Part shown: piece after piece, positions 1 through 64,000 of the stretch
Position numbering within the stretch: the stretch's first letter is position 1
Layout: every line of letters begins with the position of its first letter
Position numbers and translations under genes: made by a program
DNA from: Clostridia bacterium
GTDB lineage: Bacteria; Bacillota; Clostridia; UBA1381; UMGS1253
Assembly (NCBI GenBank): GCA_045537695.1
Contig: JAZSQB010000023.1
Location: 15,605 to 79,604 of the forward strand
Direction of reading: 5' to 3'
Length of the DNA stretch: 64,000 bases
Notes under the pieces: generated by a model
The model's database searches: none
What the model saw: only the letters and a program-made list of their open reading frames with translations
What the model was told of the DNA's origin: nothing

Positions 1-54
1 TTCTCAAATCCGGTAATTTTGAAATTATAAAATAACAACGAGAGGTTTTACAAA

Positions 55-960
55 ATGTCCTTAGTTTATAAAGTAGTTATACAAGTTATTATTATGTTCA
101 TCCTGATTACGCTCGGTTTTGTCATTACAAAGCTTAAACTGTTTAACGAGGAAGGCAAAGCACAGCTTTCTGAAATCCTTGTTTCCGTCGTGACGCCGTG
201 TGTGCTCATAAATGCATTTCAGGTTGAATTTCAAGCCAACTTGGCAAAAGAGTTACTCCTCGTCTTCTTAAGTGCCATTATTATTCACATTATAGCTATC
301 CTGCTTGGTCAAATAATCTACAAAAGCAGTCCGATAGATAACGCTTCCATTATCTATTCCAACTGTGCCTTTATGGCTATTCCACTTTTGCAGGCAGTAC
401 TCGGCAACAACGGCGTTTTCTTCGGTGCTGCCTACATTGCAGTTTTTAATGCATTTGTTTGGACGCATGGTGTTTACGTATACACCAAGGGACGCGGACT
501 TGCGTTAAAAAAGATTTTATTAAACCCCGGCATCATCGGCGTTGCCATCGGTCTTGGATTGTTTTTCTTGCGCATTCGTTTGCCGCACATACTTCTGCAA
601 CCCATTCAGTACATGGCAGGTTTAAATACGCCGGTAGCAATGATTTTACTTGGCGCATTCCTTGCAAACGTAAAATTTGGCAATATTTTTAAAAATCCAC
701 ATCTGTATATTGTATCGTTTCTGCGTCTTTTGATTCTGCCACTTATCTGTATGTTTGTGTTAAAACCGATACCGATAAGTGAAACGGCCTATATGGCAGT
801 ATTGATTCCAAGCGCCTGCCCTGTTGCAACAATGATTGCTATCTTTGCTCAGCGCTACAATCAAGACCGCGGCTATGCAAGCCAGATGGTGGCGATTAAT
901 ACCGTCATTTCTATTTTTACTCTCCCGTTGGTGGTATACATCAGTTCTTTTGTACGTTAA
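55..960 (+). CDS. AEC-family (auxin-efflux-carrier type) membrane permease
   Basis: 301-aa ORF with a gagagg RBS a few nt before the ATG. Almost wholly hydrophobic, about 10 helices in two halves. The pattern is recalled from PF03547-type permeases. Substrate unknown. Confidence 0.7.
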   Translation: MSLVYKVVIQVIIMFILITLGFVITKLKLFNEEGKAQLSEILVSVVTPCVLINAFQVEFQANLAKELLLVFLSAIIIHIIAILLGQIIYKSSPIDNASIIYSNCAFMAIPLLQAVLGNNGVFFGAAYIAVFNAFVWTHGVYVYTKGRGLALKKILLNPGIIGVAIGLGLFFLRIRLPHILLQPIQYMAGLNTPVAMILLGAFLANVKFGNIFKNPHLYIVSFLRLLILPLICMFVLKPIPISETAYMAVLIPSACPVATMIAIFAQRYNQDRGYASQMVAINTVISIFTLPLVVYISSFVR

Positions 961-973
961 CGAGGATTAAGCT

Positions 974-2566
974 ATGATTCGTGTTTCTCAAGTCAAAATT
1001 CCGGTAAAGCTAGACAATCCGGATTACATACAAAAAAAGCTTGTCACAATGCTCTGCATAAAGGCGAGTGATTTTTTGTCATACCAAATCATAAAGCGTT
1101 CCATCGATGCGCGAAAAACACACAATCTGTTCTATGTATATACCATAGATATCTGTGTAAAACAGGACGAGGATAAACTGATTGCAAAGCTTGCAGACAA
1201 GAATATTACCCTCGCTCCGGAAGTGGCACCATTTATAATCCCGAATGTCAACAGCAGTAAATCCATCGTCGTCTGCGGTATGGGACCTGCAGGCTTATTC
1301 TGTGCTTATGCCCTTGCAAAAGCAGGTTGTAAACCTACGCTGATTGAGCGTGGTAAAGATGTGGACACAAGAACAGCGGACTACAATACATTTCTGCGCA
1401 CGCGTAAGTTAGATCCGGAAAGCAACATCCAATTCGGTGAAGGTGGTGCAGGCACATTTTCTGACGGAAAGCTAACTACCGGCACTTCAAACAACCGCTT
1501 GCGTTTTATTTTAGAAACCTTTGTAAAATTTGGTGCGCCGGAAAATATCCTATATGATGCAAAGCCACACATCGGCACAGATATCTTAAAAAAAGTAATT
1601 AAAAACATTCGAAATGAAATTATTGCACTTGGCGGCAATGTTTGTTTTGAAACTAAACTTACAGATTTGTGCATACAAAACGGACAGTTAACCGGCCTCT
1701 CGCTATGCAGTAATGGCGACACCTCTACTATGCCCTGCGATGCACTCGTGCTCGCTATTGGACATAGTGCACGCGACACATTTGAAATGTTATATAAAAA
1801 CAAATTGGAGATGCAGCAAAAACCTTTTTCCATGGGTGTTAGAATTGAGCATAAGCAGCATACAATAAATATGGCACAGTACGGCACAGATGCGCTCGGT
1901 GCCGCGGATTACAAGTTAAATGTAAAAACAAGTGACGGACGCGGTGTATATACATTTTGCATGTGTCCCGGCGGTCACGTGATTGCAGCCGCCTCTGAAG
2001 AAGGCGGCGTAGTGACCAACGGTATGAGTTATCACGCCAGAGACGGCGAAAACGCAAATGCCGCACTCCTTTGCGATGTAAGAACCAGCGATTTTGAAAG
2101 CGATCATCCACTTGCGGGCATTTACTTACAGCGCAAGCACGAACAGCTTGCATTCAAGCTTGGTGGCAGTGATTACAGCGCCCCGGCTACATTGGTTGGC
2201 GACTTTATTGATAAACAAGCATCCAGTTGTGCCGGTATTATTAACGCAAGCTACAAGCCGGCGGTACATTGGTGTGATATTTCAAATTGTCTACCTGTTT
2301 TTGTGACGCAAGCATTACGAGAGGCGTTGCCAATCCTTGGAAGAAAAATCAAAGGCTTCGATGATAAAAACGCCGTCCTGTCAGCAATCGAATCCCGTTC
2401 ATCCTCCCCTGTTCGCATTGTGCGAAACGATAAACTGACGTCAAATATAGAGGGTATATATCCCTGCGGCGAAGGTGCCGGTTATGCCGGCGGTATTATG
2501 AGCGCAGCTGCAGATGGTTTACAAATTGCACTGCAGCTTATTTGTGAACAAAATGAAAACAAATGA
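974..2566 (+). CDS. FAD-dependent oxidoreductase (COG2509-like uncharacterised dehydrogenase)
   Basis: 530-aa ORF 13 nt after the previous stop. Rossmann dinucleotide motif VVCGMGPAGLFCAYALAKAG and a C-terminal GEGAGYAGGI motif typical of this FAD family. Confidence 0.75.
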   Translation: MIRVSQVKIPVKLDNPDYIQKKLVTMLCIKASDFLSYQIIKRSIDARKTHNLFYVYTIDICVKQDEDKLIAKLADKNITLAPEVAPFIIPNVNSSKSIVVCGMGPAGLFCAYALAKAGCKPTLIERGKDVDTRTADYNTFLRTRKLDPESNIQFGEGGAGTFSDGKLTTGTSNNRLRFILETFVKFGAPENILYDAKPHIGTDILKKVIKNIRNEIIALGGNVCFETKLTDLCIQNGQLTGLSLCSNGDTSTMPCDALVLAIGHSARDTFEMLYKNKLEMQQKPFSMGVRIEHKQHTINMAQYGTDALGAADYKLNVKTSDGRGVYTFCMCPGGHVIAAASEEGGVVTNGMSYHARDGENANAALLCDVRTSDFESDHPLAGIYLQRKHEQLAFKLGGSDYSAPATLVGDFIDKQASSCAGIINASYKPAVHWCDISNCLPVFVTQALREALPILGRKIKGFDDKNAVLSAIESRSSSPVRIVRNDKLTSNIEGIYPCGEGAGYAGGIMSAAADGLQIALQLICEQNENK

Positions 2567-2645
2567 AATTGAGAGATTTAACGAGATTTTGAATGATTTT
2601 TAAAGATATTTTATAATATTAACACTATACTTCACATTTCATTAT

Positions 2646-2674
2646 TTGTATTTTTTTACCGCTTGCGGTATATT
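2646..2674 (+). promoter_or_regulatory. putative sigma-A promoter of groES-groEL (TTGTAT-17-TATATT)
   Basis: -35/-10-like hexamers with a 17-nt spacer immediately upstream of the CIRCE operator. Confidence 0.4.
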
Positions 2675-2677
2675 ATA

Positions 2678-2704
2678 TTAGCACTCAATAAACACGAGTG
2701 CTAA
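2678..2704 (+). promoter_or_regulatory. CIRCE operator (HrcA binding site)
   Basis: Perfect inverted repeat TTAGCACTC-N9-GAGTGCTAA, the textbook CIRCE consensus. It ends about 32 nt before the groES ATG. Confidence 0.95.
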
Positions 2705-2730
2705 TAATTTGTATTTTATACAGGAGGTAA

Positions 2731-3021
<291 letters not shown>

Positions 3022-3044
3022 TTAAATTCGACATTTCATTTTAG

Positions 3045-4691
<1,647 letters not shown>

Positions 4692-4786
4692 TACACGCAC
4701 AGACAGAGCAGCTGCTTTGTTGCCACCACCAGATAATGAAGTATTGGTTTTGAATGGCTTTATTGCTTATACTACACATAAAAAAA

Positions 4787-4816
4787 CCCGAAATACGCCA
4801 GTATTTCGGGTTTTTA
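4787..4816 (+). terminator. rho-independent terminator of groESL
   Basis: CCCGAAATAC-GCCA-GTATTTCGGG followed by TTTTT. Confidence 0.8.
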
Positions 4817-4886
4817 TGATTTATCTAAATGAAAAACATCTTAATTTAAACTGTTATGCACACTATAATGTTTAATTATTGTATTT

Positions 4887-4923
4887 AAAAAAGCCGAGCG
4901 TTATTAACAAATAACAACTCGAC
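4887..4923 (-). terminator. rho-independent terminator closing the minus-strand EPS/EAL transcription unit
   Basis: On the minus strand GUCGAGUUGUUAUU...AAUAACGCUCGGC followed by UUUUUU. Convergent with the groEL terminator. Confidence 0.7.
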
Positions 4924-4949
4924 TTTCATTGATTTATATTTGCGGTTTT

Positions 4950-5720
4950 TCATCCTGCAAAATCCATTATGAACGATTCACATTCATCTAACGGCATTGC
5001 TTTTGCATAATACCAGCCCTGAATATAATCACCTGCCGATTTCGTGACAAGCGAGTTTTGCTCCTCTGTTTCCACGCCCTCGCAAATGACCGGCAAATCG
5101 AGCTTGTGCACAAGAGCAACAATACCGGAGAATAAGGCTTTGCCCTTATATGTGTTCGTCTTAAGCAGAATATCACGGTCAATTTTTACCACGTCAATCG
5201 GATAATCACAAAGGTTTGCCAGGGTGGTATAGCCACTGCCCAAATCGTCTAAATAAACCTGAAAACCCATTTCCTTACAACGCATAACATTTCGTTTTGC
5301 AATGGCTCGGTCCATTTCGATCGCATCTTCCGTGATTTCAATAGCTAACTTCGGTCTGGCAAAATCATAGCGCTTTGCAATCGCTTCCAGTTTATCGCAA
5401 CAATCCTCTTCCGAAAGCGTGATTCTTGTAAAGTTACAGGAAATCGAAATGTCTTCATAAGGTGTATCCTGCCACTTTTCAAGTTGACGGCAAGCACACT
5501 CAAACATATAATAATCGTGCGCGCTAATCAGACCGATTTCCTCCATCGCAGGGATATAATGTCCCGGTCCCAAAACGCCTTTCTCAGGACGCTCCCATCT
5601 TGAAAGCGCTTCTGCAGAAACTATCTTCTGCGTTTTGCTATCCACAATAAATTGCAAATACATTTTAAACTCTTTATTCTTCATGCCATTTAAAATGCAT
5701 TCCGTTCTGATCTGCTCCAT
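4950..5720 (-). CDS. stand-alone EAL-domain c-di-GMP phosphodiesterase
   Basis: 256 aa. Motifs EAL(SRWERP), IEITE, DDLGSGYTTL, KIDRD, EGVETEEQ and QGWYY are all present. gggagg RBS. Confidence 0.85.
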   Translation of the reverse strand: MEQIRTECILNGMKNKEFKMYLQFIVDSKTQKIVSAEALSRWERPEKGVLGPGHYIPAMEEIGLISAHDYYMFECACRQLEKWQDTPYEDISISCNFTRITLSEEDCCDKLEAIAKRYDFARPKLAIEITEDAIEMDRAIAKRNVMRCKEMGFQVYLDDLGSGYTTLANLCDYPIDVVKIDRDILLKTNTYKGKALFSGIVALVHKLDLPVICEGVETEEQNSLVTKSAGDYIQGWYYAKAMPLDECESFIMDFAG

Positions 5721-5774
5721 TTTCAGGTACTACCTCCCTATTCTAACACACTACCAAATCCATAAACGTGTCGT

Positions 5775-6698
5775 CTACTCCTTTACCGCACTTTTTACGG
5801 TAGATGATATTATGTATTTCGGTCTGCCTTTAATTTCTTCATATATTCTTGCTATGTAGTAACCAATGATGCCAAGGCTGATCATAATGATACTGCCTAT
5901 AAATATCGTGATGATGATAACGGTTGTCATACCTTCAAGCGCTCTGCCGACGATTTTATCAATCAGTGCCCATATGCCGAAAATAACAGAGATGATCAGC
6001 ATCACAACCCCAAGCACGGTGACGGTTTGCATCGGCGCAGTCGAATAAGAGGATATGTTCGATATGGCATATTTGATAAGTCCGCGCGTTGACCATTTGG
6101 ATTCGCCGTCCACACGCTGTGCAACATCATATTCCACCGTTGTTTTGTTATACCCTACCCAATACGAGATAGCGCGGAAAAAGCCTCTCTCCGACATCTG
6201 ATTGAGCACGTCAATCACTTTTCTGTCCAAAAGCTTAAAATCGGATGCATTCGCCATATCAAAACCGGCCATATGGCTAATCAGAGAGTAGAAAAACTTT
6301 GCGCCGAACCGGTGCATTTTCTTTTCTTGCCCGCGCTCCTTTTTTATGCCTTCCACAATTTCATAGCCTTGCTCCCATAACCGATACATCTCCACGATTT
6401 TTTCCGGCGGATGCTGCAAGTCGCAGTCCAGCACAACCGCACAATCGCCCTTTGCGGCAGCCAGTCCCGCGGAAATTGCGGATTCTTTGCCAAAGTTTCG
6501 CGAAAAATGCAAACCCACGATGTTGTCTGCTTGTTTTGAAAGCGCCTGAATCGCAGGATATGTCTGATCGGTTGAACCGTCATCGACAAAAACAAATTCT
6601 GCAGCAATTTTGTTTTGCGCAAGCAAAGCGTGTATTGCATCATATGCGCGTTTTATACATTTTTCTTCATTATACGCCGGAAGAATTACGGATAACAT
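5775..6698 (-). CDS. GT2 polyprenyl-phosphate glycosyltransferase (GtrB/ArnC-like)
   Basis: N-terminal GT-A domain (LSVILPAYNEE, VFVDDGSTDQT, DCDLQHPP) plus two C-terminal TM helices, the GtrB-type architecture. I place the start at ATG 6698 (aggtgg RBS) rather than GTG 6707. Confidence 0.8.
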   Translation of the reverse strand: MLSVILPAYNEEKCIKRAYDAIHALLAQNKIAAEFVFVDDGSTDQTYPAIQALSKQADNIVGLHFSRNFGKESAISAGLAAAKGDCAVVLDCDLQHPPEKIVEMYRLWEQGYEIVEGIKKERGQEKKMHRFGAKFFYSLISHMAGFDMANASDFKLLDRKVIDVLNQMSERGFFRAISYWVGYNKTTVEYDVAQRVDGESKWSTRGLIKYAISNISSYSTAPMQTVTVLGVVMLIISVIFGIWALIDKIVGRALEGMTTVIIITIFIGSIIMISLGIIGYYIARIYEEIKGRPKYIISSTVKSAVKE

Positions 6699-6710
6699 AC
6701 AAACCACCTA

Positions 6711-8075
6711 CTATTTTTCAAATAAAGCTTCAAGCTGCGTAACCGGCATCGGTCGGTAAAAATAATATCCCTGCAGCAAATCACAACCGGCTTTAACAAC
6801 CGTGTTTTTATGTTCCTCAGTCTCTATACCCTCGCACAATGTTTTAAATCCCAAATCGTGCGCTGTGTTGATAATGTTTTTCAGAATCAAAAATCCGGAT
6901 TCCGTTACAGCATTTTGTGTAATCGCTTTATCGATTTTTACAATGTCGATGTCAAATTCCGTCAAATCCATAAAGCTGGTGTAGCCTTTGCCGAAATCGT
7001 CAAGAAGGACCAATACACCTTTTTCTTTCAAGCGAATCAAATTCTTTATCATTGTGGCTTTTTCTTCCGCATTGAGATTCTTGTCTTCCAGAATCTCAAT
7101 CGCAACGCAAGAAGAAGCAATGCTATATTTTTCCATAATACCAATGAGGGTATCTGCCAATGCCGTGTCACAAAGCGTATTGCGTGAAAAATTGCTTGTG
7201 TATACGTATTTTCCCCTGTTTTCTTTATCGCTTGCAATCCATTTGCAGTTTTTCTCAAAGATATAGTAGTCAAACTTCTCGTTTAATCCGACATTATTTA
7301 CCGCAGAAAGGAAGGAATGCGGCGTTAAAACGCCTTCGGTGGAGGAGTTTAAGCGCGCCAGCACTTCGGCACCAATAATTCTGTTTGTCTTTGCATCTAT
7401 GAGCGGTTGGTATTCCAGGAAAAATCTGTTGTTATCAATTTCATTGTGTATGTTGTTTTCTATTTTAATTTTCCTTTCAAATTTTTTGCCGTTTGAATTA
7501 TCCCACTGGCAATGCAAAACAGCCTGATCCTCCGCCATACTGCAAGCCTGCTTTGCTCTTGCAAGTGCAGTTTTAAACGGCACATCTGTTGCACCGGCAC
7601 AGTAGTAACCGAAATGCATTCCAACCACATTGACCGCGCCATATTTTGCAAAAACAGCATTGATTGCTTTAAAGCTATTTTCAATGCACTGTACAATTTC
7701 AGGCGCATTTAACCCATTTAATACAACAAAGTTACTTTTCCCGTAAAGCGAAATATACCCATGACTCTCTATGCAAAAATGCGTAAGAAATATATTTCTA
7801 ATCTCACCGAGTATATGCATAACCTTGGATTCCGAATGTAACCGCAGCATACTGTGCATGGATACAGAAATATAAACAAGGCAACGACACTGCCGACTGC
7901 GCATTGCTTTTACAAAGTCATTTTCAATTTTTCCTATACCGCAAAATGCGTTCTCCTCTGTGCCTTTGGCTGCATTCGCTGATTTCATAGTGAAATACAG
8001 TCCTATCAATCCCATAACAAGAAAAATCGTTACAAGTATAGTTATAATTACATATGGGTATTCAAAAATCTGCAT
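6711..8075 (-). CDS. membrane-anchored degenerate-GGDEF / EAL phosphodiesterase
   Basis: 454 aa. N-terminal TM helix, then a middle domain with a GGDEF-like fold but the motif is GKSNF. The EAL domain has EVL, IEILED, DDFGKGYTSF, KIDKA, EGIETEEH and QGYYF. Confidence 0.85.
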   Translation of the reverse strand: MQIFEYPYVIITILVTIFLVMGLIGLYFTMKSANAAKGTEENAFCGIGKIENDFVKAMRSRQCRCLVYISVSMHSMLRLHSESKVMHILGEIRNIFLTHFCIESHGYISLYGKSNFVVLNGLNAPEIVQCIENSFKAINAVFAKYGAVNVVGMHFGYYCAGATDVPFKTALARAKQACSMAEDQAVLHCQWDNSNGKKFERKIKIENNIHNEIDNNRFFLEYQPLIDAKTNRIIGAEVLARLNSSTEGVLTPHSFLSAVNNVGLNEKFDYYIFEKNCKWIASDKENRGKYVYTSNFSRNTLCDTALADTLIGIMEKYSIASSCVAIEILEDKNLNAEEKATMIKNLIRLKEKGVLVLLDDFGKGYTSFMDLTEFDIDIVKIDKAITQNAVTESGFLILKNIINTAHDLGFKTLCEGIETEEHKNTVVKAGCDLLQGYYFYRPMPVTQLEALFEK

Positions 8076-8088
8076 TATTTAACTCCTG

Positions 8089-9156
8089 TTATCTCTTTTT
8101 GAAAATCGGATACGCCTTCGTTCCTGCGGTCTGATAAAGACCTATATCCTCGGCAACTCTTCTGCATTTTGCAATATCTTGTTTTGCACCCATTTTTCTG
8201 CGAATAACTTCTTTCACAAAAAAGATAGGTGAAAAAGTAAGCATTGCCTTTAAAACATCAGTTTTGGATACTGCACCTCTTTTATATTCAGCTAAAATTT
8301 CAAAAAGTGCATAATTTACAGCATTTTTATTAAAATTTTTCTTTGTTACACATTTTAGCCATTTTGCGTAATTTAAGAATTGCGATACATTCGCATTTTC
8401 TTTAAAATAAACACCATGGATATAAAATGTCTGCATGTCTGCATCCATTTCCTGAAGCAGTGCCGCATAGTATTTCTGCTCAATCTTAAGCACTTCCATG
8501 TGCTGCCTTTCCAGTGTCGTGCTTGTAATCTGCTTATCGTGGAGTCTGTATATCAAAAGGCATTCCGGCAAAATCTCCATTTTCTGATTTGCTATTGCCA
8601 TTCTCGTCCAAAGCTCTAAATCTTCCGTGCATGTAAGCGTCGTATCATAATTAAACTTCTTCATGACCTCTGCTTTGGCAATCACACCGGGATGCAGTAT
8701 CGGGTTTGCAACAAGCAGCATCGCTTTGAGCGCCGCACTGTCACATCTCCCCCCTGCACCGCCCGATGCATACACACCGTTTTTTACAGTCATAAATCTG
8801 CACGAAGACAAAGCAACATCGCTGTTCGCTTCCATAAATTTAAACTGTTTTTCTAATCTGTCCGGTAGGCAGATGTCATCGGCATCCATTCTGGCGATAT
8901 ATTTACCTTCGGCCAAAGCAATCGCTTTGTTCAGGGATGTCGGAAGCTTTAAATTGACTTCATTTGTATGTACTTTAATTCTGTCGTCTTTCTGCGCGAA
9001 ATCTGCAAGTATCTCAGCCGTGCTGTCTTTAGAACAGTCATTGATGACTACAAGTTCCCAGTTTTGGAACGTCTGTTTCCGAACACTTTCTATCGCTTCT
9101 GCAAGGTACGTTTCCCCGTTATATACGCTCATAATTACCGATATATCAGGCTGCAT
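8089..9156 (-). CDS. family 2 glycosyltransferase
   Basis: ISVIMSVYNGE...INDCSKDST...MDADD GT-A/DXD signature. Confidence 0.85.
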   Translation of the reverse strand: MQPDISVIMSVYNGETYLAEAIESVRKQTFQNWELVVINDCSKDSTAEILADFAQKDDRIKVHTNEVNLKLPTSLNKAIALAEGKYIARMDADDICLPDRLEKQFKFMEANSDVALSSCRFMTVKNGVYASGGAGGRCDSAALKAMLLVANPILHPGVIAKAEVMKKFNYDTTLTCTEDLELWTRMAIANQKMEILPECLLIYRLHDKQITSTTLERQHMEVLKIEQKYYAALLQEMDADMQTFYIHGVYFKENANVSQFLNYAKWLKCVTKKNFNKNAVNYALFEILAEYKRGAVSKTDVLKAMLTFSPIFFVKEVIRRKMGAKQDIAKCRRVAEDIGLYQTAGTKAYPIFKKR

Positions 9157-10180
9157 AACACGACCTCCTTTTTCTCATATTTCTTATTCTCTTACACAAA
9201 TGCAAAAACCAAAACGCCAATGTGTAACATTTCTTTTGCATCAAAAATATTGTAATTTTACTTTTGAGTGTAATCTTATCAAACCTGGCGCGCCGGATTT
9301 TTTCCGCGTGTGAGGAATGCAATATGTTATGTTTAATCTGTTTTATGCTTTTAAAGTGGTTGCCCTCTGCCGCGGCTGCCAAAATCGTAAAGCACATAAA
9401 ACAAACATACCGGCAAAGCTGTGCATCTGCATCCAATACCTTTGCCATATCGTGTTTACTTATCTCAGTTATAACATCTTCTATCAAATAGATTTGCTTT
9501 GCATTAAATCCCTTGGATAAAGAATCTCCCCTTACCGTGTATAGATACGCTGCTTTTTTGCTGATGTATACACTTTTTGCATGCAAATAGCAGGGTATAG
9601 TACAGCAAAAATCCTCTCCAAGAGAAATTTTTTCACTCACCGCCAGCTGCAACGGCGTCAAAAATTCTCGTTTTATTGCCTTCCCCGACAAATAATAGGA
9701 AGTATGCTCCATATTTTTATCCATAAACAGCCGCGGGTATATGTGCTTTTCAATGGCGTCTGCATCATAAAAGCCTTCATCCAGTCCATCGTCGGTGATA
9801 CGAAGCGTTCCCCCGTCTGTGACCCATTTGTAAGCAAATGATACAATTTCACAGTCCGTTTTTTGTATATATTTATATGCACATTCCAGTGTGTCGTGTT
9901 CTACAAGGTCATCCGAGTCCAGATTGAACACATACTTGCCCGTCGCAAGCTGTATGCCGGCTCTTCTTGCACTGGCAAGACCGCCATTTTGTTTATGAAT
10001 TACTTTTATGCGGGCATCCTTTTCTTTGTAACGTTCACAAATCGCAGGACAGGCATCTGGGGAACCGTCATCCACTAAAATCAGTTCAAAATCGGAATAG
10101 GTTTGCGCTAAAACACTTTCAATGCATTTCGGCAAATATTCTTCTACCTTATACACCGGTACAATCACGGAAAAAAACAT
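9146..10180 (-). CDS. family 2 glycosyltransferase
   Basis: FSVIVPVYKVEEYL...VDDGSPD...LDSDD. Overlaps the downstream gene by 11 nt. Confidence 0.85.
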   Translation of the reverse strand: MFFSVIVPVYKVEEYLPKCIESVLAQTYSDFELILVDDGSPDACPAICERYKEKDARIKVIHKQNGGLASARRAGIQLATGKYVFNLDSDDLVEHDTLECAYKYIQKTDCEIVSFAYKWVTDGGTLRITDDGLDEGFYDADAIEKHIYPRLFMDKNMEHTSYYLSGKAIKREFLTPLQLAVSEKISLGEDFCCTIPCYLHAKSVYISKKAAYLYTVRGDSLSKGFNAKQIYLIEDVITEISKHDMAKVLDADAQLCRYVCFMCFTILAAAAEGNHFKSIKQIKHNILHSSHAEKIRRARFDKITLKSKITIFLMQKKCYTLAFWFLHLCKRIRNMRKRRSCYAA

Positions 10181-10189
10181 ATCCTTCTC

Positions 10190-11263
10190 CTATCTGCTTC
10201 TCATTCTAACAAACACTTTCAACAAAAAATACATTCTATACTTCATACCATAGGCAAACAGCTTCTGGCCAAACGGCAGTGTGGCTATTGGATAAGCCTT
10301 CAGTGCACGAATAGATAAATCGTGTGTGCACACAACTTTTAATCTTTTCTTCAACTCGCTGTATTTCAATTGTTTGTCTTTCGCATACATAATCTCCTGC
10401 GCGCAAATCACTCTGCACATCGCTTGCCAAAACCGATTGACATACATTTGATATGCTGCAGACGGTATATCTTTTCTAAATCTTTCTTCAACTGCATGTA
10501 CAAAAACAAGACTTTTTTCAAAGCGGTTCTTTTTATAGGATTTAGAAATGGAGCCTTCATTTCTGCAGTAATTATAAAACGCACCATTAATGCCGACCGC
10601 CTTTTTTATACAGGCGATAAAATCTATCATAAACAGCGCATCTTCCGAAAGCATTTCCCGCTCGGACTGAAAAACAAGATTGTTTTCCTTTATAACATCA
10701 TGTCGAAACAGATTTTTCCATATACTCATCCCATATTTACTATCATCTGCATCTGCAGGCGTGGCACCGACGATGCCCATTCGAAGCTCTTTTAGTGCCT
10801 CTTCCGTCTCAAACTGTGTATCTGTATCAAAATAGGTTTTGCGCTCGCAGTCGCCCTTTTTGCTGAACATATTGCCATCTACAAACAAAACACCGGACAT
10901 CACGAGGTCTGCATTATAGCTTTCCGCCTTGTTGTATAGTGTTTCGTACATATCCTGCGCCACAAAATCATCCGAATCCGCAAAGCCAATATACTTGCCA
11001 GTTGCGATCTTAAGTGCGGCGTTGCGTGCCAGCCCTGCCCCTTCATTTTTCTTATGAATCACTTTTATGCGGGCATCTGCCTGCGCCAACTTATCGCACA
11101 TTTCCGGCGATGCATCCGTTGAAGCATCGTCCACGAGAATAATCTCCAAATCTGTAAGGGATTGATTCTGGAGTGATTTTATACATCTTTCCAGGTATTT
11201 TTCCACGTTATATACCGGAACAATAATACTTACTTTCGGCTGGCTCACACGCTCACCTCGCAA
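10190..11263 (-). CDS. family 2 glycosyltransferase
   Basis: VSIIVPVYNVEKYL...VDDASTD...ADSDD. Confidence 0.85.
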   Translation of the reverse strand: MRGERVSQPKVSIIVPVYNVEKYLERCIKSLQNQSLTDLEIILVDDASTDASPEMCDKLAQADARIKVIHKKNEGAGLARNAALKIATGKYIGFADSDDFVAQDMYETLYNKAESYNADLVMSGVLFVDGNMFSKKGDCERKTYFDTDTQFETEEALKELRMGIVGATPADADDSKYGMSIWKNLFRHDVIKENNLVFQSEREMLSEDALFMIDFIACIKKAVGINGAFYNYCRNEGSISKSYKKNRFEKSLVFVHAVEERFRKDIPSAAYQMYVNRFWQAMCRVICAQEIMYAKDKQLKYSELKKRLKVVCTHDLSIRALKAYPIATLPFGQKLFAYGMKYRMYFLLKVFVRMRSR

Positions 11264-12461
11264 CTAATTTTTCATACGCCTGCACTAAAGCTGCGCAGTA
11301 ATCTTCTATACTCAAAATGTTGTCTCTTTCGATTTTACAGTTTTCCCAAAGCGCAGTATAATACGCTTCATTTTCAAGAGTTTCTTTTATTTTCTGCGCA
11401 ATACCTGCAGGCGTTGGCTCGTGGACAAGCGTACCGGTTACGCCGTCTTTTACAAGCTCTGCCATACCACCGCTGTTCATCGTCACCACCGGCACGCCCA
11501 TTGCATGCGCTTCCAAAATAGAAAGTGGGCAGTTCTCATAGCATACAGACGGCAAAAGCAGTACCTTTGCATTTCCCATAAGCTGCGTCAATTTTTGACC
11601 GGTAAGAAAGCCGGCAAGTTTGATATTTTCTATGCCCTTCAGCATATCCTCATCAGGACCGCTACCGGCAACCACAAAGGTATATTCCGGCAAAAGTTTC
11701 GCTGCGCCTGCGATGTTTTCAATGCCTTTTTCTTTAGAAAGCCTACCTACATATACTATGTAATTCTCTGGCTTGCGGCCCGTGTTTGCAAATTTTTCTT
11801 TATTGATAAAGTTATGTATCGTTTGTGTTTTGCCCTTATAATACGGTTTTGCCGCCAAAAGCTTTTTTTCTAAAAAGTGGCTCGGGCAAATAAACAAATC
11901 CACCTTTTTGTAGGTTTGAAGCATTGCATAAAGCTTTGCTTCTATGACACCTAAAGTGCTCTTTACTGTTGAACCGTGAATACATTTATTCTTGACGCAG
12001 TGCAAATGCGCACCCCCGACGCACTTTTCGCAAGGCTCATTTTTATCAAAGTTATACAGAAGGTGATTCGGACAAATCATCTGATAGTCGTGCACTGTCT
12101 GCACAAGCGGAATTCCCTTCTTCTTTATGCCGTAAATAATGGACGGCGTAAGCTGAAAATTAATATTGTTCATATGCACAATATCCGGTTTAAAATCATC
12201 GATAACCTGCATAATTTTCTTTTTGGCTTCCAGAGAATAAATAATTTTAAACGGATAAAGAAATCTTGCAAATCCCTTCGCATGAAAATCCATATTTTGT
12301 GTATATTTTCCCGCAGAATTGCCTACGGTGTTTTGTTCATCATACATCCCGAAATACGCAACCTCATGCCCCATCTTCGTAAGCTGCTCACCAAGATAAA
12401 GCATATAGCTTTCGCTTCCGCCGCGTGGATACAAAAATTTATTGACCATCAAAATTTTCAT
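11253..12461 (-). CDS. GT4 (GT-B, group 1) glycosyltransferase
   Basis: N-terminal MKILMVNKFLYPRGGSE and C-terminal E(x7)E-type region ENCPLSILEAHAMGVPVV. Carries a Cys-rich insertion CPNH...CEKC...C...C. Confidence 0.85.
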   Translation of the reverse strand: MKILMVNKFLYPRGGSESYMLYLGEQLTKMGHEVAYFGMYDEQNTVGNSAGKYTQNMDFHAKGFARFLYPFKIIYSLEAKKKIMQVIDDFKPDIVHMNNINFQLTPSIIYGIKKKGIPLVQTVHDYQMICPNHLLYNFDKNEPCEKCVGGAHLHCVKNKCIHGSTVKSTLGVIEAKLYAMLQTYKKVDLFICPSHFLEKKLLAAKPYYKGKTQTIHNFINKEKFANTGRKPENYIVYVGRLSKEKGIENIAGAAKLLPEYTFVVAGSGPDEDMLKGIENIKLAGFLTGQKLTQLMGNAKVLLLPSVCYENCPLSILEAHAMGVPVVTMNSGGMAELVKDGVTGTLVHEPTPAGIAQKIKETLENEAYYTALWENCKIERDNILSIEDYCAALVQAYEKLVAR

Positions 12462-13762
12462 AACAAAGAATCACTTTCCTCTTCTCGGTTCGCCTCGGAA
12501 ACATAACCAAACATTTTCAGTTCCTGATTGCGCACATCCTCACTAAAACTGTTCCCCATCATCAGCATCGCCAGAACGCCCGTGAGCAACGGATAGTTCA
12601 TTGTATTATCCGTGGAAGATACAACGATGAGATAAACCGTCAGCATAAATGTGATGATTGCGTTGTCCACATTACCATTTCTGCCAAAATACTTTACACG
12701 GACAAGTGTGATGGAGACAAGCCATATAATGTACCCCCAGAAACCCAAATCGATGAAATGTTGCAAAAAGTCGTTATGGACAGATGCAACACCCACATTC
12801 ATAAAGGTATTCAACTGATACGTCAGAAAACCAATACCATTACCTATAAAACCAGGGTGAAACTCATAAAAATCATCTACGGCATTATAAATTTCAACAC
12901 GGCCGCTCGTTTCAATACCTGCTTGTTCCAAAAGCGCAAAGGCATCCGCTTTTATCAAAGCAATATAACCCACAAGCAAAACTACCAAAGCTACCGAAAA
13001 AAACGCAACAAGATTGCTTGCTGTTATTTTACTAAATCGCGCAATAAACTTGAACAGATATCCAAACACAAGTGCAATCACAATTGCAATAATCGCAATT
13101 CGCTTCAGTGCCGCTAAAAAGCAGAACAGCGTTAAGAAAAGCAATATAAAATACAGGATGCTTTTCTTCGGTTTGTAAAGCATATAAATCAAATAGGCTC
13201 CGAGGCAAAACGCGAGTTCGTGAATTTCGGCCTGCACAATAATATCACCTGTCACACCGGCAAAGGTGGTTACAAGGGTTACAAATTCCAAAAAGAACGC
13301 ACTCAGTCCATTCTGGGCAATGATGGTAACAATCATAAGAATGTTGGCAATTAAAATTGCCACAAGATTGTACCATATGCCTTTGCGTCCGAAAATATAC
13401 AGGAGCGCACCGGCACCTAAGGCAAAAGACAGCATATTCGCATAGACAAAAGAACTGGAAAGTCCTCTGGACATAACACCGACATCCACCGTCTCAACAG
13501 ACCATATAAACAGCGAAACTACCGTAGTCACCGCAAGCGGAATACTGTAAACGCATGCTTCTTTAAATGCAGTAACCCCTCTTGCAATATTGGGTTTATA
13601 CAAAAACAAAAGTACGGCAGAACAAGCAAGTACAAGTGCAAAGGCATGGCGGTATGTAACGTGCAAACCCAAATCGATGTATTCGTTTAAAAAATAATAC
13701 ATCATAACTGCTACAACCACAAAATAAAACGCTTTCACTTTTTCAAGTATTTTATTTTCCAC
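12458..13762 (-). CDS. Wzy-type polysaccharide polymerase / O-antigen-ligase-like membrane protein
   Basis: 434 aa with at least 10 TM helices and one larger loop. ATGA overlap with the downstream GT4. Positioned inside the EPS locus. Confidence 0.7.
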   Translation of the reverse strand: MENKILEKVKAFYFVVVAVMMYYFLNEYIDLGLHVTYRHAFALVLACSAVLLFLYKPNIARGVTAFKEACVYSIPLAVTTVVSLFIWSVETVDVGVMSRGLSSSFVYANMLSFALGAGALLYIFGRKGIWYNLVAILIANILMIVTIIAQNGLSAFFLEFVTLVTTFAGVTGDIIVQAEIHELAFCLGAYLIYMLYKPKKSILYFILLFLTLFCFLAALKRIAIIAIVIALVFGYLFKFIARFSKITASNLVAFFSVALVVLLVGYIALIKADAFALLEQAGIETSGRVEIYNAVDDFYEFHPGFIGNGIGFLTYQLNTFMNVGVASVHNDFLQHFIDLGFWGYIIWLVSITLVRVKYFGRNGNVDNAIITFMLTVYLIVVSSTDNTMNYPLLTGVLAMLMMGNSFSEDVRNQELKMFGYVSEANREEESDSLL

Positions 13763-13784
13763 CCCGCCTGCTCACCCTTCCTGC

Positions 13785-15650
13785 TTACAATGCGCTTTTT
13801 TCTTTCAAGTCCGAAACATAGGGCTTCTTGTTTTCAATCGCTTCCGAAAGCAGCTTTCTTGCCGTTTTGTTCTCTTTAAATGTCTCGGCAATACCAATCT
13901 TGTACTCAATCACAACTTCTCTATGCTCGTCGCGTTCATCGAGTCGCAGTCTAAATAGTCTTATAATATCCTCAACTGTAATATAGTCCGCGTCTTCCGT
14001 CAGCATAACAAAGCTGCCAGTACCATTATAAATGTATTCTGTCTTGGTTTTGCCGAAACTTTCTTTAAGATAGTCAGTAAAAATTTTGATGATATCATCG
14101 CCCACTGCTCTTGAATACTCGCCATTGATATGCACAAGATTAGCAATATCCACCAGACAGTAAACCACGCCGTCATCCAACAACTTTTTATCCTTACTCT
14201 TTAAATACTTATCTAAATAAGTTCTGTTGTTGTAGCCCGTAAGATGATCGGTATAGAAAACATAGTTTATGATATCGCCTGCTCTTCCCAAAACAATTGC
14301 GCCACCGGCGCAAAGCACAATAAGAAAGAAAAATGCAATGATTGTATAAAGCGCTACATTCACACTTTCTCGGACAGATGCCGAGGACAGTACGGAAATA
14401 TAGCTTGCGCCAAGGTATTTATTATATTCGTCGTTCGTTTCCATAGTTGTCGCGTAAAGTGAAGTCAGTTCACCCAGCAAGGTATTAATTTCGCCCTCTA
14501 CTTTTTCCCGTATCGCAGCATATTCAGCGTTAGATAACTCTGTACAGGTCAGATTGGAGGTTTTACACTTGCCGCCGCATTTTCCGGTACAATCTGAGAA
14601 AACATCTATCACATATGTACAATAAGCAGAATCGATAATAGCGTGCTCCTTGCTTTCGTTATGATCTCTCCAGCTATAAATCAGTTCATCGTAAGTTACG
14701 GTCTGATCACCGACATAATCCTGCAGATTTCTTTCGTGTAAATTATCTAAAATATATTCATATGTAATGTTCGTATTACCCGACTCTCGCATCTTCTTTA
14801 CATACGCATCGATGACAGAAACCACATCTTTTATGATGCTTTCATCCTTCGTATTTGCAATTTTATTACTGTCTATTCTGGTTGTATAGTCCGACACAAG
14901 CACAGATTTATTCTTTGTAATTTGATACTTATAAATCTGCGAAAAAATGGATGAAACTTTTACTTGTCTCAAATAGTCAAAATCATTTACAAGCTCACTA
15001 AACGACACACCTGTTTCTGTTGAACGGTAATAATTGTTCTGCTCTAATCTTTGATATAATGTAGTCAATGTGGCGTCAATGCTTGTATCAATCAACTCCA
15101 TCATTTCAATATAATCATAATCATTTTTATTGAGATTTTCAATTGTATTGTTCGCCGGCGCAATATTTACATACTTTTGACTAAACTGTTCGAAATAAAC
15201 ATCGAGCGTTTCATCGAGTATAGATCTTGCAAAATCCGGGCCTTCTCCGCTGTTTGCCGCAAAAGAAACAATGAAGGTACTCGGCTCATATATATATTCT
15301 TCGCCCTCTTCTAACTTTGCATCCTTTTGCGCAACTTTATCTTTATCCTCAATCGGTGTAATATTGATTCTGGAAATAAGGCTATCGACCGAATAAATAC
15401 CGGTTAATCCCAATCTGTCAACAACCTTTGAGACAACCGCAGAGGATTTGATTTCATTTACATCCAGCTTATCCCCTGTTGGTGTAAGACCTTTTTCCGC
15501 CTGCGGGTCGTTATAATGAATAACCTCCGAAGCAATATATGTATTCGAAGCAGACAGTTTATAATAAACGACATACGTTGCCAAAACACAAAAAACGATA
15601 ATCAGCGGCAAAAGCTTTTTTAAATATCTAAAAATCTGAAAATTTTTCAT
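13785..15650 (-). CDS. polysaccharide co-polymerase (Wzz/PCP-like) fused to a C-terminal degenerate GGDEF domain
   Basis: 621 aa. TM1 is followed by the Wzz-type motif (SNTYIASEVIHY...EIKSSAVVSKVVDRLGL), then a ~400-aa extracytoplasmic region and TM2. The cytoplasmic part reads DHLTGYNNRTYL...VDIANLVHINGEYSRAVGDD...YNGTGSFVML, a GGDEF fold with GGDEF replaced by GTGSF. Confidence 0.75.
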   Translation of the reverse strand: MKNFQIFRYLKKLLPLIIVFCVLATYVVYYKLSASNTYIASEVIHYNDPQAEKGLTPTGDKLDVNEIKSSAVVSKVVDRLGLTGIYSVDSLISRINITPIEDKDKVAQKDAKLEEGEEYIYEPSTFIVSFAANSGEGPDFARSILDETLDVYFEQFSQKYVNIAPANNTIENLNKNDYDYIEMMELIDTSIDATLTTLYQRLEQNNYYRSTETGVSFSELVNDFDYLRQVKVSSIFSQIYKYQITKNKSVLVSDYTTRIDSNKIANTKDESIIKDVVSVIDAYVKKMRESGNTNITYEYILDNLHERNLQDYVGDQTVTYDELIYSWRDHNESKEHAIIDSAYCTYVIDVFSDCTGKCGGKCKTSNLTCTELSNAEYAAIREKVEGEINTLLGELTSLYATTMETNDEYNKYLGASYISVLSSASVRESVNVALYTIIAFFFLIVLCAGGAIVLGRAGDIINYVFYTDHLTGYNNRTYLDKYLKSKDKKLLDDGVVYCLVDIANLVHINGEYSRAVGDDIIKIFTDYLKESFGKTKTEYIYNGTGSFVMLTEDADYITVEDIIRLFRLRLDERDEHREVVIEYKIGIAETFKENKTARKLLSEAIENKKPYVSDLKEKSAL

Positions 15651-15671
15651 GGTTTTCCTCCCTTGGATGGT

Positions 15672-17051
15672 TTATGCCTTTTTGGGAAACTTTTTTGCAA
15701 TATGACGAAGCATAAAAGCTACATAAGCAAAAGCCGCAAATATCACCAGTGTTTTAAGTTCATTCATAAACGAAATCCCGTAAATAGTTACTGCAATACA
15801 TTGATTCATTTTATGGTTGAAATATTCTCTGCTGGTACTGATTGCTTCTTTTTCAAAGTCTTTGATGCTTGTATAGATAGATTCTATAAGCGCATCTGTT
15901 GACGCAATCAGTTCCGCATCCGTCGTACTTGTTGAAATTTTTTCCAAAACCAGCTTGTTATCCATAATCTCTTTTTCATTGGATGCTACATAATTGCTGA
16001 AATTGGTTGCCAACACGGACAATTCATCTACGCCGACCTTGGTTCGACCCATATAATACTTGCCCGCTTGGTCCCATGTAGGTACGAGTACAACACGTGT
16101 CATTTCCTTGCTGTACATATTAATTGCCTCATTACAGAGCTTATAAGATGCCTCGTTTTTCTGACGGTCAAAATCAATGTTTTTATTCTGATAAGACAGT
16201 CTGTCTACGTACGCCTCTTCATCTCTGACAATACCATTTTGTAAAATCAAAGAGCGCAAATTCTGATTAATCTGCGTTTCCTTAAACTGATACACCTTGC
16301 CGGCAATGGAATTAAACGTACTGCCTTTTTCTGTCACAAAGCTCGGATTCTTCTCTGCCATACCGTAAAGATAATTAAGAACAGCCGTCGTTTCTTTGTC
16401 CAAATACGCTACGATATCCATATATTCCATAGCTTGAAAATCCGGCTTTTCAGTGCCAAGCTTGAAATTATCCGTATATTTCTCTATGTAATATTCCTTG
16501 TAAGCCGCCGTAATCAGCTTAATGACATTTTCCGAATCCAGATGGTTCGTGTCCTTAGATGCATGGTATTCCACAGCAAATTCTGTAGAAATATGGTATT
16601 GCGTTTCATCGTCTACGCCACCTTGCACACATGGATAAACTACAAGACAATTTTTCAGCTGTTTTACCGTTACGTCCTGGAGCGCACCCTTTTTAATGGC
16701 TCTCTCTATAACTTCATCGCTGATGATTTCCGCCATGTTATAACGAGTGCCGTTTGAGTTGAGTGCTTGCGATGCTTCAGAATAATTCAAAGCAATAATC
16801 GCATGCACAGATTTTTTCAATTCAAAATGATTAAAAATCCCATACAGCATCGTTGCGAAAAAGCACAAAAGAATAATCCACACATTGAAATATTCTGCCG
16901 TTTTCAAAATTTGCGTACGTTCTGTCGAATTCACATATTTCGCACGAACAAAAATGGTTATTAAAGATATAAAAAACACTGCAGCAACAACTAAAATTAT
17001 CAGTTTTTGCAATATGGATGTTAGCACGTTTCGTCCACCTCTCGAAATCAA
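15672..17051 (-). CDS. second PCP-like membrane protein (no cytoplasmic domain)
   Basis: 459 aa. N-terminal TM helices, a Wzz-like stretch (AIIALNYSEA...EIISDEVIERAIKKGAL), a long soluble region and a C-terminal TM helix. Confidence 0.5.
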   Translation of the reverse strand: MISRGGRNVLTSILQKLIILVVAAVFFISLITIFVRAKYVNSTERTQILKTAEYFNVWIILLCFFATMLYGIFNHFELKKSVHAIIALNYSEASQALNSNGTRYNMAEIISDEVIERAIKKGALQDVTVKQLKNCLVVYPCVQGGVDDETQYHISTEFAVEYHASKDTNHLDSENVIKLITAAYKEYYIEKYTDNFKLGTEKPDFQAMEYMDIVAYLDKETTAVLNYLYGMAEKNPSFVTEKGSTFNSIAGKVYQFKETQINQNLRSLILQNGIVRDEEAYVDRLSYQNKNIDFDRQKNEASYKLCNEAINMYSKEMTRVVLVPTWDQAGKYYMGRTKVGVDELSVLATNFSNYVASNEKEIMDNKLVLEKISTSTTDAELIASTDALIESIYTSIKDFEKEAISTSREYFNHKMNQCIAVTIYGISFMNELKTLVIFAAFAYVAFMLRHIAKKFPKKA

Positions 17052-18280
17052 AATTTATTCATATCAATTACTACCAGTTCAGGCTGATTGTTTATACGAT
17101 AAACACTCTTGTTTTCCATTCCGGCACTCACCACAAGCGGCTTACCCGCCGTATTATATCTGCCATAAACAAAACTCCCGTTTCGCTCCGGAAACAAGCC
17201 TCCCTCCTGCGTATACAACGGGCCAAATACCGGTACACGCACAACACCACCATGGGTATGTCCGCAAACCATTAAGTCCCCCCAAAACTCAGGTTGAAAC
17301 TCTTCAAAAATAAAAGGTTCGTGCACAGCCGTAATTTTAATGCGGTCCGGATTGCTGTAGATATAATCCGCAAAGCTTTTATCCGTATAGGACCAGAATG
17401 CAGACGGATTAGACGTTAAAACGCCATATATATCCAGCGTCATTGTATCAATCTGTATGGTGTCCTTTTCGTTTTTTAGCACCTTTATGCCGACTGCTTC
17501 GAGTTTTTCTTCAAAGGAATCCGGCACGCGCAACAGCGCTGTTTCATCGCGCGTCTCCTTTGTAAAACCGAGCTTTTTATCCAAAGATTTTTCATTAAGC
17601 GCAAAATCATATATGCTTTCTACTTCGTTGTTTCCGTATATGTAGTAAGACGGTGCAATTTTCGAAAGTCCCTGCCCCAGTGCTACAGCATAATCTGCAT
17701 CCGTTTTGGCGGAATCTACGATATCGCCGGTACAGAGAATGATATCCGGCTTTAACGCTTCCACTCTGTCTAAAAGCACTTGATTATTCTCGCCGTAGGA
17801 ACAGCTGTGCATATCCGATAACTGCACAATGCGTATACTGCGATCTGCCTTCAGGCAGCTTACATTGTAAAAGGTTTCTCTAAAATTTCTGTTGCCAATA
17901 TAACTGGTCAATACAACAATCATAGCCGCTGCGATGCAAACAAAAATCATACCAATCACAAAAAAACGAAGTGCTCTGAGGCTATTTTTTGCCTTCGGTT
18001 TAACTATCTCGCTCTTTTTCTTTTTCTCTATTTCAATTTTCTTTTTTTTACCAAACACAGAATATACACAAGACGCAAGAACATCCTTGCATTCTTTTTT
18101 AAACTCCTTCTTATCCCAGAGACCATGATAAGTTACGATGACCTTCTTTTTACTAATCTCCGCAATTTCGAAAGTGTCTGCCCAAATATTATAGAATTCT
18201 TCAGAAACCGTCTCTTTAAAAATATCAAAAATTTGTTCCTGATATTGTTCTGGTTTTTGATATTTGCTTTTGTTACCCAT
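17048..18280 (-). CDS. membrane-anchored calcineurin-like metallophosphoesterase with extra N-terminal domain
   Basis: Motifs QLSDMH, GDIVD, GNNE and GHTHGG. One TM helix at about aa 100-125. Lys-rich linker. Start at ATG 18280 or GTG 18286. Confidence 0.8.
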   Translation of the reverse strand: MGNKSKYQKPEQYQEQIFDIFKETVSEEFYNIWADTFEIAEISKKKVIVTYHGLWDKKEFKKECKDVLASCVYSVFGKKKKIEIEKKKKSEIVKPKAKNSLRALRFFVIGMIFVCIAAAMIVVLTSYIGNRNFRETFYNVSCLKADRSIRIVQLSDMHSCSYGENNQVLLDRVEALKPDIILCTGDIVDSAKTDADYAVALGQGLSKIAPSYYIYGNNEVESIYDFALNEKSLDKKLGFTKETRDETALLRVPDSFEEKLEAVGIKVLKNEKDTIQIDTMTLDIYGVLTSNPSAFWSYTDKSFADYIYSNPDRIKITAVHEPFIFEEFQPEFWGDLMVCGHTHGGVVRVPVFGPLYTQEGGLFPERNGSFVYGRYNTAGKPLVVSAGMENKSVYRINNQPELVVIDMNKF

Positions 18281-18300
18281 AAACACACAAACCTTTTCTC

Positions 18301-19419
18301 TTATTTTTTATAAAGCATGCAGGTAGCCTCTGCAACATCCTGCCAATTGTACTTGTTTAAAATAAATGTATCCGCGCCATCTCTGAATTTTTCCACGAGC
18401 GTCGCATCATCACAGAGCAATTGCAATTTTTCAGTTAAATCCTGCACATTACCTTTTTTAAAGTAAATTGCCTTATCTTGCGCCACAGATGTATTTTCCG
18501 GAATATCCGAACACAAAAGCGCGTTTTTGAACGCCAGTGCTTCCAAAAGACACAAGGACATACCTTCCAGATCGGACGGCAATACCGCTACATAGGCATT
18601 GGAATATATTTCATTAAGCAAATCACCGGATACAAACCCCGTAAAGATAATATTGGGGTTGCCTGCCGCTTTTTCCTTCAGCATAGCAACATAATCATCA
18701 GTATCGCTCGTGTCACCGGCAATCGCCAGCTTTTTGTCCGTTTGTATTTTGTTATACGCATCGATCAGATAATGGACACCCTTTTCGGCGGTCAGTCTGG
18801 ATACAATGAAGATATAGCCGTCTTTTTCAAGACCGTACTTTTCCGTAATCAACTGCGCTTCTTTTCTCTCCGGCCTTGAAATACCGTTATGAATAATGGT
18901 TGTTTCGCGGTTATAGGTTTCTTTAAAATAATCGTACGCCGCCTGGCTGAGGACAATGACTTCATCTGCATATTTAGCCAGCATCTTTTCACCAAATTTG
19001 ATGTATTTGGATGCAAAACCCTTTCCCCACTTTTCTCTCTGCCAGTCAAGTCCGTGCACCGTAGCTACACATTTTTTGCCAAACAGCTTAGGAATCCACA
19101 AAGCCGCGCATGGTCCTTCCGCGTGAAAATGGACAACATCATAATTTCCAAACGCAGCAGCAATCGCCGCTGTAAACGATGCAATCATTGCCGCAACACC
19201 GCGCACATCCAGCGTCCAAGCATTTTTGATTTTTACGCCTTTGTACATTTTGTTTTGTACTGTACCCACATATTCATTTTCAACCTTGTCCGAAGAACGG
19301 TTATAACAGGTAACATCCAATCCCATTTCAACCAGCATCGGACATAATGTAGTCAAAACATTTTCAATTCCACCACGTCTTGACGGAACAACCTTGTGCC
19401 CAATCATAGCGACTTTCAT
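18301..19419 (-). CDS. GT4 (GT-B) glycosyltransferase
   Basis: MKVAMIGHKVVPSRRGGIE...PSDLEGMSLCLLEALAF. Start at ATG 19419 (ggag RBS) or GTG 19428. Confidence 0.85.
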   Translation of the reverse strand: MKVAMIGHKVVPSRRGGIENVLTTLCPMLVEMGLDVTCYNRSSDKVENEYVGTVQNKMYKGVKIKNAWTLDVRGVAAMIASFTAAIAAAFGNYDVVHFHAEGPCAALWIPKLFGKKCVATVHGLDWQREKWGKGFASKYIKFGEKMLAKYADEVIVLSQAAYDYFKETYNRETTIIHNGISRPERKEAQLITEKYGLEKDGYIFIVSRLTAEKGVHYLIDAYNKIQTDKKLAIAGDTSDTDDYVAMLKEKAAGNPNIIFTGFVSGDLLNEIYSNAYVAVLPSDLEGMSLCLLEALAFKNALLCSDIPENTSVAQDKAIYFKKGNVQDLTEKLQLLCDDATLVEKFRDGADTFILNKYNWQDVAEATCMLYKK

Positions 19420-19440
19420 TCTCTTCACTCCAAATACGAA

Positions 19441-20121
19441 TTATCGACCAGTAGCCGTAAGCATAACAATCGGCGTTTTCAGCATAATTTTCAAGTCATT
19501 TAAGTAAGTTCTTGTCTGTATGTATTCGATATCCATTTCAACCCATTGTTCAAACGGAATATCATTTCTGTTTTTGGAAATCTGCCAAGTACAGGTAATG
19601 CCAGGTGTAACCAACAGGCGTAGCTTTTGATAGTCTGTGTAATATTGCACTTCTCTCGGTAGGGGCGGTCTAGGACCAACCAAGGTCATATCGCCTTTTA
19701 ATACATTGAAGAACTGCATAAGTTCATCCAGCGATACTTTTCTTAAAAACTTACCGACTCTTGTGATACGGGGATCATCCTTTATTTTAAATACAGGACC
19801 ATCCATTTCATTTTGCTTTGCAAGTGCATCTATCATCTTGTCAGCGTTTGCGCGCATGGTTCTGAACTTATACATATAAAACTCTTTGCCATGCCGACCG
19901 ACTCTGATTTGCTTATAGAAAGGTCCGGCGCTTGGATCGTCAATCACGATCACAATGGCAATCACAAACATCAACGGTAAGAAAAACAACAAAATCAAGG
20001 TTGCAAAAAAAATGTCAAATAGCCTTTTCTGCTTCCAAAAGGTTGCGTAGGATTTTTCAATAATTGCCTCCAACTTTTCTCTGGTTTTTTCATCGACTTT
20101 TTCCTGTTCAATATAAGGCAT
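19441..20121 (-). CDS. initiating undecaprenyl-phosphate sugar phosphotransferase (bacterial sugar transferase, WbaP/EpsL-type C-domain)
   Basis: KRLFDIFFATLILLFFLPLMF...FYKQIRVGRHGKEFYMYKFRTM...GDMTLVGPRP, the classic PF02397 pattern. Confidence 0.9.
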   Translation of the reverse strand: MPYIEQEKVDEKTREKLEAIIEKSYATFWKQKRLFDIFFATLILLFFLPLMFVIAIVIVIDDPSAGPFYKQIRVGRHGKEFYMYKFRTMRANADKMIDALAKQNEMDGPVFKIKDDPRITRVGKFLRKVSLDELMQFFNVLKGDMTLVGPRPPLPREVQYYTDYQKLRLLVTPGITCTWQISKNRNDIPFEQWVEMDIEYIQTRTYLNDLKIMLKTPIVMLTATGR

Positions 20122-20987
20122 TACACACACACTTCTTCCACTACTATTTTCATTACAGAATCAAATTCAGTTTTTCTTTCTTTTGCTAAATAAAATTTTT
20201 CAAAAATTATATTTTTTTCTTTCCAATCGGCGCACGCTTTTGTGTAACCCGGATGGAATAAAACTTCTAAGTCTCTTCCGCATTTTACTGCAAGCTTTTT
20301 ATATTTCGGCAAAATCTTACTGACTCTTTCTGCGTCCATTTTTCCCGAAAAAAGGATGCCGAAAAAATACGCAGTAGGTATCTTATATTTCTTTGCCTGC
20401 TTTTTATTCAGCAACCATAAGAATTTCAGTAGCCATTGTTTTATAACATTAACCGCGCTGTAAGTAAAATACAGAGACGGGGTGCTGATAAACGGCAAGA
20501 CCGGCTCTGCCGGAATGCGCATATACTGCAAATCAATTTTTTCATCCTGTAAAACCTGTAACAAGGCTTTAAATACTGCCGGAATCATATGCGTATGCTG
20601 ATGGCTATCAACGCAAAACGCGGCATCCGGTGGCAAAATACTTTTCCAATACAGCACCTGCGCCTTGATTTCTGTGTACACCTGCGCTTTGAACCGCTTT
20701 GAACAAAACAAGCTACGCAAAAACAGTCCGCCAAAGGTATGCTTAAAACTTCCGTTTGGATGTGCTAGCATCCCAACTTCGTCGGCAGGCGCCATACACT
20801 TACCTTCTACGAGGTTTAGATGCAGCGAAAGCCGGATGTTTTTATCCTTTTGCACTTCACGCAAATCCACCTTGTCCAAATTCGGAAATACGCTTACTTT
20901 ATTTAATGCACCTGTATCTATGCACTGTTGTATATGTTTAGACGTGCCGGAGCACAATCCGTAATCATCTGCACAAAAATAAATCAC
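20121..20987 (-). CDS. ChbG/HpnK (YdjC-like) carbohydrate deacetylase family protein
   Basis: N-terminal ADDYGL and DSHQHTHM metal motifs. Confidence 0.75.
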   Translation of the reverse strand: MIYFCADDYGLCSGTSKHIQQCIDTGALNKVSVFPNLDKVDLREVQKDKNIRLSLHLNLVEGKCMAPADEVGMLAHPNGSFKHTFGGLFLRSLFCSKRFKAQVYTEIKAQVLYWKSILPPDAAFCVDSHQHTHMIPAVFKALLQVLQDEKIDLQYMRIPAEPVLPFISTPSLYFTYSAVNVIKQWLLKFLWLLNKKQAKKYKIPTAYFFGILFSGKMDAERVSKILPKYKKLAVKCGRDLEVLFHPGYTKACADWKEKNIIFEKFYLAKERKTEFDSVMKIVVEEVCV

Positions 20988-22556
20988 TTACTTTTCACCT
21001 TCTGCACTGAGCTTAACTATGATTGTGTCTTCTAAAACCGCTACGCACCCATTCATCGGCCACAGCGGCATCGCTTGTACTTCCGGACTCTGTGCAAGCA
21101 TTTGCTTTTCTTCGCCGCTGACAAAGTCATAGTGCTTGTCGCAATAATCATTCAGCGCACTACACCATACGCTCTGTCCAACGGTTTCATCATCCGCGCG
21201 CAGTATATATCCTTCGGTGATGCCTGTGATATCCGGCGTCAGATTGACGCTATAGTCTTCACTGTTATCCAAAGCACCAAGCACAAGAATCTTCTCGCAC
21301 TTCTCCGCGCCCGGTATGCGGTCAATTCTGTCCGCCAGGCGCATCAGAACGCCATAGGATTTTTCATAGGCAATTTGTGCTTTATGGTAGCTTACATTCG
21401 CAATAACAACCTGGTTTGCAATAATGCCGAGGGTAAGCAATAGTACAAGCCAGCATTTTGCGTGCGCATGCCACTGCACTGTATCTGTGCCGCGCTCATA
21501 GAGCACGATGAAAAACAAATAAAATACCGCATAGCCCATCAGCATCAGATTGTGATAGTCCACACCGGCGTTTACAAATGCCAGTGCGCCTGCGCCCACG
21601 ATGAGCATAACGCTTAGAATTGCGAGAAAGAAAATATTCGCCGGCTTTTTATAAAGCTGATGCACTACAATATATTTAATGTAGTGCGCCAGTGTAACCA
21701 CTACAAGGCAGGCATTTAAAACCACATATACATTCACCCCTTCAGAGATATCAAAAAAGCAGTCCAAAAACGTTTCTTTGATCGCATACAACGAACCAAG
21801 TATATTAATGCTCGACAGCGATGCCGATGTATTGATACCCTGATAATCCAAAAGCGTTGTCGAAAAAATACTGAGCAGAATTTTTAGAATGACTGCATAG
21901 AAAACTACGCCAAGCACGCCCGAAAAAAGCATCCATAAGCTTTTTTTAAAAACGGTGCCAAAAGGCGCGTGCTGATAAATAATCTCATCAATCAGCTTGA
22001 GGAGTACAAGCATAATGGTCACGGTAATATACGCCTGATAAATACCGCACGCCAGAGCAACAAGTACAGAGGCAAGTATGTAATTCGGCTTTTCCTGCGT
22101 CATAAAGACGGCTGCAAGCGTGGCAAGGAAAAAAGCGATACTGTAGCCGTCGGCTACATAGTTATACATCATAACCGAGGTAACCGTCGGAAACGATACC
22201 AGGACGGCGCCGATTAAAAACGCCGTAATATTCTTCTCTGCATTGAGGATTCTGCAAACGCATACCGCGCCGAGCGCGTGAAACACAATTGCGACTATGC
22301 CGTTTAAAAACGGCAAATCGTAAAACGATGTAAAGGAGCAAGCCACCGGCAAAAACCATCTGCCGAGCCCAAGCATATTCTGCGCATCGTAGCGAAACAC
22401 CAACGAATCCCAGTTCGGCAGCCAGCCGGTGATTTTATATAAATGTGCAAGCAGTCCTACCAGTATGGCTGCAAAAAAACAGACCTTCCACTGCGGCAGA
22501 ATCGCATCATTGAATTTTTTCAATACCTTTTCCGGCAAACTTACCACTCCAGCCAT
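20988..22556 (-). CDS. polytopic membrane protein, GtrII-like / GT-C-type glycosyltransferase candidate
   Basis: 522 aa with about 11 TM helices followed by a ~150-aa soluble C-terminal domain. The N-terminal region resembles Glucos_trans_II family members from memory. Confidence 0.5.
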   Translation of the reverse strand: MAGVVSLPEKVLKKFNDAILPQWKVCFFAAILVGLLAHLYKITGWLPNWDSLVFRYDAQNMLGLGRWFLPVACSFTSFYDLPFLNGIVAIVFHALGAVCVCRILNAEKNITAFLIGAVLVSFPTVTSVMMYNYVADGYSIAFFLATLAAVFMTQEKPNYILASVLVALACGIYQAYITVTIMLVLLKLIDEIIYQHAPFGTVFKKSLWMLFSGVLGVVFYAVILKILLSIFSTTLLDYQGINTSASLSSINILGSLYAIKETFLDCFFDISEGVNVYVVLNACLVVVTLAHYIKYIVVHQLYKKPANIFFLAILSVMLIVGAGALAFVNAGVDYHNLMLMGYAVFYLFFIVLYERGTDTVQWHAHAKCWLVLLLTLGIIANQVVIANVSYHKAQIAYEKSYGVLMRLADRIDRIPGAEKCEKILVLGALDNSEDYSVNLTPDITGITEGYILRADDETVGQSVWCSALNDYCDKHYDFVSGEEKQMLAQSPEVQAMPLWPMNGCVAVLEDTIIVKLSAEGEK

Positions 22557-23275
22557 TTGAATATATGCAAAAACTTCCCATACAGCTTGTCATACAGCTT
22601 TACGCCAATCAATCGTTTCATAAACAGCGTTCTTTTCGCCGCCGGCGAAATCCAGGATGCGCAAAAATGATGTATGGAATATGTATTTTTCGTTATTTTC
22701 TTCTTCCCTGTGTAATACTTCATCGGGCAAAGATACTCTTCCGGCAACACACGAATATCCATAAAAATCTGATCCTGCTTAGAAATATCCATACCAAGCG
22801 CTTGCATTGTTTTTGTGTTTCTGTCCGGGCACGGCAACAAATCATAGGTGCCGTCCGGCAGTAAAAACGAGATATTGTCATAATCTGCAAGCAATGCACC
22901 AATCAGTGCATTTCCTTGTTCGCAGGCAAAACCAAGTCCGGTGGAAATCACACCGTTGTCGTCAAAGCCCATATAGCCGCTTTCTTCCAGCAACTTGTCA
23001 ATCGGCTTTAAAAGCTCCACATCAGTGTCCATATAAACGCCGCCCGACTCATAGAGCACTTTAAGCCTTGCAAAATCGCTTACAAACGCCCACTTGCCGG
23101 CTTCGTATGCTTCTTTGGCATATCGGTTCTGATTTATATCAAAATTTTCTTCGTTAATGCAAACAATTTCGTAATCGGGGCAATACTTTTTCCAGCTTGC
23201 AATGCACTTTTCGGCAAGCGCCGGCATTTTGCCTTTTCCAAACCAGCAATAGTAAATGACTTTCGGAATACGCAT
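22541..23275 (-). CDS. GT32-like DXD glycosyltransferase (capsule-synthesis type)
   Basis: IPKVIYYCWFGKGKMP...SDFARLKVLYESGGVYMDTDVELL. Confidence 0.75.
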   Translation of the reverse strand: MRIPKVIYYCWFGKGKMPALAEKCIASWKKYCPDYEIVCINEENFDINQNRYAKEAYEAGKWAFVSDFARLKVLYESGGVYMDTDVELLKPIDKLLEESGYMGFDDNGVISTGLGFACEQGNALIGALLADYDNISFLLPDGTYDLLPCPDRNTKTMQALGMDISKQDQIFMDIRVLPEEYLCPMKYYTGKKKITKNTYSIHHFCASWISPAAKRTLFMKRLIGVKLYDKLYGKFLHIFKWLEW

Positions 23276-24777
23276 TACTCTTCCTTCCCCCTGTAGAATT
23301 CAAAAATCGTTTTAAACGCAGATTTATGAAATACGAAATTCACAAGCACGAACAATGCCACAATCCAAACAGTATGAAGCACGCCATACAGCAAGAGTTT
23401 CCAAAAAGAAACATTGCTGAACGCATCGACATAGAATATCGCCATTACCGCCGCAAAGACCGCAGCGTTTACAAGCACAATTTTATAGGTACACATCCGG
23501 CTTCTGCCCAGTATATGCCGATTGGTATAGCCAATGGTCACAATACCGCGATACAAAAGCGCCGCAATGGTGCCAAAGATGGCGCCGCATATGCCCATAT
23601 ACCAAATCCCTGCGACAGAAAGCGTAATGTTAATTACCATTTCCCAACTTGCGTGCGAACGTGTTTTTTCAAAGCCGCCCGCATATTCAATCACGCCGTT
23701 CACCGGCAGTTTGGCATTTGCAACCAAATTCATAAGCACAAAGAGCAGCACCAAAAATGTATTGGTGTATTCCGCGTCATTTATGCCGTTTGTATAAATC
23801 TGTATCAGCGGCAGTAAAAACACTGCCATCAGCGTATAAATGATGTAGGTTCCCATAATATAGAACGTTTCGTACGCATGAAACAAGCGATCAAACTTCA
23901 CTCTATCAATATAAAACATCTGCCCCAAAGCAAAGGTAAACGACGAAACAACGCTCGTTATAAAGGTCTGCACCTGCGAAAAAAATATGTTATAGATGGC
24001 ATAGATGCTTGCCGCCTCAAAACCGCAAAGCGCAGAAATTAAAATCACATCGGTATTATTAAACACCATTCCCGAAAGCTGATGCACCAAAACCGAATTT
24101 TTCTGCGAAATAGCGTCAAAATCGGGCTTTGCTTTTAAATCCAGCCACTTGTATCTGCGTTTTGCATAGAAATACAAAAACACAAGCTGTGCCATATAAA
24201 TGATGCAGTATACCAACTGAATCAGAATCAGGCTGTCCGACAAAATCAAAACAAGGATTTTACCCACGTTGGATGCGAGCTGCAAGACGGTTTCGGCATT
24301 GTTTAATATATACTTTCTGCCGTCCACTTCCATCAGTATTCTGTATTTAGCCTGCACAAAATAACTAAACAGTGCCGGCAAAGCCGTTAAAATAATCAGG
24401 AAAAATACTGTATGGCTGTCAATCGATGTCGGAATAACATACGCATATACAACCGCAATCGCCAGTACAATCGCAAGGTAGATAACTCCAGTTTTTATAT
24501 AGTAAGCGTGTGTTGCCGAAAGGACTTCGCTTGCACGCTTATAATCCTGCTTACCGATTCGTTTATACAACGCCTGTGTTGTCGCAAGCCCTACCCCTGC
24601 TTCTAAAAGGCACATATATGTAAAAATTTGCTTGATGGTGGAAAGTACACCGTTGACTTCCGAGCCGAAATTTTCCAGATACAATCTCGGCAAAAGAAAG
24701 CTGAGCGATATGAGCACAATCTGATATATGAGCGACGATATCAGGTTGTTTTTTATTCTGGAATCTTTATTCGCCAT
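23275..24777 (-). CDS. Wzx-type flippase (MOP/PST family)
   Basis: 500 aa with about 12-14 TM helices. N-terminal pattern of polysaccharide-biosynthesis (PST) exporters. Confidence 0.8.
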   Translation of the reverse strand: MANKDSRIKNNLISSLIYQIVLISLSFLLPRLYLENFGSEVNGVLSTIKQIFTYMCLLEAGVGLATTQALYKRIGKQDYKRASEVLSATHAYYIKTGVIYLAIVLAIAVVYAYVIPTSIDSHTVFFLIILTALPALFSYFVQAKYRILMEVDGRKYILNNAETVLQLASNVGKILVLILSDSLILIQLVYCIIYMAQLVFLYFYAKRRYKWLDLKAKPDFDAISQKNSVLVHQLSGMVFNNTDVILISALCGFEAASIYAIYNIFFSQVQTFITSVVSSFTFALGQMFYIDRVKFDRLFHAYETFYIMGTYIIYTLMAVFLLPLIQIYTNGINDAEYTNTFLVLLFVLMNLVANAKLPVNGVIEYAGGFEKTRSHASWEMVINITLSVAGIWYMGICGAIFGTIAALLYRGIVTIGYTNRHILGRSRMCTYKIVLVNAAVFAAVMAIFYVDAFSNVSFWKLLLYGVLHTVWIVALFVLVNFVFHKSAFKTIFEFYRGKEE

Positions 24778-24801
24778 ACCGCCACCTCCGTACAGACGCT
24801 T

Positions 24802-25362
24802 TTAAACACAGTTGCAAATATAATCTGCAGTTGCATTTTCTTTCAGAATGATTTTGCCTGGGTTGCCTATCACAATGCTGTGCGCCGGCACATCGAAATT
24901 TACATAGGTCAGCGGCGCAATCAAAACATCGCTGCCGATATGTACATTGCCGACAATAACGGCGTTGGTGCCGATCCAGCAACAATCGCCAATCACCGGC
25001 GTTCCCTTCCGCTTACCGCGGTTTTCCATACCGATGGTTACCCCTGTACCGATATTGATATTTTTTCCAAGCTTTGCATCCGGGTGAATAATCACACGCC
25101 CGAGATGCCCGATATACAAGCCTTCCCCGATACTCGTTCTTGCCGGAATCTGAATTTGCGTCTTGTTAGACATATGCATCAGGCGAAGCATATACAAAAG
25201 CTTCAGCGGCAAAAACTTGCAACTATTGGCTTTGCGCAATACAGATATGTACTTAATTTCAAGCGGTCTGAAAACTTTTTTTAAAAACGGCTCGCCGCTT
25301 TCACCGTAATATCTGTATAAATCCTTTTTAAAAACACTGTTCATAGCCAAAATCTCTCTCAT
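24802..25362 (-). CDS. hexapeptide-repeat O-acetyltransferase (serine-acetyltransferase-like)
   Basis: Left-handed beta-helix repeats IGEGLYIGHLGRVIIHPDAKLGKNINIGTGVTIG...IGTNAVIVGNVHIGSDVLI. The start could also be ATG 25344. Confidence 0.8.
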   Translation of the reverse strand: MREILAMNSVFKKDLYRYYGESGEPFLKKVFRPLEIKYISVLRKANSCKFLPLKLLYMLRLMHMSNKTQIQIPARTSIGEGLYIGHLGRVIIHPDAKLGKNINIGTGVTIGMENRGKRKGTPVIGDCCWIGTNAVIVGNVHIGSDVLIAPLTYVNFDVPAHSIVIGNPGKIILKENATADYICNCV

Positions 25363-25733
25363 TTGCCCTCAAGGCATAATTTTCTTGTGATAAAATTGTA
25401 AATGAGCACGAGCGCGGTTGCCAGAATTTTGATAAACAGGTAATGCCAAGCCGTAAACGTTACGCCTGCCCATAAAATGATTTCATTTAACACCAGACCA
25501 CCTGCGCTGAGCACAAAAAACAAGACAAATTCCTTAATTTTACTTTGTTTTTTGCTTTTAAAAACAAAGGTCATGCTTAAAATATAGTTTACGATTACCG
25601 AAACACAAAACGCAATTGCCGCGGCGAGCAATATATCAACGTGCAAAAGCTCCTTTAAGCCGACAAGCACGCCAAAATCCACAATCGTAGCAATAACGCC
25701 CACGATGCCAAAACGAATCAATTGTCGTATCAT
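25359..25733 (-). CDS. GtrA-family small membrane protein
   Basis: MIRQLIRFGIVGVIATIVDFG... with 4 TM helices. The upstream 38 codons of the ORF-track model overlap a terminator hairpin, so I trimmed them. Confidence 0.8.
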   Translation of the reverse strand: MIRQLIRFGIVGVIATIVDFGVLVGLKELLHVDILLAAAIAFCVSVIVNYILSMTFVFKSKKQSKIKEFVLFFVLSAGGLVLNEIILWAGVTFTAWHYLFIKILATALVLIYNFITRKLCLEGK

Positions 25734-25813
25734 TTTGCGTTTCACCTCACGTATAGCAGCCGGATAGAATGTAAAACATAGGCTAATTTTACAATCCCTC
25801 AGTCTTTTGCTTC

Positions 25814-25844
25814 GCAAAATCCAGCTCCCTTTACACAAGGGAGC
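25814..25844 (-). terminator. possible terminator after the diguanylate cyclase gene
   Basis: GCTCCCTT-N5-AAGGGAGC hairpin. On the minus strand it is followed by UGGAUUUUG, a short U-run. Confidence 0.45.
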
Positions 25845-25877
25845 CATTTATATGCGCGCAATTAGACTGCAGCATAC

Positions 25878-28178
25878 TTATTCCTTGGAAAACACCCAAA
25901 GCGTTTCCTTGACATCATCTTTGTCATTCGACAGATTATAAACGCTGAGAATCACAGTTTCGCCATCTGTCTTTTTATACGTGATGGACGGCACTTTGCC
26001 CTCGGCAATCTGCCGTTTAATCGCATCGTAATTCAAAAAGCTCATAACCGCTCTGCGGAAATCCGCCTGCACAGTGTCATCTATGTATTTTTTCAACAGT
26101 TTGGAGAAATGCGCTTCGTCTTCTCTATACCCAAGATAGGACGGCATCAAAATGCGATACGCATTATCCGTTTCCAGCGACACTCTGTAAATACCGTTAT
26201 AATGTTCTTTTAAAATGGAAATCATTGTATCGATTTCGCGGATACCGGTCTTGACCTGACTAAACTCTTTCTCCTCATCCTTCGAAACAACTACATTTTC
26301 CTTATTCTGATAGTACTGCGCTTTCGCTTCATACATTCTGATTTCCGCTTCGCGCACCATTTCTTCACAGCTTGCATGGCGCGTTCTAAAGGACATACCA
26401 ATCGCTACGTGATATCCCTTTACAGCCAGTTGCTCGACAAAGATTCCAATTTTCTTCTGAATGCGCGCCTGATCTGCCTTGGTCGTAAATACCAAAAATT
26501 CATCGCCACCCATACGGTATATCTTATGTCCGTAGAATACCTCTTTCAGCGAATTTGCAATATAGATAAGCATTTCATCGCCCGCTGCATGACCGTACTT
26601 ATTATTTCTAAGGTGCAGCTCGTTTACGTCGATATAGATGCAGGAAACCTCTTCCGGCTTTTCTGCATCCATCACCAAGCTATCCTTATTGTAGGATACG
26701 CGGTTTAAGGCGCCGGTCAGGGAGTCCGTTGTTGCCGCAAGCTCCGTTCTGTTTAAGTGCTTTTTGTTGTACATTGCAATGGCAAAGCACGCAGCGACAT
26801 CTTCAATCAGCTTTCTTGTAAGCATACTTTTCTTGGTATTAATCGTACCCAAAATGCTTACATGATTGTTCTGGTTAGTCACAATAGCAAAAGATATATC
26901 TTTAATCTCATGCTTTACAAGGAAGTTATATAACTTCTCATTCGTTTGTAAAAGATGCTTATTCGGCAGAATACGCATAAAACCGTTTGTGAGCTGGTTG
27001 TTGTTATATAGATTTGCCGCGTATCTGAAAAGCTCCGCGTGGAAATACATTCTATCCTCGCCGATTAAAAGTTTTTCTTTCAAAGCAGGCTTGATATAGA
27101 AATAATCCTCACCGTCGGTGTCCGCAAAGAAAGCAGATCGTGCACCCGAAAATTCCTTGATATTTTTAATGGATTCCGTAATGTTTGTGTTCTTTTCATT
27201 GATTTCCAAAAGCAATTTTCTGATGCTTGCCGTACTCTCGTTTAACTTTCTTCTGTCTTTTACGCTTTTCATAACAATCTGCAGATAGACCACCATGATT
27301 ATAACCATCAGGAGAAAACTAACAAGCAGATTATTGGTGATTTGATGCGTTTCGGCAAACACCTGCGTCTCATAGCGGGCAAGCATAATGCCCCAGCCAA
27401 AATCTTCCATAATGGAATAATGCACATACAAGTCTTCTCCCGTGCGGATAGACTTAAACGAAGTAAAGCCTTTGTCTGTATTAACCAGTTCTTCATAGGA
27501 ATACCCGTCGTTATACTCACGATTCTTAAGCTGCGACAGCTCGCCCGGGTCCGCATCTATGGTATCAATGACAAACTTACCGGTTGCCTTATCGTAGACA
27601 AAAAGCTGCGCGTCCAATTCCTGCGCCATCAGATTATATTTTGCCGAAAGCGTTTTTAAATGCATAACGCCGTACAAAACGCCGACCGTCTGCCCGTTTA
27701 CCTTAATCGGAACGGCACTTCTTACAATGTCACCGCCGAAGCCTGTCAGATCAGGCACGCGTCCGCTGATATACTCCCCGCGCGCCGCTTCTTCTGCAAA
27801 AGAAATTTTACCGTTTAAATCAACGCTGCCCATTTTTGTTACAAAAGTGTTATCCGCATTTAAGATGCCAACATTGGAAAACAGACCGATTGGCTTAAAA
27901 GAGTCAAACAAAAGGCTGTAGTTTTCCCCATCCGCATAAAGCTTGGCTGCAAAGTTTGCCATCGTCACGAGATTTTCGCGATCGGATTTTAGCTGCAGCG
28001 TAAGGTCATCCTTTATTTGTTTGGTCTGGATATGCAGCATTTCATACGCTTCATCCTCCGCAGAAAAGTAAAAGGAAGTGGCCGTAGCTAAAAACACCAC
28101 GCATATTAAAACAGCAGTGATAACCGTATATAAAACATTATTTTGTCTACGCTTATTTTGTTCATATGTAATTGGCAT
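25878..28178 (-). CDS. sensor diguanylate cyclase (TM - dCache-like - TM - linker/GAF-like - GGDEF - unknown C-terminal domain)
   Basis: 766 aa. Intact active-site residues (IDVNELHLRNNKYGHAAGDE ... RMGGDEFLVF) and no RxxD I-site. The periplasmic ~250 aa between two TM helices has a Cache-like pattern. About 150 aa lie after the GGDEF domain. Confidence 0.9.
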   Translation of the reverse strand: MPITYEQNKRRQNNVLYTVITAVLICVVFLATATSFYFSAEDEAYEMLHIQTKQIKDDLTLQLKSDRENLVTMANFAAKLYADGENYSLLFDSFKPIGLFSNVGILNADNTFVTKMGSVDLNGKISFAEEAARGEYISGRVPDLTGFGGDIVRSAVPIKVNGQTVGVLYGVMHLKTLSAKYNLMAQELDAQLFVYDKATGKFVIDTIDADPGELSQLKNREYNDGYSYEELVNTDKGFTSFKSIRTGEDLYVHYSIMEDFGWGIMLARYETQVFAETHQITNNLLVSFLLMVIIMVVYLQIVMKSVKDRRKLNESTASIRKLLLEINEKNTNITESIKNIKEFSGARSAFFADTDGEDYFYIKPALKEKLLIGEDRMYFHAELFRYAANLYNNNQLTNGFMRILPNKHLLQTNEKLYNFLVKHEIKDISFAIVTNQNNHVSILGTINTKKSMLTRKLIEDVAACFAIAMYNKKHLNRTELAATTDSLTGALNRVSYNKDSLVMDAEKPEEVSCIYIDVNELHLRNNKYGHAAGDEMLIYIANSLKEVFYGHKIYRMGGDEFLVFTTKADQARIQKKIGIFVEQLAVKGYHVAIGMSFRTRHASCEEMVREAEIRMYEAKAQYYQNKENVVVSKDEEKEFSQVKTGIREIDTMISILKEHYNGIYRVSLETDNAYRILMPSYLGYREDEAHFSKLLKKYIDDTVQADFRRAVMSFLNYDAIKRQIAEGKVPSITYKKTDGETVILSVYNLSNDKDDVKETLWVFSKE

Positions 28179-28339
28179 TTTATTACATCTTCTTTCTTAA
28201 ATTTGTATATAAATACACCTATCTTATATTATACTATTTGTTCATTAATTTTTCAAGAGTTTTTTTGTATAGGTTTATAATAGATATGCTATACTGCGGC
28301 ATATTTTTACGAGTGAGCTCTCAACAAAATATTTCGGAC

Positions 28340-28416
28340 AAAAAAATACGGAAACTTTCCAAAATATGTTATAGTTAAGTAACATTACCAAACTAAACAA
28401 AAATGGGTTTCCGTAT
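28340..28416 (-). terminator. possible long-loop terminator after spoVAE
   Basis: ATACGGAAAC (28346-28355) pairs with GTTTCCGTAT (28407-28416). On the minus strand it is followed by a 7-U run. The loop is unusually long at about 50 nt. Confidence 0.35.
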
Positions 28417-28448
28417 ATGCAAACTATAATACAAGCAATATTATTAAT

Positions 28449-28811
28449 TTACTTCTTGTTCTTCACCTTCGGTGAAAACAAAAGTGCAATCAGATAACCA
28501 AAAAATATAGCGGCACCGATACCGGCCGCAGCGGTCTTGATGCCGCCGGAAAATGCACCAATCAGACCATTTTCCGCCACGCCTTCGCGCGCTCCCTTGC
28601 CGAGCAGATAACCAAAACCGGAAATCGGCACAGTTACGCCGGCGCCGGCAAATTCAACTAACGGCTGATAAAGCCCCAGTAAACTAAGAACAACGCCGAC
28701 GCAAACAAAACCAACCAGTATTTTCGCCGGAGTCAGCTTCGTTTTATCGATCAAAACTTGACCGATGGCGCAAAAAATACCGCCAACAATAAATGCTTTT
28801 ACATACATCAT
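28449..28811 (-). CDS. spoVAE: stage V sporulation protein AE (SpoVAEB-type)
   Basis: 120 aa, 4 TM, KAFIVGGIFCAIGQVLID...VPISGFGY. Overlaps spoVAD by 4 nt. Confidence 0.9.
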   Translation of the reverse strand: MMYVKAFIVGGIFCAIGQVLIDKTKLTPAKILVGFVCVGVVLSLLGLYQPLVEFAGAGVTVPISGFGYLLGKGAREGVAENGLIGAFSGGIKTAAAGIGAAIFFGYLIALLFSPKVKNKK

Positions 28812-29830
28812 ACCTCAAGACTCCTTTGTATGCAGACTGCATGAGCAATACCCGGAATGCTCTCCCCCTGCAAAAGCGAGAGCGGACTCATCAACGCCCC
28901 TGTGCAAACCAGTAATACTCGTTTCAGCGCACCGCTGCGTATTCTATCCAGAATATACCCACAAAACGTAATTGCGCTGCAGCCGCACCCGCTGCCACCA
29001 GCGTGCACATCCTGCCGCTCTATATCGAATACCATACGCCCGCAATCATCGTAGTTTTTGGAAACATCTATACCATTCTTCCCAAGCATATCTTTGGCTA
29101 TCGACCAGCCAACCTCTCCCAAGTCCCCCGTGACAATCAAATCATAATCTGTTGCTTTTCTTTCTGTATCCCGCAAATGCGTTGTAATGGTATCTACAGC
29201 TGCCGGTGCCATAGCTGCGCCCATATTGTTCACATCGCTGATGCCCATATCTACAATTTTGCCGGTTGTAATATGGGTAATATAGGGGCCGACACCATTA
29301 GATTCCAAAACTGCTGCGCCAGCGCCCGTTACCGTCCATTGTGCGGTCGGTGTGCGCTGACCTCCATATTCCAACGGAAAGCGAAACTGCTTTTCAGAGG
29401 AGCAAAAATGACTGGAGGTCATTGCAAGCGACGTATCGGCAAATCCGCCATCTATTAGCATAGATGCAAGCGATATGCTTTCTGCCATCGTCGAGCAAGC
29501 GCCATACAGACCAAAAAACGGAATGCCCGTATCACAGAGTGCATAATGCGTACCGCAGCACTGGTTTAACAAATCTCCCGCAAGCGCATACTGAATATCC
29601 CCAAGCGTTTTATTTGCCTTTGCAATGGCTTTTTGCATTACGGTTCTCTGCAGCTTACTCTCTGCTTTTTCCCAGGTTTTTTCTCCATACATATCATCAC
29701 TTAAAATTTCATCATAATAACCCGCTAGTGGGCCTTTGCCTTCCTTGCTGCCGGCGATGCACGCCGAAGCAGAGATGCTGACTGGTTTTGTCAGCTGAAT
29801 TGTTGCTCTACCCATACGTTTTTTTGCCAT
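28808..29830 (-). CDS. spoVAD: stage V sporulation protein AD
   Basis: 340 aa. Thiolase-like fold pattern characteristic of SpoVAD (GRATIQL...AGSKEGKGPL...YGACSTM...). Confidence 0.92.
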   Translation of the reverse strand: MAKKRMGRATIQLTKPVSISASACIAGSKEGKGPLAGYYDEILSDDMYGEKTWEKAESKLQRTVMQKAIAKANKTLGDIQYALAGDLLNQCCGTHYALCDTGIPFFGLYGACSTMAESISLASMLIDGGFADTSLAMTSSHFCSSEKQFRFPLEYGGQRTPTAQWTVTGAGAAVLESNGVGPYITHITTGKIVDMGISDVNNMGAAMAPAAVDTITTHLRDTERKATDYDLIVTGDLGEVGWSIAKDMLGKNGIDVSKNYDDCGRMVFDIERQDVHAGGSGCGCSAITFCGYILDRIRSGALKRVLLVCTGALMSPLSLLQGESIPGIAHAVCIQRSLEV

Positions 29831-29839
29831 CAGCTCACC

Positions 29840-30232
29840 TCAAATATCCGTTTTCCAAAACCCATGCTGATTGCAAAAGGCATATACGCAAACGGCTTTA
29901 TCATCCGCAGACAAGTAAAACGTCGCCACCGGCTCCTTTTGTTTTTCCAAACAAATGCGCTGACACCCTTTTTTCGTTTGCAGATAGATAAAACCGATGC
30001 TATGCTCCTCCGTCATCGGATGCATCACCCTGCCGACACCGACCTTAATTTTATTTTTATCCACTTCCACAACCGGCAAATGTTTTTCTTCAATTTCTTC
30101 TGAGCTTTGCGCCACCATGCGGGACAGTTTTTCACCACAGCAGTGTATTTCATCGTCTTTTTTTCCGCCGCGGATGACTTCTATGATGTGCTCACAATGA
30201 TTTCCCAAATAAAATATCGGCTCTTTTTTCAT
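29840..30232 (-). CDS. dfx: desulfoferrodoxin-family superoxide reductase
   Basis: 130 aa from MKKEPIFY. EKHLPVVE, HPMTEEHSI and CNQHGFW ligand motifs of the SOR centre. The N-terminal domain keeps only 3 of 4 Cys. The ORF-track 5' extension overlaps rbr and was rejected. Confidence 0.85.
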   Translation of the reverse strand: MKKEPIFYLGNHCEHIIEVIRGGKKDDEIHCCGEKLSRMVAQSSEEIEEKHLPVVEVDKNKIKVGVGRVMHPMTEEHSIGFIYLQTKKGCQRICLEKQKEPVATFYLSADDKAVCVYAFCNQHGFWKTDI

Positions 30233-30237
30233 CTGGT

Positions 30238-30855
30238 TCACTCCTTTACAGACTGAGCATCCGAAGCACGATACGGTGACATCGCATAGAGCAAAAACTG
30301 TCCCTGTACTGCATCGCAAACCGGGCACTTGCCCGGTGCGCTCTTGCCTGTATGAATATGTCCACAATTTTGGCACATCCATACGGTCTCTGTCTCCGAA
30401 GAAAACAGTTCGTTTCTTTCCAGCAAATCCGCAAATTTACCGAAACGTTCGGCGTGCACATGCTCTACCGCAGCAATCATTTCAAATTTTGCCGCAATTT
30501 CCGGATAGCCTTCCTCCTGCGCTATCTTTGCAAACGTCGGATAGACTGAAGAATATTCATCCGTCTCCCCATGCTGCGCCGCGCGCAAAAGACGGTCAAC
30601 CTCAGCGTAATTATCGACCGGATAGTCACCGGAAATCACAATTTTTTCACCAGACATCTGTTTTAGAAAATCATAAAACACTTCCGCATGTTCTTTCTCC
30701 TGATTTGCCGTATACAAAAACACATCCGAAATGATTGGCAAATTTAATTTTCTTGCCTTCTGGGCCGCAATGGTGTAACGATTTCTCGCCTGGCTTTCTC
30801 CTGCAAACGCACGCATTAAATTAATTCTTGTTTCACTGTTTTTAAACTCTACCAT
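30238..30855 (-). CDS. rbr: rubrerythrin
   Basis: MVEFKNSETRINLMRAFAGESQARNRY, EKEHA/EHVHAERF di-iron motifs and a C-terminal CxxC...CxxC rubredoxin-like domain. aaggaga RBS before ATG 30855. Confidence 0.9.
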   Translation of the reverse strand: MVEFKNSETRINLMRAFAGESQARNRYTIAAQKARKLNLPIISDVFLYTANQEKEHAEVFYDFLKQMSGEKIVISGDYPVDNYAEVDRLLRAAQHGETDEYSSVYPTFAKIAQEEGYPEIAAKFEMIAAVEHVHAERFGKFADLLERNELFSSETETVWMCQNCGHIHTGKSAPGKCPVCDAVQGQFLLYAMSPYRASDAQSVKE

Positions 30856-31162
30856 AATATCGTCTCCTTTCAATATCAATATTTTTTTGCATTTTTATAT
30901 GAATTATTCCTATAATTTGTTTAAATCAAAAAAAGTATATTAAAACAAAAACAACGAAGGGCGATTGCTTTAGATTTGTATTATATATAAATTCACAACT
31001 TGAAGACCGTACTGTGGATTTACGCTCAAACATGATTTTAGGAAAAAACAGTCAAAGCGTACAAATCTCTCTTGTCCGTATGGATTTGATTTAAGAAAGC
31101 ATAAAAGCTATGTACGCCTAATTAATAATTTAAATTTTTTTCACTTTTTTGCAAAAAAAGTG

Positions 31163-31191
31163 TTGACAAACCATAATTTCTGCTGTATAAT
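31163..31191 (+). promoter_or_regulatory. consensus sigma-A promoter of tRNA-Leu (TTGACA-17-TATAAT)
   Basis: Both hexamers are perfect with a 17-nt spacer. An A/T near-palindrome CACTTTTTTGCAAAAAAAGTG lies just upstream, and the tRNA begins about 14 nt downstream. Confidence 0.8.
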
Positions 31192-31204
31192 AAGCAAGTC
31201 GTTT

Positions 31205-31288
31205 GCGAGTGTGCTGGAATCGGCAGACAGGCACGTTTGAGGGGCGTGTGCTTATGGCGTATGGGTTCAAGTCCCATCACTCGCACCA
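31205..31288 (+). tRNA. tRNA-Leu (anticodon GAG), type II with long variable arm, CCA encoded
   Basis: Hand fold: acceptor GCGAGTG/CACTCGC, D region GGAATCGGCAGAC, anticodon stem CACGT/GCGTG with loop TTGAGGG, T arm ATGGG-TTCAAGT-CCCAT, discriminator A, then CCA. Confidence 0.9.
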
Positions 31289-31296
31289 GAAAAAGA

Positions 31297-31323
31297 GGGT
31301 ATCCGAAAGGATGCCCCTTTTTT
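31297..31323 (+). terminator. terminator after tRNA-Leu
   Basis: GGGTATCC-GAAA-GGATGCCC followed by T6. Confidence 0.7.
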
Positions 31324-31482
31324 ATTCCCTCATTAAAATGGGACTTGAACCCTAAGAGGGCGGTTTGCGTTAAGAAAAAGTTGCCGGTGGAAGGATACCC
31401 CTTTTTTAAACATAGTTATAGGAGCAAAACCTTATAAAAGCATTCCAAAAAATTATTTTGTAATATTTTTTTAACATTTTTA

Positions 31483-31511
31483 TTGCTCTTTTCCACAACA
31501 TATGGTATACT
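31483..31511 (+). promoter_or_regulatory. putative promoter of the two-component operon (TTGCTC-17-TGgTATACT)
   Basis: Hexamers with a 17-nt spacer and an extended -10 TG, about 35 nt before the RR start. Confidence 0.6.
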
Positions 31512-31546
31512 GAATATATACGAATAATAAAAAGGAGCGCTGCGGT

Positions 31547-32230
31547 ATGAAAATATTAATCGTAGACGATGAAAAATTGCTTGTAAAGGGCATTAAATTT
31601 AATTTAGAGCAGGATGGCTATACCTGTGAAACCGCTTTTGACGGCGAAGAAGCAGTGAAGATGGCAAAGGATAAAAGTATTAATTTAATTATTCTCGATT
31701 TGATGTTGCCAAAAATTGATGGTTTGGATGCATGCCAGAAAATCCGTGAATTTTCAAATGTGCCTATCATTATGCTGACCGCAAAAGGCGAAGATATGGA
31801 CAAGATTATGGGACTTGAGTATGGCGCGGACGATTATATGACAAAGCCATTTAATATTTTAGAGCTTAAAGCGCGCGTTAAGGCTATTTTACGCCGTCAG
31901 GCACACGCTACAGCCGGTACAGAAAGCACACAAACAGACAACGGCGATATTAAGATTGATTACAATCAACGCCACGTTATCGTTGCCGGTCGTGAAATTA
32001 ACTTGACAAGCAAAGAATTTGATTTGATGGACTTATTCATTTCGAATCCAAACAAGGTTTACAGCCGTGATAATCTTTTGGACATCGTTTGGGGCTATGA
32101 TTACCCGGGCGACATCCGTACCGTGGACGTACACGTGCGTCGTCTACGCGAAAAAATAGAGCCGGATGCAGCCGAGCCGAAATACATCCGCACAAAATGG
32201 GGAGTTGGTTACTATTATACAAATGTTTAA
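31547..32230 (+). CDS. OmpR/PhoB-family response regulator
   Basis: Receiver domain (ILIVDDE...DLMLPKIDG...LTAKG) plus a winged-helix output domain (VDVHVRRLREKIE...IRTKWGVGY). Confidence 0.92.
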   Translation: MKILIVDDEKLLVKGIKFNLEQDGYTCETAFDGEEAVKMAKDKSINLIILDLMLPKIDGLDACQKIREFSNVPIIMLTAKGEDMDKIMGLEYGADDYMTKPFNILELKARVKAILRRQAHATAGTESTQTDNGDIKIDYNQRHVIVAGREINLTSKEFDLMDLFISNPNKVYSRDNLLDIVWGYDYPGDIRTVDVHVRRLREKIEPDAAEPKYIRTKWGVGYYYTNV

Positions 32231-33653
32231 TCCTAAAAAAATCAATGCTTCCCTGCGTTGGAAAACGTCACTTGCATATGTATTGATTTCTTTGCTGATG
32301 ATGTTTTTAATCAGCATTTACGTTGTCTCCGCACTCAAAGATTATTTTTATGACCGCGAGCGCGTGGATTTACTTGCAAAAGCAAACATTGTGGCGGACA
32401 TCGCTGCGCAAGGATCCATTGAAACCGGTAAATTCAGCATATCCGGCGATTTATTTGATGAGCCGGTGCGTGTGCTGATTTTAGACTCACACTCCTATGT
32501 GTGCTATGACAACAGTACCGAAGCTAGCTTAAACGGTAAATTCTATGTATCCGGCACAAAAGTAATCAGCGAGGCAAATACAGGTACAAGTTCCTGGGCT
32601 GTGTCAGATAACACGGACGGCACACACAGCATGGAGGTTGCGCTGCCGATTAAAAAAGCAGATACCATCATCGGCTTTGTGTTTTTGAAAAAAGCACTGA
32701 CGGATGCGGACTTATATTTAAGGGACATTCGCTCTACCCTGCTCATTCTCACAATTGTATCTGCCCTTTTGATGGCGATTATGAGCTTTTTACTGGCAAA
32801 TGTTATCACTTCGCCGCTCACCCGCCTGACAAAGGCAGCAGAAGAAATTTCAGAAGGTGATTTCAGTCAAAAAGTAGAGGTCGTCGGTCATGACGAAATT
32901 GCAAGACTTGGTGAATCATTCAACAACATGTCCGGCAAGCTGACGCTGATGGAGGAAAAACGAAAGCAATTCGTTTCCGATGCATCGCACGAATTGAAAA
33001 CACCGCTCGCTACAATCAAGCTTTCCTGCGAGTCCGCAAAATCCGCATTGGACAGCGGTGGCAATGTAGAAATGGCAAGTGAATTTATGAGCGACATCAT
33101 CGGCGAAATCGACCGATTGAACCGCATCATCGAAAAGCTCTTAACGATGACGAAAAATGATTCGCAGGTTGTTCGTACAGATATCACAACTGTAGATGTG
33201 CACAATTTGATTGTTTCTATTATCAAAAAGCTATCCCCCTTGGCACGCGAGAAAAATATCAACCTTTCATTTATCGGTGACGATGACGAAAATCATATTC
33301 AGATGTTAGCAGACTACGACAAACTGTATGAGGCAATCTACAACATTGCAGACAACAGCATTAAATATACCAACGAAGATGGGTTTGTAAAAATCACACT
33401 CCGCGGCGATATAACAAAAACCATTATCGAAATAGAAGACAACGGTATTGGTATCCCGAAGGACCAGGAAGGTCTGATTTTTGACCGATTTTATCGTGTG
33501 GACCGCGCACGCGCAAGAGATACGGGCGGTACCGGTCTCGGTCTGTCCATCGCAAACGAGGCTGTGCAAGCGCATGGCGGACATATTGAACTCATCAGTT
33601 CAGAAGGTGTTGGCAGTAAATTTATTATTGTTTTACCATATTCAGGTAAATAA
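32223..33653 (+). CDS. sensor histidine kinase (2 TM, HAMP, HisKA, HATPase_c)
   Basis: H-box FVSDASHELKTPLA, N-box DNSIKYT, G-boxes DNGIGIP and GTGLGLSI. The start ATG 32223 overlaps the RR stop. Confidence 0.9.
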   Translation: MFNPKKINASLRWKTSLAYVLISLLMMFLISIYVVSALKDYFYDRERVDLLAKANIVADIAAQGSIETGKFSISGDLFDEPVRVLILDSHSYVCYDNSTEASLNGKFYVSGTKVISEANTGTSSWAVSDNTDGTHSMEVALPIKKADTIIGFVFLKKALTDADLYLRDIRSTLLILTIVSALLMAIMSFLLANVITSPLTRLTKAAEEISEGDFSQKVEVVGHDEIARLGESFNNMSGKLTLMEEKRKQFVSDASHELKTPLATIKLSCESAKSALDSGGNVEMASEFMSDIIGEIDRLNRIIEKLLTMTKNDSQVVRTDITTVDVHNLIVSIIKKLSPLAREKNINLSFIGDDDENHIQMLADYDKLYEAIYNIADNSIKYTNEDGFVKITLRGDITKTIIEIEDNGIGIPKDQEGLIFDRFYRVDRARARDTGGTGLGLSIANEAVQAHGGHIELISSEGVGSKFIIVLPYSGK

Positions 33654-33733
33654 TTTATCTTTTTTTTCGCGATTTAACAGTTTTGTAATGTTTATATGCT
33701 AAACTGATTAAAGAACGAAAGGTTGGTGGATGT

Positions 33734-34741
33734 ATGCACCTTACAAAAAAGAGTAAAACGATTATAACGGTTTTGCTTTGCATTCTTCTGGTTACAGCTG
33801 CTACGATTGGCGCATATTTGTTTTTTAAGCCGGGCAATGCAGGACCAAAGCAAAGCTTCAATTTGTATTTTTTGGACAGCACCGGTGCAAACTTTGCAAC
33901 GGAAAAACGTAGCATCGAAATGACACCGGAGCTTATCGGCAGCGAAAAAAAGCTGCTTACAACGTTAGTAAATGCACTGCTTGCCGGTCCAAAGGATTCG
34001 GTAGTAAACAAACGTGCCATTCCCGCTGATGCACAGCTAAAAAGTCTGCGAATTGGCGAAAACAGAATTGCAACGATTAATTTTTCTGAAGGATTTAAAG
34101 CCAAGACGGATTTAGAAAACTATTTCTCCGTTTGCACCATTGTTTTAACCATTTGCGACACCGGCAAAGCAGACAAGGTGAATGTGCAGGTTGAAGGCCA
34201 AGACATTATCGGTCAGGGCATAATTCCGCTCGGTGCACTTGGAAAAGAAGATATTGTAAATGCTTCAAAACTAAAAGATGCTTCCGCACAAAAGACAATT
34301 CAGCTGTACTATCCGAACGCTACAGAAGATGCATTGATTAAAGAAGAACGTGCATTACAGGTAGACGGTGGCGCAATTAACGAGACTGTTATTTTAACTG
34401 AATTAATCAAAGGTTCAAAGCTCAAAGAAGCCACCAACGTCATTCCGGCTTCTACCAAAGTATTGTCTTGCGAAACCAAAGAAGGCATTTGTTATGTAAA
34501 TTTATCTAAAGATTTTATAGACAAAAAGCCACAGGGTAGCGCAGCAGAAACAATGGTAATCAATTCAATTGTACAAACGCTGACAAACTTAGACGGTGTA
34601 AATAAAGTTATGTTTTTAATTGAAGGTGAAAAGGTGGAGACCTACGGACAAATGGTGTTTGATGAACCGTTTTCAGGCAACCAATCCGCGCAAAGCAAAA
34701 CGGCAACTGAAGTTAAAGATAACACAACCAGTAAAAATTAA
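33734..34741 (+). CDS. GerM-domain (GerMN x2) exported protein
   Basis: N-terminal signal/anchor helix followed by two repeats with the GerMN pattern (LYF.D....L..E.R.I......L....V.ALLAGPK...). Confidence 0.7.
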   Translation: MHLTKKSKTIITVLLCILLVTAATIGAYLFFKPGNAGPKQSFNLYFLDSTGANFATEKRSIEMTPELIGSEKKLLTTLVNALLAGPKDSVVNKRAIPADAQLKSLRIGENRIATINFSEGFKAKTDLENYFSVCTIVLTICDTGKADKVNVQVEGQDIIGQGIIPLGALGKEDIVNASKLKDASAQKTIQLYYPNATEDALIKEERALQVDGGAINETVILTELIKGSKLKEATNVIPASTKVLSCETKEGICYVNLSKDFIDKKPQGSAAETMVINSIVQTLTNLDGVNKVMFLIEGEKVETYGQMVFDEPFSGNQSAQSKTATEVKDNTTSKN

Positions 34742-34818
34742 CAATAGATAAAATAACCTCCTATAGTAGAATAAAAGAAACTACTAAGAGCAAGTGTTTC
34801 TAAGAATACTTTATAATA

Positions 34819-34866
34819 ATAACCTCTCAAAATGCATGGTAATGCAATTTGAGAGGTTATTTTTCT
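34819..34866. terminator. bidirectional terminator between the gerM-like gene and serA
   Basis: AACCTCTCAAA...TTTGAGAGGTT, an 11-bp stem, with a T-run on the plus side and A/T on the other side. Confidence 0.75.
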
Positions 34867-35022
34867 ATGTGTTTGCTTTGTAAACTCCATATATTTATCT
34901 TACGGCAAATGCAATATAATTTTGTAAATAAAATTGCGATAGCTATATATCGAGCCGCAAGGCACATTGTACGTAAACACATACTGGAGTGGTTCACGCT
35001 TTATAGTTTTTTATCAGCTAAA

Positions 35023-36192
35023 TTAGCGAATCACACGTACGCCGAGCACATCCGGTGTGTTCTTAAGTGTCTCCAGATCTGCCTCTGTAACATCACCTTC
35101 AATATCCATGATGGTGTAAGCGTAATCTTTCTTACTCTTATTCATCATATGCGCGATATTGATGCCCTTCTCCGCAATCATACTCGAAAAACCGCTGAGC
35201 ATATTCGGAATATTTCTGTGGATGATTGTGATACGCACATCCGTTTCTCTTTCCATCGAGCAGTTCGGCAGATTTACAGAGTTTGTGATGTTACCGTTTT
35301 CAAGGTAATCTGCAAGCTCTTTTGCAGCCATAACTGCGCAGTTGTCTTCAGATTCCGGTGTAGAAGCACCAAGGTGCGGAATCGGCACTACGTTCTTAAC
35401 GCCGATCACATCTGCATCAGGGAAGTCTACAACATATTTTGCAACCGTACCGTCAAAGAGAGCACGCTTGAGCGCATCTGCATCTACAAGGGCAGCTCTG
35501 GAGAAGTTTAAGAGTCGAACCCCCTTCTTCATCTGGTCAAACGCTTCTGTATTAAGCATGCCGCGTGTTGCATCATTAAGCGGCACGTGCAAAGTGATAT
35601 AATCACAGTTTGCATAAATATCCTTAAGCTCTGTTGCCTTGATTGCGTTTCTGGAAAGCTTCCATGCAGCATCTACGGAGAGGTACGGATCGTAACCGAT
35701 GACCTTCATACCAAGACCAATAGCCGCATTTGCAACCATGATACCGATTGCGCCGAGACCGATAACGCCGAGCGTCTTACCCTCAAGCTCCGGACCTACG
35801 AATGCGCTCTTGCCTTTTTCCACCTGCTTTGCAACGTCGCCGTCAGCTTCTGTGAGCGTCTTTGTCCATTCGATACCGCCGACAATGTCGCGAGATGCGA
35901 GGAAAAGACCTGCAATTGTCAGTTCTTTTACGGCATTTGCGTTTGCACCCGGTGTGTTAAATACAACGATACCATTTTCGCTGCAACGGTCAATCGGAAT
36001 ATTGTTTACGCCGGCACCTGCTCTTGCAACTGCCTTCAAATCCTGCGGAAATTCCATTTCATGCATGGAAAAGCTTCTTAAAATAATACCATCTGCCGGC
36101 TTTGTTGCATCATCCGTAACGGTGTATGCCTTCGGACTGAGCTGATCAAGGCCGCACTTTGCAATTTTGTTGAGTGTTAAAATATTATACAT
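35023..36192 (-). CDS. serA: D-3-phosphoglycerate dehydrogenase with C-terminal ACT domain
   Basis: 2-hydroxyacid dehydrogenase NAD motif GVIGLGAIGIMVA, catalytic HLGAST, ACT-like tail. Start at MYNILTLNK, 14 nt after the serC stop. Confidence 0.9.
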   Translation of the reverse strand: MYNILTLNKIAKCGLDQLSPKAYTVTDDATKPADGIILRSFSMHEMEFPQDLKAVARAGAGVNNIPIDRCSENGIVVFNTPGANANAVKELTIAGLFLASRDIVGGIEWTKTLTEADGDVAKQVEKGKSAFVGPELEGKTLGVIGLGAIGIMVANAAIGLGMKVIGYDPYLSVDAAWKLSRNAIKATELKDIYANCDYITLHVPLNDATRGMLNTEAFDQMKKGVRLLNFSRAALVDADALKRALFDGTVAKYVVDFPDADVIGVKNVVPIPHLGASTPESEDNCAVMAAKELADYLENGNITNSVNLPNCSMERETDVRITIIHRNIPNMLSGFSSMIAEKGINIAHMMNKSKKDYAYTIMDIEGDVTEADLETLKNTPDVLGVRVIR

Positions 36193-36205
36193 GACAGCGA
36201 CCCCC

Positions 36206-37288
36206 TTATTTATTTTCAGCTTCAAACTTCTTCATGAAGTCTACGAGTGCCTGTACGCCTTCAATTGGCATAGCATTGTAGATGCTTGCTCGCATACCGC
36301 CGACAACTCTGTGACCCTTCAAGTTCACAAAGCCTGCTGCTGCAGCTTCCTTGATGAATTTAGCGTTGAGCTCTTCATCGTCAGTTACAAACGGAACGTT
36401 CATCAAAGAACGATCTTCCTTAACAACCGTACCCTTAAACATTTCAGAGCTGTCTAAGAAATCATAAAGAATCTTTGCCTTTGCCTTGTTGATTTCGTAC
36501 ATCTTCTCGATGCCGCCGATGCTCTTTAAGTACTTAAACACAAGACCGCAAATGTAGATGGAATAGCACGGCGGTGTGTTGTAGAGAGAATCGTTGCTTG
36601 CATGTGTTTCCAAATTAAACATGGTTGGTGTAATATCCATAGCGTTGCCGATAAGGTCTTCGCGAACGATAATAATCGTTACACCTGCCGGACCAACGTT
36701 TTTCTGTGCACCGAAGTAAATCATACCGTACTTGGAAACATCTACCGGCTCAGAGAGAATGCAGGAGGACATATCCGTTACAATCGGAACGTCGCCCGTA
36801 TCCGGCAATTCGTTGTACTTTGTACCGAAAATTGTATTGTTAGAAGTGATATGTACATAATCTGCTTCCGGATCAAACATAGATTTGTCAAGCTTTGGAA
36901 TATAGTTAAATACCTTATCCTCGCTGGAAGCTACTTTTCTCGGATTGCCGTACTTCTGCGCCTCGGAGAATGCCTTTTTGGACCACTGACCGGTAATTAC
37001 ATAGTCAGCCTTACCATTCTTTGTCATCAGGTTTAACGGCACCATTGCAAATACGCTGGAAGCACCGCCCTGCACGAACAATACCTTGTAATTGTCCGGA
37101 ATGTTTAAAAGCTCTCTTAAGTCTGCTTCCGCGGTCTTGATGATATCATCATACACCTTGGAGCGATGGCTCATCTCCATAACGCTCATGCCGGAATCAC
37201 CGTAATTGAGCATTTCCTCAGCAGCCTGCTTTAAAACAGCCTCCGGAAGCATGGACGGACCTGCCGAAAAATTGTACACACGTTTCAT
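36206..37288 (-). CDS. serC: 3-phosphoserine aminotransferase
   Basis: 360 aa, YNFSAGPSMLPE...GAQKNVGPAG..., classic SerC. Confidence 0.93.
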   Translation of the reverse strand: MKRVYNFSAGPSMLPEAVLKQAAEEMLNYGDSGMSVMEMSHRSKVYDDIIKTAEADLRELLNIPDNYKVLFVQGGASSVFAMVPLNLMTKNGKADYVITGQWSKKAFSEAQKYGNPRKVASSEDKVFNYIPKLDKSMFDPEADYVHITSNNTIFGTKYNELPDTGDVPIVTDMSSCILSEPVDVSKYGMIYFGAQKNVGPAGVTIIIVREDLIGNAMDITPTMFNLETHASNDSLYNTPPCYSIYICGLVFKYLKSIGGIEKMYEINKAKAKILYDFLDSSEMFKGTVVKEDRSLMNVPFVTDDEELNAKFIKEAAAAGFVNLKGHRVVGGMRASIYNAMPIEGVQALVDFMKKFEAENK

Positions 37289-37447
37289 AATTTACCACTT
37301 ACCTTTCTGTTCCCTTTGTAGCCGCCGTAGCACCGGCGGTGGGCGCACGGAACCATGCGCAAAATTAATCAAACTGCCAAAACAGCAATTTATAATATTA
37401 TACTACTTTCGATAAAGAATAGTCAATAGAAAGCACCAAAAAAACTA

Positions 37448-37476
37448 TTGCGAATTTTACATTTCTGCGCTATAAT
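37448..37476 (+). promoter_or_regulatory. putative promoter of mnmA (TTGCGA-17-TATAAT)
   Basis: Hexamers with a 17-nt spacer, about 28 nt before aaggag-ATG. Confidence 0.65.
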
Positions 37477-37504
37477 TTATTAAAGACAAAAAGGAGATAT
37501 CTCT

Positions 37505-38569
37505 ATGAAAAAAGTAATGATTGGCATGAGCGGCGGTGTGGACAGTTCCGTGGCGGCACTGCTACTGCTCCGGCAGGGCTATAAGCCGGTAGGTGCTACG
37601 CTTAAGCTGCACGAAAAACCAACAAATGATGACGAAGGAAGTTGCGGTTCACTTTCGGACGTTGACGAGGCGCGCAAGTGTGCCGAAAACCTGGGGTTTT
37701 CGCATTTTGTTTTTGATTTGAGCGCAGATTTTCAAAAATGTGTCATCGACAAGTTTGTAGACGAATATAAATCGGGTCGCACGCCGAATCCGTGCATTGA
37801 ATGTAACCGCTATATCAAGTTTGCCAAAATGCTTGAAAAAGCGCAAGAAATCGGATGCGACTGCATCGCAACCGGACACTATGCACAAATTGACTTTGAT
37901 GAACCCTCTGGCCGCTATCTGTTAAAAAAATCTAAGGATGCAACGAAAGATCAGACATATGTTTTATATAATCTTACACAGCATCAGCTCGCGCACACGC
38001 TCTTCCCACTCGGTGGCTACAGCAAAGCAGAGGTGCGCGCCATCGCAGAGGAAAACGGTCTGTTAAACGCAAAAAAGAAGGACAGTCAGGACATTTGCTT
38101 TATCCCAGACGGAGATTATGCCGCCTATATCCAAAACACGACCGGTCTTACCTTTCCGGCAGGCGATTATACCGACGTTGGCGGCAATATTTTAGGTAAG
38201 CATGCAGGCATTATTCACTATACCGTCGGACAGCGCAAGGGACTTGGTATCACATTCGGCGAACCGCGTTTTGTCATTTCAAAGAATGCCGAAACAAACA
38301 CCGTTGTCCTCGGCAAAAGCGAAGGATTGTTTACGGATACCTGCACGGTGGCAAATGTCAACTGGATTCAGATCGAAAGCCTCAACGCGCCAATGCACGT
38401 AACAGCGAAAACAAGATATTCCCAAAAAGAAACAGGCGCAACTATTTATCCGGCAGCAAATGGCACGGTTAAACTCGTATTCGATGAGAAGGTACGCGCC
38501 ATCTCTCCCGGTCAATCCGCAGTATTTTACGACGGCGACAGCGTAGTTGGCGGTGGCACAATTCTTTAA
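37505..38569 (+). CDS. mnmA: tRNA 2-thiouridine(34) synthase
   Basis: PP-loop IGMSGGVDSS, CNRYIKF, TGHYA and KDQTYVL motifs. Confidence 0.93.
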   Translation: MKKVMIGMSGGVDSSVAALLLLRQGYKPVGATLKLHEKPTNDDEGSCGSLSDVDEARKCAENLGFSHFVFDLSADFQKCVIDKFVDEYKSGRTPNPCIECNRYIKFAKMLEKAQEIGCDCIATGHYAQIDFDEPSGRYLLKKSKDATKDQTYVLYNLTQHQLAHTLFPLGGYSKAEVRAIAEENGLLNAKKKDSQDICFIPDGDYAAYIQNTTGLTFPAGDYTDVGGNILGKHAGIIHYTVGQRKGLGITFGEPRFVISKNAETNTVVLGKSEGLFTDTCTVANVNWIQIESLNAPMHVTAKTRYSQKETGATIYPAANGTVKLVFDEKVRAISPGQSAVFYDGDSVVGGGTIL

Positions 38570-38571
38570 AC

Positions 38572-38604
38572 AAAAAGGGAAGGTACAGCGTACCTACCCT
38601 TTTT
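38572..38604. terminator. bidirectional terminator (mnmA / Cys-rich gene)
   Basis: A5-GGGAAGGTAC-AGC-GTACCTACCC-T5 between convergent stops. Confidence 0.65.
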
Positions 38605-38613
38605 GTTAGCTTG

Positions 38614-39450
38614 CTATTCTTTGTCGCAACCGCATCCGCCACGACGCTCATCGTCACATTCCATATTCACCGGCGGGAAGAATTCATCGACCGGAAATTC
38701 AATTCTGTCAAAGAGCTCGCACGGATTTTCCTCCGTTGCAGCAACACATTCTTTGTCCGGCACGCAGAAGTCGTACGCCGGCATCAACAGCTGCACACTA
38801 CGTTCTAAGCGGATAATGGAGAACACGCCGATGGTGATAAGTACCTTTTTATCCGCACCGCCAAATACGAGAGAGGAATCAAAGATACCGCAAACATCAG
38901 CCGGCACCGTGCTTAAATCAATGTTGTCGCAGCAAGTGCAGCAGCATTCGCTTGGTTCAACCAGTTTTGCGCCGAGCGCAATTGGGTCTACCACCTCAAT
39001 GGCAACCTTTGGCATATTTGTCTTTTTCCAACTCTGTGCATCAAAGCAGTTGCCGGAATACTTGGTGCCGAACACCTTTGCACTGCCTTCACTACCGTAC
39101 AAAATTACCTTTTTGTCAAAGGTCGCAAGACCGGTAGCCTTGCACGGTTTTCCGCAGCCGTTGAATACATCCAGCGTAATTTTAAAGAAATACTTCAAAT
39201 CCACGCTGTAGTAACCGCGGTGGAACGGCACCGGCTCAACATCGGAATAAATCCAGATGACCTCTGCCTTGCGGATACGTACGTTAATGGCTTCGTTAAT
39301 CAACGCCTGCCCCTCCTGTGTTAAATAGACGCGCAAATCATTGATACAATCCTTATCCCTGCACTGGTCATAGATTTTGTCCGTATGTACGCATACAGCG
39401 TCGTCATAACCGTGATTATCGCAATCGTTAAACAATGTGTTTTCCTGCAT
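38614..39450 (-). CDS. cysteine-rich hypothetical protein (about 19 Cys; spore-coat-like composition)
   Basis: 278-aa ORF with an aggagg RBS 7 nt before the ATG. Contains CCCTCC and a C-terminal GGCGCD cluster. No family recognised. Confidence 0.7.
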   Translation of the reverse strand: MQENTLFNDCDNHGYDDAVCVHTDKIYDQCRDKDCINDLRVYLTQEGQALINEAINVRIRKAEVIWIYSDVEPVPFHRGYYSVDLKYFFKITLDVFNGCGKPCKATGLATFDKKVILYGSEGSAKVFGTKYSGNCFDAQSWKKTNMPKVAIEVVDPIALGAKLVEPSECCCTCCDNIDLSTVPADVCGIFDSSLVFGGADKKVLITIGVFSIIRLERSVQLLMPAYDFCVPDKECVAATEENPCELFDRIEFPVDEFFPPVNMECDDERRGGCGCDKE

Positions 39451-39539
39451 TTGAATACCTCCTATTTTGGTTTTCCCTATATTCTATGTCCGATTTTTCG
39501 TTTTGCTACAAAAATAGCAATATTTTTGCGGTTTTTGGG

Positions 39540-39568
39540 TTGCATTTTACTGTAAAACATGGTAATAT
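39540..39568 (+). promoter_or_regulatory. putative promoter of the SDR gene (TTGCAT-17-TGgTAATAT)
   Basis: Hexamers with a 17-nt spacer and an extended -10. Confidence 0.55.
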
Positions 39569-39603
39569 AGTACTGTAAATTTTAATGTTTGGAGGATTTT
39601 TCC

Positions 39604-40404
39604 ATGGATATTATGAATAGCTTTTCCTTAAAAGGTAAAGTAGCTATGGTTACCGGTGCTTCCTATGGTATCGGTTACGCAATTGCTTCTGCTTATGCAA
39701 AAGCAGGCGCGAAAATTGTGTTCAACGATATCAACCAGGAGCTCGTTGACAAAGGTCTGGCTGCATACAAGGCAGACGGTATCGAAGCTTACGGTTACGT
39801 TTGCGACGTTACAAATGAAGCACAGGTTACAGAGACAATCGCTAAGATTGAAAAGGAAGTCGGCGTTATCGACATTCTCGTAAACAACGCTGGCATTATC
39901 AAGCGCATCCCAATGTGCGAAATGAGTGCAGAAGATTTTAGAAAGGTTATCGATATTGACCTCAATGGTCCGTTCATTATGTCGAAGGCTGTAATTCCGT
40001 CCATGATCAAAAAGGGACACGGTAAAATCATCAACATCTGTTCGATGATGAGTGAGCTCGGCCGTGAAACTGTTTCTGCTTATGCAGCTGCAAAGGGCGG
40101 TTTGAAGATGCTTACCCGTAACATTTGTTCTGAATACGGCGAAGCAAACATTCAGTGCAATGGTATTGGACCTGGTTATATCGCTACCCCGCAGACTGCA
40201 CCGCTTCGCGAAAAGCAGCCGGATGGTTCCAGACATCCATTCGACCAGTTCATTATCGCAAAGACACCGGCAGCAAGATGGGGTACCCCTGAAGACCTGA
40301 TGGGTCCGGCAGTTTTCCTGGCATCCGATGCCTCCAACTTTGTAAACGGTCACATCCTTTATGTAGATGGCGGTATTCTGGCTTACATCGGCAAGCAGCC
40401 GTAA
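39604..40404 (+). CDS. short-chain dehydrogenase/reductase, gluconate 5-dehydrogenase / KduD-like
   Basis: TGASYGIG cofactor motif, NNAG, YAAAKGG catalytic Tyr/Lys. GGAGG RBS before ATG 39604. Confidence 0.85.
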   Translation: MDIMNSFSLKGKVAMVTGASYGIGYAIASAYAKAGAKIVFNDINQELVDKGLAAYKADGIEAYGYVCDVTNEAQVTETIAKIEKEVGVIDILVNNAGIIKRIPMCEMSAEDFRKVIDIDLNGPFIMSKAVIPSMIKKGHGKIINICSMMSELGRETVSAYAAAKGGLKMLTRNICSEYGEANIQCNGIGPGYIATPQTAPLREKQPDGSRHPFDQFIIAKTPAARWGTPEDLMGPAVFLASDASNFVNGHILYVDGGILAYIGKQP

Positions 40405-40433
40405 TTTAAGAATGTAAATTATGTCCCTAAAAT

Positions 40434-40469
40434 AAAAGAATGACCTCGCCCTCGCGAGGTCATTCTTTT
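40434..40469. terminator. strong bidirectional terminator
   Basis: 16-bp stem AAAAGAATGACCTCGC-CCTC-GCGAGGTCATTCTTTT. It serves the SDR gene (+) and the end of the OFOR operon (-). Confidence 0.85.
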
Positions 40470-40570
40470 ATTTTAAGCGTATTGTATCTTTTTTATAGAA
40501 TGCACGCCGTAGTATGTATGTTTTTCATCCATTGTACCACACCTTAACGTTTTTTTACATCCCATTTTAC

Positions 40571-41374
40571 TTAAAGTTTAAAAACTTTTTCAGCATTTAA
40601 ATGAAACAGTTTTTCATAAAACACATCTGAAAACTTCATGGACTTTAAAATTTTAAGTTCATCCGCAGCTGACCACATTGGATAGTCAGATGCAAACAAA
40701 ATCTTATCTTCTCCCCAACCCTCAAAAAGCTTCTTTACCATTGCAGTATCTTTAGCAAAGCCAAGCGTTGAGGAAGAATCTACATATAAGTTTTCAAATG
40801 CAGACAACTTGGAAAGCGCTTCGTTCCAAACGGACCAGCCGGCAAAATGCGCACCGATAACTGTCAACTTCGGAAATGTTTTTAGCACATTCAAAAGTCT
40901 GTCCGGATTGGAATAATCATAGCGGTAATCGCCTGTATGAATCAACACTGGCAAACCAAGCGCCTGACATCTTTCATAAAACGGCATACATCGCTCATCG
41001 TCAAGTGCAAATCCTTGAATATCCGGATGCATTTTAATACCGCGCAAACTAAGATTTGCCACAGCGTCTACATCTGCACGGATATCCTCACTGTCAGGAT
41101 GCATACTGCCAAGTCCAATCAGCACATCAGGATGTTCTTTTGCTTCATTTGCTATAAAATGATTAATACTGGCAACCTGATGCGGCGTTGTAGCAACGCT
41201 TTGTACCAAAAATTTGCTTATGCCTGCTTTTTTCCCTGAATCGAGTAATTGCTTTACTGAACCGTCAAACGCAGAATGTACATCATAGAACTTATCCGTA
41301 TGTTCTGTTGCTTTTTTAGCAATTTTTACCGGATAAATATGACAATGCGCATCAATGATATAGTGTTTTTTCAT
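40571..41374 (-). CDS. amidohydrolase_2-type metal-dependent TIM-barrel hydrolase
   Basis: IIDAHCHIYP..., HTGD, ASDYPMW. Last gene of the T-box-1 operon. Confidence 0.8.
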   Translation of the reverse strand: MKKHYIIDAHCHIYPVKIAKKATEHTDKFYDVHSAFDGSVKQLLDSGKKAGISKFLVQSVATTPHQVASINHFIANEAKEHPDVLIGLGSMHPDSEDIRADVDAVANLSLRGIKMHPDIQGFALDDERCMPFYERCQALGLPVLIHTGDYRYDYSNPDRLLNVLKTFPKLTVIGAHFAGWSVWNEALSKLSAFENLYVDSSSTLGFAKDTAMVKKLFEGWGEDKILFASDYPMWSAADELKILKSMKFSDVFYEKLFHLNAEKVFKL

Positions 41375-41392
41375 TCGTGTCACTTACCTGAA

Positions 41393-41926
41393 TTAATAGT
41401 TTTTACCGAGCTCTAAAGCACCGACATTGACTTCAAGCATATCCGCACGCTTAGCGGATACAACCTTGCCAAGAGTAGCTCTGATAGAATTTTCATCATA
41501 CATGCCGAGTGTCTCTAAAAGCTTACCGGTCATAATCATATTTGCAAGAGTATCAATCTTGTTTTCAGAAGCAAGCTTTGTTGCCGGAATATAAACAACA
41601 TTTACATCCGTACGCTTTACCTTGCGTTCAATCAAAGAAGATTCAACAAAAATCGTACCGCCCGGTACAACAGTATCTTCATACTTATCTAAAGACGGCA
41701 GATTCATTGCAACTAATACATCCGGCTTAGAAACGATCGGAGAACCTACCGGCATATCGCTGATAATAACGCTACAGCTTGCAGTACCACCGCGCATTTC
41801 CGGACCGTAGGACGGAAGCCAGCTTACGTTTTTATCTTCCATAAGACCTTTATATGCCAGGAATTTACCGGAGAACAAGATACCCTGTCCGCCGAAACCG
41901 GCAATCAAAATCTGTGTAGTACTCAT
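41393..41926 (-). CDS. 2-oxoacid:ferredoxin oxidoreductase, gamma subunit
   Basis: [17 protein letters not shown]...SYGPEMRGG. Confidence 0.88.
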
Positions 41927-41943
41927 AATCTTGCTCCCTCCCC

Positions 41944-42699
41944 TTATTTCTCTTCGTTTGCCGCACTTCTGTCTTTGTATACACCAAGCGGATAGTACGG
42001 AATCATCTTTTCATCCACCCATTCGAGTGCCTTCTGCGGAGTCATACCCCAGTTGGTCGGACATGTGGAAACAACTTCGATTAGAGAAAAGCCCTTGTTG
42101 TTTAACTGATTTTCAAATGCCTTCTTAATGGCTTTCTTTGCTTTTCTAACGTTTGCAACATTGTTTACGGCAACTCTTTCAAGATATTCCGGACCGTCGA
42201 GCTTGGAAAGCATCTCGCAAACCTTTACCGGATAACCGCAAGCTTCAACATCACGGCCGTACGGCGAAGTCTGTGTTACCTGACCCGGCAAGGATGTCGG
42301 TGCCATCTGACCGCCTGTCATACCGTAAATTGCGTTGTTTATAAAGATAATTGTGATATTTTCATTTCTTGCTGCGGAATGTACAGTTTCAGCCATACCG
42401 ATGGAAGCGAGGTCACCGTCACCCTGGTATGTAAATACCACATGTTCTTCCGGATTTGCACGCTTCAAGCCGGTAGCAACCGCCGGTGCACGACCGTGCG
42501 CTGCTTCAACCATATCGCAGTTAAAATAGTTGTATGCCATTACGGAGCAGCCAACCGGTGCTACGCCGATTGTTCTACCCTCAATGCCTAATTCATCAAT
42601 AACTTCAGCAACCAAACGGTGCACAATGCCGTGGGTACAACCCGGGCAATAATGCAGAGGTACATCTGCCAAAGCTTCAGGTTTCTTAAATACTACCAT
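41944..42699 (-). CDS. 2-oxoacid:ferredoxin oxidoreductase, beta (TPP-binding) subunit
   Basis: YCPGCTHG, GDGDLASIG and NNAIYGMTGGQ TPP motifs. Confidence 0.9.
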   Translation of the reverse strand: MVVFKKPEALADVPLHYCPGCTHGIVHRLVAEVIDELGIEGRTIGVAPVGCSVMAYNYFNCDMVEAAHGRAPAVATGLKRANPEEHVVFTYQGDGDLASIGMAETVHSAARNENITIIFINNAIYGMTGGQMAPTSLPGQVTQTSPYGRDVEACGYPVKVCEMLSKLDGPEYLERVAVNNVANVRKAKKAIKKAFENQLNNKGFSLIEVVSTCPTNWGMTPQKALEWVDEKMIPYYPLGVYKDRSAANEEK

Positions 42700-43775
42700 T
42701 ATTTCGCACCTCCGTTTTCGCTAACTTCCTTAATTTTTGCCAATACCTGTTCCGGCGTAACAATCATGCCGCCGACTCTGTTGCAGAGGTGTACCGGCTT
42801 TTTAAACTGTGTTGCAATCTGAACATCTTCAATCATCTGGCCCATAGAAAGTTCAACCGAAATAAAGGATTTTACCTTATCAGCAGCTGCTAAAAGCGGC
42901 TTTTTCGGGAACGGCCAAAGTGTAATTGGGCGGATTAAACCAACCTTAATGCCCTGCTTTCTTGCTTCAACAATTGCATTTTTGGATACACGCGCTGCAA
43001 TACCGAAAGCAACGATGCAGTATTCAGCATCATCCATCATGTATTCTTCATACATAACTTCGTTTTCTTCGATCTGCTTATAACGCTCATATCTTGCAAT
43101 ATTGAGCTGTTCGAGTTCTTCTGGAACGAGAGAAAGCGAGTTGATAATGTTGTGTTTTCTGCCCTTCTTTGTACCGGTTACTGCCCACGGCTTTTCAATC
43201 GGATCGGACGGCTTGATATCCAAGGATACCGGCTCCATCATCTGACCCATAGTACCGTCAGCCAAAATCATTGCAGTCATACGGTACTTATCTGCTAAAT
43301 CAAAGCCCTTGACTGTCATATCCGCCATTTCCTGTACGGAAGCCGGCGCCAGAACGATCATACGGAAGTCACCGTGACCTGCGCCGCGTGTTGCCTGGAA
43401 ATAGTCAGACTGGGACGGCTGAATACCACCAAGTCCAGGACCGCCGCGCTGTACGTTAACAACTAAGGACGGCAAGTCAGAACCTGCCAGATACGAAAGA
43501 CCTTCAGCCTTTAAAGAAATACCCGGGCTGGAGGAAGAGGTCATAACACGCATACCGGTCGATGCTACACCGTATACCATGTTAATTGCAGCAACTTCAC
43601 TCTCTGCCTGTAAAAATGTACCGCCGATTTTCGGCATTCTCTTTGCCATGTAAGCAGCAATTTCTGTCTGCGGCGTAATCGGATAACCGAAATAAAAACG
43701 GCAACCCGCCATAATCGCAGCTTCTGCGATTGCTTCATTACCTTTCATCAATGCTTTATCTGCCATTTTGCTCAC
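42699..43775 (-). CDS. 2-oxoacid:ferredoxin oxidoreductase, alpha subunit (VorB/KorA-like)
   Basis: KGNEAIAEAAIMAGCRFYFGYPITPQTEI. Stop/start overlap with the beta subunit. Confidence 0.9.
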   Translation of the reverse strand: MSKMADKALMKGNEAIAEAAIMAGCRFYFGYPITPQTEIAAYMAKRMPKIGGTFLQAESEVAAINMVYGVASTGMRVMTSSSSPGISLKAEGLSYLAGSDLPSLVVNVQRGGPGLGGIQPSQSDYFQATRGAGHGDFRMIVLAPASVQEMADMTVKGFDLADKYRMTAMILADGTMGQMMEPVSLDIKPSDPIEKPWAVTGTKKGRKHNIINSLSLVPEELEQLNIARYERYKQIEENEVMYEEYMMDDAEYCIVAFGIAARVSKNAIVEARKQGIKVGLIRPITLWPFPKKPLLAAADKVKSFISVELSMGQMIEDVQIATQFKKPVHLCNRVGGMIVTPEQVLAKIKEVSENGGAK

Positions 43776-43982
43776 TCACCTTTCTACCGTAATAATGCAA
43801 TCCGGACACATAATTGCACAGGATGCACAGCCTACACAGGCATCCATGTTCACCGCTTCAACCGGATGATGTCCTTTTGCGTTGATTTTGTCTTTAGAAA
43901 TCGCCAAAACCTCTTTCGGGCAAGCGTTTACACAAAGTCCGCAGCCCTTACAAAGATCAGTTCTGAAACTTAATTTTGCCAT
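43776..43982 (-). CDS. 2-oxoacid:ferredoxin oxidoreductase, delta subunit (2x[4Fe-4S] ferredoxin)
   Basis: 68 aa with [12 protein letters not shown] and [12 protein letters not shown]. Confidence 0.85.
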
Positions 43983-44011
43983 TATAGCTACCTCCCCAAG
44001 ATTGTGTTTAT

Positions 44012-44680
44012 TTAAATAATTTTATCTTGTAAATCCAGTGCAAATAGATTGTCAATCTTGTCTGCAAGTGCATCATAGAGCGATGCTTTTACGGTTGTCA
44101 ATTTTACCGGAATACCGCACACTTTAGAAATTTCTTCTACAAAAGGTATGGATTCAAGCACCTGCTCCGGCGTTGTTTCCTCCCCTAAATTTGAATTGTT
44201 AATGATTGCCGTAAAAGGTATCTTTGAAGCCGTTTCAATCTCACGAATAACCTCTAACATGTCCTCTAAATTTCTTGTAAGCGGTCGGTATGCATTAACA
44301 ACCAAAAACATTTCATAGTTGTTTTCTTCTTTAATTGCATCCGAAAGTCTGCCGAGTGCAAGTGCGCCGCGATCATCACCGCCAATGTCTACAATCGCAT
44401 AGCAATCACGTTTTTCTATTATGCGATACATTTCCTGCGGCAGCGCCGGAATGTCTACATTGGAATTTGCATACGGTGAACAAATCAGCTCTATTCCCGC
44501 TGCATCTAATTCTTTTTGACTGTCTTTTGTGCGGAAGTACGGGTTGACAATATCAATATCGGCAATCAATACATCCTCACCCCTGCGCTTTAAATCAAAT
44601 GCAAGATTCACGGCGATATTGGTTTTGCCACTGCCGTAATGTCCCGACAAAAGAAGTACACGCTTATCTGACATTGTCAT
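44012..44680 (-). CDS. MinD/ParA/CooC-like P-loop ATPase
   Basis: Deviant Walker [14 protein letters not shown] and Walker B IADID. 222 aa, lying 6 nt after the synthetase stop. Confidence 0.7.
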
Positions 44681-44686
44681 CCCCCA

Positions 44687-46993
44687 TTAAAGCTTATTTC
44701 TCTGAATCTTACCGCTGACGGTCTTCGGCAGACTGTCGCGGAATACAACAATTCGCGGATACTTATACGGCGCTGTTCTTTCCTTGACATAATTCTGAAT
44801 TTCTTTCTTCAGCTCATCCGTGCCTTCTTTGCCGTTTACAAGCACGATGCTTGCTTTGACAACCTGACCTCTTACCTCGTCCGGTTCAGCAGATACACCA
44901 CATTCCAGCACGTACGGAAGCTCCATAATAACACTTTCAATTTCAAATGGTCCGATGCGGTAGCCGGAGGACTTAATAACGTCATCCACGCGACCTACGT
45001 ACCAGTAGAAACCGTCTTCATCCATCCATGCAGTATCACCGGTATGGTAATAGCCGTCATGCATAACTTCTGCAGTTTTCTCTGCATCGCCGTGATAGCC
45101 GACAAATAGACCGCAAGGCATGCCGTCCTCAATACGGATTACAATCTCGCCTGTTTCGCCGACAGCAACATCGTTGCCTTCTGCATCAACTAACTTTACA
45201 TCATATATCGGACTCGGTTTACCCATGGAACCGATTTTGTGGTCAGCACCGTAAAGGTTGCCGATAATCATTGTGCTTTCACTCTGACCGAAGCCTTCCA
45301 GAATCTGAAGACCCGTTACCTTCTCAAATTGGCGGTAAACCTCCGGATTGAGCGCCTCGCCTGCTGTTGTCATATGTTCTACTGAGGATAAATCGTATTT
45401 AGAAATATCCTGCTTTATAAGCATACGCAGCATTGTCGGCGGTGCGCAGAAGGTTGTAATGTGATGCTTTGCAAACATCGGCAGGATTTCTGCCGCGTCA
45501 AAGCGGTCAAAGTCGTACACAAACGTTGCGGCTTCGCAGAGCCATTGGCCGTAGAGTTTACCCCACATGGACTTCGCCCAGCCGGTATCGGAAATGGTAA
45601 AGTGTAATCCTTCCGGATTTACACAATGCCAGTACTTCGCTGTATGGAAATGACCGAGCGGATATTTGTAGTTATGCGCCGCAAGTTTCGGGTAACCGGA
45701 TGTGCCGGATGTGAAGAACATCAGCATCAAATCATCACCACAAGGTGCATCTTCGGCTCTCTCAAAGTGCGTACTATACATCATATATTCATCGTTAAAA
45801 TCTCTCCAGCCGTCACGCACGCCGCCAACTATAATTTTGTTGACGAGCTGAGGACACTTATCAGCAACTAAATCAATCTGATGCGCAGTGTCACCATCTG
45901 CAGTACAAATAACCGTTTTGATGTTCGCTGCATTAAATCTGTACTCAAAATCATGCTCCTGCAGCTGATTTGTTGCCGGAATTGCAATTGCACCGAGCTT
46001 GTTAAGTGCCATCATCGCAAACCAGAACTGATAGTGACGCTTGAGTACAAGCATTACGGTATCGCCACGTTTGATACCGATAGCTTTAAAGTAGTTCGCG
46101 CATCTGTTCGACGCTTTACTGATATCAGAAAAGGTAAATCTTCTCTCTGTCTTTTCCCTGTCAATATGCAACATCGCAAGCTTATCCGGCTTTGTTCTAG
46201 CAAGCTCATCTACAACATCGAAAGCAAAGTTGAACTTCTCTGTGTTTTTAAATGTAATGGAAGTAGGTGTACCGGCTTCGTTTTTTACAACATCTACATA
46301 CTTGTTATATACGCGTTTTGTTTTGCGGATTTCCGGGTTTTCCATCGAAGCGGACTTCTTATGCGTTTCCGGCTCTTTCTTCGGCTGGAGTTCCGGAATC
46401 GGCTCCCCTGTCGGGTTAAGTACAATCGCGTAGAACAAGCAATCCTGACCGTCTACGGCAATCATACCGTGCGGCGTGGAAGAATCGTAGTATATGCTGT
46501 CTCCCGGGCCTAAGACAACGCTGTGGCTGCCTACTTGAACCTTTAAATGTCCCTGGATAATAATATCGCATTCCTGACCGTTATGGGTTGTCAGTTCAAT
46601 ATCACGTCTCTCTGCCTCCGGGTCATACTCGCTCTTTACATAAAGCGGCTCGGCAATTCTGTTTTTAAATGCAGATGCTAAATTGTAGTATACCATGCCG
46701 TGTGCCTGCTCAATCTTCTGACCGCCGCCGGCACGTGTTACCGTATAAGATTTCAGTTTTGGGCTGGAACCTTCAATAATATCGGTGACATCGACATTAA
46801 ATGCTAGCGCGCAACGGTAAATAAAAGCAAAGTTTAAATCGCTTTCCCCATTTTCACAGCGCAGATATTCTTCGACAGAAACATCCGTCTTTTGTGCCAT
46901 ATCATCGACAGATAAGCCAATAATTTCGCGCAGCTCGCGGATTCTGCCTGCCATTTCTTTAATTTTGAAGTCAAGTCCTGTAATTTGTTTCAT
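44687..46993 (-). CDS. fusion protein: XRE-type HTH + cupin + AMP-forming acyl-CoA synthetase (paralog 1)
   Basis: 768 aa from MKQITG (AGGAGG RBS). HTH RIRELREIIGLSVDDMAQKTDVSVEEYLRCENG. Cupin region HNGQECDIIIQGHLKVQVG...PHGM. ANL motifs FTSGTSGYPK, GFGQSE, YHTGD, GRVDDVIKSSGYRIGPFEIE and PKTVSGKIQR. Confidence 0.88.
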   Translation of the reverse strand: MKQITGLDFKIKEMAGRIRELREIIGLSVDDMAQKTDVSVEEYLRCENGESDLNFAFIYRCALAFNVDVTDIIEGSSPKLKSYTVTRAGGGQKIEQAHGMVYYNLASAFKNRIAEPLYVKSEYDPEAERRDIELTTHNGQECDIIIQGHLKVQVGSHSVVLGPGDSIYYDSSTPHGMIAVDGQDCLFYAIVLNPTGEPIPELQPKKEPETHKKSASMENPEIRKTKRVYNKYVDVVKNEAGTPTSITFKNTEKFNFAFDVVDELARTKPDKLAMLHIDREKTERRFTFSDISKASNRCANYFKAIGIKRGDTVMLVLKRHYQFWFAMMALNKLGAIAIPATNQLQEHDFEYRFNAANIKTVICTADGDTAHQIDLVADKCPQLVNKIIVGGVRDGWRDFNDEYMMYSTHFERAEDAPCGDDLMLMFFTSGTSGYPKLAAHNYKYPLGHFHTAKYWHCVNPEGLHFTISDTGWAKSMWGKLYGQWLCEAATFVYDFDRFDAAEILPMFAKHHITTFCAPPTMLRMLIKQDISKYDLSSVEHMTTAGEALNPEVYRQFEKVTGLQILEGFGQSESTMIIGNLYGADHKIGSMGKPSPIYDVKLVDAEGNDVAVGETGEIVIRIEDGMPCGLFVGYHGDAEKTAEVMHDGYYHTGDTAWMDEDGFYWYVGRVDDVIKSSGYRIGPFEIESVIMELPYVLECGVSAEPDEVRGQVVKASIVLVNGKEGTDELKKEIQNYVKERTAPYKYPRIVVFRDSLPKTVSGKIQRNKL

Positions 46994-47036
46994 GATTTGC
47001 CTCCTGTTTGGGGGTATTTCTTTTAGGAACGTTACA

Positions 47037-47320
47037 TAAAAATCGCCCGTCCCAAGCTGATTGAACTTGGGACGAGCGTTGCATATACTGCCTACCCGCG
47101 GTACCACCCAAATTGCAACGCAAATTTGCGTTACCACTCATCGGAATCTAACAATTCCTGCGCCATTACGTTGCGCTGACGGGAAGGTTCTACTTGCATG
47201 CGCTTTCTTCCTTCCAGCTCTGAAGCTACAGCCATTCAAGTCGGATTTCGACGGCTCGCACCAAACGCCGCTTCTCTGAGTCTTCCTTCTTGACGCACTC
47301 TTCGTCAATGCCTTTATTTA
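47037..47320 (-). promoter_or_regulatory. T-box riboswitch leader 1 (controls 44687-46993 and downstream operon)
   Basis: Minus strand shows Stem I with GACGAAG, an AGAGA bulge, a distal GGUGCGA loop and an AGUAGA box. The T-box 5'-AAUUUGGGUGGUACCGCG-3' lies at plus 47097-47114. The terminator CGUCCCAAG-N9-CUUGGGACG plus U-run lies right before the RBS. Confidence 0.9.
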
Positions 47321-47323
47321 AAC

Positions 47324-47352
47324 ATTATAGTACATTCTATGTTGAAAGTCAA
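47324..47352 (-). promoter_or_regulatory. promoter of T-box leader 1 (TTGACT-17-TATAAT)
   Basis: Hexamers on the minus strand with a 17-nt spacer, 35 nt after the stop of paralog 2. Confidence 0.7.
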
Positions 47353-47387
47353 CTGTTTTTTTGCGAATTTAAGCCATTTTTCGCATT

Positions 47388-49658
47388 TTAGAGTTTGTTT
47401 CTCTGAATCTTACCGCTAATGGTTTTCGGTAATTCATCGCGGAATACAACAATACGCGGATATTTGTACGGTGCCGTTCTTTCCTTAACATAATTTTGAA
47501 TTTCTTTCTTAAGCTCATCCGTGCCTTCTGTACCCTTCGTAAGCACGATGCTCGCTTTTACAACCTGACCTCTTACTTCGTCAGGCTCAGCAGATACGCC
47601 ACATTCAAGCACATACGGAAGCTCCATAATAACACTCTCGATTTCAAAAGGTCCAATGCGGTAGCCGGAAGACTTAATTACGTCATCCACACGACCAACA
47701 TACCAGTAGAAGCCGTCTTCATCCTTCCAAGCGGTGTCACCGGTGTGATAATAACCATCGTGCCACGCTTCGTTGGTCTTTTCTTCGTTCAGATAATAGC
47801 CACTGAACAGACCGCACGGTACATTTTCGCTTGTCTTAATAACAATTTCTCCTGTTTCACCAACGCCCGCCGGTGTGCCATCCGGCAATTGAATGTCTAC
47901 ATCGTACATCGGACTCGGTTTACCCATCGAGCCAAGCTTATGTTTGTTACCGCGCAAATTCGCGATAACGAGTGTTGTTTCTGTCTGTCCGAAGCCTTCG
48001 CGGATACGCAGACCAGTTGCTTTTTCAAATGCTCTGTATACTTCCGGATTGAGTGCTTCGCCCGCAGTTGTCATACGCTTGATGGAAGACAGATCGTAGT
48101 TGGAAATATCCTGTTTAACAAGCATGCGCAGCATAGTAGGCGGCGCACAAAATGTTGTAATCTGATACTTTGCAAACATTGGCAGGATGTCAGATGCATC
48201 AAAGCGGTCAAAGTCATACGTAAACACTGCCCCTTCACAAAGCCACTGTCCGTAGAACTTACCCCAAAGCGCTTTCCCCCAACCCGTGTCGGAGATAGTA
48301 AAGTGAATACCATCTCTGTATACGCCGTGCCAGTATTTTGCCGTAATAAAATGACCGAGCGCATAACGGTAGCTCTGTGTCGCAATTTTGGGATAACCAG
48401 TTGTACCGGAAGTGAAAAACATAATCATCGGGTCTGTGCCGCACGGTGTATCTTCACTTCTTTCAAATTTACCGGTAAACAGACTGTAGTTTTCATCAAA
48501 ATCGTGCCAGTCCTCTCGGTTGCCACCTACCAAAATCTTGGTTTTCAGCGTCGGACTTTTCCGTTGCGCGCTATCCACCTGCTCAGCCGTATTTCCGTCA
48601 GCCGTACACAAAATCGCACTCACGCCTGCGGCGTTAAAACGATATTCAAAATCGTGCTCCTGCAGCTGATTGGTCGCCGGAATTGCAATTGCACCAAGTT
48701 TATGCAAACCAAGCATCGCAAACCAGAACTGGTAATGACGTTTGAGCACAACCATCACTCTGTCGCCTTTTTTGATGCCAAGTGATTTAAAGTAGTTTGC
48801 ACACTGGGCAGAGGCACGTTTCATATCTTTAAAAGTAAATCTTCTTTCGGTTTTATTTACATCCAGATGCAGCATCGCAAGCTTGTCAGGATATTTATCC
48901 GCAATTTCATCCACAACGTCGAACGCAAAATTAAATTTATCATCGTCTGTAAAGTCAATCGATTTAAGCGCACCGTTTTCTTCTTCAGTTGTATGGATGA
49001 ACTTCTCACAAATCAAAGCCTCGGATTTACCGGCAGAAACTACGCTGTCACGAATAATATCTTCTGATGTTTCTTCACCGGATACAACTACGGCTAAAAA
49101 GAGACAGTCTTTGCCATCCACGGCAATCATACCATGCGGAATGGAGCTATTGTAGAAGATACTATCACCTTCATGCAGAATTTCAGTATTTTCACCAATC
49201 TGCACCTTGAGGCTGCCTGAAATAATTAAGTCAAACTCCTGACCGCTGTGTGTTGTCAGATGTATCGGACGGTTCTGCTGATCAGCGTTGTATTCATAGA
49301 GCACCGAATACGGCTCTGCGAGCTTATTTTTAAAGCGCGGTGCCAGGTTTTTAATATCAATGCCGTCTTCTTTCGCCGTCTGCTGACCATGGTCTTTTCT
49401 TGTAATTGTATACGAAGACAGAAAAGTTGCGCTTTGACCTTCCAGAATATCAGACATTCCGACATCGAATACCAATGCACACTTATGAATAAAGCTGAAC
49501 GGAAAATCAATCTCGCCCGCTTCATAGCGCAGATATTCGCCAACACTGACTTCTGTCTTCCGTGCTGTTTCTTCAATACTTAAACCGGCAATTTCGCGAG
49601 CTTCACGAATTCTGCCTGCGATTTCAAACAGCTTTGTTTTTGTTGTGGATGTTTCCAT
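47388..49658 (-). CDS. fusion protein: XRE-type HTH + cupin + AMP-forming acyl-CoA synthetase (paralog 2)
   Basis: 756 aa from METSTTK (gggagg RBS). Same three-domain layout, with FTSGTTGYPK, GFGQTE, YHTGD, GRVDDVIKSSGYRIGPFEIE and PKTISGKIQR. Confidence 0.88.
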   Translation of the reverse strand: METSTTKTKLFEIAGRIREAREIAGLSIEETARKTEVSVGEYLRYEAGEIDFPFSFIHKCALVFDVGMSDILEGQSATFLSSYTITRKDHGQQTAKEDGIDIKNLAPRFKNKLAEPYSVLYEYNADQQNRPIHLTTHSGQEFDLIISGSLKVQIGENTEILHEGDSIFYNSSIPHGMIAVDGKDCLFLAVVVSGEETSEDIIRDSVVSAGKSEALICEKFIHTTEEENGALKSIDFTDDDKFNFAFDVVDEIADKYPDKLAMLHLDVNKTERRFTFKDMKRASAQCANYFKSLGIKKGDRVMVVLKRHYQFWFAMLGLHKLGAIAIPATNQLQEHDFEYRFNAAGVSAILCTADGNTAEQVDSAQRKSPTLKTKILVGGNREDWHDFDENYSLFTGKFERSEDTPCGTDPMIMFFTSGTTGYPKIATQSYRYALGHFITAKYWHGVYRDGIHFTISDTGWGKALWGKFYGQWLCEGAVFTYDFDRFDASDILPMFAKYQITTFCAPPTMLRMLVKQDISNYDLSSIKRMTTAGEALNPEVYRAFEKATGLRIREGFGQTETTLVIANLRGNKHKLGSMGKPSPMYDVDIQLPDGTPAGVGETGEIVIKTSENVPCGLFSGYYLNEEKTNEAWHDGYYHTGDTAWKDEDGFYWYVGRVDDVIKSSGYRIGPFEIESVIMELPYVLECGVSAEPDEVRGQVVKASIVLTKGTEGTDELKKEIQNYVKERTAPYKYPRIVVFRDELPKTISGKIQRNKL

Positions 49659-49717
49659 TTTTCTCTTACCTCCCATAAAAGGTTCTCAAAATTTTGCTTT
49701 CGACGGTTTTTTACATT

Positions 49718-49975
49718 AAAAAAACCGTCTCAAAGTTTTCTTTGAGACGGGTGAAATTTCACTCGCGGTACCACTCAAATTGCAGTTAAACTGCCACTCG
49801 TCGGAATCTATCAATTCCTGTGCACTGACGTAGCATACACGGGAAACGTCTACTCGCTTTCACTTTCGGGTTTCCGGCTCAGAAGGGATAGGTATTTGAA
49901 AAGTTTGTCATTGACTCGCACCAACCGTCAACTCTCTGGAGACGCTACAGTTCAACCGTCTTCGTCACAGCCTAT
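49718..49975 (-). promoter_or_regulatory. T-box riboswitch leader 2 (controls 47388-49658)
   Basis: Minus strand shows GACGAAG, AGAGA, a GGUGCGA distal loop and AGUAGA. The T-box 5'-AAUUUGAGUGGUACCGCG-3' lies at plus 49764-49781. The terminator is CCGUCUCAAAG-AAAA-CUUUGAGACGG plus U7. Confidence 0.9.
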
Positions 49976-49981
49976 GAATGT

Positions 49982-50010
49982 ATAATACACCCAAAAAGCA
50001 GTTTTGTCAA
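49982..50010 (-). promoter_or_regulatory. promoter of T-box leader 2 (TTGACA-17-TATTAT)
   Basis: Hexamers on the minus strand with a 17-nt spacer. Confidence 0.65.
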
Positions 50011-50030
50011 GATTTTTTATATAAAAAATG

Positions 50031-50065
50031 CAAAAAATGTCCCGATACATGCGGTATCGGGACAT
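50031..50065 (-). terminator. terminator of the oxaloacetate decarboxylase operon
   Basis: Perfect 12-bp stem ATGTCCCGATAC-N5-GTATCGGGACAT followed on the minus strand by UUUUUG. Confidence 0.85.
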
Positions 50066-50069
50066 TAAA

Positions 50070-51515
50070 TTATTTAATCGGGTAATCTTTGGAGTCCATG
50101 TCGATATATTCAACATCAAATGCAGCTTTTGCCGGTGCTGCTTCAGCAGCCGGTGCGCTCTGCTCAACCTTCGGCGCCTTTCTGTGCTCAAAGTACTTCA
50201 TGGCAACCGGGCCGAACAGTGCATAGGACAATACATCCTCGTCCTGCTCTACGTAATCCTTGATTTCTTCTCTGAGCTTGTCAATTTCCGGCTCGAGTTT
50301 ATCTGCCGGACGGCAGGTAATTCTTTCTTCATCACCGATAACCTTCTTTACGATTTCATCGCTGATCGGAACCGGCGTCTGACCGTACTCACCGCGCACA
50401 ATACCTTTTGTTTCCTTGGTGATCATCTTATAACGCTCACCCATCAAAACGTTAAGCACTGCCTGTGTGCCGACAATCTGGCTCGACGGTGTAACGAGCG
50501 GCGGGAAACCTAAATCTTCACGCACGCGCGGTACTTCCTTGAGTACGTCCATAAACTTTCCTTCCTGACCCTGCTGCTTGAGCTGGGATACGAGGTTCGA
50601 GAGCATACCGCCCGGCACCTGGTAACGCAGTGTGTTAACATCCACACCCATAACCTTCGGGTCCATAAGACCACTCTTAAGGTATTCTTCACGAAGCGGT
50701 CTGAAGTAGTCTGCAATCTCACTTAAGAGGTCAAGATCAAGGCCTGTGTCATACTCTGTACCCTGCAATGCAGCAACCATCGGCTCTGTAGCCGGCTGGG
50801 ATGTACCAAGTGCGAGCGGAGACATAGCACAGTCGATTACGTCTATACCTGCTTCAATTGCCTTTAAGTAGGTCATCGAAGCCTCACCGCTTGTGTAGTG
50901 TGTATGCAGCTGAATCGGAATTTTAATTTCTTCCTTCATCGCTTTTACAAGGTCATATGCAGTATACGGAAGCAAAAGTGCAGCCATATCCTTGATGCAA
51001 ATGGAGTCCGCACCCATTTCTTCCAGCTGCTTTGCGAGCTTTACGAAAGACTCAATGTTGTGCACCGGGCTGATGGTGTAACATACAGTTGCCTGTACGT
51101 GTGCTTTTGCCTGATTGGCAGCTTTGATTGCCGCCTCCAGGTTTCTTGGGTCATTAAGTGCGTCGAAGATACGTAAGATATCAATACCATTATCTACGGA
51201 TTTCTTAACGAAGTAATCTACAACATCATCTGCATAATGTCTGTAACCGAGAATATTCTGACCGCGGAACAGCATCTGCAATTTCGTATTCTTAGCCTTA
51301 TCCTTAATCTTTCTTAAACGCTCCCATGGGTCTTCGTTTAAGAAGCGCAGGCAGGAGTCAAATGTAGCACCGCCCCATGCCTCTAAGGAATGATAGCCAA
51401 CTTTATCTAATTTTTCAACAATCGGAAGCATTTCTTCCGTTGTCATACGCGTAGCAATCAAAGACTGATGCGCGTCTCTTAATATGGTTTCAGTAATTTT
51501 AACCGGTTTTGCCAT
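50070..51515 (-). CDS. oadA: oxaloacetate decarboxylase alpha subunit, carboxyltransferase part only (no biotinyl domain)
   Basis: ITETILRDAHQSL...HTHYTSG. HMGL-like TIM barrel plus the PYC_OADA region. Ends without an AMKM biotin motif. Confidence 0.88.
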   Translation of the reverse strand: MAKPVKITETILRDAHQSLIATRMTTEEMLPIVEKLDKVGYHSLEAWGGATFDSCLRFLNEDPWERLRKIKDKAKNTKLQMLFRGQNILGYRHYADDVVDYFVKKSVDNGIDILRIFDALNDPRNLEAAIKAANQAKAHVQATVCYTISPVHNIESFVKLAKQLEEMGADSICIKDMAALLLPYTAYDLVKAMKEEIKIPIQLHTHYTSGEASMTYLKAIEAGIDVIDCAMSPLALGTSQPATEPMVAALQGTEYDTGLDLDLLSEIADYFRPLREEYLKSGLMDPKVMGVDVNTLRYQVPGGMLSNLVSQLKQQGQEGKFMDVLKEVPRVREDLGFPPLVTPSSQIVGTQAVLNVLMGERYKMITKETKGIVRGEYGQTPVPISDEIVKKVIGDEERITCRPADKLEPEIDKLREEIKDYVEQDEDVLSYALFGPVAMKYFEHRKAPKVEQSAPAAEAAPAKAAFDVEYIDMDSKDYPIK

Positions 51516-51553
51516 ATTTAGTTACCTCCCCTATATTTAAATTAACAGCCGAA

Positions 51554-52738
51554 CTACTTAAGCATCGACAGGAATACGCCAGCTGCTACCGCAGAACCAA
51601 TAACACCAGCAACATTCGGACCCATAGCGTGCATCAAAAGAAAGTTCTTTGGATTTGCTTCTTGACCAACCTTTTGCGATACACGCGCTGCCATCGGTAC
51701 AGCTGATACACCAGCAGAACCGATAAGCGGATTTATTTTTCCCTTTGTCAGGAAGCACATCAGCTTACCCAACAATAAGCCGCCTGCAGTCGAGAACGCA
51801 AACGCAACAATACCAAGACCAATAATCATCAAGGTCTGCGGTCTTAAGAACGCATCCGCTGTTGCAGTTGCGCCAACCGTTGTGCCAAGAAAAATTGTGA
51901 TAATGTTCATCAATTCATTCTGTGCAGTCTTGCTGATTCTGTCTGTTACGCCACATTCTTTTGCAAGATTACCAAGCATTAACATACCAACTAGCGGAAT
52001 TGCATCCGGTACAATCAAACCAACAACTACAGTTACTGCAATCGGGAAAATGATTTTTTCCGTCTTGGAAACTGGACGAAGCTGCTCCATCACAATCATA
52101 CGCTCTTTCTTTGTGGTCATCAGCTTCATAATCGGCTTCTGAATAACTTCAATCAGTGCCATATAGGAATAAGCCGCAATCGCAATTGCAGAAAGCAAAT
52201 GCGGTGCCAAAGTCTTTGTAATATAAATCGCTGTCGGACCGTCCGCACCACCAATAATACCGATAGAGCCTGCCTCTTGCGGTGTAAAGCCAAGCAGAAG
52301 TGCTGCTGCAAAGGTGAAGAACACACCAAACTGAGCAGCTGCACCCAAAAGAATGCTCTTTGGATTTGCAATCAGCGGACCGAAGTCAGTCATCGCACCG
52401 ACACCCAAGAAAATAAGCGGCGGATAAATACCGAGCTTAACACCTAGGTACAAAAGGTCTAAAAGACCGCCTTCTTTTAATACTTTGCCATAATCAATCG
52501 TTTCGCCTGTATACCAATCCGGATGCATAATGTCCGCTGCCTGTGGCAGATTCGCCAAAAGCATACCAAACGCAATCGGCAAAAGCAGTAGCGGTTCAAA
52601 TTTTTTAGCAATCGCAAGATAAATTAAAACAAAAGCAATCAGGAGCATTGCAATTGTTTTTACGCCGTCAACCCAACCGTTTGCAAACAGCAGGTTGAAA
52701 CCGGTCGTCGCCATAAATTCAGCGAGAAACTGTTGCAT
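51554..52738 (-). CDS. oadB: Na+-transporting decarboxylase beta subunit
   Basis: 394 aa, polytopic, with the OadB/GcdB/MmdB pattern ([14 protein letters not shown]...[10 protein letters not shown]...). Confidence 0.9.
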
Positions 52739-52770
52739 TGTATATCACTCACCTCTAAAGTCATATAATA

Positions 52771-53127
52771 TTAGCCAATTGTTACGAGAACATCGCCTGT
52801 ATTTACAGTGGATCCCTTTGTTGTGTTTACAGCGGAAATTGTGCCATCACACGGAGCAAGAATTTCGTTTTCCATCTTCATAGCTTCAAGAATAACGAGA
52901 ACTTCACCAGACTTCACACTCTGTCCTGCAGAAACCTTAATATCCAAAATGTTACCCGGCATCGGCGCTGTTACCGCATTTGCACCAGCCGGCACAGCCG
53001 TCGGAACCGGTGCCGCAGCCGGTGCTTCTGTCTTTGCTGCAGAGATAGGTGCGTTTGTTACGCCAGTAGCTTCTTCTACTTCTACGTTATAAACATTACC
53101 GTTTACTTTTACTACAAAATTCTTCAT
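52771..53127 (-). CDS. biotin carboxyl-carrier subunit of the decarboxylase
   Basis: Ala/Pro linker and LEAMKMENEI biotinylation motif. GGAGG RBS before MKNFVVK. Confidence 0.85.
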   Translation of the reverse strand: MKNFVVKVNGNVYNVEVEEATGVTNAPISAAKTEAPAAAPVPTAVPAGANAVTAPMPGNILDIKVSAGQSVKSGEVLVILEAMKMENEILAPCDGTISAVNTTKGSTVNTGDVLVTIG

Positions 53128-53169
53128 TTTTCTTTCCTCCAAATCTCCAATAAAACTTTAAATTTTCCC

Positions 53170-53457
53170 TTATTTACTCCAAAGTACGTTTCCGCTTTGA
53201 TCCTTAATGGATTTCACGCGAAGCCGCTTATTGGGATCATCACCGCTCATTGCTGCAACCGTTGCAGAAATCACTGCAATTGTTTCGTTTGCATCAATCG
53301 CATCGGCTGGTGCCGGTGCCGGTGCTGATTTCTCCGCGTCTGCTTTCTTGCCGAACAGTTGCATCAGACAGATTACAACCATTAATATAACCAGAACAGC
53401 AAATACGATCAGCATACCCATACCAGTATAAAGCAACCCTAAGTTTAAGCTATCCAT
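53170..53457 (-). CDS. small OadG-like membrane subunit
   Basis: 95 aa with a single N-terminal TM helix (GMGMLIVFAVLVILMVVI) followed by an Ala/Pro-rich tail. First gene of the oad operon. Confidence 0.7.
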   Translation of the reverse strand: MDSLNLGLLYTGMGMLIVFAVLVILMVVICLMQLFGKKADAEKSAPAPAPADAIDANETIAVISATVAAMSGDDPNKRLRVKSIKDQSGNVLWSK

Positions 53458-53522
53458 ACTCTCACCTCACAGTTCTACCATCAGACATTGACATTAGTAA
53501 ACACTAAAGTAACCTATTATAC

Positions 53523-53550
53523 ATTATACATAAAAACAATTAATTTTCAA
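53523..53550 (-). promoter_or_regulatory. putative promoter of the oad operon (TTGAAA-16-TATAAT)
   Basis: Hexamers on the minus strand about 65 nt upstream of the oadG-like start. Confidence 0.55.
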
Positions 53551-53570
53551 GTGTTTTTTCCAAATCTTGA

Positions 53571-53948
53571 TTATTCTTGTCCGCAACCATTGCAACCGGC
53601 ATCAAAATAACCTTCCAAATCGAGACTATATACTTCCCCTGCTTCCTTAAAACGCAAAAATTTTGCCAGCGGAAAAAGCTGCGGTTTTTTTATAGTTATA
53701 TAACGAATTCCGCCCAAATCCAAAGAGTTTAACAACGCTTTTCCAATCAACCAGCCCGTATCGTCTTCAAAAACGATTTCCTCAATAACTGTTTCCTTTG
53801 CAGTCATAGAAACCGCACCGACACCTAAAAGAATATCGTTTTCTTTAGCGCACATAACAAATAACGGCTCCAAATCCGTCTCTATACCATGCGCACGGAT
53901 AAAGGCGGTTGCTTCCGTTTTATCTACTACAGTTTTTACTTCAATCAT
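53571..53948 (-). CDS. hypothetical small protein (GNAT-like fold suspected, unsupported)
   Basis: 125 aa from MIEVK with a ggaggcg RBS. The start overlaps the rluB stop, suggesting translational coupling. C-terminal GCNGCG. Confidence 0.5.
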   Translation of the reverse strand: MIEVKTVVDKTEATAFIRAHGIETDLEPLFVMCAKENDILLGVGAVSMTAKETVIEEIVFEDDTGWLIGKALLNSLDLGGIRYITIKKPQLFPLAKFLRFKEAGEVYSLDLEGYFDAGCNGCGQE

Positions 53949-54678
53949 TTTTATCGCCTCCTCCACACAAACGGCTAATCTCCACGCTCGTCAGGTGACG
54001 CCATCTGCCGACTTGCAAGCCACCAAGCTCCACCGGTCCGATCGCAATACGTCTAAGCGCCCTTACACTATAGCCAAGCGCTTCAAACATTTTTCTAACC
54101 TGTCTGTTCTTGCCCTCGTGAATTGTTATTTTTACCACACTGTGTCCCGGAAAACCATCCAACAATTCAACCAGTGCCGGTGCGGTTTTATAATCTTCGA
54201 CACGAATACCGCGACGAAGTGCATTTAAATGTGCCGGCGTAATTCCACCCTTGAGTGTAGCAACATACGTTTTGCCAATGTTGTGCTTCGGATGTGTTAT
54301 TTTATAAGTAAAATCACCATCATTTGAAAGAAGGAGCAGCCCTTCCGTATCATAGTCAAGTCGTCCGACCGGGTACAAATTTGCCTTGATTTCTTCTTTC
54401 AGCAAATCCACCACCGTAGGTCTGTCAAACTGATCGTGCACCGAGCTGATGTACCCAAGCGGCTTATTGAGCATAATGTAATACTTCTTCTGTACTACCT
54501 TGATTTCTTCTCCGTCTAAAAAAACGCGGTTCGCCCCGATTTCGACTTTTGTGCCCAACTCGGTTACCAATGTACCATCCACACGCACTCTACCCTCTTC
54601 AATCATAACCTCTGCAGCACGCCTGGAAGCTTTTCCTGCCATTGCAATATACTTTTGTAAACGTACTATTTCCCCCAT
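53941..54678 (-). CDS. rluB: 23S rRNA pseudouridine synthase, RluB/RsuA family
   Basis: S4 domain (RLQKYIAMAGKASRR) plus catalytic GRLDYDTEGLLLL. Confidence 0.9.
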   Translation of the reverse strand: MGEIVRLQKYIAMAGKASRRAAEVMIEEGRVRVDGTLVTELGTKVEIGANRVFLDGEEIKVVQKKYYIMLNKPLGYISSVHDQFDRPTVVDLLKEEIKANLYPVGRLDYDTEGLLLLSNDGDFTYKITHPKHNIGKTYVATLKGGITPAHLNALRRGIRVEDYKTAPALVELLDGFPGHSVVKITIHEGKNRQVRKMFEALGYSVRALRRIAIGPVELGGLQVGRWRHLTSVEISRLCGGGDKND

Positions 54679-54765
54679 GTCTATCCTCCCGACAGTCTAT
54701 AATCTATATATTGTATATAATAACATGCAGAAGACATTATATACCAATTTTAAAGCAAAAGCAAC

Positions 54766-54794
54766 AAAAAAAGAGAAAGTATTTCTACTTTCTC
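54766..54794 (-). terminator. terminator after the DD-carboxypeptidase gene
   Basis: GAGAAAGTA-TTTC-TACTTTCTC. On the minus strand it is followed by U7. Confidence 0.85.
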
Positions 54795-54796
54795 CA

Positions 54797-55915
54797 TTAT
54801 AAACAAAATACTGCTTCAAACAGTATATGGAAAGCATCCCAATAGGACAATTTGCACAGTTTTTCAACTGTCCGATTTGCAATGATATCAACACGCTTGT
54901 ACGCAGTGCCGTCTGCATATACAATTGCCTCGCCAATTTTCTCACCGCGTAACACGGGCGCTGTGAGATTTTGCTCAAATTTTGTTTCAATTTTCTTATT
55001 CGGCACTGCACCTGTTTGCTGTACTATATTCACGCTTTCTGCTAAAATTCCCTCTACACTTTCTGTTGCGCCATCTTTTATATTGACGACACCGCAAGCC
55101 GCACCATTTTCAACGAGCGGTATTAAGGCATATTCAGAATGTGCTCGATTATGTAATTTTGAATGGTCATCCCAATCGTCCGGCGCGTGCAACGTAACAC
55201 AAACTGTCTGCAAACTGTTTCGAGTTACCGAAGACACCAGACATCTGCCGGTTGCTTTAGTGAAGCCGGTTTTAACGCCATCACACCCATCCAATGTACG
55301 CAAAAGTTTATTATGATTGGATAGATATATACATCGTCCTTCTGTTGTAGCTACTGTCTTTTTTTGCATAGATACAATCTCTCGAAACGACGGATTTTGT
55401 AGTGCATAAGCCGTAATCCGTGCCAAATCGTAAGCGGTAGTATAATGCATATCATCACTCAAACCATTTGCATTTACAAAATGCGTATCTGTCAAGCCAA
55501 GTGCGCTTGCCTTTTCATTCATTAAATTTACAAATCCTTTTACATCACCACCGATATGTTCTGCCAACACAACCGCTGCATCATTGCCCGAATTAAGCAT
55601 CAATCCGCAAACCAAGTCATATACACGCATCTTTTCACCGGCTTTTAAATATAACGAGGAACCTTCTGTTCTTGACGCATCCTGACTTACGGTTGCATAT
55701 TCATCTGTCTTTCCGGATTCAAGAGCAACAATAGCCGTCATAATTTTTGTGGTACTTGCCATACCGCGCCTTGTCCGTGCGTTACTTTCATATAGAATAT
55801 GACCGCTGTGTGTTTCAATTACGCAGTAGCTTGCAGCAGAAATAGCTTCCACTTCGGTTGGATATGTATTTATAACAATACTAAACAAGAAAAAAACAAG
55901 CAGCATTTTATACAT
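54797..55915 (-). CDS. D-alanyl-D-alanine carboxypeptidase (S11, PBP5/DacB-like)
   Basis: Signal peptide with SxxK (ASTTK), SGN (LNSGND) and KTG (VKTGFT) motifs. Confidence 0.9.
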   Translation of the reverse strand: MYKMLLVFFLFSIVINTYPTEVEAISAASYCVIETHSGHILYESNARTRRGMASTTKIMTAIVALESGKTDEYATVSQDASRTEGSSLYLKAGEKMRVYDLVCGLMLNSGNDAAVVLAEHIGGDVKGFVNLMNEKASALGLTDTHFVNANGLSDDMHYTTAYDLARITAYALQNPSFREIVSMQKKTVATTEGRCIYLSNHNKLLRTLDGCDGVKTGFTKATGRCLVSSVTRNSLQTVCVTLHAPDDWDDHSKLHNRAHSEYALIPLVENGAACGVVNIKDGATESVEGILAESVNIVQQTGAVPNKKIETKFEQNLTAPVLRGEKIGEAIVYADGTAYKRVDIIANRTVEKLCKLSYWDAFHILFEAVFCL

Positions 55916-56002
55916 TCGTCACACCCCCACATATATTACATATGCAAAGGCACGGAAATTATGAAAGCCGCTTGTACAATTCATTTGCACTTCAAATCCT
56001 GT

Positions 56003-56599
56003 TTATATCAAACCCATCTTTATAAGTTTCTCCTTCAAATTCGTCATTGCTCTGAATCGGTGGCTGATTGCATTTTTTTCCGTATCGCTCATTGCGCCAA
56101 AAGTTTTTTTAAGCTCCGCAGACATAAATACCGGGTCATAGCCAAAACCACCATCACCGTCAGGCTTTTCCGTAATATAACCGTCCACTGTCCCTATAGC
56201 CGTCAGCTCCGTTCCATCCGGACTGACATAAGCAGCCGCAGAAATAAAAAATGCTTTTCTTTCTGCATGCGGTACGCCCTGCATTTTTTCTAAAAGCTTT
56301 TCAATGCGCTGGGCATCTGTTGCATTCTCACCAGCATAACGCGCTGAATAAATTCCAGGCGCACCATCCAAATAATCCACACAGAGACCGGAATCATCCG
56401 AGATGGCCGGTATGCCCGCCGCTTGCACCGCCGCACGAGCCTTAATTAAAGCATTTTCTTCAAACGTAACCCCGTTTTCCTCCGGGTCAATATCTACACC
56501 AGCTTCTTTCAAGCTAATAATTTGGATTTGTTCCGAAGAAAGAATGGTTTTAATCTCTCGAATTTTCCCTATATTGTTTGTTGCTACTAAAAGTTTCAT
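56003..56599 (-). CDS. rdgB: non-canonical purine NTP pyrophosphatase (RdgB/HAM1)
   Basis: KLLVATNNIGKIREI...FGYDPVF... Confidence 0.9.
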   Translation of the reverse strand: MKLLVATNNIGKIREIKTILSSEQIQIISLKEAGVDIDPEENGVTFEENALIKARAAVQAAGIPAISDDSGLCVDYLDGAPGIYSARYAGENATDAQRIEKLLEKMQGVPHAERKAFFISAAAYVSPDGTELTAIGTVDGYITEKPDGDGGFGYDPVFMSAELKKTFGAMSDTEKNAISHRFRAMTNLKEKLIKMGLI

Positions 56600-56705
56600 T
56601 TTTCTCACTCACATTTCCATATTTTGTTTATTTAAATTATACAATAAGCGCAAATAGAAATCAAGGTTAAGAATATGAACAAAATAAGAATTTTTAAATA
56701 TGTTG

Positions 56706-56734
56706 TTGCACTTTATTTAAATTTATTGTAAAAT
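56706..56734 (+). promoter_or_regulatory. putative promoter (TTGCAC-17-TAAAAT)
   Basis: Hexamers with a 17-nt spacer upstream of the 56770 gene. Confidence 0.5.
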
Positions 56735-56769
56735 GAAAAAGTAATTACTTGAGCAAAGGAGTTTTTATT

Positions 56770-58677
56770 GTGAGTATGACACAAAACGAAAATATGGAAA
56801 ATGAAAACCAGTCTCCAGCAGAAGCGGAGGCCGAACTTAACGTTTCGATTGACGAGGCATCTGTAGCTGAAGCCGTTGAAATGGAAACTGTTGTAAAAGA
56901 TGTTGTAGAAGATGTTGCATCTGAAGTCAATAAGGAGTCGGATTTTGAAGAGGAAACCATTTCCGTTGAAGTAGAAAACAAAGAAGATTTACCATCTGCA
57001 GAAAGTGCTCTGCAAGATGAATTGGCAACAGATGGCAAACACACAAACAAAATTTTTGCTTTTGCAGGCTTGCTTGCTTTGATTGTTATGTGTCTTGGGC
57101 TCTGGCTTGCATATTCCGGCATATTTGCGCCGAAATACGCGCCAACATACGACAACAGCAAAAACACGGCATACTTTGTGCAAAACGATGCTGTTATGGG
57201 CTACAAAGACAACGGCGACACTTACAAGGTTTTCGAAAACACCACCATTGGCGAAGCCGGTTTTACGTTTTTAGACTTTGCAAACGGCGCATCTATGCGC
57301 TCGCCAAACGGTGAAGCATTTTTCTTCTATGAAAACTTTAATGCAGAAACTTTCAGTGGCGACTTATACGTTCGCTACAAAGATAAAGAAAAAATCAAAA
57401 TTGATACAGACGTTTCTATAGGTTCCATCTGTTCATCTGATGGCAAAATCATTTTATATCCGAAACTGAATGTGATTGAGGAGGAGAAGCGTTCAGAAGT
57501 TGACTTTTATGTATATCGCAAAGGCAAAGCACCGCAACTGCTTCAGAAAAATGTCAGCCAGACAATTATGCCGGTATTTAGCCAGAGCGCTGCATATATC
57601 GCTTATGGTGTAGATAATGCGAAAACACAGAAAACAGAGCTGTATGTCGTAAAGTCCTCAGACAGAAAATTAAAACCTAAAAAAGTATCGAATAGCGTGG
57701 CGAGAATATACGCTGTAAAAGATAACGGATATGTATTTTTCAACGATGTGCTTACAACCGAAGATGGAACGCAGAAAAATGCACTTTACTATGCATCTGC
57801 TAAGAAAGGCTCTGTCAAGGTTTCTGAAGACGCTATTGCCGCAGAAACTTTCATTGGACAGTTTACAAATAATTTTGCATATTACACCTCTACGCCGGAC
57901 GGAAAAACAGAATTTAATTTAGGGAAAATCGGCAAAAAACCAAAATCCGTTTTCTCTGCCGAAAGTCAATTAAACTTCAAACTGGATGCAGAGAACGAAA
58001 ACTTTTTGTTTGTATTACCAAATGAAAACAACACAGAACTACTTGATTTTCATGTAGTCCGCGGAAATAAGCATGAAATTATAGCTACAGAAAGCGATGC
58101 GATCGCACTGAATTATTCTAAAACCAGCCGTGATTACAAAAAAATGATTTACTTTAAAAATTTTAATTCGGATAATTATTACGGCGAGTTGTATATAACC
58201 GAAAAAAAGTTTGGACTAACAAAAACCAAAAAGATTGCTGATAAAGTCGGTTATGCTATGGCGAGTGAGGATTTAGATTATATTCTTTATTTTACCGACA
58301 TCGACATATCAACCGGCATTGGTACAATGCACATTTATAACGGTAGAAAGTCTACCAAGGTTTCCGAAAAAGTTATGTATGCAGAATTTGATAAGAAAGA
58401 CAAAAAGCTCTTTTATCTTACCGATGCAAGCGCAAACTTTGAAACAGCAACTTTAAATGTAATTAACACAAACAGACCGACTAAGAATCTTGTAATTGAC
58501 AAAGAGATCTCTCTTGCAAATACAGAATTACTCTTCAGCAGCCGTAATGACGGTTCCGTATATTACATCAAAAATTATGATGCCCAAACAGGCAAAGGAG
58601 ATTTGTGCTTTGCCAAGAATAACAAAACAGGCAACGTGATTGCAAAAGGTGTTTCACAGCTAATTTTTGAAAACTAA
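56770..58677 (+). CDS. membrane-anchored hypothetical protein (acidic N-terminus, 1 TM, ~500-aa repeat-containing extracytoplasmic domain)
   Basis: AAGGAG RBS 8 nt before GTG 56770 (ATG 56776 is the alternative). TM FAFAGLLALIVMCLGLWLAY. Recurrent LY-x-hydrophobic blade-like segments suggest a TolB-like beta-propeller. Confidence 0.7.
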   Translation: MSMTQNENMENENQSPAEAEAELNVSIDEASVAEAVEMETVVKDVVEDVASEVNKESDFEEETISVEVENKEDLPSAESALQDELATDGKHTNKIFAFAGLLALIVMCLGLWLAYSGIFAPKYAPTYDNSKNTAYFVQNDAVMGYKDNGDTYKVFENTTIGEAGFTFLDFANGASMRSPNGEAFFFYENFNAETFSGDLYVRYKDKEKIKIDTDVSIGSICSSDGKIILYPKLNVIEEEKRSEVDFYVYRKGKAPQLLQKNVSQTIMPVFSQSAAYIAYGVDNAKTQKTELYVVKSSDRKLKPKKVSNSVARIYAVKDNGYVFFNDVLTTEDGTQKNALYYASAKKGSVKVSEDAIAAETFIGQFTNNFAYYTSTPDGKTEFNLGKIGKKPKSVFSAESQLNFKLDAENENFLFVLPNENNTELLDFHVVRGNKHEIIATESDAIALNYSKTSRDYKKMIYFKNFNSDNYYGELYITEKKFGLTKTKKIADKVGYAMASEDLDYILYFTDIDISTGIGTMHIYNGRKSTKVSEKVMYAEFDKKDKKLFYLTDASANFETATLNVINTNRPTKNLVIDKEISLANTELLFSSRNDGSVYYIKNYDAQTGKGDLCFAKNNKTGNVIAKGVSQLIFEN

Positions 58678-58806
58678 AATCAACTTGAAATCCGCCTTTG
58701 AAAATCATGGTTCGGATTATTCACTTTCGACTAAGCCAAAGTGCGGTAATTTAGTAAGTATAGGGCCTAAGGGGTTCGACTCCCCTCGGCTAAGGGATGT
58801 TGCTTT

Positions 58807-60177
58807 ATGAAAAATAAAACCGTGTTTTTTTGTAGCGACTGCGGTAACGAAACCGCAAAGTGGTATGGTAAATGCCCCGCCTGCGGGGCATGGAATACTT
58901 TAGTAGAGGAAACCGTATTGCAACCCGCAAAAGGCAGCGCAAAAAAGCAGTCTGTTGTATTAACAGATATAAATAAGCCCACAAAACTGAAAGATATTCA
59001 GACGGAAAAAGAGATTCGAAAATCCACCGGTCTTACAGAATTAGATCGCGTGCTCGGCGGCGGCTTAGTCACAGGCTCCCTGATACTAATCGGTGGCGAC
59101 CCTGGCATTGGTAAGTCCACGCTTTTATTGCAAATATGTGATTCACTTGCCGAAGGTGGAAGCGTGCTTTATGTTTCCGGAGAGGAATCTGAGCGGCAGC
59201 TTAAAATGCGCGCACAGCGACTGGACATTCACTCGGATGCCCTTTCCATCGTATCACAAGTCAATATGGATGCTGTGCTCCAAAATATTGACGAGCTCTC
59301 CCCTTCCTTTGTTATCATTGACTCCATACAGACAATGTATGCTCCGGAATTGAGCGCTGCTCCGGGTAGTGTATCTCAGGTTCGCGAAGTCACCATGACC
59401 TTGATGCGAAAAGCCAAGGAATACGGTATTACGATTTTGGTTGTTGGCCACGTCACAAAAGACGGCGGCATTGCCGGTCCGAAGGTGCTGGAGCACATGG
59501 TGGACTGCGTGCTCTATTTCGAAGGCGAACGGCATCAGAATTACCGCATTTTACGCGGCGTAAAAAACCGTTTTGGTTCTACAAATGAAATTGGCGTGTT
59601 TGAAATGCGTGAAAACGGTCTGATACAAGTTGAAAATCCTTCTGTCGCTTTACTGGAGGGACGCCCGAAGAACGTAGCAGGCACCGCCGTTATTTGTGCT
59701 ATGGAAGGTTCAAGACCATTGCTGGCTGAAATTCAATCTCTTGTAGCAACTACAACATTTGCCGTACCACGCAGAAGCGCAAATGGCGTTGACCACAACC
59801 GCGTTTCTATGCTGCTGGCAGTGCTTGAAAAGCGTGTGGGTATGAATTTATCCACGCAAGACGCTTATGTAAATGTAGTTGGCGGCATTCGAATTGATGA
59901 ACCTGCTGCAGATTTGGGTATTATCTGTTCTATCGCCTCCGGCTTCCGCAATTTCGTTATTCCGGAAAATACCGCACTAATCGGCGAAGTCGGTTTAACC
60001 GGCGAATTACGTTCGGTAAACCATATCGAAAAACGCATAGCAGAAATAGAAAAGCTCGGCTTTGAAAAATGCATATTGCCGAAAAACAATCAGGCGGCGC
60101 TTAAGAACTTCAAAACCATGGTTGAATTACTTTATGCAGGAAGTGTGATAGAGGCGCTTTCATTTATAAGAGAATAA
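58807..60177 (+). CDS. radA: DNA repair protein RadA/Sms
   Basis: Zn ribbon CSDCGNETAKWYGKCPACGAW, Walker A GGDPGIGKST, KNRFG motif and a Lon-like C-terminal domain. Confidence 0.95.
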   Translation: MKNKTVFFCSDCGNETAKWYGKCPACGAWNTLVEETVLQPAKGSAKKQSVVLTDINKPTKLKDIQTEKEIRKSTGLTELDRVLGGGLVTGSLILIGGDPGIGKSTLLLQICDSLAEGGSVLYVSGEESERQLKMRAQRLDIHSDALSIVSQVNMDAVLQNIDELSPSFVIIDSIQTMYAPELSAAPGSVSQVREVTMTLMRKAKEYGITILVVGHVTKDGGIAGPKVLEHMVDCVLYFEGERHQNYRILRGVKNRFGSTNEIGVFEMRENGLIQVENPSVALLEGRPKNVAGTAVICAMEGSRPLLAEIQSLVATTTFAVPRRSANGVDHNRVSMLLAVLEKRVGMNLSTQDAYVNVVGGIRIDEPAADLGIICSIASGFRNFVIPENTALIGEVGLTGELRSVNHIEKRIAEIEKLGFEKCILPKNNQAALKNFKTMVELLYAGSVIEALSFIRE

Positions 60178-60208
60178 TAAAAATCCGATGCTATTGCATC
60201 GGATTTTT
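60178..60208. terminator. bidirectional terminator shared by radA and tatD (overlaps the last tatD codons)
   Basis: AAATCCGATGC-TATT-GCATCGGATTT with a T-run on both strands. Confidence 0.85.
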
Positions 60209-60973
60209 GATTCTAAACAAATCACAACCATTTTGAAGTGTAGTTTTAATAACCTCATCCACAGAAACATTTTTAATTTCTGCTAATTTTTGTGCGACAT
60301 AAATCGTTTCACGCGGATCGTTACGTTTACCACGGTGCGGCTCCGGAGTTAAATATGGACAGTCCGTTTCCAATAAAATTCTGTCAAGCGGTACGCTTTC
60401 AGCGACATGGAGCAATCTGGATGCATTTTTAAATGTTAGTGCACCGCCAATGGAAATATACAGTCCCATTTTTAGCACTTCACGCGCAATTTCCACACTT
60501 CCCGAAAAACAATGCACAACGCCGCTACTCTTTGTTAAATCATACTTATGCAGGATGTCCATACAATCTTTTTGCGCATCACGGTTATGAATTACAACCG
60601 GCATATTGATTTCTACGGCATACGCAAGCTGACATTCAAACCAATATCGCTGTATATCACGCGGCGAATTATTGTAATAATAGTCAAGACCAATTTCACC
60701 TATCGCGCAAACCTTATCTTCCTTCGCAAGCTGTTTCAGCTTTTCGAATTCCTCTTCATTCATTTCTTCTGCGCTGTGCGGATGTACGCCAACAGCGGCA
60801 TAAATGCCAGGATACTGCTTTGCAAGCGCAACAGAATCATACGAGGATTCTATACAGCAACCAATATTCAGAATCAACGCAATATTATCTTCAAAGCAAG
60901 ATCGAATGAGCGTATCCCTGTCTGCTGCAAAACGTTCATCATTCAAATGCGCATGTGTATCAAAAATCTTCAT
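60191..60973 (-). CDS. tatD: TatD-family metal-dependent hydrolase/DNase
   Basis: IFDTHAHLND...GEIGLDYYY...ETDCPYL. Confidence 0.9.
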   Translation of the reverse strand: MKIFDTHAHLNDERFAADRDTLIRSCFEDNIALILNIGCCIESSYDSVALAKQYPGIYAAVGVHPHSAEEMNEEEFEKLKQLAKEDKVCAIGEIGLDYYYNNSPRDIQRYWFECQLAYAVEINMPVVIHNRDAQKDCMDILHKYDLTKSSGVVHCFSGSVEIAREVLKMGLYISIGGALTFKNASRLLHVAESVPLDRILLETDCPYLTPEPHRGKRNDPRETIYVAQKLAEIKNVSVDEVIKTTLQNGCDLFRIKNPMQ

Positions 60974-62328
60974 TATCTTTCCTCAATCGGCACATATTTT
61001 TTTGAGTTGACTACAGACTTGTACGCCGGACGAATAATCTTATCATTTGCAATTACTTCTTCAATACGATGCGCAGACCAACCCACGATTCTGGAAATTG
61101 CAAAAATAGGTGTATACAGTTCCGGTGGTAAATTCAGCATTTTATACACAAAGCCGGAATACAAATCAACATTTGCACAAATCGGCTTATCAATTTTCTT
61201 TTCTTGAATAAAGATACCTGGCGTGTTCTCCTGAATAAGTTCGTAAAGTCGGAATTCATCCATCATTCCTCGCATCATCGCAAGTTCTCTTGCCTTTTCC
61301 TTCAGCATAACCTCGCGCGGGTCAGAAAGTGTATAAATAGCATGTCCCATGCCGTAAACCAAACCGCTACGGTCGTAAGACTGTTTTCGAAACAGCTTGC
61401 GAATATGTTCGCAAACCTGCTTTTCATCCGTGATATCCGTCACGTTACGTTTGAAATCCTCAATCATACCCATAACACGCAGGTTCGCACCACCATGTTT
61501 TGGTCCTTTCAAAGAGCCAACAGCCGCCGCAATGGAAGAATACGTATCCGTACCGGATGATGCAAGTACACGCGTGGTAAACGCAGAGTTGTTACCACCG
61601 CCGTGTTCTGCATGTAAAATAAATGCAAGGTCAAGAATTTCCGCTTCTAACGGATCATACTGGTTATCCGGACGAAGCATATATAAAAAGTTTTCAGCGG
61701 TTGACAAATCCGCTCTTGGACTGTGAATATACAAACTCTGTCCATCGTGGTAATGGCGCTTTGCCTGATAACCATATGCCACCATTGTTGGGAAACGCGA
61801 AATCAGCTCAATGGACTGACGGAGCATATTTGCAAAGCTTATGTCATCCGGATTTTGGTCATAAGAATAGCATGCAAGAACGCAGCGCGCCAGTTTATTC
61901 ATTATGTCCCCACTTGGTGCGTGCATAATCATATCCTCTGTAAAACCATCCGGCAAATCACGGAAATCACCCAACAGACGTGAAAATGTTTCCAATTCCT
62001 TCGCATCCGGTAATCGACTGGACAGCAAAAGATAAATGACTTCTTCAAAACCAAATCTATTATCTTTTTTACACCCTTCTACGATTTCACGCACATCGAT
62101 ACCGCGATATCTAAGTCTGCCTTCGCAAGGAATTTTTTCACCGTCTTCAATATAATAACCCTTAACATCCCCGATGGCAGTTAAGCCCGCCATAATACCG
62201 GTACCATCATTACGTCTGAGACCGCGTTTCACATTATATTTATCATATAACGCTCTGTCGAGCGGACTATATGCATCTTTAATTGTATTAAAAAACGTGT
62301 CTGTTTTAGCGCCTGGATTTTCTACCAT
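60973..62328 (-). CDS. citrate (Si)-synthase / 2-methylcitrate synthase family
   Basis: LRYRGIDV..., HAEHGGGNNS and GPKHGGAN active-site motifs. Confidence 0.92.
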   Translation of the reverse strand: MVENPGAKTDTFFNTIKDAYSPLDRALYDKYNVKRGLRRNDGTGIMAGLTAIGDVKGYYIEDGEKIPCEGRLRYRGIDVREIVEGCKKDNRFGFEEVIYLLLSSRLPDAKELETFSRLLGDFRDLPDGFTEDMIMHAPSGDIMNKLARCVLACYSYDQNPDDISFANMLRQSIELISRFPTMVAYGYQAKRHYHDGQSLYIHSPRADLSTAENFLYMLRPDNQYDPLEAEILDLAFILHAEHGGGNNSAFTTRVLASSGTDTYSSIAAAVGSLKGPKHGGANLRVMGMIEDFKRNVTDITDEKQVCEHIRKLFRKQSYDRSGLVYGMGHAIYTLSDPREVMLKEKARELAMMRGMMDEFRLYELIQENTPGIFIQEKKIDKPICANVDLYSGFVYKMLNLPPELYTPIFAISRIVGWSAHRIEEVIANDKIIRPAYKSVVNSKKYVPIEER

Positions 62329-62399
62329 ACATATGCCTCCATTTCTAAGTTATAAACGATAGTATACCACCGTTCCCAATAATTTTCAAGTAAATTTGC

Positions 62400-63245
62400 T
62401 TATTTTCGTTCAATTTCCGCCTGCACAAAACGCTTGATACTTCTTGAAGCGTTAAAATGTACAACCAGTGCAAATATCGCTGTAAAATTAATAACATACA
62501 ATACAAGCGCAAACAGCTGCAAGAAATAGAAAAGTGCAATTGTCACTGCAAGTATCCCTAAAAGAACTAACAAATTCGGCAGCCAACGCATAAGCGCAAA
62601 TAACATTGCATTTTTATACAACTGCTTGGTATTATCTTCATACGTTACCATCAGCTGATAAATATAAAAGTGCATAAACGTATATAACAGCAAGAAAAAT
62701 CCAACAAAAATTAAAGCAACAACCGAGATGCCACCCTGCATCACTCCGCCATAAAACCGAATAATGGTTGTAAACAGATAAATGGCAACAACATCAAACA
62801 AAACAACGATCATGCTCTGCTTAAAATTTTCTTTAATCGTTCCGATAAAATCTGCCCATACCCAAGCAAATTCACCGCGCGAATAATTGCGCAATATGTA
62901 AGCAATACCCGCCGAGGCCGGACCCGTTCCCCAAAGCACAACAACAAGGATGGCAAAAACAAAACGTAAGCCTATATCCACGGTTAAAGCTGAATGTGCA
63001 GGCATATTCGCGAGCAATGACTGCATATTTTCACTCATTCCCGCAAGTGAACTGGCGTTAATCGGCGAAAACCAGAATAAAAGTATAATATACGGCAACG
63101 AAAAAACCAAAAAGAGAAAGTTTGTATTAATCATCGGTACAATCTTTCTGAAAATAATATCAAAAAAAGCAAATATCCCCCTCTTCTCATGTTCCTTCTC
63201 AATTTCTGCCAACTGATCATATTCAAAATCCCTAAATTTAGCCAT
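62400..63245 (-). CDS. DUF624 (YesL-like) membrane protein
   Basis: 281 aa with about 6 TM helices. The N-terminal FFDIIFRKIVPMINTNFLFLVFSLP matches the YesL-type opening pattern. Confidence 0.65.
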   Translation of the reverse strand: MAKFRDFEYDQLAEIEKEHEKRGIFAFFDIIFRKIVPMINTNFLFLVFSLPYIILLFWFSPINASSLAGMSENMQSLLANMPAHSALTVDIGLRFVFAILVVVLWGTGPASAGIAYILRNYSRGEFAWVWADFIGTIKENFKQSMIVVLFDVVAIYLFTTIIRFYGGVMQGGISVVALIFVGFFLLLYTFMHFYIYQLMVTYEDNTKQLYKNAMLFALMRWLPNLLVLLGILAVTIALFYFLQLFALVLYVINFTAIFALVVHFNASRSIKRFVQAEIERK

Positions 63246-63453
63246 AAAAAATAACTCCTTTTAATATTTAAGCCCTTCACGGGCACAAACGCCTTTCTGT
63301 TGGTCAATACCAATTCCGTTGCTTCATCAAAAACAAAATCATAGATAGCACCGGTTTTTAAAAATTGCAATGCGAGCACCTTGCGTTCCATTCCGCAACA
63401 GCGAAGCGTCAAGCAAAATGCCGCTGTTTACTTCCCTTTTCCATGCGTCACAC

Positions 63454-64000
63454 CTACTTACTTAAAATCTTCTTCAAATACTGTCCGGTTGAAGATTGAT
63501 TGCATTTTGCAACCTTTTCCGGCGTACCACAGCAAAGAATTTCACCACCGGCATCGCCGCCCTCCGGTCCAAGGTCAATAATATAATCCGCCGTCTTAAT
63601 TACATCCAAATTATGCTCGATAATTAACACGGTATTGCCGCTCTCCAACAAACGCTCCAACACTTCAAGCAAGCGATGTACATCAGCAACGTGTAAACCA
63701 GTCGTCGGTTCGTCCAAAATATAAATTGTCTTGCCGGTTGAGCGTTTGCAAAGCTCCGTGGCAAGCTTCACGCGCTGTGCCTCACCACCCGAAAGCGTCG
63801 TAGACGTCTGCCCAAGCTTGATATATCCAAGACCCACATCATAAAGCGTTTGAATCTTACGTGCGATTTTAGGGATGTTTTCAAAGAAAACAAGTGCTTC
63901 TTCTACTGTCATTTCCAAAACCTCGTGTATATTCTTACCTTTATACTTCACTTCCAAAGTTTCCTTGGAATAACGCTTTCCTTTACATACCTCACACGGC
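63454..64000 (-). CDS. uvrA: excinuclease ABC subunit A, C-terminal part (gene continues beyond the window)
   Basis: ABC signature [12 protein letters not shown], Walker [14 protein letters not shown]-loop IIEHNLDV. The ORF is open to the window edge. Confidence 0.93.

Follow-up and report, generated by a model that had tools for sequence, protein, structure and literature searches.

The window analysed here (a stretch of 64,000 nucleotides from a Clostridia bacterium contig) carries on its minus strand two T-box leaders of different specificity, arranged in series in a single string of genes. Each leader has its own promoter and intrinsic terminator and precedes a gene for an adenylate-forming enzyme; these two ligase genes, lig2 and lig1, are followed by a P-loop NTPase gene, the four subunit genes of a 2-oxoacid:ferredoxin oxidoreductase (OFOR; vorDABG) and an amidohydrolase gene. 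The features are given below in the direction of transcription, and those described in an initial annotation of this DNA were all recovered at the positions it had given or within a few bases of them.

50036..50066, minus strand: terminator of the upstream operon, a 13-bp hairpin and U run
49982..50010, minus strand: promoter P2 of the Ile unit, TTGACA-17-TATTAT, 11/12 consensus positions
49725..49977, minus strand: T-box leader 2, predicted Ile-specific; RF00230 match 49977..49740, 84.5 bits, E 3.8e-18
47388..49658, minus strand: lig2, putative 2-methylbutyrate--CoA ligase, 756 aa, HTH_3-Cupin_2-AMP-binding-AMP-binding_C (Pfam)
47324..47352, minus strand: promoter P1 of the Val unit, TTGACT-17-TATAAT, 11/12 consensus positions
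47044..47317, minus strand: T-box leader 1, predicted Val-specific; RF00230 match 47317..47065, 85.2 bits, E 2.6e-18
44687..46993, minus strand: lig1, putative isobutyrate--CoA ligase, 768 aa, HTH_3-Cupin_2-AMP-binding-AMP-binding_C (Pfam)
44012..44680, minus strand: SIMIBI-class P-loop NTPase of the CbiA/MinD type, 222 aa, Pfam CbiA, E 2e-10
43776..43982, minus strand: OFOR delta subunit, a ferredoxin, 68 aa, Fer4 families, two [4Fe-4S] motifs CxxCxxCxxxCP
42699..43775, minus strand: OFOR alpha subunit, VorB subfamily, 358 aa, POR_N and PFOR_II
41944..42699, minus strand: OFOR beta subunit, predicted to bind TPP and Fe-S, 251 aa, TPP_enzyme_C
41393..41926, minus strand: OFOR gamma subunit, 177 aa, POR family PF01558, E 1.8e-32
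40571..41383, minus strand: Amidohydro_2 (PF04909) protein of a metal-dependent hydrolase/decarboxylase family, 270 aa, Pfam E 5e-35
40434..40469, minus strand: intrinsic terminator at the operon end, read directly from the sequence; fold -36.8 kcal/mol, z -12.2

The genes are tightly packed, as had been described (gaps of 0-30 nt), with neighbours overlapping by 1 base at the closest and separated by 29 nt at the widest. The terminator at the operon end, which had been called strong, is indeed real; it is bidirectional and common to the operon and a convergent SDR gene. It is absent from the list of the pattern scanner, though real by its fold. On the other side, the upstream-operon terminator insulates the locus from transcription of an operon of the oxaloacetate/methylmalonyl-CoA decarboxylase type (PYC_OADA/HMGL-like, OAD_beta and Biotin_lipoyl genes). 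Promoter P1 begins 36 nt past the lig2 stop codon and no terminator was found in the window between lig2 and the Val leader; the oxidoreductase genes sit only behind leader 1, as initially noted. Also as initially noted, the operon holds no aminotransferase gene, and none was found in the flanks examined, which counts against the interpretation proposed below.

For comparison we used 80 loci, counted at species level, in metagenome-assembled genomes of Oscillospirales from gut and rumen. The survey of gene neighbourhoods, which the initial annotation had called for, revealed that the order lig2, lig1, P-loop NTPase, vorDABG is retained in about 70 of the 80, as is the co-transcription of the oxidoreductase behind the Val leader of lig1. 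Every ligase copy among these loci is preceded by a T-box. In seven of the 80, however, a Val-T-box ligase stands alone amid unrelated genes with no adjacent OFOR, and this also counts against the proposed interpretation. The promoters are conserved as well: an equivalent of P2 (TTGACA-17-TGnTAtAAT) occurs in 48 aligned lig2 leaders, and 68 aligned lig1 leaders have a P1-type promoter, which in many cases lies less than 10 nt past the lig2 stop.

Two T-box leaders and their specifier codons

Both leaders are T-box riboswitches, with a predicted response to tRNA. The two complete minus-strand leaders reported initially match RF00230 over its full length (model positions 1-219), and the suggested scan with that model thus held as regards extent and significance (E ~1e-18), although both scores lie under the Rfam gathering score of 93 bits, which explains the absence of hits when the window was scanned with Rfam at default settings. 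Orthologous leaders before the same genes in relatives reach 93.3-105.7 bits and pass that score. The Stem I anatomy (K-turn, specifier loop, AG bulge and distal loop) was found both by direct reading and in the model alignment, and the AGAGA bulge, the GGUGCGA distal loop and the AGUAGA box are directly legible in both leaders. Both also carry the T-box sequence AAUUUG(G/A)GUGGUACCGCG: the core reads AAUUUGGGUGGUACCGCG in leader 1 (47114..47097, UGGU bulge at 47106..47103) and AAUUUGAGUGGUACCGCG in leader 2 (49781..49764, UGGU bulge at 49773..49770). The terminators consist of a 15-bp hairpin and U run in leader 1 (47078..47044, fold z -4.8) and of an 11-bp hairpin and U run in leader 2 (49750..49725, fold z -4.9); both hairpins overlap the 3' half of the antiterminator, making the two structures mutually exclusive, and the terminator helix is conserved among relatives with G-U/A-U and compensatory changes.

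The presence of T-box leaders at the ligase genes is not due to chance because the T-box core lies upstream of all 80 lig1 and all 59 lig2 genes in the relatives, and, among 48 leaders, 27 of 43 predicted base pairs are maintained through substitutions of both partners. The UGGU bulge is invariant in the same set (48/48 aligned leaders).

The specifier of leader 1 is GUA (Val) at 47229..47227, followed by a G at 47226 and the closing helix at 47225..47222, and that of leader 2 is AUC (Ile) at 49889..49887, followed by a C at 49886 and the closing helix at 49885..49882. The codon thus sits one base before the closing helix of the specifier loop, in a reading frame consistent with the TBDB rule, and this helix covaries among relatives in four Watson-Crick forms (GAAG/CUUC, GAAA/UUUC, GGAG/CUCC, AAAG/CUUU). 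A Val codon was read in all 73 parsed lig1 leaders (GUA in 70, GUC in 3) and AUC in 48 of 50 parsed lig2 leaders, the remaining two being mis-anchored by the search pattern; over the parsed leaders of the 80 species-level loci the pairing of lig1-type ligases with Val leaders and of lig2-type ligases with Ile leaders is perfect. The UGGU bulge fits the A73 discriminator of tRNA-Val, taken from a relative in the lineage. The base after the Ile specifier varies (A, C or G) and is a C in 26 of 48 leaders where a purine is usual, a point against the interpretation proposed below. A frame shifted by one base, UCN for tRNA-Ser, is disfavoured because tRNA-Ser has a G73 discriminator, at odds with the UGGU bulge. 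Taken together, these data support the view that the upstream leader would read tRNA-Ile and the downstream leader tRNA-Val.

The ligases, the oxidoreductase and the accessory genes

The two ligases, announced as paralogous enzymes of about 760 residues, are 66% identical and both match HTH_3/HTH_31/HTH_19, Cupin_2, AMP-binding and AMP-binding_C, which includes all the domains that the initial annotation expected of these fusions. The N-terminal HTH_3+Cupin_2 module (about 195 aa) is joined by a linker of about 40-50 aa to the putative ligase domain, and residues 1-195 match a complete HTH_3 and cupin regulator, 1Y9Q, in the same domain order. Stand-alone HTH-cupin homologues of 182-190 aa with 31-45% identity are common. 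A conserved palindrome that could serve as operator for this module is not visible in 116 aligned promoter regions; the window contains a TGCGAA-N12-TTCGCA repeat upstream of P1, which L001 and L002, the relatives closest to it, lack.

By far the best solved match of both ligases is Macs of Methanosarcina acetivorans (PDB 3ETC; 607 bits and 51% identity for lig2, 608 bits and 50% for lig1), the next falling to 346 bits. Adenylation motifs A3, A5, A7, A8 and A10, including the catalytic Lys, are intact in both paralogues (TSGT[ST]GYPK, GFGQ[ST]E, YHTGD, GRVDDVI and PKT[VI]SGK), as is the Macs-type acyl pocket, in which TAKYW supplies the alternate Trp259 and GFGQ the Gly replacing Trp416 of Acs. 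Macs prefers 2-methylbutyrate; the enzyme adenylates propionate and other C3-C8 acids, and 2-methylbutyrate is the one acid that it carries through the CoA step (PMC10455477). The best NCBIfam model for both paralogues is Staphylococcus aureus MbcS (NF047394), a selective activator of 2-methylbutyrate and isobutyrate (PMC10026030). Their scores (420.6 and 430.5 bits, the latter for lig1) are about half the equivalog cut-off of 850 bits, which counts against the proposed function, and we rejected filing them as MbcS equivalogs: they are relatives. The more than 8000 clusters of lig1 relatives are named merely 'AMP-binding protein'.

Six positions of the ligase domain distinguish the paralogues at >=90% conservation, and at three of them (H132, G278 and A383) lig2 is the same as Macs. 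Lig1 has Ala for the Gly of lig2 at Macs positions 278 and 293 and Met for Leu at 281 and 380; at these four positions its side chains are at least as large, as expected for a smaller substrate if they line the pocket, whereas position 383 reverses the size trend (Gly in lig1, Ala in lig2). Homology, together with the way specifiers and paralogues pair, leads us to infer 2-methylbutyrate as the probable substrate of lig2 and isobutyrate as that of lig1. That the nearest characterised relatives act on one or both of these acids agrees with the earlier proposal of acid:CoA ligases for short branched acids.

The OFOR has the four-subunit delta/alpha/beta/gamma composition, and its beta subunit retains the GDG...NN TPP motif and Cys18/21/51/213. 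Initially called VOR-like, the enzyme deserves the description in that its alpha subunit passes the NCBIfam VorB model (NF005507, 546.8 bits against a cut-off of 399), a subfamily whose name is itself an annotation, and stays under the cut-offs for Kor (PRK08659, 323 vs 411) and OorA (252 vs 579). The archaeal VOR models are not matched (alpha NF006232, 76 bits vs 646; beta NF008818, 66.9 vs 405), ruling out that lineage. The solved structures nearest to alpha are 1YD7 and 8YS5, and the OFOR sequence is nearer to the 2-oxoglutarate-type enzymes 8YS5 and 6N2N and to the uncharacterised Pyrococcus furiosus 1YD7 than to archaeal VOR, which argues against the proposed function. The subfamily assignment and the logic of T-box control suggest branched 2-oxoacids as substrates, and suggest the direction of the reaction; what speaks for a putative activity on branched 2-oxoacids or acyl-CoAs is the co-transcription behind the Val T-box.

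The P-loop NTPase (Walker A GHYGSGKT, no CxxC) lies between lig1 and vorD in every vor-containing locus. Its named homologues are all 'hypothetical protein', and its AF2 model (pLDDT 86.7) matches just generic SRP54/FtsY/FlhF folds (TM 0.55-0.6). The amidohydrolase, whose nearest PDB entry is the uncharacterised protein 3IRS, adjoins vorG only in the window and in two other loci (L002 and L062); in the other loci where it was seen it closes a Leu-T-box operon. It is a mobile member of the branched-chain amino-acid T-box regulon.

A probable salvage route and its relation to known systems

We consider it probable that the locus encodes a starvation-induced salvage route by which branched short-chain acids are turned into isoleucine and valine. 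Uncharged tRNA-Ile(GAU) would pair with leader 2 at its AUC specifier and its UGGU bulge and stabilise the antiterminator, allowing transcription of lig2, and uncharged tRNA-Val(UAC) would do likewise at the GUA specifier of leader 1, allowing transcription of lig1, the P-loop NTPase gene, vorDABG and the amidohydrolase gene. Lig2 would then convert 2-methylbutyrate, and lig1 isobutyrate, into the CoA thioester at the cost of ATP to AMP and PPi; the OFOR, using reduced ferredoxin and CO2, would reductively carboxylate both thioesters to 2-oxo-3-methylvalerate and 2-oxoisovalerate, and a housekeeping branched-chain aminotransferase encoded elsewhere would complete isoleucine and valine. Scarcity of an amino acid is the signal on which T-boxes activate genes, and the genes they gate serve amino-acid supply; AMP-forming ligases, for their part, convert acids to CoA thioesters. 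Synthesis rather than breakdown fits both properties. Use of branched-chain volatile fatty acids for isoleucine and leucine synthesis is documented in rumen methanogens (PMC10658910). The initial annotation had proposed this combination of acid:CoA ligase and VOR-type enzyme under amino-acid-starvation control, and the specifiers, the homologies and the VorB assignment lend it support as a prediction from sequence. If true, uncultured gut and rumen Clostridia would rebuild isoleucine and valine from 2-methylbutyrate and isobutyrate when these amino acids are scarce, and genes would be assigned to a pathway known biochemically since the 1960s. Two further points weigh against the scheme: it assigns no role to the HTH-cupin module, the P-loop NTPase or the amidohydrolase, and starvation for isoleucine only would yield lig2 without induced VOR, since VOR is gated by the Val leader alone.

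Three other explanations deserve consideration. The ligases might make isobutyryl-CoA and 2-methylbutyryl-CoA to prime the synthesis of branched-chain membrane fatty acids when valine and isoleucine, the usual primer source, are scarce, with the OFOR being accessory or oxidative. MbcS has exactly this role in S. aureus, and the seven loci in which a Val-T-box ligase lacks an adjoining OFOR are what one might expect. We nevertheless regard this explanation as improbable: an OFOR induced by a lack of valine or isoleucine would, if oxidative, use up the keto acids from which these are made, VOR co-transcription behind the Val leader is widely kept, and T-boxes are known for gating amino-acid supply. 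The lipid and amino-acid uses are not mutually exclusive, as acyl-CoA could feed both. We give similarly little credence to a variant of the salvage scheme in which lig2 would make propionyl-CoA, the OFOR 2-oxobutyrate and the ilv enzymes isoleucine, the rest of the scheme being unchanged. That anaerobes can form isoleucine by reductive carboxylation starting with propionate is classical biochemistry, and Macs does adenylate propionate and other C3-C8 acids, but it finishes the CoA step with 2-methylbutyrate only, lig2 shares three of the six discriminating residues with it, and an intact ilv pathway would also be required.

It is still less likely, indeed very improbable, that the module is catabolic or general, with an OFOR for 2-oxoglutarate, pyruvate or 2-oxoacids broadly and ligases that act on unrelated acids or run in reverse for energy conservation, the T-box link reflecting something besides valine and isoleucine synthesis. 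While the closest solved OFOR structures are 2-oxoglutarate enzymes and the substrates assigned to ligases and OFOR are predictions, induction at valine and isoleucine scarcity is the opposite of what breakdown needs; in addition, specifier and paralogue match perfectly, the ligases are nearest to branched-acid enzymes, and alpha lies below the Kor and Oor cut-offs and above that of VorB.

The salvage route from branched acids, as proposed here, has points in common with several known systems. A full-text literature search found no prior description of a T-box-controlled acyl-CoA ligase/OFOR module, and no such targets are listed in the papers examined on T-box regulons or on the T-box database; the initial impression of novelty is thereby supported, although proof is not possible this way. 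The leaders belong to the same riboswitch class as those of the T-box supply genes for branched-chain amino acids in Firmicutes (the Leu T-box of Bacillus subtilis ilv-leu; ileS, valS and branched-chain amino-acid transporters), with the same transcription attenuation (Stem I specifier, UGGN bulge, competing antiterminator and terminator) and the same logic, in which an uncharged tRNA induces genes that supply its cognate amino acid. The targets differ, being an acyl-CoA ligase and an OFOR for the proposed salvage of fermentation acids instead of genes for a synthetase, for de novo synthesis or for transport, as does the arrangement of two leaders of differing specificity in series.

Macs resembles the window ligases over 523 residues, sharing the adenylation motifs, the alternate Trp of the pocket and the Gly that stands where Acs has Trp; the window ligases differ in their N-terminal module and linker and in being two bacterial, T-box-controlled paralogues. 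The substrate pair of MbcS is exactly that needed for isoleucine and valine, whereas MbcS feeds fatty-acid primers and is without HTH-cupin; the MbcS literature examined mentions neither a T-box nor a partner OFOR. The anabolic VOR of methanogens and rumen bacteria has the same proposed chemistry, from acyl-CoA, CO2 and reduced ferredoxin to the 2-oxoacid and on to the branched-chain amino acid; in contrast, the OFOR of the window is a member of the bacterial VorB (PRK07119) subfamily that falls well short of the archaeal VOR models in score, and it is accompanied by a P-loop NTPase. Tersteegen et al. (1997) reportedly noted AMP-forming ligase genes paired with vor genes in Methanothermobacter; tRNA-sensing leader control has, to our knowledge, no archaeal counterpart. 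Finally, the N-terminal module shares with XRE-HTH and cupin regulators of the 1Y9Q type, of which E. coli PuuR is the textbook example, the order HTH_3 then Cupin_2 within about 190 residues. Here, however, it is covalently fused to an enzyme and its DNA binding is putative, and the bifunctional enzyme-regulators BirA and PutA are among the closest known systems for such a fusion.

Organization of the locus and of its two leaders

The locus occupies the minus strand and contains two paralogous genes for HTH-cupin-AMP-ligase fusions, lig2 and lig1, each placed behind its own promoter and T-box leader (leader 2 and leader 1, respectively).

Features of the locus, listed 5' to 3' on the minus strand
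50070-53142, minus strand: Na+-translocating, biotin-dependent decarboxylase-type operon (PYC_OADA/HMGL-like carboxyltransferase, OAD_beta, biotin carrier), directly upstream
50066..50036, minus strand: terminator of that operon, insulating the locus from it
50010..49982, minus strand: promoter P2, TTGACA-17-TATTAT, near-consensus sigma-70
49889..49887, minus strand: Ile specifier of leader 2
49781..49764, minus strand: T-box core of leader 2, AAUUUGAGUGGUACCGCG, read directly
49750..49725, minus strand: terminator of leader 2, 11-bp hairpin and U run, z -4.9 against shuffled sequences
49658..47388, minus strand: lig2, 756 aa
47352..47324, minus strand: promoter P1, TTGACT-17-TATAAT, near-consensus sigma-70
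47229..47227, minus strand: Val specifier of leader 1
47114..47097, minus strand: T-box core of leader 1, AAUUUGGGUGGUACCGCG, read directly
47078..47044, minus strand: terminator of leader 1, 15-bp hairpin and U run, z -4.8 against shuffled sequences
46993..44687, minus strand: lig1, 768 aa

A default Rfam scan gave no match at the gathering thresholds anywhere in the window. This blank cannot be taken as proof that T-boxes are lacking because, with the same library in E-value mode, both leaders matched the T-box model RF00230 over its positions 1-219 (leader 1: 47317..47065, minus strand, 85.2 bits, E = 2.6e-18; leader 2: 49977..49740, minus strand, 84.5 bits, E = 3.8e-18), just under the curated gathering score of 93 (Rfam 15). 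The initial annotation had read two complete T-box leaders on this strand, and these full-length matches bear it out, though both score below the gathering threshold. The hallmarks that it listed (AGAGA bulge, UUGGUGCGAG distal loop, AGUAGA box and T-box cores) are directly legible in both leaders, and each leader does have the promoter and intrinsic terminator ascribed to it, the hairpins being far more stable than shuffled controls. According to the covariance-model alignment, each terminator uses as its 5' arm the 3' arm of the antiterminator; since one arm is common to both, the two structures are mutually exclusive.

The two ligases are 66% identical and both contain, by Pfam, the domains expected of the fusions: HTH_3/HTH_31/HTH_19, Cupin_2, AMP-binding and AMP-binding_C. 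3' of lig1 follow genes for a CbiA/MinD-type P-loop protein (222 aa), for the delta, alpha, beta and gamma subunits of a 2-oxoacid:ferredoxin oxidoreductase (OFOR; vorDABG, a putative VOR) and for an Amidohydro_2 protein (Pfam). Their spacing is as tight as first described, from a 1-base overlap up to 29 nt, and the terminator proposed at the end of the operon (40469..40434, minus strand) is real, though it was missed by a pattern scanner. The delta subunit is a ferredoxin-like protein of 68 aa with two [4Fe-4S] motifs; alpha consists of POR_N and PFOR_II, beta of TPP_enzyme_C and gamma of POR (Pfam). The adenylation motifs of the ligases, the TPP motif of the OFOR and the Fe-S cysteines are all intact. 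Further downstream lie an SDR gene, mnmA and a NifS-like gene.

Conservation and specifier identity among relatives

The HTH-cupin-ligase fusion family comprises more than 8000 clusters at 90% identity, few of which are named ('AMP-binding protein', in one case 'acetyl-CoA synthetase'). In one scan of species-representative genomes, relatives of the ligases turned up in about 580 species, and the best 80 of these loci formed our comparison set; all are MAGs from human and herbivore gut and rumen, labelled Acutalibacteraceae, Oscillospiraceae, 'Ruminococcus' or Clostridia. The gene neighbourhood proved stable, the order lig2, lig1, P-loop gene, vorD, vorA, vorB, vorG being kept in about 70 of the 80 (tblastn), while lig1 is solitary amid unrelated genes in 7. 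Loci without vor genes had no other OFOR downstream of lig1, the neighbours being unrelated.

The leaders are found with the genes: every one of the 80 lig1-type genes (79 loci and the window) and of the 59 lig2-type genes has a T-box core upstream. RNAalifold predicted 43 pairs in 48 aligned leaders, and 27 of these stay paired via two-sided changes. Six relatives (L003, L009, L011, L028, L038 and L063) were scanned with RF00230; of their roughly 12 Ile or Val leaders, only five reach the Rfam threshold, with 93.3-105.7 bits. Because orthologous leaders pass this threshold, the leader family belongs to RF00230 and the copies in the window are sub-threshold orthologues. About half of this leader class would go unseen in routine Rfam-based annotation.

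We took as specifier the triplet that a single base separates from the closing helix of the specifier loop, the identical frame being applied by TBDB. Read in this way, the 73 lig1 leaders specify Val by synonymous codons (GUA in 70, GUC in 3), and AUC (Ile) is present in 48 of the 50 lig2 leaders parsed, the remaining two being mis-anchored by the search pattern. The closing helix covaries (GAAG/CUUC, GAAA/UUUC, GGAG/CUCC, AAAG/CUUU), which fixes the frame. The base after the specifier is usually a purine in T-boxes, as it is in all 73 lig1 leaders; 3' of the Ile specifier it is C in 26, A in 20 and G in 2 of the 48 lig2 leaders, and C at 49886 in the window. Both other frames of the Ile leader can be ruled out. 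The -1 frame (CAU or UAU) would have orthologues encode differing amino acids. The +1 frame (UCC, UCA or UCG, all Ser) is rejected because the same frame turns the paralogous Val leader into stop codons (UAG, UAA), because the TBDB rule leaves a single base between codon and helix, and because the UGGU bulge, invariant among the aligned leaders and partner of the A73 discriminator, suits A73 of tRNA-Val (as found in one relative) and not G73 of tRNA-Ser (as found in another). The match between specifier and paralogue is perfect: in at least 80 species, Val leaders accompany the lig1 type and Ile leaders the lig2 type.

The surroundings vary more. In L001 and L002, the loci closest to the window (lig1 91-92% identical), the 10 kb preceding lig1 contain neither lig2 nor its Ile leader, so the Ile unit has been gained or lost between close relatives; the lig2 of the window is alone in its 90%-identity cluster in the protein collection. 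An Amidohydro_2 gene follows vorG in three cases only: the window, L002 and L062. A third T-box, which specifies Leu by CUC (in one case by CUG), lies at a distance of 4-7 kb from the vor operon in about 24 of the 80 loci (L011, L014, L019, L027, L028, L030, L034, L036, L047, L050, L060, L063, L065, L066, L069, L071, L077-L080 and others); these relatives thus have T-box operons for Ile, Val and Leu close together. In L011 (16700-21751, plus strand), the Leu T-box precedes three genes: one for a divergent LeuA-like synthase (HMGL-like and LeuA_dimer, under all IPMS cut-offs), one for an 835-aa protein that joins a xylose-isomerase-like TIM barrel to an AMP-ligase, and one for an Amidohydro_2 protein. 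This unit is absent from the window, where only the amidohydrolase is present, relocated behind vorG. The sole tRNA gene of the window, tRNA-Leu(GAG) (31205-31288, plus strand), would read CUC, the specifier of the relatives' Leu T-boxes. In L062, whose vor operon ends with the amidohydrolase gene, a tRNA-Val(CAC) gene (13164-13240, minus strand) stands about 150 nt past this last gene, maybe by coincidence, and L061 has an additional T-box (about 900-1220, plus strand) with a Phe specifier, UUC, 9 kb upstream of its Val-T-box ligase.

Predicted functions of the encoded proteins

The ligase domain is closest to Macs, the acyl-CoA synthetase of M. acetivorans (PDB 3ETC; 607 bits, 50-51% identity over 523 residues, against 346 bits for the runner-up structure), and both paralogues keep the Macs hallmarks, a Gly replacing the Trp of Acs and an alternate pocket Trp. 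Macs prefers 2-methylbutyrate, the only substrate with a full CoA reaction reported, and many others stall after adenylation (PMC10455477). The best NCBIfam model is MbcS, the branched-acid CoA synthetase of S. aureus, at 420-430 bits against a cut-off of 850; the purified enzyme is selective for 2-methylbutyrate and isobutyrate and poor on isovalerate (PMC10026030). Comparing 80 lig1 with 61 lig2 sequences, we found 17 positions that split the two clades at 90% conservation or more, 11 in the N-terminal module and six in the ligase domain.

Discriminating positions of the ligase domain
lig1 N331, lig2 H319; Macs H132
lig1 A473, lig2 G461; Macs G278
lig1 M476, lig2 L464; Macs V281
lig1 A488, lig2 G476; Macs C293
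lig1 M575, lig2 L563; Macs V380
lig1 G578, lig2 A566; Macs A383

Macs is identical to lig2 at three of these six positions and to lig1 at none. At Macs 278, 281, 293 and 380, the lig1 residue is Ala where lig2 has Gly, or Met where lig2 has Leu, and so never the smaller of the two, as would be expected if lig1 had the smaller substrate (C4 versus C5); going by pocket positions of Acs and luciferase, these residues may line the acyl pocket.

The OFOR alpha subunit passes the VorB subfamily model of NCBIfam (546.8 bits against a cut-off of 399) but none of those for Kor, Oor, Por, Ior and archaeal VOR; among solved structures it is closest to an uncharacterised P. furiosus enzyme and to 2-oxoglutarate enzymes. 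That the OFOR is specific for branched substrates is thus a prediction, supported by the VorB subfamily name and the Val T-box context. The P-loop protein is present in every vor-containing locus among the 80. Its fold gave only generic SIMIBI NTPase matches, and its named homologues are few, all 'hypothetical protein'. A role as Fe-S carrier or NifH-like electron donor was discarded, the protein having no CxxC and a single conserved Cys.

The HTH-cupin module of the ligases matches a complete stand-alone regulator (1Y9Q) and has many homologues of 182-190 aa at 31-45% identity. It is conceivable, if rather doubtful, that the fusions are bifunctional enzyme-sensors, in which the cupin would bind either the acid of its own ligase or the amino acid at the end of the pathway and then act through allosteric control of the ligase or repression by the HTH. 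The 11 of 17 discriminating positions in the N-terminal module suggest that recognition is paralogue-specific. If this were true, the pathway would be on only if two signals coincided, shortage of the amino acid (sensed by the T-box) and presence of the precursor acid or absence of the product (sensed by the protein), a two-layer RNA-plus-protein AND gate inside a metabolic enzyme. No conserved palindrome or operator for the HTH domain was seen by inspection of 116 aligned promoter regions. The A/T-rich inverted repeat TGCGAA-N12-TTCGCA (47353-47376, minus strand), just upstream of the P1 -35 and after the lig2 stop, is probably not an operator: it is missing in L001 and L002.

A candidate pathway for Ile and Val synthesis from branched acids

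The best-supported model is a synthesis of Ile and Val from branched acids under starvation control. Uncharged tRNA-Ile would permit transcription of lig2, and uncharged tRNA-Val that of lig1, the P-loop gene, vorDABG and the amidohydrolase gene. The ligases would then produce 2-methylbutyryl-CoA and isobutyryl-CoA, the OFOR would carboxylate both using reduced ferredoxin, and a housekeeping aminotransferase would complete Ile and Val. T-boxes turn genes on when an amino acid is scarce; this logic, like the AMP-forming chemistry, indicates synthesis rather than breakdown. In rumen methanogens, branched-chain volatile fatty acids are assimilated into Ile and Leu (PMC10658910).

Two caveats raised by the initial annotation still stand. 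The operon has no aminotransferase, and we found neither an aminotransferase nor ilv genes in the flanks of the window. The oxidoreductase lies behind leader 1 only: there is no terminator between the lig2 stop codon and P1, which begins less than 10 nt from that stop in many species, so transcripts from the Ile leader run into the Val terminator and the VOR is gated by tRNA-Val alone. Under starvation for Ile only, 2-methylbutyryl-CoA might be carboxylated by basal VOR or by an OFOR elsewhere in the genome, the window having no second one.

Three other readings have to be weighed against this model. Salvage of lipid primers by the ligases, in the manner of MbcS, would leave the co-transcribed OFOR unexplained and appears improbable. 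We give a similarly small chance to a variant of the same scheme, in which the Ile arm would run from propionate to 2-oxobutyrate. A catabolic or unrelated role contradicts both the T-box logic and the perfect specifier-paralogue match, and is very hard to credit.

Many rumen and gut anaerobes need or gain from isobutyrate, 2-methylbutyrate and isovalerate, and labelling in the 1960s demonstrated their carboxylation to Val, Ile and Leu. We found no literature that assigns this conversion to particular genes of gut and rumen Firmicutes. In this locus the leaders themselves serve, in practice, as gene annotation, the Val switch designating one ligase and the oxidoreductase, the Ile switch the other paralogue. 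The locus thus provides gene candidates for the cross-feeding step that connects amino-acid supply in the gut with the fermentation of protein, for metabolic models of uncultured Oscillospirales, and of relevance to isoacid supplementation in ruminant nutrition.

We found no description of a T-box-controlled acyl-CoA ligase/OFOR salvage module in full-text searches, T-box regulon papers or the TBDB paper, although an earlier mention is possible; nor did this literature describe two T-box specificities in series, an HTH-cupin-ligase fusion or an OFOR-linked NTPase. The locus adds to the range of targets known for T-box riboswitches and brings to light three parts not yet characterised, the HTH-cupin fusion, the SIMIBI NTPase tied to the OFOR and the mobile amidohydrolase. 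Each component of the proposed pathway is nevertheless of a known kind, a T-box, a Macs/MbcS-like ligase and an OFOR, and the carboxylation of branched acids is classical chemistry.

Follow-up and report, generated by a model that had tools for sequence, protein, structure and literature searches.

Paired acyl-CoA synthetases with an N-terminal HTH-cupin module: T-box control and evidence for a two-gene origin

The ability to salvage isobutyrate and 2-methylbutyrate to valine and isoleucine is a classic feature of the nutrition of methanogens and of anaerobes of the rumen and gut, and the control of this route is, to our knowledge, essentially unstudied. ACT-domain proteins are encoded beside PaaK-like arylacetate-CoA ligases in indolepyruvate:ferredoxin oxidoreductase operons. 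For the characterised branched-chain synthetases Macs and MbcS, we know of no partner protein or N-terminal module that has been described. Macs, the medium-chain acyl-CoA synthetase of Methanosarcina acetivorans, prefers 2-methylbutyrate and is catalytically active without a partner protein (PMC10455477), so that a partner would be accessory or regulatory. Helix-turn-helix (HTH) and cupin domains occur together in XRE-cupin regulators, which adjoin their target genes and are co-transferred with them horizontally (PMC7901475). A similar pair of domains makes up HppE, which has the Fe ligands H138, E142, and H180 (PMC7916636) and a helical domain that serves in the homotetramer (PMC9088020). 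FadD1, an acyl-CoA ligase from the superfamily to which Macs also belongs, reportedly binds DNA by means of a leucine-zipper motif inside the enzyme (PMC12754631).

In the window, which is the whole 64,000-nucleotide stretch of DNA that we analysed, two tandem minus-strand paralogs (ACS-B, the upstream copy, and ACS-A, the downstream copy) each encode a complete acyl-CoA synthetase preceded by an XRE-type HTH and a cupin. Their features, with coordinates in the window, are as follows.

47388..49658, minus strand: ACS-B gene, 756 aa, start METSTT; HTH-cupin plus Macs-type acyl-CoA synthetase
49440..49631, minus strand: ACS-B XRE-type five-helix domain, residues 10-73 (Pfam HTH_3/HTH_31, AF2 model)
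49074..49403, minus strand: ACS-B cupin barrel, residues 86-195 (Pfam Cupin_2)
49248-49250, 49236-49238, and 49134-49136, minus strand: codons of the ACS-B triad H137, E141, and H175, respectively
48954..49073, minus strand: ACS-B inter-domain linker, residues 196-235, weakly conserved
47391..48953, minus strand: ACS-B adenylate-forming enzyme half, residues 236-756 (AMP-binding and AMP-binding_C)
44687..46990, minus strand: ACS-A gene, 767 aa, start MKQITG after a GGAGG ribosome-binding site
46769-46963, minus strand: ACS-A HTH (Pfam)
46409-46738, minus strand: ACS-A cupin, with H136/E140/H174 (Pfam)
44690-46252, minus strand: ACS-A enzyme half (Pfam)

The three-domain architecture that the original prediction had described for both paralogs was borne out by Pfam matches to HTH_3 (E = 4.5e-6 in ACS-A and 2.8e-6 in ACS-B; 27 bits against a cutoff of 23), Cupin_2 (E about 1e-10 to 5e-11), AMP-binding (E = 5e-61 in ACS-A and 2e-63 in ACS-B), and AMP-binding_C (E about 1e-20 to 1e-21). 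The two proteins are 66% identical over their full length, N-terminal module included, and the two peptides quoted in that prediction both lie in ACS-A. An 816-aa version of ACS-A, with a GTG start at 47137, was rejected because it overruns the T-box leader. The host of the window is a spore-forming Firmicute with a GC content of ~42%, and its nearest relatives are MAGs of the Acutalibacteraceae and Christensenellaceae.

The enzyme halves of ACS-A and ACS-B belong to the ANL superfamily, as they combine the AMP-binding and AMP-binding_C domains with the motifs A3 (T/S-S-G-T-T/S-G-x-P-K), A7 (Y-x-T-G-D), and A8 (G-R-x-D-D-x-I-K) and the A10 lysine. In the two proteins these read FFTSGT(T/S)GYPK, YHTGD, GRVDDVIKSSGYRIG, and PKT(I/V)SGK, with FFTSGTTGYPK and PKTISGK as the ACS-B variants. 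The match to Macs (PDB 3ETC) has an E-value of 2e-181 (607 bits), and the enzyme half is 52% identical to the Macs ortholog of Methanolobus. The best NCBIfam model is MbcS, at 430 bits against an equivalog cutoff of 850, and the enzymes are therefore members of the same clade rather than equivalogs.

Each of the two genes is preceded by its own promoter and T-box leader, and the pair leads an operon that contains a 2-oxoacid:ferredoxin oxidoreductase (OFOR) with its ferredoxin (Fd).

49982..50010, minus strand: ACS-B promoter, -35 TTGACA (50005-50010) and extended -10 TGTATTAT (49982-49989), read from the sequence
49740..49977, minus strand: ACS-B T-box leader (RF00230, 84.5 bits, E = 3.8e-18, full model length)
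49887-49889, minus strand: ACS-B T-box specifier AUC (Ile)
49718..49750, minus strand: ACS-B T-box terminator hairpin and U-run, CCGTCTCAAAG...CTTTGAGACGG TTTTTTT, in or adjoining the Rfam alignment
47324..47352, minus strand: ACS-A promoter, -35 TTGACT (47347-47352) and -10 TATAAT (47324-47329), read from the sequence
47065..47317, minus strand: ACS-A T-box leader (RF00230, 85.2 bits, E = 2.5e-18, full model length)
47227-47229, minus strand: ACS-A T-box specifier GUA (Val)
47038..47075, minus strand: ACS-A T-box terminator hairpin and U-run, CGTCCCAAG...CTTGGGACG ... TTTTT, read from the sequence
44012..44680, minus strand: P-loop CbiA/MinD-like ATPase, the next gene of the operon (Pfam CbiA)
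43776-43982, minus strand: 4Fe-4S ferredoxin subunit (in the block 41393..43982)
42699-43775, minus strand: 2-oxoacid:ferredoxin oxidoreductase alpha (Pfam POR_N/PFOR_II)
41944-42699, minus strand: 2-oxoacid:ferredoxin oxidoreductase beta (Pfam TPP_enzyme_C)
41393-41926, minus strand: 2-oxoacid:ferredoxin oxidoreductase gamma (Pfam POR)

The T-box layer that the original prediction had placed beneath its protein-level sensing is real, with E about 1e-18 for both leaders. Stem I with its specifier loop, the conserved T-box sequence (UGGUACCGCG), and the terminator/antiterminator are all present in both, according to the Rfam alignment and to our own reading. Both scores (85.2 and 84.5 bits) fall just under the Rfam gathering threshold of 93, so a default Rfam scan misses the two leaders. 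Of the 123 orthologs, 118 have the T-box core motif in their upstream region. Wherever the specifier loop of a B-type ortholog could be parsed, AUC is invariant and the base before it varies, while the parsable A-type orthologs keep GUA (GUC in loci L004 and L009) with a purine after it, except for one misparsed row (L056). Cys (UGU) was ruled out as the A-type specifier by L004 and L009, in which GUC followed by A keeps Val but not the combination of Cys with a following purine. About 80 orthologous promoters have a near-consensus layout like that of the window promoters, and a P-loop ATPase also accompanies Fd and OFOR in loci L117, L130, L132, L140, L159, and L167. Because of the Ile and Val specifiers, the substrate preference of Macs (PMC10455477), and the OFOR operon, we predict that ACS-B uses 2-methylbutyrate (Ile branch) and ACS-A isobutyrate (Val branch).

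An assembly or frameshift artefact, which had been raised as a possible source of the fusion, does not explain it. The same domain string is found in hundreds of ~755-aa homologs on independent contigs, and the genes are fused in 80/80 of the best-matching species genomes, mostly Clostridia MAGs, with only rare broken copies (L021, L058, and L075). Both fused paralogs retain their own module in about 49 of these 80 genomes, and fusions occur in at least 2-3 clades. Other Firmicutes, together with archaea, Deltaproteobacteria, and Spirochaetes, encode the HTH-cupin as a free-standing gene of ~185 aa directly upstream of the synthetase. With look-up and metagenomic loci combined, an ACS gene comes next on the same strand after 59 of 67 free-standing HTH-cupin genes; the gap has a median of ~14 nt, and in many loci stop and start overlap. 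All six free-standing homologs that were looked up (from Ligaoa, Methanolobus, a deltaproteobacterium, an Oscillospiraceae MAG, Methanobacteriales, and a spirochaete) sit just 5' of an AMP-binding gene of ~555 aa. Fd and OFOR follow the pair in three of the six (Methanolobus, Methanobacteriales, and the deltaproteobacterium) and precede it in the spirochaete, and the partner enzyme in Methanolobus is a Macs ortholog (935 bits to 3ETC). Loci L091 and L149 have two interleaved HTH-cupin/ACS pairs within one operon. The free-standing gene of Ligaoa lies behind a T-box (96.8 bits), and an Ile (AUC) specifier is found in about 20 split loci. The split pair and the P-loop-Fd-OFOR genes are arranged divergently, ~125 bp apart, in some genomes, and several split pairs have no adjacent OFOR. 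Divergence of the partner is correlated with that of the enzyme (mirror-tree r = 0.82), a value that shared ancestry accounts for and from which we draw no conclusion about physical contact. Judging from this gene order, the fusion is derived from an older two-gene module of HTH-cupin and synthetase. We found no description of the fusion or of the HTH-cupin/ACS gene pair in the literature.

The original prediction took HTH plus cupin to be the architecture of small-molecule-sensing transcription factors, which covers only part of its occurrence, as the same two-domain fold is also found in the enzymes HppE, HEPD, and MPnS. The closest solved two-domain relatives of the module include HppE, and the likeness in profile and fold extends to Psf4, HEPD, and MPnS. 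The family profile matches HppE with an E-value of 3.1e-10 over residues 8-182, spanning both domains, and Foldseek matches to HppE-like two-domain structures have E-values of about 1e-13 to 1e-14. The residues H137, E141, and H175 are invariant in 118 family members and align column-for-column with the HppE metal ligands H138/E142/H180, and G139, Q140, and D165 inside the barrel are also invariant in archaea and bacteria. Phosphonate genes were not seen in the HTH-cupin neighbourhoods, where the neighbours are ACS, Fd, OFOR, and P-loop ATPase genes.

The AF2 model of the N-terminal module (pLDDT 89) consists of five helices and a barrel; in ACS-B the helices span residues 3-23, 28-34, 39-46 (helix 3), 54-63, and 68-73. 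A full-length AF2 model, with shallow alignments over the enzyme half, had a mean pLDDT of 62 and a pTM of 0.43, too poor for any docking to be read from it. The family HTH matches DNA-binding XRE proteins (PezA, DdrOC, and 434 repressor) with E-values of 1e-4 to 1e-6. Its net charge is about -5 to -6, and that of helix 3 about -2 to -3, in fused and free-standing members; for comparison, the HppE alpha domain has a charge of -4 and 1y9q has a charge of +3. Acidity failed as a discriminator within the family, since ACS-linked and unlinked members are equally acidic. The outward positions of helix 3, assigned by homology rather than from coordinates, are at least as variable as the linker, with entropies of 2.66 and 1.77 bits. 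A conserved, DNA-compatible recognition helix was not found in the module, as helix 3 is acidic and variable on an outward face placed by homology. Among orthologs the module is 60-73% identical and the linker 38-40%, with a mean pairwise value of ~0.7 for the flanking domains. The constraint on the module sits on H4/H5, the segment of residues 76-120, and the cupin, and paralog-specific substitutions lie in residues 76-120.

We believe that the HTH-cupin is most likely a metal-cupin sensor or an oligomerisation module that acts on its own enzyme, a reading drawn from sequence and predicted structure. The origin as a dedicated partner of the synthetase, the one-to-one pairing with it, the T-box of the partner gene, the constraint on the module, its charge, the HppE-like triad, and the absence of an operator all support action at the protein level. 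The overall explanation that we favour, and to which we give an even chance, is that a fused ancient partner working at the protein level tunes a Macs-type synthetase. Because each gene has its own T-box, ACS-B would be transcribed only with uncharged tRNA-Ile and ACS-A only with uncharged tRNA-Val. The enzymes would supply 2-methylbutyryl-CoA and isobutyryl-CoA to the co-transcribed oxidoreductase, which would form the keto-acids of Ile and Val by reductive carboxylation. The N-terminal HTH-cupin is, rather than an add-on regulator, an ancient partner of these synthetases that became fused to them; we propose that it acts at the protein level, much as the alpha/beta module does in HppE. Its XRE-fold helical domain may provide a protein-protein surface for oligomerisation or docking, and the cupin would bind a divalent metal through the putative ligands His137, Glu141, and His175. 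The ligand of this metal would be a pathway metabolite, most plausibly a 2-oxo acid or the amino-acid end product, and its binding would tune or stop the ATP-costly activation, so that a rapid post-translational response would underlie the slower control by the T-box. The second option of the original prediction, a cupin serving as an allosteric feedback sensor, comes near to this explanation, in which metal binding, the ligand, and allostery are conjectural. We also put forward, tentatively and with some doubt, the more specific possibility that the HTH-cupin is a dedicated class of regulatory subunit or domain for adenylate-forming enzymes, in which the XRE fold would be the interface and the metal-cupin would bind Ile/Val or the keto-acids and switch the synthetase off.

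The first option of the original prediction was a BirA-like trigger enzyme, in which the protein binds DNA through a dimeric HTH and, with the cupin or the enzyme as sensor for substrate, acyl-AMP, or end product, represses or activates its own operon or other amino-acid genes alongside T-box control. We consider this unlikely, and in none of our tests did a palindrome or dyad, the charge of the HTH, or helix 3 speak for it. A shared palindrome, proposed as a check, was not found between the two window promoters, nor was a common one in about 140 related upstream regions. An anchored alignment of about 80 orthologous promoters had information only at the -35, TG, and -10, and 58 split-operon upstream regions had no common dyad or motif (best inverted-repeat arm averaging 7.45 matched bases versus 6.85 in shuffled sequence); such footprinting negatives are limited in power, as an operator may be short and confined to one lineage. 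The surplus of 6-bp inverted repeats in the operator searches (48 versus about 30) is largely due to A/T runs and terminators. A T5-N1-4-A5 dyad was rejected as an operator, being of low complexity and located at the position of an UP element or terminator tail. The protein itself gives a mixed picture. Its HTH_3 match exceeds the Pfam cutoff and it resembles real XRE repressors in sequence, but the domain is acidic, with Glu/Asp or hydrophobic residues at the base-reading positions of 434-type repressors, and these positions vary like the linker while the promoter layouts are nearly identical. Precedent favours regulation: the XRE-cupin proteins studied to date are local dimeric repressors of neighbouring metabolic genes (PMC7901475), so that tight linkage alone is no argument against a repressor, and enzymes that act as regulators include the acyl-CoA ligase FadD1 (PMC12754631). 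A divergent fused homolog, P0162, which lacks the P-loop and the A10 lysine, keeps the HTH-cupin with a helix 3 of TSQEYQ; the loss of enzyme motifs with a more canonical helix 3 resembles what is expected of an enzyme turned regulator. The ~125-bp divergent spacer of some genomes is also a classic operator location. Against this, operon-level control gives little reason for interleaving two regulators with the two enzymes of a single operon, and the free-standing HTH-cupin gene is itself T-box-gated. DNA binding by the HTH-cupin is, on the sequence evidence, the less likely role.

Another alternative, which we regard as distinctly improbable, is a passive architectural module that senses no ligand and serves only to oligomerise the synthetase or to attach it to the oxidoreductase or the P-loop protein for acyl-CoA channelling. 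The one-to-one pairing and repeated fusion are consistent with such a role, as are the helical domain in the HppE homotetramer (PMC9088020) and the frequent co-occurrence of Fd and OFOR; the conserved H4/H5 surfaces and paralog-specific residues 76-120 could prevent mixing of A and B. However, the invariant His/Glu/His together with G139, Q140, and D165 across archaea and bacteria favours a bound metal or ligand, and several pairs have no neighbouring OFOR. Finally, a second catalytic centre, with a metal-dependent cupin acting on the acid, acyl-CoA, or keto-acid (by epimerisation, proofreading hydrolysis, or an unrecognised pathway step), would fit the identical trio of metal ligands and the full-length profile and fold likeness to HppE, Psf4, HEPD, and MPnS, but is very improbable, as the established route from acid through acyl-CoA and 2-oxo acid to amino acid needs no further step, Macs completes its reaction alone (PMC10455477), epimerisation would find no stereocentre in the Val branch, identity with HppE amounts to about 17% only, and oxidative chemistry of the HppE kind is unlikely in hosts that are for the most part strict anaerobes.

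The favoured reading, of a fused partner that tunes its synthetase at the protein level, bears on an enzyme that stands at the entry to branched-acid salvage and that is nearly always accompanied by an uncharacterised HTH-cupin, Macs clade included, either as a neighbouring gene or as a fused domain in at least 80 species-level genomes. An HTH-cupin that works by allostery or oligomerisation would represent a new form of control of ANL enzymes and a second layer under the T-box. A brake that binds the end product would make it a post-translational control conserved from methanogens to gut Clostridia. If the family does not bind DNA, many annotations as "XRE family transcriptional regulator" would be wrong, and if it does, the fused proteins would be a new trigger enzyme.

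The XRE-cupin transcription factors PauR, PsdR, ErfA, and PuuR (PMC7901475) share with the module both Pfam domains and their order, a position next to metabolic genes, and the joint movement of regulator and target. They bind palindromes as dimers, whereas none was found at the HTH-cupin/ACS loci, and the family scores only 16-18 bits against the PuuR model (cutoff 211). The module also differs from them in that its helix 3 is acidic and variable and that it is the first gene of its operon, translationally coupled, duplicated one-to-one, fused repeatedly, and T-box-gated. BirA and FadD1 of P. aeruginosa are adenylate-forming enzymes that double as transcription regulators. ACS-A and ACS-B also combine an enzyme with an HTH, but the indicators of DNA binding read from the sequence here are negative. 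BirA differs in its catalytic fold, its HTH is of the winged type, and it dimerises under the influence of its own adenylate. In FadD1 the leucine zipper lies within the enzyme, whereas ACS-A and ACS-B have an appended HTH-cupin. The operons with ACT-domain proteins and PaaK-like ligases follow the same logic, in which a salvage CoA ligase for reductive carboxylation is combined with a small ligand-binding regulatory protein; the fold there is ACT rather than HTH-cupin, and we treat the analogy as a lead only.

HppE, together with HEPD and MPnS, has an XRE-like all-helical domain, a cupin barrel, and the same placement of His/Glu/His. Its helical domain is likewise acidic, and we know of no DNA role for it. 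Identity to the HTH-cupin family is about 17%, and HppE performs oxidative phosphonate chemistry in aerobic actinomycetes, in contrast to the mostly anaerobic hosts here. Macs (PDB 3ETC) and MbcS of S. aureus are close homologs of the enzyme half of ACS-A and ACS-B; they were characterised as stand-alone proteins, whereas ACS-A and ACS-B carry the N-terminal module, and the Macs ortholog of Methanolobus has a free-standing HTH-cupin gene immediately upstream.

The fusion of an XRE-type helix-turn-helix (HTH) and cupin module to an acyl-CoA synthetase (ACS) is real, widespread, and uncharacterised. Our searches turned up neither a curated family model that covers the module (PuuR reaches just 16-18 bits, its cutoff being 211) nor a paper on the fusion or on the corresponding gene pair. 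In the window, the fusion occurs in two paralogs, ACS-A and ACS-B, which share 66% identity across their full length and lie among the following features:

49977..49740, minus strand: T-box leader of ACS-B (Rfam, full model, E ~1e-18, 85 bits)
49658..47388, minus strand: ACS-B, 756 aa
47317..47065, minus strand: T-box leader of ACS-A (Rfam, full model, E ~1e-18, 85 bits)
46990..44687, minus strand: ACS-A, 767 aa
3' of ACS-A, same strand: P-loop ATPase, 4Fe-4S ferredoxin (Fd) subunit, 2-oxoacid:ferredoxin oxidoreductase (OFOR) alpha/beta/gamma, amidohydrolase

Both proteins have the order of domains given in the original prediction, in Pfam terms XRE-type HTH, Cupin_2, and AMP-binding plus AMP-binding_C, with the enzyme portion complete in each and a weakly conserved linker of ~40 aa ahead of it; the peptides cited there map to ACS-A. 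An 816-aa ORF for ACS-A was rejected, as its start falls within the leader RNA and the true start is at 46990 behind GGAGG. With ACS-B as query, hundreds of ~755-aa proteins with the identical Pfam string were recovered from independent contigs, which removes the earlier concern that the fusion might be an artefact. It had also been asked how far this three-domain architecture is spread: when one genome per species was scanned, relatives were present in at least 598 genomes, and the best 80 loci, mostly from gut or rumen Clostridia, all carried the fused form (80/80), about 49 of them as a tandem of an ACS-B ortholog (B-type) followed by an ACS-A ortholog (A-type). The A-type copy is split into two or more ORFs by frameshifts or stops in three MAG contigs (L021, L058, and L075), which could be assembly errors or pseudogenes. 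Many relatives also have a second N-terminally extended adenylate-forming enzyme near the B-type gene (~815-845 aa; L007 4372-6825 and about 25 other loci, e.g. L005, L016, L020, L027, and L030), consisting of a xylose-isomerase-like TIM barrel (AP_endonuc_2) with AMP-binding and AMP-binding_C; this fusion is absent from the window.

ACS-A and ACS-B have separate near-consensus sigma-70 promoters, and each has its own T-box, as had been proposed; a default scan missed both leaders because the Rfam gathering score is 93. The same scan missed a tRNA-Leu(GAG) at 31205-31288 that is above its own gathering score and is recovered by a sensitive scan and by ARAGORN. Among fused genes with enough upstream sequence, 118 of 123 have the T-box core motif 5' of them. 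Where orthologous leaders had a parseable specifier loop, the B-type specifier was AUC (Ile) in every one, with a variable preceding base, and in A-type leaders a purine followed GUA (or, in two loci, GUC), indicating Val, with the exception of one misparsed row. The enzyme half matches PDB 3ETC with E = 2e-181; this is the Macs enzyme of Methanosarcina acetivorans, which prefers 2-methylbutyrate (PMC10455477). The top NCBIfam model is the branched-chain MbcS of S. aureus, with a score under the equivalog cutoff. Because OFOR shares the operon, these specifiers and the Macs homology are most naturally read as a salvage route of the rumen/methanogen kind, in which a branched acid would be activated to acyl-CoA, reductively carboxylated to the 2-oxo acid, and transaminated to Ile or Val, the substrates and the flux direction being predictions; the use of branched acids as amino-acid precursors is summarised in PMC10658910. 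Just two positions of the enzyme half are invariant within each type yet differ between the types, Gly461 and Gly476 of ACS-B (window about 48276-48278 and 48231-48233), each Gly in the Ile-type and Ala in the Val-type, and they are candidate determinants of acyl-pocket size because the bigger residues are in the smaller-acid enzyme. The CbiA/MinD-like P-loop ATPase between ACS-A and the Fd/OFOR genes (44012-44680) accompanies Fd and OFOR in several unrelated loci (L117, L130, L132, L140, L159, and L167), at times divergent from the HTH-cupin and ACS pair, and may act in the Fe-S maturation or assembly of OFOR. Upstream of ACS-B, at 50070-53142, are the alpha, beta, and biotin-carrier subunits of a Na+-translocating oxaloacetate/methylmalonyl-CoA-type decarboxylase; this cluster terminates at a strong hairpin (50036-50066) and has no evident tie to the HTH-cupin module.

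Searched alone, the N-terminal 229 aa recovered not only fusions but also a large free-standing family (~183-196 aa, 33-54% identity) from Firmicutes, Spirochaetes, Deltaproteobacteria, Methanolobus, and Methanobacteriales. In six of six phylogenetically scattered members a co-oriented AMP-binding gene of ~555 aa lies directly 3', after a gap of about 3-29 nt. Fd and OFOR genes follow this split pair in three of the six loci and precede it in the spirochaete, while in one Oscillospiraceae contig (L087, 5278-7944) the next gene is ValRS, which links the module to the supply of amino acids by another route. With metagenomic loci included, the synthetase comes next in 59 of the 67 cases with enough downstream sequence (median gap about 14 nt, stop and start codons often overlapping); the remaining eight either neighbour proBA, ABC exporters, or FAD oxidoreductases or stem from a frame artefact within a fused gene. 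The Methanolobus synthetase is a Macs ortholog (935 bits to 3ETC) with 52% identity to the enzyme half in the window. Judged from these sequences, the window proteins are fusions of an ancient HTH-cupin/ACS gene pair, and as crude NJ trees place the fused forms in at least 2-3 clades, fusion seems to have arisen more than once.

The original prediction proposed that these proteins may be BirA-like trigger enzymes that bind DNA, a reading we consider unlikely, and less likely than its other idea of the cupin as a feedback sensor. In its favor, the HTH matches Pfam HTH_3 and genuine XRE repressors by sequence, and studied XRE-cupin proteins are local repressors that move with their targets (PMC7901475). 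Against it are several independent observations, the first being the one-to-one pairing of module and enzyme: two loci (L091 and L149) have OFOR, HTH-cupin, ACS, HTH-cupin, and ACS in a single operon, and the two fused paralogs each retain a module of their own in about 49 other genomes as well as in the window, whereas an operon-level regulator needs no copy per enzyme. Second, the free-standing gene of Ligaoa is behind a T-box (96.8 bits, above the gathering score), and about 20 further split loci have an AUC specifier ahead of it; because the T-box precedes the gene, the free-standing protein in Firmicutes would be made just with the enzyme, upon uncharged tRNA. The module is under purifying selection, since its identity among orthologs (60-73%) equals that of the catalytic domain and exceeds that of the linker (38-40%). 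However, the outward face of helix 3 (H3), whose 434-type base-contact equivalents were assigned by homology rather than from coordinates, is about as variable as the linker or more in both types:

Sequence entropy by region (bits)
H3 outward (39-41, 43, 44, 47): B-type 2.66, A-type 1.77
Inter-domain linker: B-type 2.07, A-type 1.87
H3 core positions: B-type 0.36, A-type 0.00
H4: B-type 0.53, A-type 0.43
Cupin: B-type 0.76, A-type 0.86

This pattern of constraint is misplaced for a DNA reader and argues against one. Hydrophobic or acidic residues make up the outward consensus (S-E-E-E-Y for A-type, V-E-E-Y for free-standing members), and the net charge of the HTH averages -4.9 in A, -5.7 in B, and -5.4 in 119 free-standing members, with -2 to -3 on helix 3, compared with +3 and +1 in the solved XRE-cupin 1y9q. 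No palindrome is common to the two window promoters, where a search for shared ones had been suggested. Across 80 anchored orthologous promoters, information content is limited to the -35, TG, and -10 elements; apart from a low-complexity T5-N1-4-A5 where an UP element would sit, no dyad recurs among them. The regions upstream of 58 split operons gave a top inverted repeat with 7.45 matched bases, scarcely more than the 6.85 of shuffled controls. Operators may nevertheless be short and lineage-specific. The T5-6 N1-4 A5-6 dyad, just 5' of the -35 at 50012-50029 and in many B-type promoters (10-14 of 80 per spacing), probably combines a terminator tail with an A-tract UP element rather than forming a binding site. 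Three B-type promoters (L030, L055, and L064) with a weak -35 (TTGCAA or TTGAAA) have repeated ATTACA-N3-TGTAAT palindromes about 45 nt 5' of it, lacking in other loci, which look like candidate sites of some other regulator. One divergent fused homolog, P0162 (a 758-aa representative in a 50%-identity library), has a degenerate P-loop (QSYSYGMAKP for TSGTTGYPK), lacks the A10 catalytic lysine (NGV for SGK), and keeps the module, in which helix 3 (ITSQEYQ) is closer to the canonical form; this homolog may represent a catalytically dead sensor or regulator lineage, as expected of an enzyme turned regulator.

We give an even chance to the reading that the HTH-cupin module acts at the protein level as a dedicated partner that would control or organise the synthetase, with the helical domain as interaction surface; split systems would have it as a subunit and fused ones as a domain. 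The cupin would probably bind a divalent metal, which would in turn hold a pathway metabolite bearing a carboxylate, although any particular ligand is less probable than the reading as a whole. Such a partner could provide end-product feedback on the ATP-costly first step, beside slower T-box control. Sites fixed but different between A and B concentrate in H4/H5 and, at 15.6 per 100 aa, in residues 76-120, with none in the cupin core and two in the entire enzyme half, a distribution that fits a module specialised per pathway branch. Macs is active in vitro without a partner (PMC10455477), so the role would be accessory. A passive oligomerisation or docking module is improbable; the quality of the full-length AF2 model was too low for docking to be seen, which leaves room for the rival readings. 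A catalytic cupin is the most doubtful: its putative metal ligands match those of an enzyme, HppE, but we do not claim HppE-like chemistry, given ~17% identity, mostly anaerobic hosts, and no phosphonate genes nearby.

The original prediction took HTH plus cupin to be the architecture of transcription factors; the architecture is real, but the generalisation is incomplete, since HppE is a well-studied non-regulator built the same way. The module was modeled as five helices and a cupin barrel (pLDDT 89), and its best two-domain PDB matches were 1y9q, an uncharacterised structural-genomics "regulator", and HppE/Psf4, HEPD, and MPnS, metal-cupin enzymes that bear an XRE-like helical domain. A family profile over both domains matched HppE with E = 3e-10 and 1y9q with E = 6e-11, and the family-invariant His137, Glu141, and His175 align by column with HppE His138, Glu142, and His180, which ligate its iron (PMC7916636). 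HppE, made of an all-alpha and a cupin domain, is homotetrameric (PMC9088020), and its helical domain, like that of the HTH-cupin family, is acidic (-4 overall, -3 on helix 3). With this precedent, the two-domain architecture is not diagnostic of a transcription factor, and we rate the HTH-cupin/ACS system as an ANL enzyme that has an XRE-cupin partner dedicated to it.

Follow-up and report, generated by a model that had tools for sequence, protein, structure and literature searches.

The window, which is the whole stretch of 64,000 nucleotides analysed here, carries on its minus strand two related genes, ligI (47388..49658) and ligV (44687..46993), which encode HTH-cupin-AMP-ligase fusions of 756 aa and 768 aa, respectively. 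Pfam domains HTH_3, Cupin_2, AMP-binding and AMP-binding_C were detected in both proteins, which are 66% identical overall and 75% identical in their ligase domains, and the existing annotation calls both of them only "AMP-binding protein". Downstream of ligV, on the same strand, lie a gene for a ParA/MinD-like P-loop ATPase (44012..44680; Pfam CbiA and ParA) and the genes for a four-subunit 2-oxoacid:ferredoxin oxidoreductase (41393..43982; Pfam POR_N, PFOR_II, TPP_enzyme_C, POR and Fer4), in the order delta (43982-43776), VorB-type alpha (43775-42699), TPP-binding beta (42699-41944) and gamma (41926-41393). The alpha subunit scored 546.8 bits against NF005507 (3-methyl-2-oxobutanoate dehydrogenase subunit VorB; cut-off 399), and the composition of a 2-ketoisovalerate-type (VOR) enzyme was complete, with the Pfam domains of the delta ferredoxin, alpha, beta and gamma subunits all found. 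The order AUC T-box, ligI, GUA T-box, ligV, ATPase, delta, alpha, beta, gamma was found in ~55 loci, and the position of the ATPase gene and the gene order of the oxidoreductase were conserved in related loci. In seven loci, only one ligase, gated by AUC, preceded the ATPase and oxidoreductase genes, and three loci contained two ligases behind one T-box. Among gut and rumen Oscillospirales, at least 577 species-level genomes contained relatives of the operon.

Two leaders on the minus strand, leader 1 (47065..47317) in front of ligV and leader 2 (49740..49977) in front of ligI, were identified as T-box riboswitches by matches to RF00230 (85.2 bits, E = 2.5e-18, and 84.5 bits, E = 3.7e-18, respectively). 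Both scores lie under the curated Rfam gathering score of 93 bits, and the orthologous leaders of L060 scored 93.3 and 108.8 bits. Since the matches span the full model (positions 1-219) at these E values, both leaders are far beyond chance. Leader 2 consists of a Stem I with a K-turn, an AGAGA bulge (49937-49933), a GGUGCGA distal loop, Stem II/III, and the T-box sequence with its antiterminator. The AGAGA bulge of leader 1 lies at 47277-47273, and UUGGUGCGAG is found 3' of AGAGA in both leaders alike. The AG bulge (AGAGA) and the distal loop (GGUGNRA) of T-boxes dock the tRNA elbow. To compare the leaders with their relatives, we aligned 138 orthologous leaders from 80 Oscillospirales genomes, 75 of the Ile class (as leader 2) and 63 of the Val class (as leader 1). 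In the alignments of both classes, the bulge and the distal loop were near-invariant, and the base of Stem I with the K-turn (GA motif) was conserved as UGA-C-GAAG ... CUUC-N-GAGC. Folding of single sequences by minimum free energy did not recover Stem I (z-scores of +0.9 and +1.8).

The T-box sequences GGGUGGUACCGCG and GAGUGGUACCGCG were found in the two leaders, and the antiterminator bulge was read from the sequence as UGGU in both (47103..47106 in leader 1 and 49770..49773 in leader 2, minus strand). UGGU was also present in all 138 orthologous leaders, which predicts pairing with a tRNA 3' end ACCA and thus a discriminator base A73. A terminator scan detected an intrinsic terminator in leader 1 (47044..47078; 15-bp stem and U run) and in leader 2 (49718..49750; 11-bp stem and U7 run), both on the minus strand, and in the model alignment the hairpins, at 47078-47044 and 49750-49725, each share their 3' strand with the antiterminator. 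Each leader is also preceded on its own strand by a promoter-like site with 11/12 consensus matches, P1 (47324..47352; TTGACT-17-TATAAT) for leader 1 and P2 (49982..50010; TTGACA-17-TATTAT) for leader 2. Sites with at least 10/12 matches were found upstream of 73 of the 75 Ile-class and 59 of the 63 Val-class leaders, compared with 8 of 240 control windows. Within the 64-kb window, no gene for tRNA-Ile or for tRNA-Val was found.

The codon columns of RF00230 fall on GUA+G in leader 1 (47229-47227; next come G47226 and the CUUC strand of the lower helix at 47225-47222) and on AUC+C in leader 2 (49889-49887, followed by C49886 and CUUC at 49885-49882), and these were the Val and Ile specifiers proposed in the preliminary description. 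The posterior of the model alignment is only moderate across the specifier loop, and for one Ile-class orthologue (L060) the model moves to ACC+A with low posterior. Across the 138 orthologous leaders, all of which agreed with the proposed assignment, the specifier column contained AUC in 75, GUA in 59 and the synonymous GUC in 4; AUC was invariant in the Ile class (75/75), and the only change within a class was from GUA to GUC. The loop strands, in minus-strand reading, are AUGGCUGUAG (47235..47226) and AUACCUAUCC (49895..49886), and five of their ten positions are different. They are flanked by a lower helix GAAG/CUUC (47303-47300 with 47225-47222 in leader 1; 49963-49960 with 49885-49882 in leader 2) and an upper helix, UCAAG/CUUGA in leader 1 (47293-47289 with 47240-47236) and UUGAA/UUCAA in leader 2 (49955-49951 with 49900-49896). 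Strands, differences, helices and UGGU bulges are thus as previously described.

Comparison of the orthologues defined the loop further. The lower helix was paired in 100% of the 75 + 63 leaders and changed on both sides at three of its four pairs, with compensatory forms GAGG/CCUC, GGAG/CUCC, GGGG/CCCC and AAAG/CUUU. Over the whole of Stem I, standard pairs occupied 94% of the cells in the Ile class (both-side changes at 17 of 21 pairs) and 90% in the Val class (18 of 21 pairs), and sliding the 3' partners by 1-3 columns reduced pairing from 94% or 90% to 24-48%. Covariation also extends the upper helix toward the codon, adding the pairs GG/CC (leader 2) and GC/GC (leader 1). The two helices drawn in the preliminary description are therefore present, but the 10-nt 3' loop strand drawn between them shrinks to ~4-6 nt, (Y)AUC-N or N-U-GUA-R, leaving a compact internal specifier loop of 5'-AC with 3'-AUCN or 5'-AGN with 3'-NU-GUA-R. 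The caveats attached to the earlier reading hold: no conserved AGUA/GAA S-turn was found in the 75 Ile-class or the 63 Val-class leaders, in which the helix reaches right up to the codon, and in leader 2 of the window AUC is followed by C, not by a purine. In the Ile class the nucleotide following AUC was A in 39 leaders, C in 29 and G in 7; after GUA or GUC it was a purine in every one of the 63 Val-class leaders. Among leaders in front of ileS, one (L184) had the same loop without an S-turn, and another (L160) had an S-turn, yet a C after AUC.

The reading was calibrated on genes of known specificity by scanning metagenomes for the same leader skeleton, the identities of the downstream genes being confirmed by NCBIfam. 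We found GUA+G before valS (L161), AUC+A and AUC+C before ileS, AUC before ilvA, ilvE and brnQ, AUG+G before metY and CUC+A before leuA. A canonical T-box that has an S-turn and scores above the gathering score (108.8 bits) was found in L060, where it presents GUC+G before the ligV orthologue.

A different frame or position of the specifiers is very improbable; it would yield Trp/Tyr (UGG/UAC), Ala/Pro (GCU/CCU), Leu/Leu (CUG/CUA), Gly (GGC, one nucleotide after GAA in leader 1) or Ser (UCC/UCN, after a shift of one nucleotide in leader 2). Such a shift is invited by the missing S-turn, which is the usual anchor of the codon, and by the moderate posterior and the moving alignment in L060, yet none of the alternative triplets is conserved, and on the 5' side of the codon the bases are either variable or paired: G18/G19 pair with C93/Y94, and pairs 20-91 and 21-90 change on both sides. 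GAA-U-GGC in leader 1 mimics the canonical succession of GAA, one nucleotide and codon, but this GAA is missing from the other Val-class leaders, and a shift by +1 in the Val class would yield UAG, UAA or UCA. The varying base after AUC resembles the wobble position of UCN; a Ser reading, however, would need a UGGC bulge for G73, and 138/138 leaders have UGGU. The Ser reading was excluded by this invariant bulge, which points to A73, together with the identical leaders before ileS, ilvA, ilvE and brnQ. The same skeleton presents AUC, GUA, AUG and CUC at this position before ileS, valS, metY and leuA, which also argues against the other frames. The comparative evidence thus sets the frame and supports AUC and GUA as the specifier codons of leaders 2 and 1, respectively.

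We examined the ligases behind these leaders. A single neighbour-joining split separated 53 ligases behind GUA/GUC leaders, a monophyletic clade that includes ligV, from 75 behind AUC leaders, among them ligI, so that specifier and ligase clade agreed in 128/128 cases across several Oscillospirales families. In a metagenome sample, in which ligases were often truncated and were typed by crude best hit, 44 of 51 behind AUC were ligI-like and 10 of 11 behind GUA were ligV-like. The preliminary description had proposed that the duplicated ligases were sub-functionalised to two amino acids. Because the specifier co-varies with the clade, the comparison of sequences shows this sub-functionalisation at the regulatory level. 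The ligase domain has only two class-specific residues, G461/A and L464/M in TGW[G/A]K.[L/M]WGK (TGWGKALWGK in ligI, TGWAKSMWGK in ligV), and the HTH-cupin domain has nine. The two ligase-domain residues sit 4 and 1 residues before W465, which aligns with Trp259 of MacsMa, the medium-chain acyl-CoA synthetase of Methanosarcina acetivorans; this Trp is a critical residue of the acyl pocket. AUC leaders were associated with Gly in 74/74 ligases and GUA/GUC leaders with Ala in 57/58, and Gly is also found at this position in MacsMa, the 2-methylbutyrate-preferring enzyme (PMC10455477).

The closest solved structure for both ligases is that of MacsMa (PDB 3ETC; 607 bits for ligI and 607.6 for ligV over ~520 residues), and their best NCBIfam match is MbcS, which selectively activates 2-methylbutyrate and isobutyrate (PMC10026030), at 420.6 and 430.5 bits against an NF047394 cut-off of 850. 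On these scores, ligI and ligV are enzymes of the same kind as MbcS and not its orthologues. They share with MacsMa and MbcS, both of which act on short branched acids, the AMP-forming ligase chemistry and the pocket Trp; they differ from them in an additional N-terminal HTH-cupin domain of ~230 residues and in forming two clades that differ four residues before this Trp. Unlike MbcS, they score below the equivalog cut-off and are linked to an oxidoreductase, not to fatty-acid synthesis.

T-boxes turn genes on when their cognate tRNA is uncharged, that is, at shortage of an amino acid. We favour, with a probability of about 85%, a pair of T-boxes reading tRNA-Ile through AUC and tRNA-Val through GUA, which would gate ligI and ligV for the salvage of branched-chain acids. 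Each leader would act as a transcription-attenuating T-box, started from a sigma-70-type promoter and ended by a terminator of its own; leader 2 would present AUC to the anticodon of tRNA-Ile, and leader 1 GUA to that of tRNA-Val. The uncharged 3' end (A73-CCA) would pair with the UGGU bulge and stabilise the antiterminator, allowing read-through into ligI from leader 2, and into ligV, the MinD-like ATPase and the VorB-type oxidoreductase from leader 1. LigI would convert 2-methylbutyrate, and ligV isobutyrate, to the CoA thioesters, which the oxidoreductase would carboxylate reductively to 2-oxo-3-methylvalerate and 2-oxoisovalerate for transamination to Ile and Val. Shortage of Ile or Val would thus switch on salvage of the matching branched-chain fatty acid. 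The oxidoreductase genes are placed after the Val switch alone, an arrangement that agrees poorly with a response to Ile only. The routes from 2-methylbutyrate to Ile and from isobutyrate to Val are well supported, and we infer them because a VorB-type oxidoreductase lies downstream, MacsMa and MbcS are the nearest homologues, and the Gly/Ala change adjoins the pocket Trp.

Even with the codons read correctly, the two ligases might be equivalent generalists, their T-boxes providing OR-type induction of a shared salvage route. MbcS and MacsMa each take more than one branched acid (PMC10026030, PMC10455477), the ligase domains are 75% identical with only two class-specific residues, and there are the seven loci with a single AUC-gated ligase and the three with two ligases behind one T-box. 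We consider this unlikely, since the clades are distinct and tied to the specifiers throughout several Oscillospirales families, and since the only class-specific residues of the ligase domain adjoin the acyl-pocket Trp, with Gly, as in MacsMa, in the Ile class and the bulkier Ala in the Val class, for which a substrate with one carbon fewer is predicted. Still less probable is an operon that serves purposes other than amino acid supply, namely acyl-CoA primers for membrane fatty acids or the oxidative catabolism of branched-chain amino acids. MbcS, the family matched best in NCBIfam, works in S. aureus for the synthesis of branched-chain fatty acids, and archaeal 2-ketoisovalerate:ferredoxin oxidoreductases function oxidatively. 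However, degrading Ile and Val or priming lipids at amino acid shortage would be counter-productive, AMP-forming ligases run toward the CoA thioester and so feed the reductive direction of the oxidoreductase, and ilvA, ilvE, brnQ, ileS and valS, all concerned with amino acid supply, are under leaders built on this skeleton.

A broader reading builds on the T-box pair and the salvage routes, and we offer it tentatively, at somewhat less than even odds: in Oscillospirales of gut and rumen, the operon may be what underlies, at the gene level, the classically described conversion of branched-chain volatile fatty acids to branched-chain amino acids, organised in three layers and switched by S-turn-free codon display. 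The layers would be one substrate-specific ligase per amino acid, each controlled by a T-box of its own; a VorB-type oxidoreductase that carboxylates for both routes, with the MinD-like ATPase as its maturation or helper protein; and a second control at the protein level through the fused HTH-cupin domain, whose nine class-specific residues suggest that it senses the cognate acid or amino acid. If so, T-boxes could display a codon without the loop-E motif by means of a compact loop.

The riboswitch mechanism itself is ordinary; the novelty lies in which genes are regulated and in a compact specifier loop that lacks the S-turn. The leaders share with other RF00230 T-boxes the Stem I K-turn, the AGAGA bulge, the GGUGNRA loop, a codon followed by a single nucleotide and then the lower helix, the T-box sequence, the UGGN bulge and the competing antiterminator and terminator hairpins, and differ in the loop and in scores just below the gathering score. 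T-boxes of aminoacyl-tRNA synthetase and branched-chain genes include the leaders of ileS and valS, and the ilv-leu leader of B. subtilis has a Leu specifier. In related metagenomes, leaders with a skeleton like the present one stand before ileS, valS, ilvA, ilvE, brnQ, leuA and metY, whereas the genes gated here belong to none of the groups of synthetases, classical biosynthesis and transporters and encode a 2-oxoacid:ferredoxin oxidoreductase and acyl-CoA ligases. T-boxes of differing specificity also occur in series, for example where a second tRNA ligase gene in an operon has its own T-box (Wels et al. 2008, PMC2494555). As in those operons, two specifiers lie in series on one strand, each with its own gene; in contrast to them, the gated genes are recent paralogues and each leader has its own conserved promoter.

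T-box specifiers belong to the small number of sequence features from which the amino acid that a gene serves can be read outright. Here they lead from a pair of "AMP-binding proteins" and an oxidoreductase to a testable pathway assignment, from 2-methylbutyrate to Ile and from isobutyrate to Val, and so suggest what an operon that is conserved across hundreds of Clostridia of gut and rumen may do. The paralogue pair, with its Gly/Ala change beside the pocket Trp, is a clean natural experiment in ligase specificity. The operon would also offer a gene-level handle with a built-in regulatory read-out for metabolic modelling, feed-additive work and genome annotation. Branched-chain volatile fatty acids, abundant in the gut from protein fermentation, are long-known growth factors of fibre-degrading rumen bacteria, and their reductive carboxylation to amino acids in rumen anaerobes was reportedly followed by labelling in the physiological work of Allison and co-workers. 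Our literature searches found no tie between this carboxylation and T-box control or this gene set. The rumen route proceeds by CoA activation of isobutyrate or 2-methylbutyrate and then ferredoxin-dependent carboxylation; the operon is predicted to encode both steps, and related loci come from rumen and gut Oscillospirales.

The two leaders are part of a single conserved gene array, every feature of which is on the minus strand. It opens with a promoter-like site, P2 (50010-49982), which is followed by leader 2 (49977-49740), the ligase gene ligI (49658-47388; 756 aa), a second promoter-like site, P1 (47352-47324), leader 1 (47317-47065) and the ligase gene ligV (46993-44687; 768 aa). Downstream lie genes for a ParA/MinD-like P-loop ATPase (44680-44012) and for oxidoreductase subunits delta (43982-43776; a 2x[4Fe-4S] ferredoxin subunit), alpha (43775-42699; NF005507 "VorB", 546.8 bits, cut-off 399), beta (42699-41944) and gamma (41926-41393). 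The order AUC T-box, ligI, GUA or GUC T-box, ligV, ATPase, delta, alpha, beta and gamma was repeated in about 55 loci. The two ligases are 66% identical, and both have an unusual fused architecture, in which an XRE-type HTH and a cupin domain are joined to an AMP-forming acyl-CoA ligase; public records name them merely "AMP-binding protein". Variants of the array were also found. The second ligase directly follows the first, with no T-box in between, at L032:8240-8290, L041:2940-3005 and L051:6700-6755, and seven loci (L029, L031, L053, L066, L072, L074 and L079) have just one ligase, gated by AUC, ahead of the ATPase and oxidoreductase.

At the Rfam gathering threshold no T-box was reported in the window, both leaders scoring about 85 bits against the 93 bits required for RF00230. 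In E-value mode, which was needed to report them, leader 1 (85.2 bits, E = 2.5e-18) and leader 2 (84.5 bits, E = 3.7e-18) were full-length RF00230 matches and the sole T-boxes in the window. A tRNA-Leu(GAG) gene (31205-31288, plus strand), which scored 45.7 bits in the same mode, was missing from the gathering-threshold run despite exceeding its own gathering score of 29, so an empty output of that run does not equal absence. The leaders constitute two independent attenuators, in each of which a terminator competes with the antiterminator, and the UGGU antiterminator bulges noted in the preliminary description were read in both. Each leader has its own near-consensus promoter, P1 or P2, conserved across loci: promoter-like sites with at least 10 of 12 matches preceded 73 of 75 Ile-class and 59 of 63 Val-class leaders, compared with 8 of 240 control windows. 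When the two Stem I regions were folded as single sequences by minimum free energy, the structures were unrelated, had positive z-scores and did not recover Stem I, and such folding is uninformative for this part of a T-box; support for Stem I comes from the covariance model and covariation, not from thermodynamic folding. By every feature tested, both leaders belong to the T-box family, except that they narrowly missed the curated score and lack the S-turn.

The codon column was followed across orthologous leaders. When genomes were scanned with the ligase pair, 577 relatives were obtained, and the analysis used the best 80 loci, all from Oscillospirales metagenome-assembled genomes of gut and rumen origin; searched with a profile of the two leaders, these 80 loci gave 138 full-length leaders, usually two each. 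The alignment was anchored on the lower helix, and the codon was taken as the three bases ending one nucleotide before it. This column read AUC in 75 leaders (next base A in 39, C in 29 and G in 7), GUA in 59 (G in 50, A in 9) and GUC in 4 (A in all 4), so that all 138 leaders carried AUC or GUA/GUC without exception, and the only change within a class was the synonymous one from GUA to GUC. The preliminary description had assigned GUA to leader 1 and AUC to leader 2, and the RF00230 alignment likewise placed its codon columns on these triplets, with G following GUA and C following AUC, at a posterior probability that was only moderate (about 0.6-0.8). The helices given in that description, GAAG/CUUC below and UCAAG/CUUGA or UUGAA/UUCAA above, were found in the leaders, and the strands compared there, AUGGCUGUAG (47235-47226) and AUACCUAUCC (49895-49886), do differ at five of ten positions.

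The lower helix was paired in all sequences, and its register is fixed by compensatory variants (GAGG/CCUC, GGAG/CUCC, GGGG/CCCC and AAAG/CUUU). Standard pairs filled 94% of the Stem I cells in the Ile class and 90% in the Val class, 17 and 18 of the 21 pairs, respectively, were changed on both sides, and pairing fell to 24-48% when the 3' partners were shifted by one, two or three columns. RNAalifold proposed another register for the Ile class that paired part of the codon; it was rejected as wrong, the explicit register being 100% paired with compensatory changes. Reading the codon in another frame fared no better, because the bases 5' of it were either base-paired or variable (one class has CAU, UAU or AAU and the other UGU or GGU), and the +1 frame of the Val class would read UAG, UAA or UCA. 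A Ser reading (UCN) of the Ile class clashes with the invariant UGGU bulge, which by an established covariation rule predicts discriminator A73.

Covariation also revised the anatomy of the specifier loop. Ile-class leaders pair G18 and G19 with C93 and Y94, and their pairs 20-91 and 21-90 showed 31 and 32 double changes; in the Val class, positions 19-23 co-vary with 86-90. The upper helix is thus carried almost to the codon, and the 10-nt 3' loop strand originally drawn does not hold. Judged by this covariation, the specifier loop is a small asymmetric internal loop, with 5'-A(C/A) facing 3'-AUC-N in the Ile class and 5'-AGN facing 3'-N-U-GUA-R in the Val class. The lack of a clean AGUA/GAA S-turn, raised earlier as a caveat, was confirmed, as the motif is unconserved in either class; the GAA of leader 1 (47237-47235) lies partly in the CUUGA helix strand and partly in the loop, and other Val-class leaders lack it. 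Among synthetase leaders with the same skeleton, the S-turn is kept in L160 (ileS) and L161 (valS) and absent in L184 (ileS), whose compact loop has 5'-AC and 3'-AUCA, as in leader 2. Part of this lineage can therefore do without the S-turn or has it replaced.

We calibrated the positional rule on genes of known specificity. Metagenomes were scanned with the pattern TGACGAAGA ... CUUC-N-GAG ... GUGGUACCGCG, in which the skeleton was fixed and the codon free, and downstream genes were identified by NCBIfam. The scan returned 124 leaders with, at the same position, AUC in 92, GUA in 13, CUC in 10, AUG in 6, and GUU, GUC and UAC in one each. GUA followed by G preceded a valine-tRNA ligase (L161), and AUC preceded isoleucine-tRNA ligases (followed by A in L184 and by C in L160), a threonine ammonia-lyase (L114), a branched-chain aminotransferase (L151) and a BrnQ-type carrier (L092); AUG followed by G stood before an O-acetylhomoserine sulfhydrylase (L097) and CUC followed by A before a 2-isopropylmalate synthase (L146). 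These cognate codons indicate that the positional rule holds in this lineage. The L160 leader, which has a canonical S-turn and still carries C after AUC, also answers the earlier concern about the unusual base after the codon. A divergent canonical T-box upstream of the ligV orthologue in locus L060 exceeded the gathering score, at 108.8 bits, and read GUC followed by G at high posterior.

The specifier partitions the ligases themselves. A neighbor-joining tree of 128 full-length ligases contained one split that separated all 53 GUA/GUC-led from all 75 AUC-led proteins. Only eleven alignment columns were class specific, nine in the HTH-cupin domain and two in the ligase domain. The HTH and cupin occupy the N-terminal ~230 residues (48960-49658 in ligI and 46300-46993 in ligV, minus strand), and because nine of the eleven class-separating residues fall there, the domain may bind a class-specific ligand. 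The two ligase-domain residues, G461 of the Ile class versus Ala in the Val class and L464 versus Met, lie in the motif TGW[G/A]K.[L/M]W465GK. The nearest solved structure is MacsMa (PDB 3ETC, 607 bits), and W465 aligned with its Trp259 after a 23-residue numbering offset was applied. According to the depositors' group, Trp259 is an alternate acyl-pocket Trp critical for substrate binding, and MacsMa prefers 2-methylbutyrate (PMC10455477). At the class-specific position MacsMa has Gly, as does the Ile class, whereas the bulkier Ala is found in the Val class, the predicted substrate of which is one carbon smaller. In the genome set, Gly was present in all 74 ligases behind AUC leaders and Ala in 57 of the 58 behind GUA/GUC leaders. 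The exception, at L013:4870-6784, is a second ligase that matches the first ligase of its contig with 100% identity from about residue 300 to 500, which points to either gene conversion between the paralogues or chimeric assembly. Among curated families, the ligases matched Staphylococcus aureus MbcS best, at a score below the equivalog cut-off; MbcS activates 2-methylbutyrate and isobutyrate selectively (PMC10026030). For studies of ligase specificity, the Gly/Ala pair is a clean handle.

The T-box mechanism here is the standard one, and the riboswitch biology is ordinary. Uncharged tRNA-Ile would open leader 2 and induce the putative 2-methylbutyrate ligase, and uncharged tRNA-Val would open leader 1 and induce the putative isobutyrate ligase together with the oxidoreductase, by which the acyl-CoAs would be reductively carboxylated to the 2-oxo acids corresponding to Ile and Val. 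This biosynthetic direction is favoured by induction when an amino acid is short and by the direction in which AMP-forming ligases work. The oxidoreductase genes lie behind the Val switch only, which agrees poorly with a response to Ile alone; in some loci the AUC switch stands alone for the whole array. An internal oxidoreductase promoter was considered at 44101-44072 (minus strand), where TTGACA-18-TATGAT matches 11 of 12 positions within the ATPase gene, some 90 nt ahead of delta, but was rejected, as only 10 of 57 loci had a comparable site. Serial T-boxes of differing specificity within one operon have been noted before (PMC2494555), and the present array is the same in this respect. In the literature searched, which excluded most subscription journals, we found no account of acyl-CoA ligases or VOR under T-box control, nor of genes for the reductive carboxylation of branched-chain acids, and the regulated function appears undescribed. 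The specifiers assign a precise, testable function to a widespread gut and rumen operon.

Leu-specific T-boxes (CUC/CUG) were found in six loci (L031:1430-5634, L044:1486-5660, L060:1396-5604, L063:3-4399, L068:1572-5650 and L191), in several of them just upstream of the Ile leader; none was reported in the window in Rfam E-value mode. Their targets are a LeuA-like protein (HMGL and LeuA_dimer) and an AMP-ligase fused to a xylose-isomerase-like TIM barrel, a fusion that the Leu T-box of L191 directly precedes. This fusion was rejected as a third, Leu-specific paralogue, as it shares just 26% identity with ligI and ligV and falls outside their clade.

Other genes accompany the array. The ATPase between ligV and delta is kept in most related loci, and because it weakly matches models of the Fe-S cluster carriers Mrp and ApbC, it may be a maturation factor of the oxidoreductase. 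An Amidohydro_2-family protein is encoded immediately 3' of gamma (40571-41383, minus strand), and a homologue in L068 is also near the array, but upstream of it. Upstream of leader 2, ORF translations revealed a cluster resembling a membrane decarboxylase of the oxaloacetate/methylmalonyl-CoA type (50070-53457, minus strand), with a 481-aa carboxyltransferase-like protein, a 394-aa membrane subunit, a 123-aa biotin carrier and a 95-aa small subunit; it ends at a strong bidirectional terminator (50036-50066).
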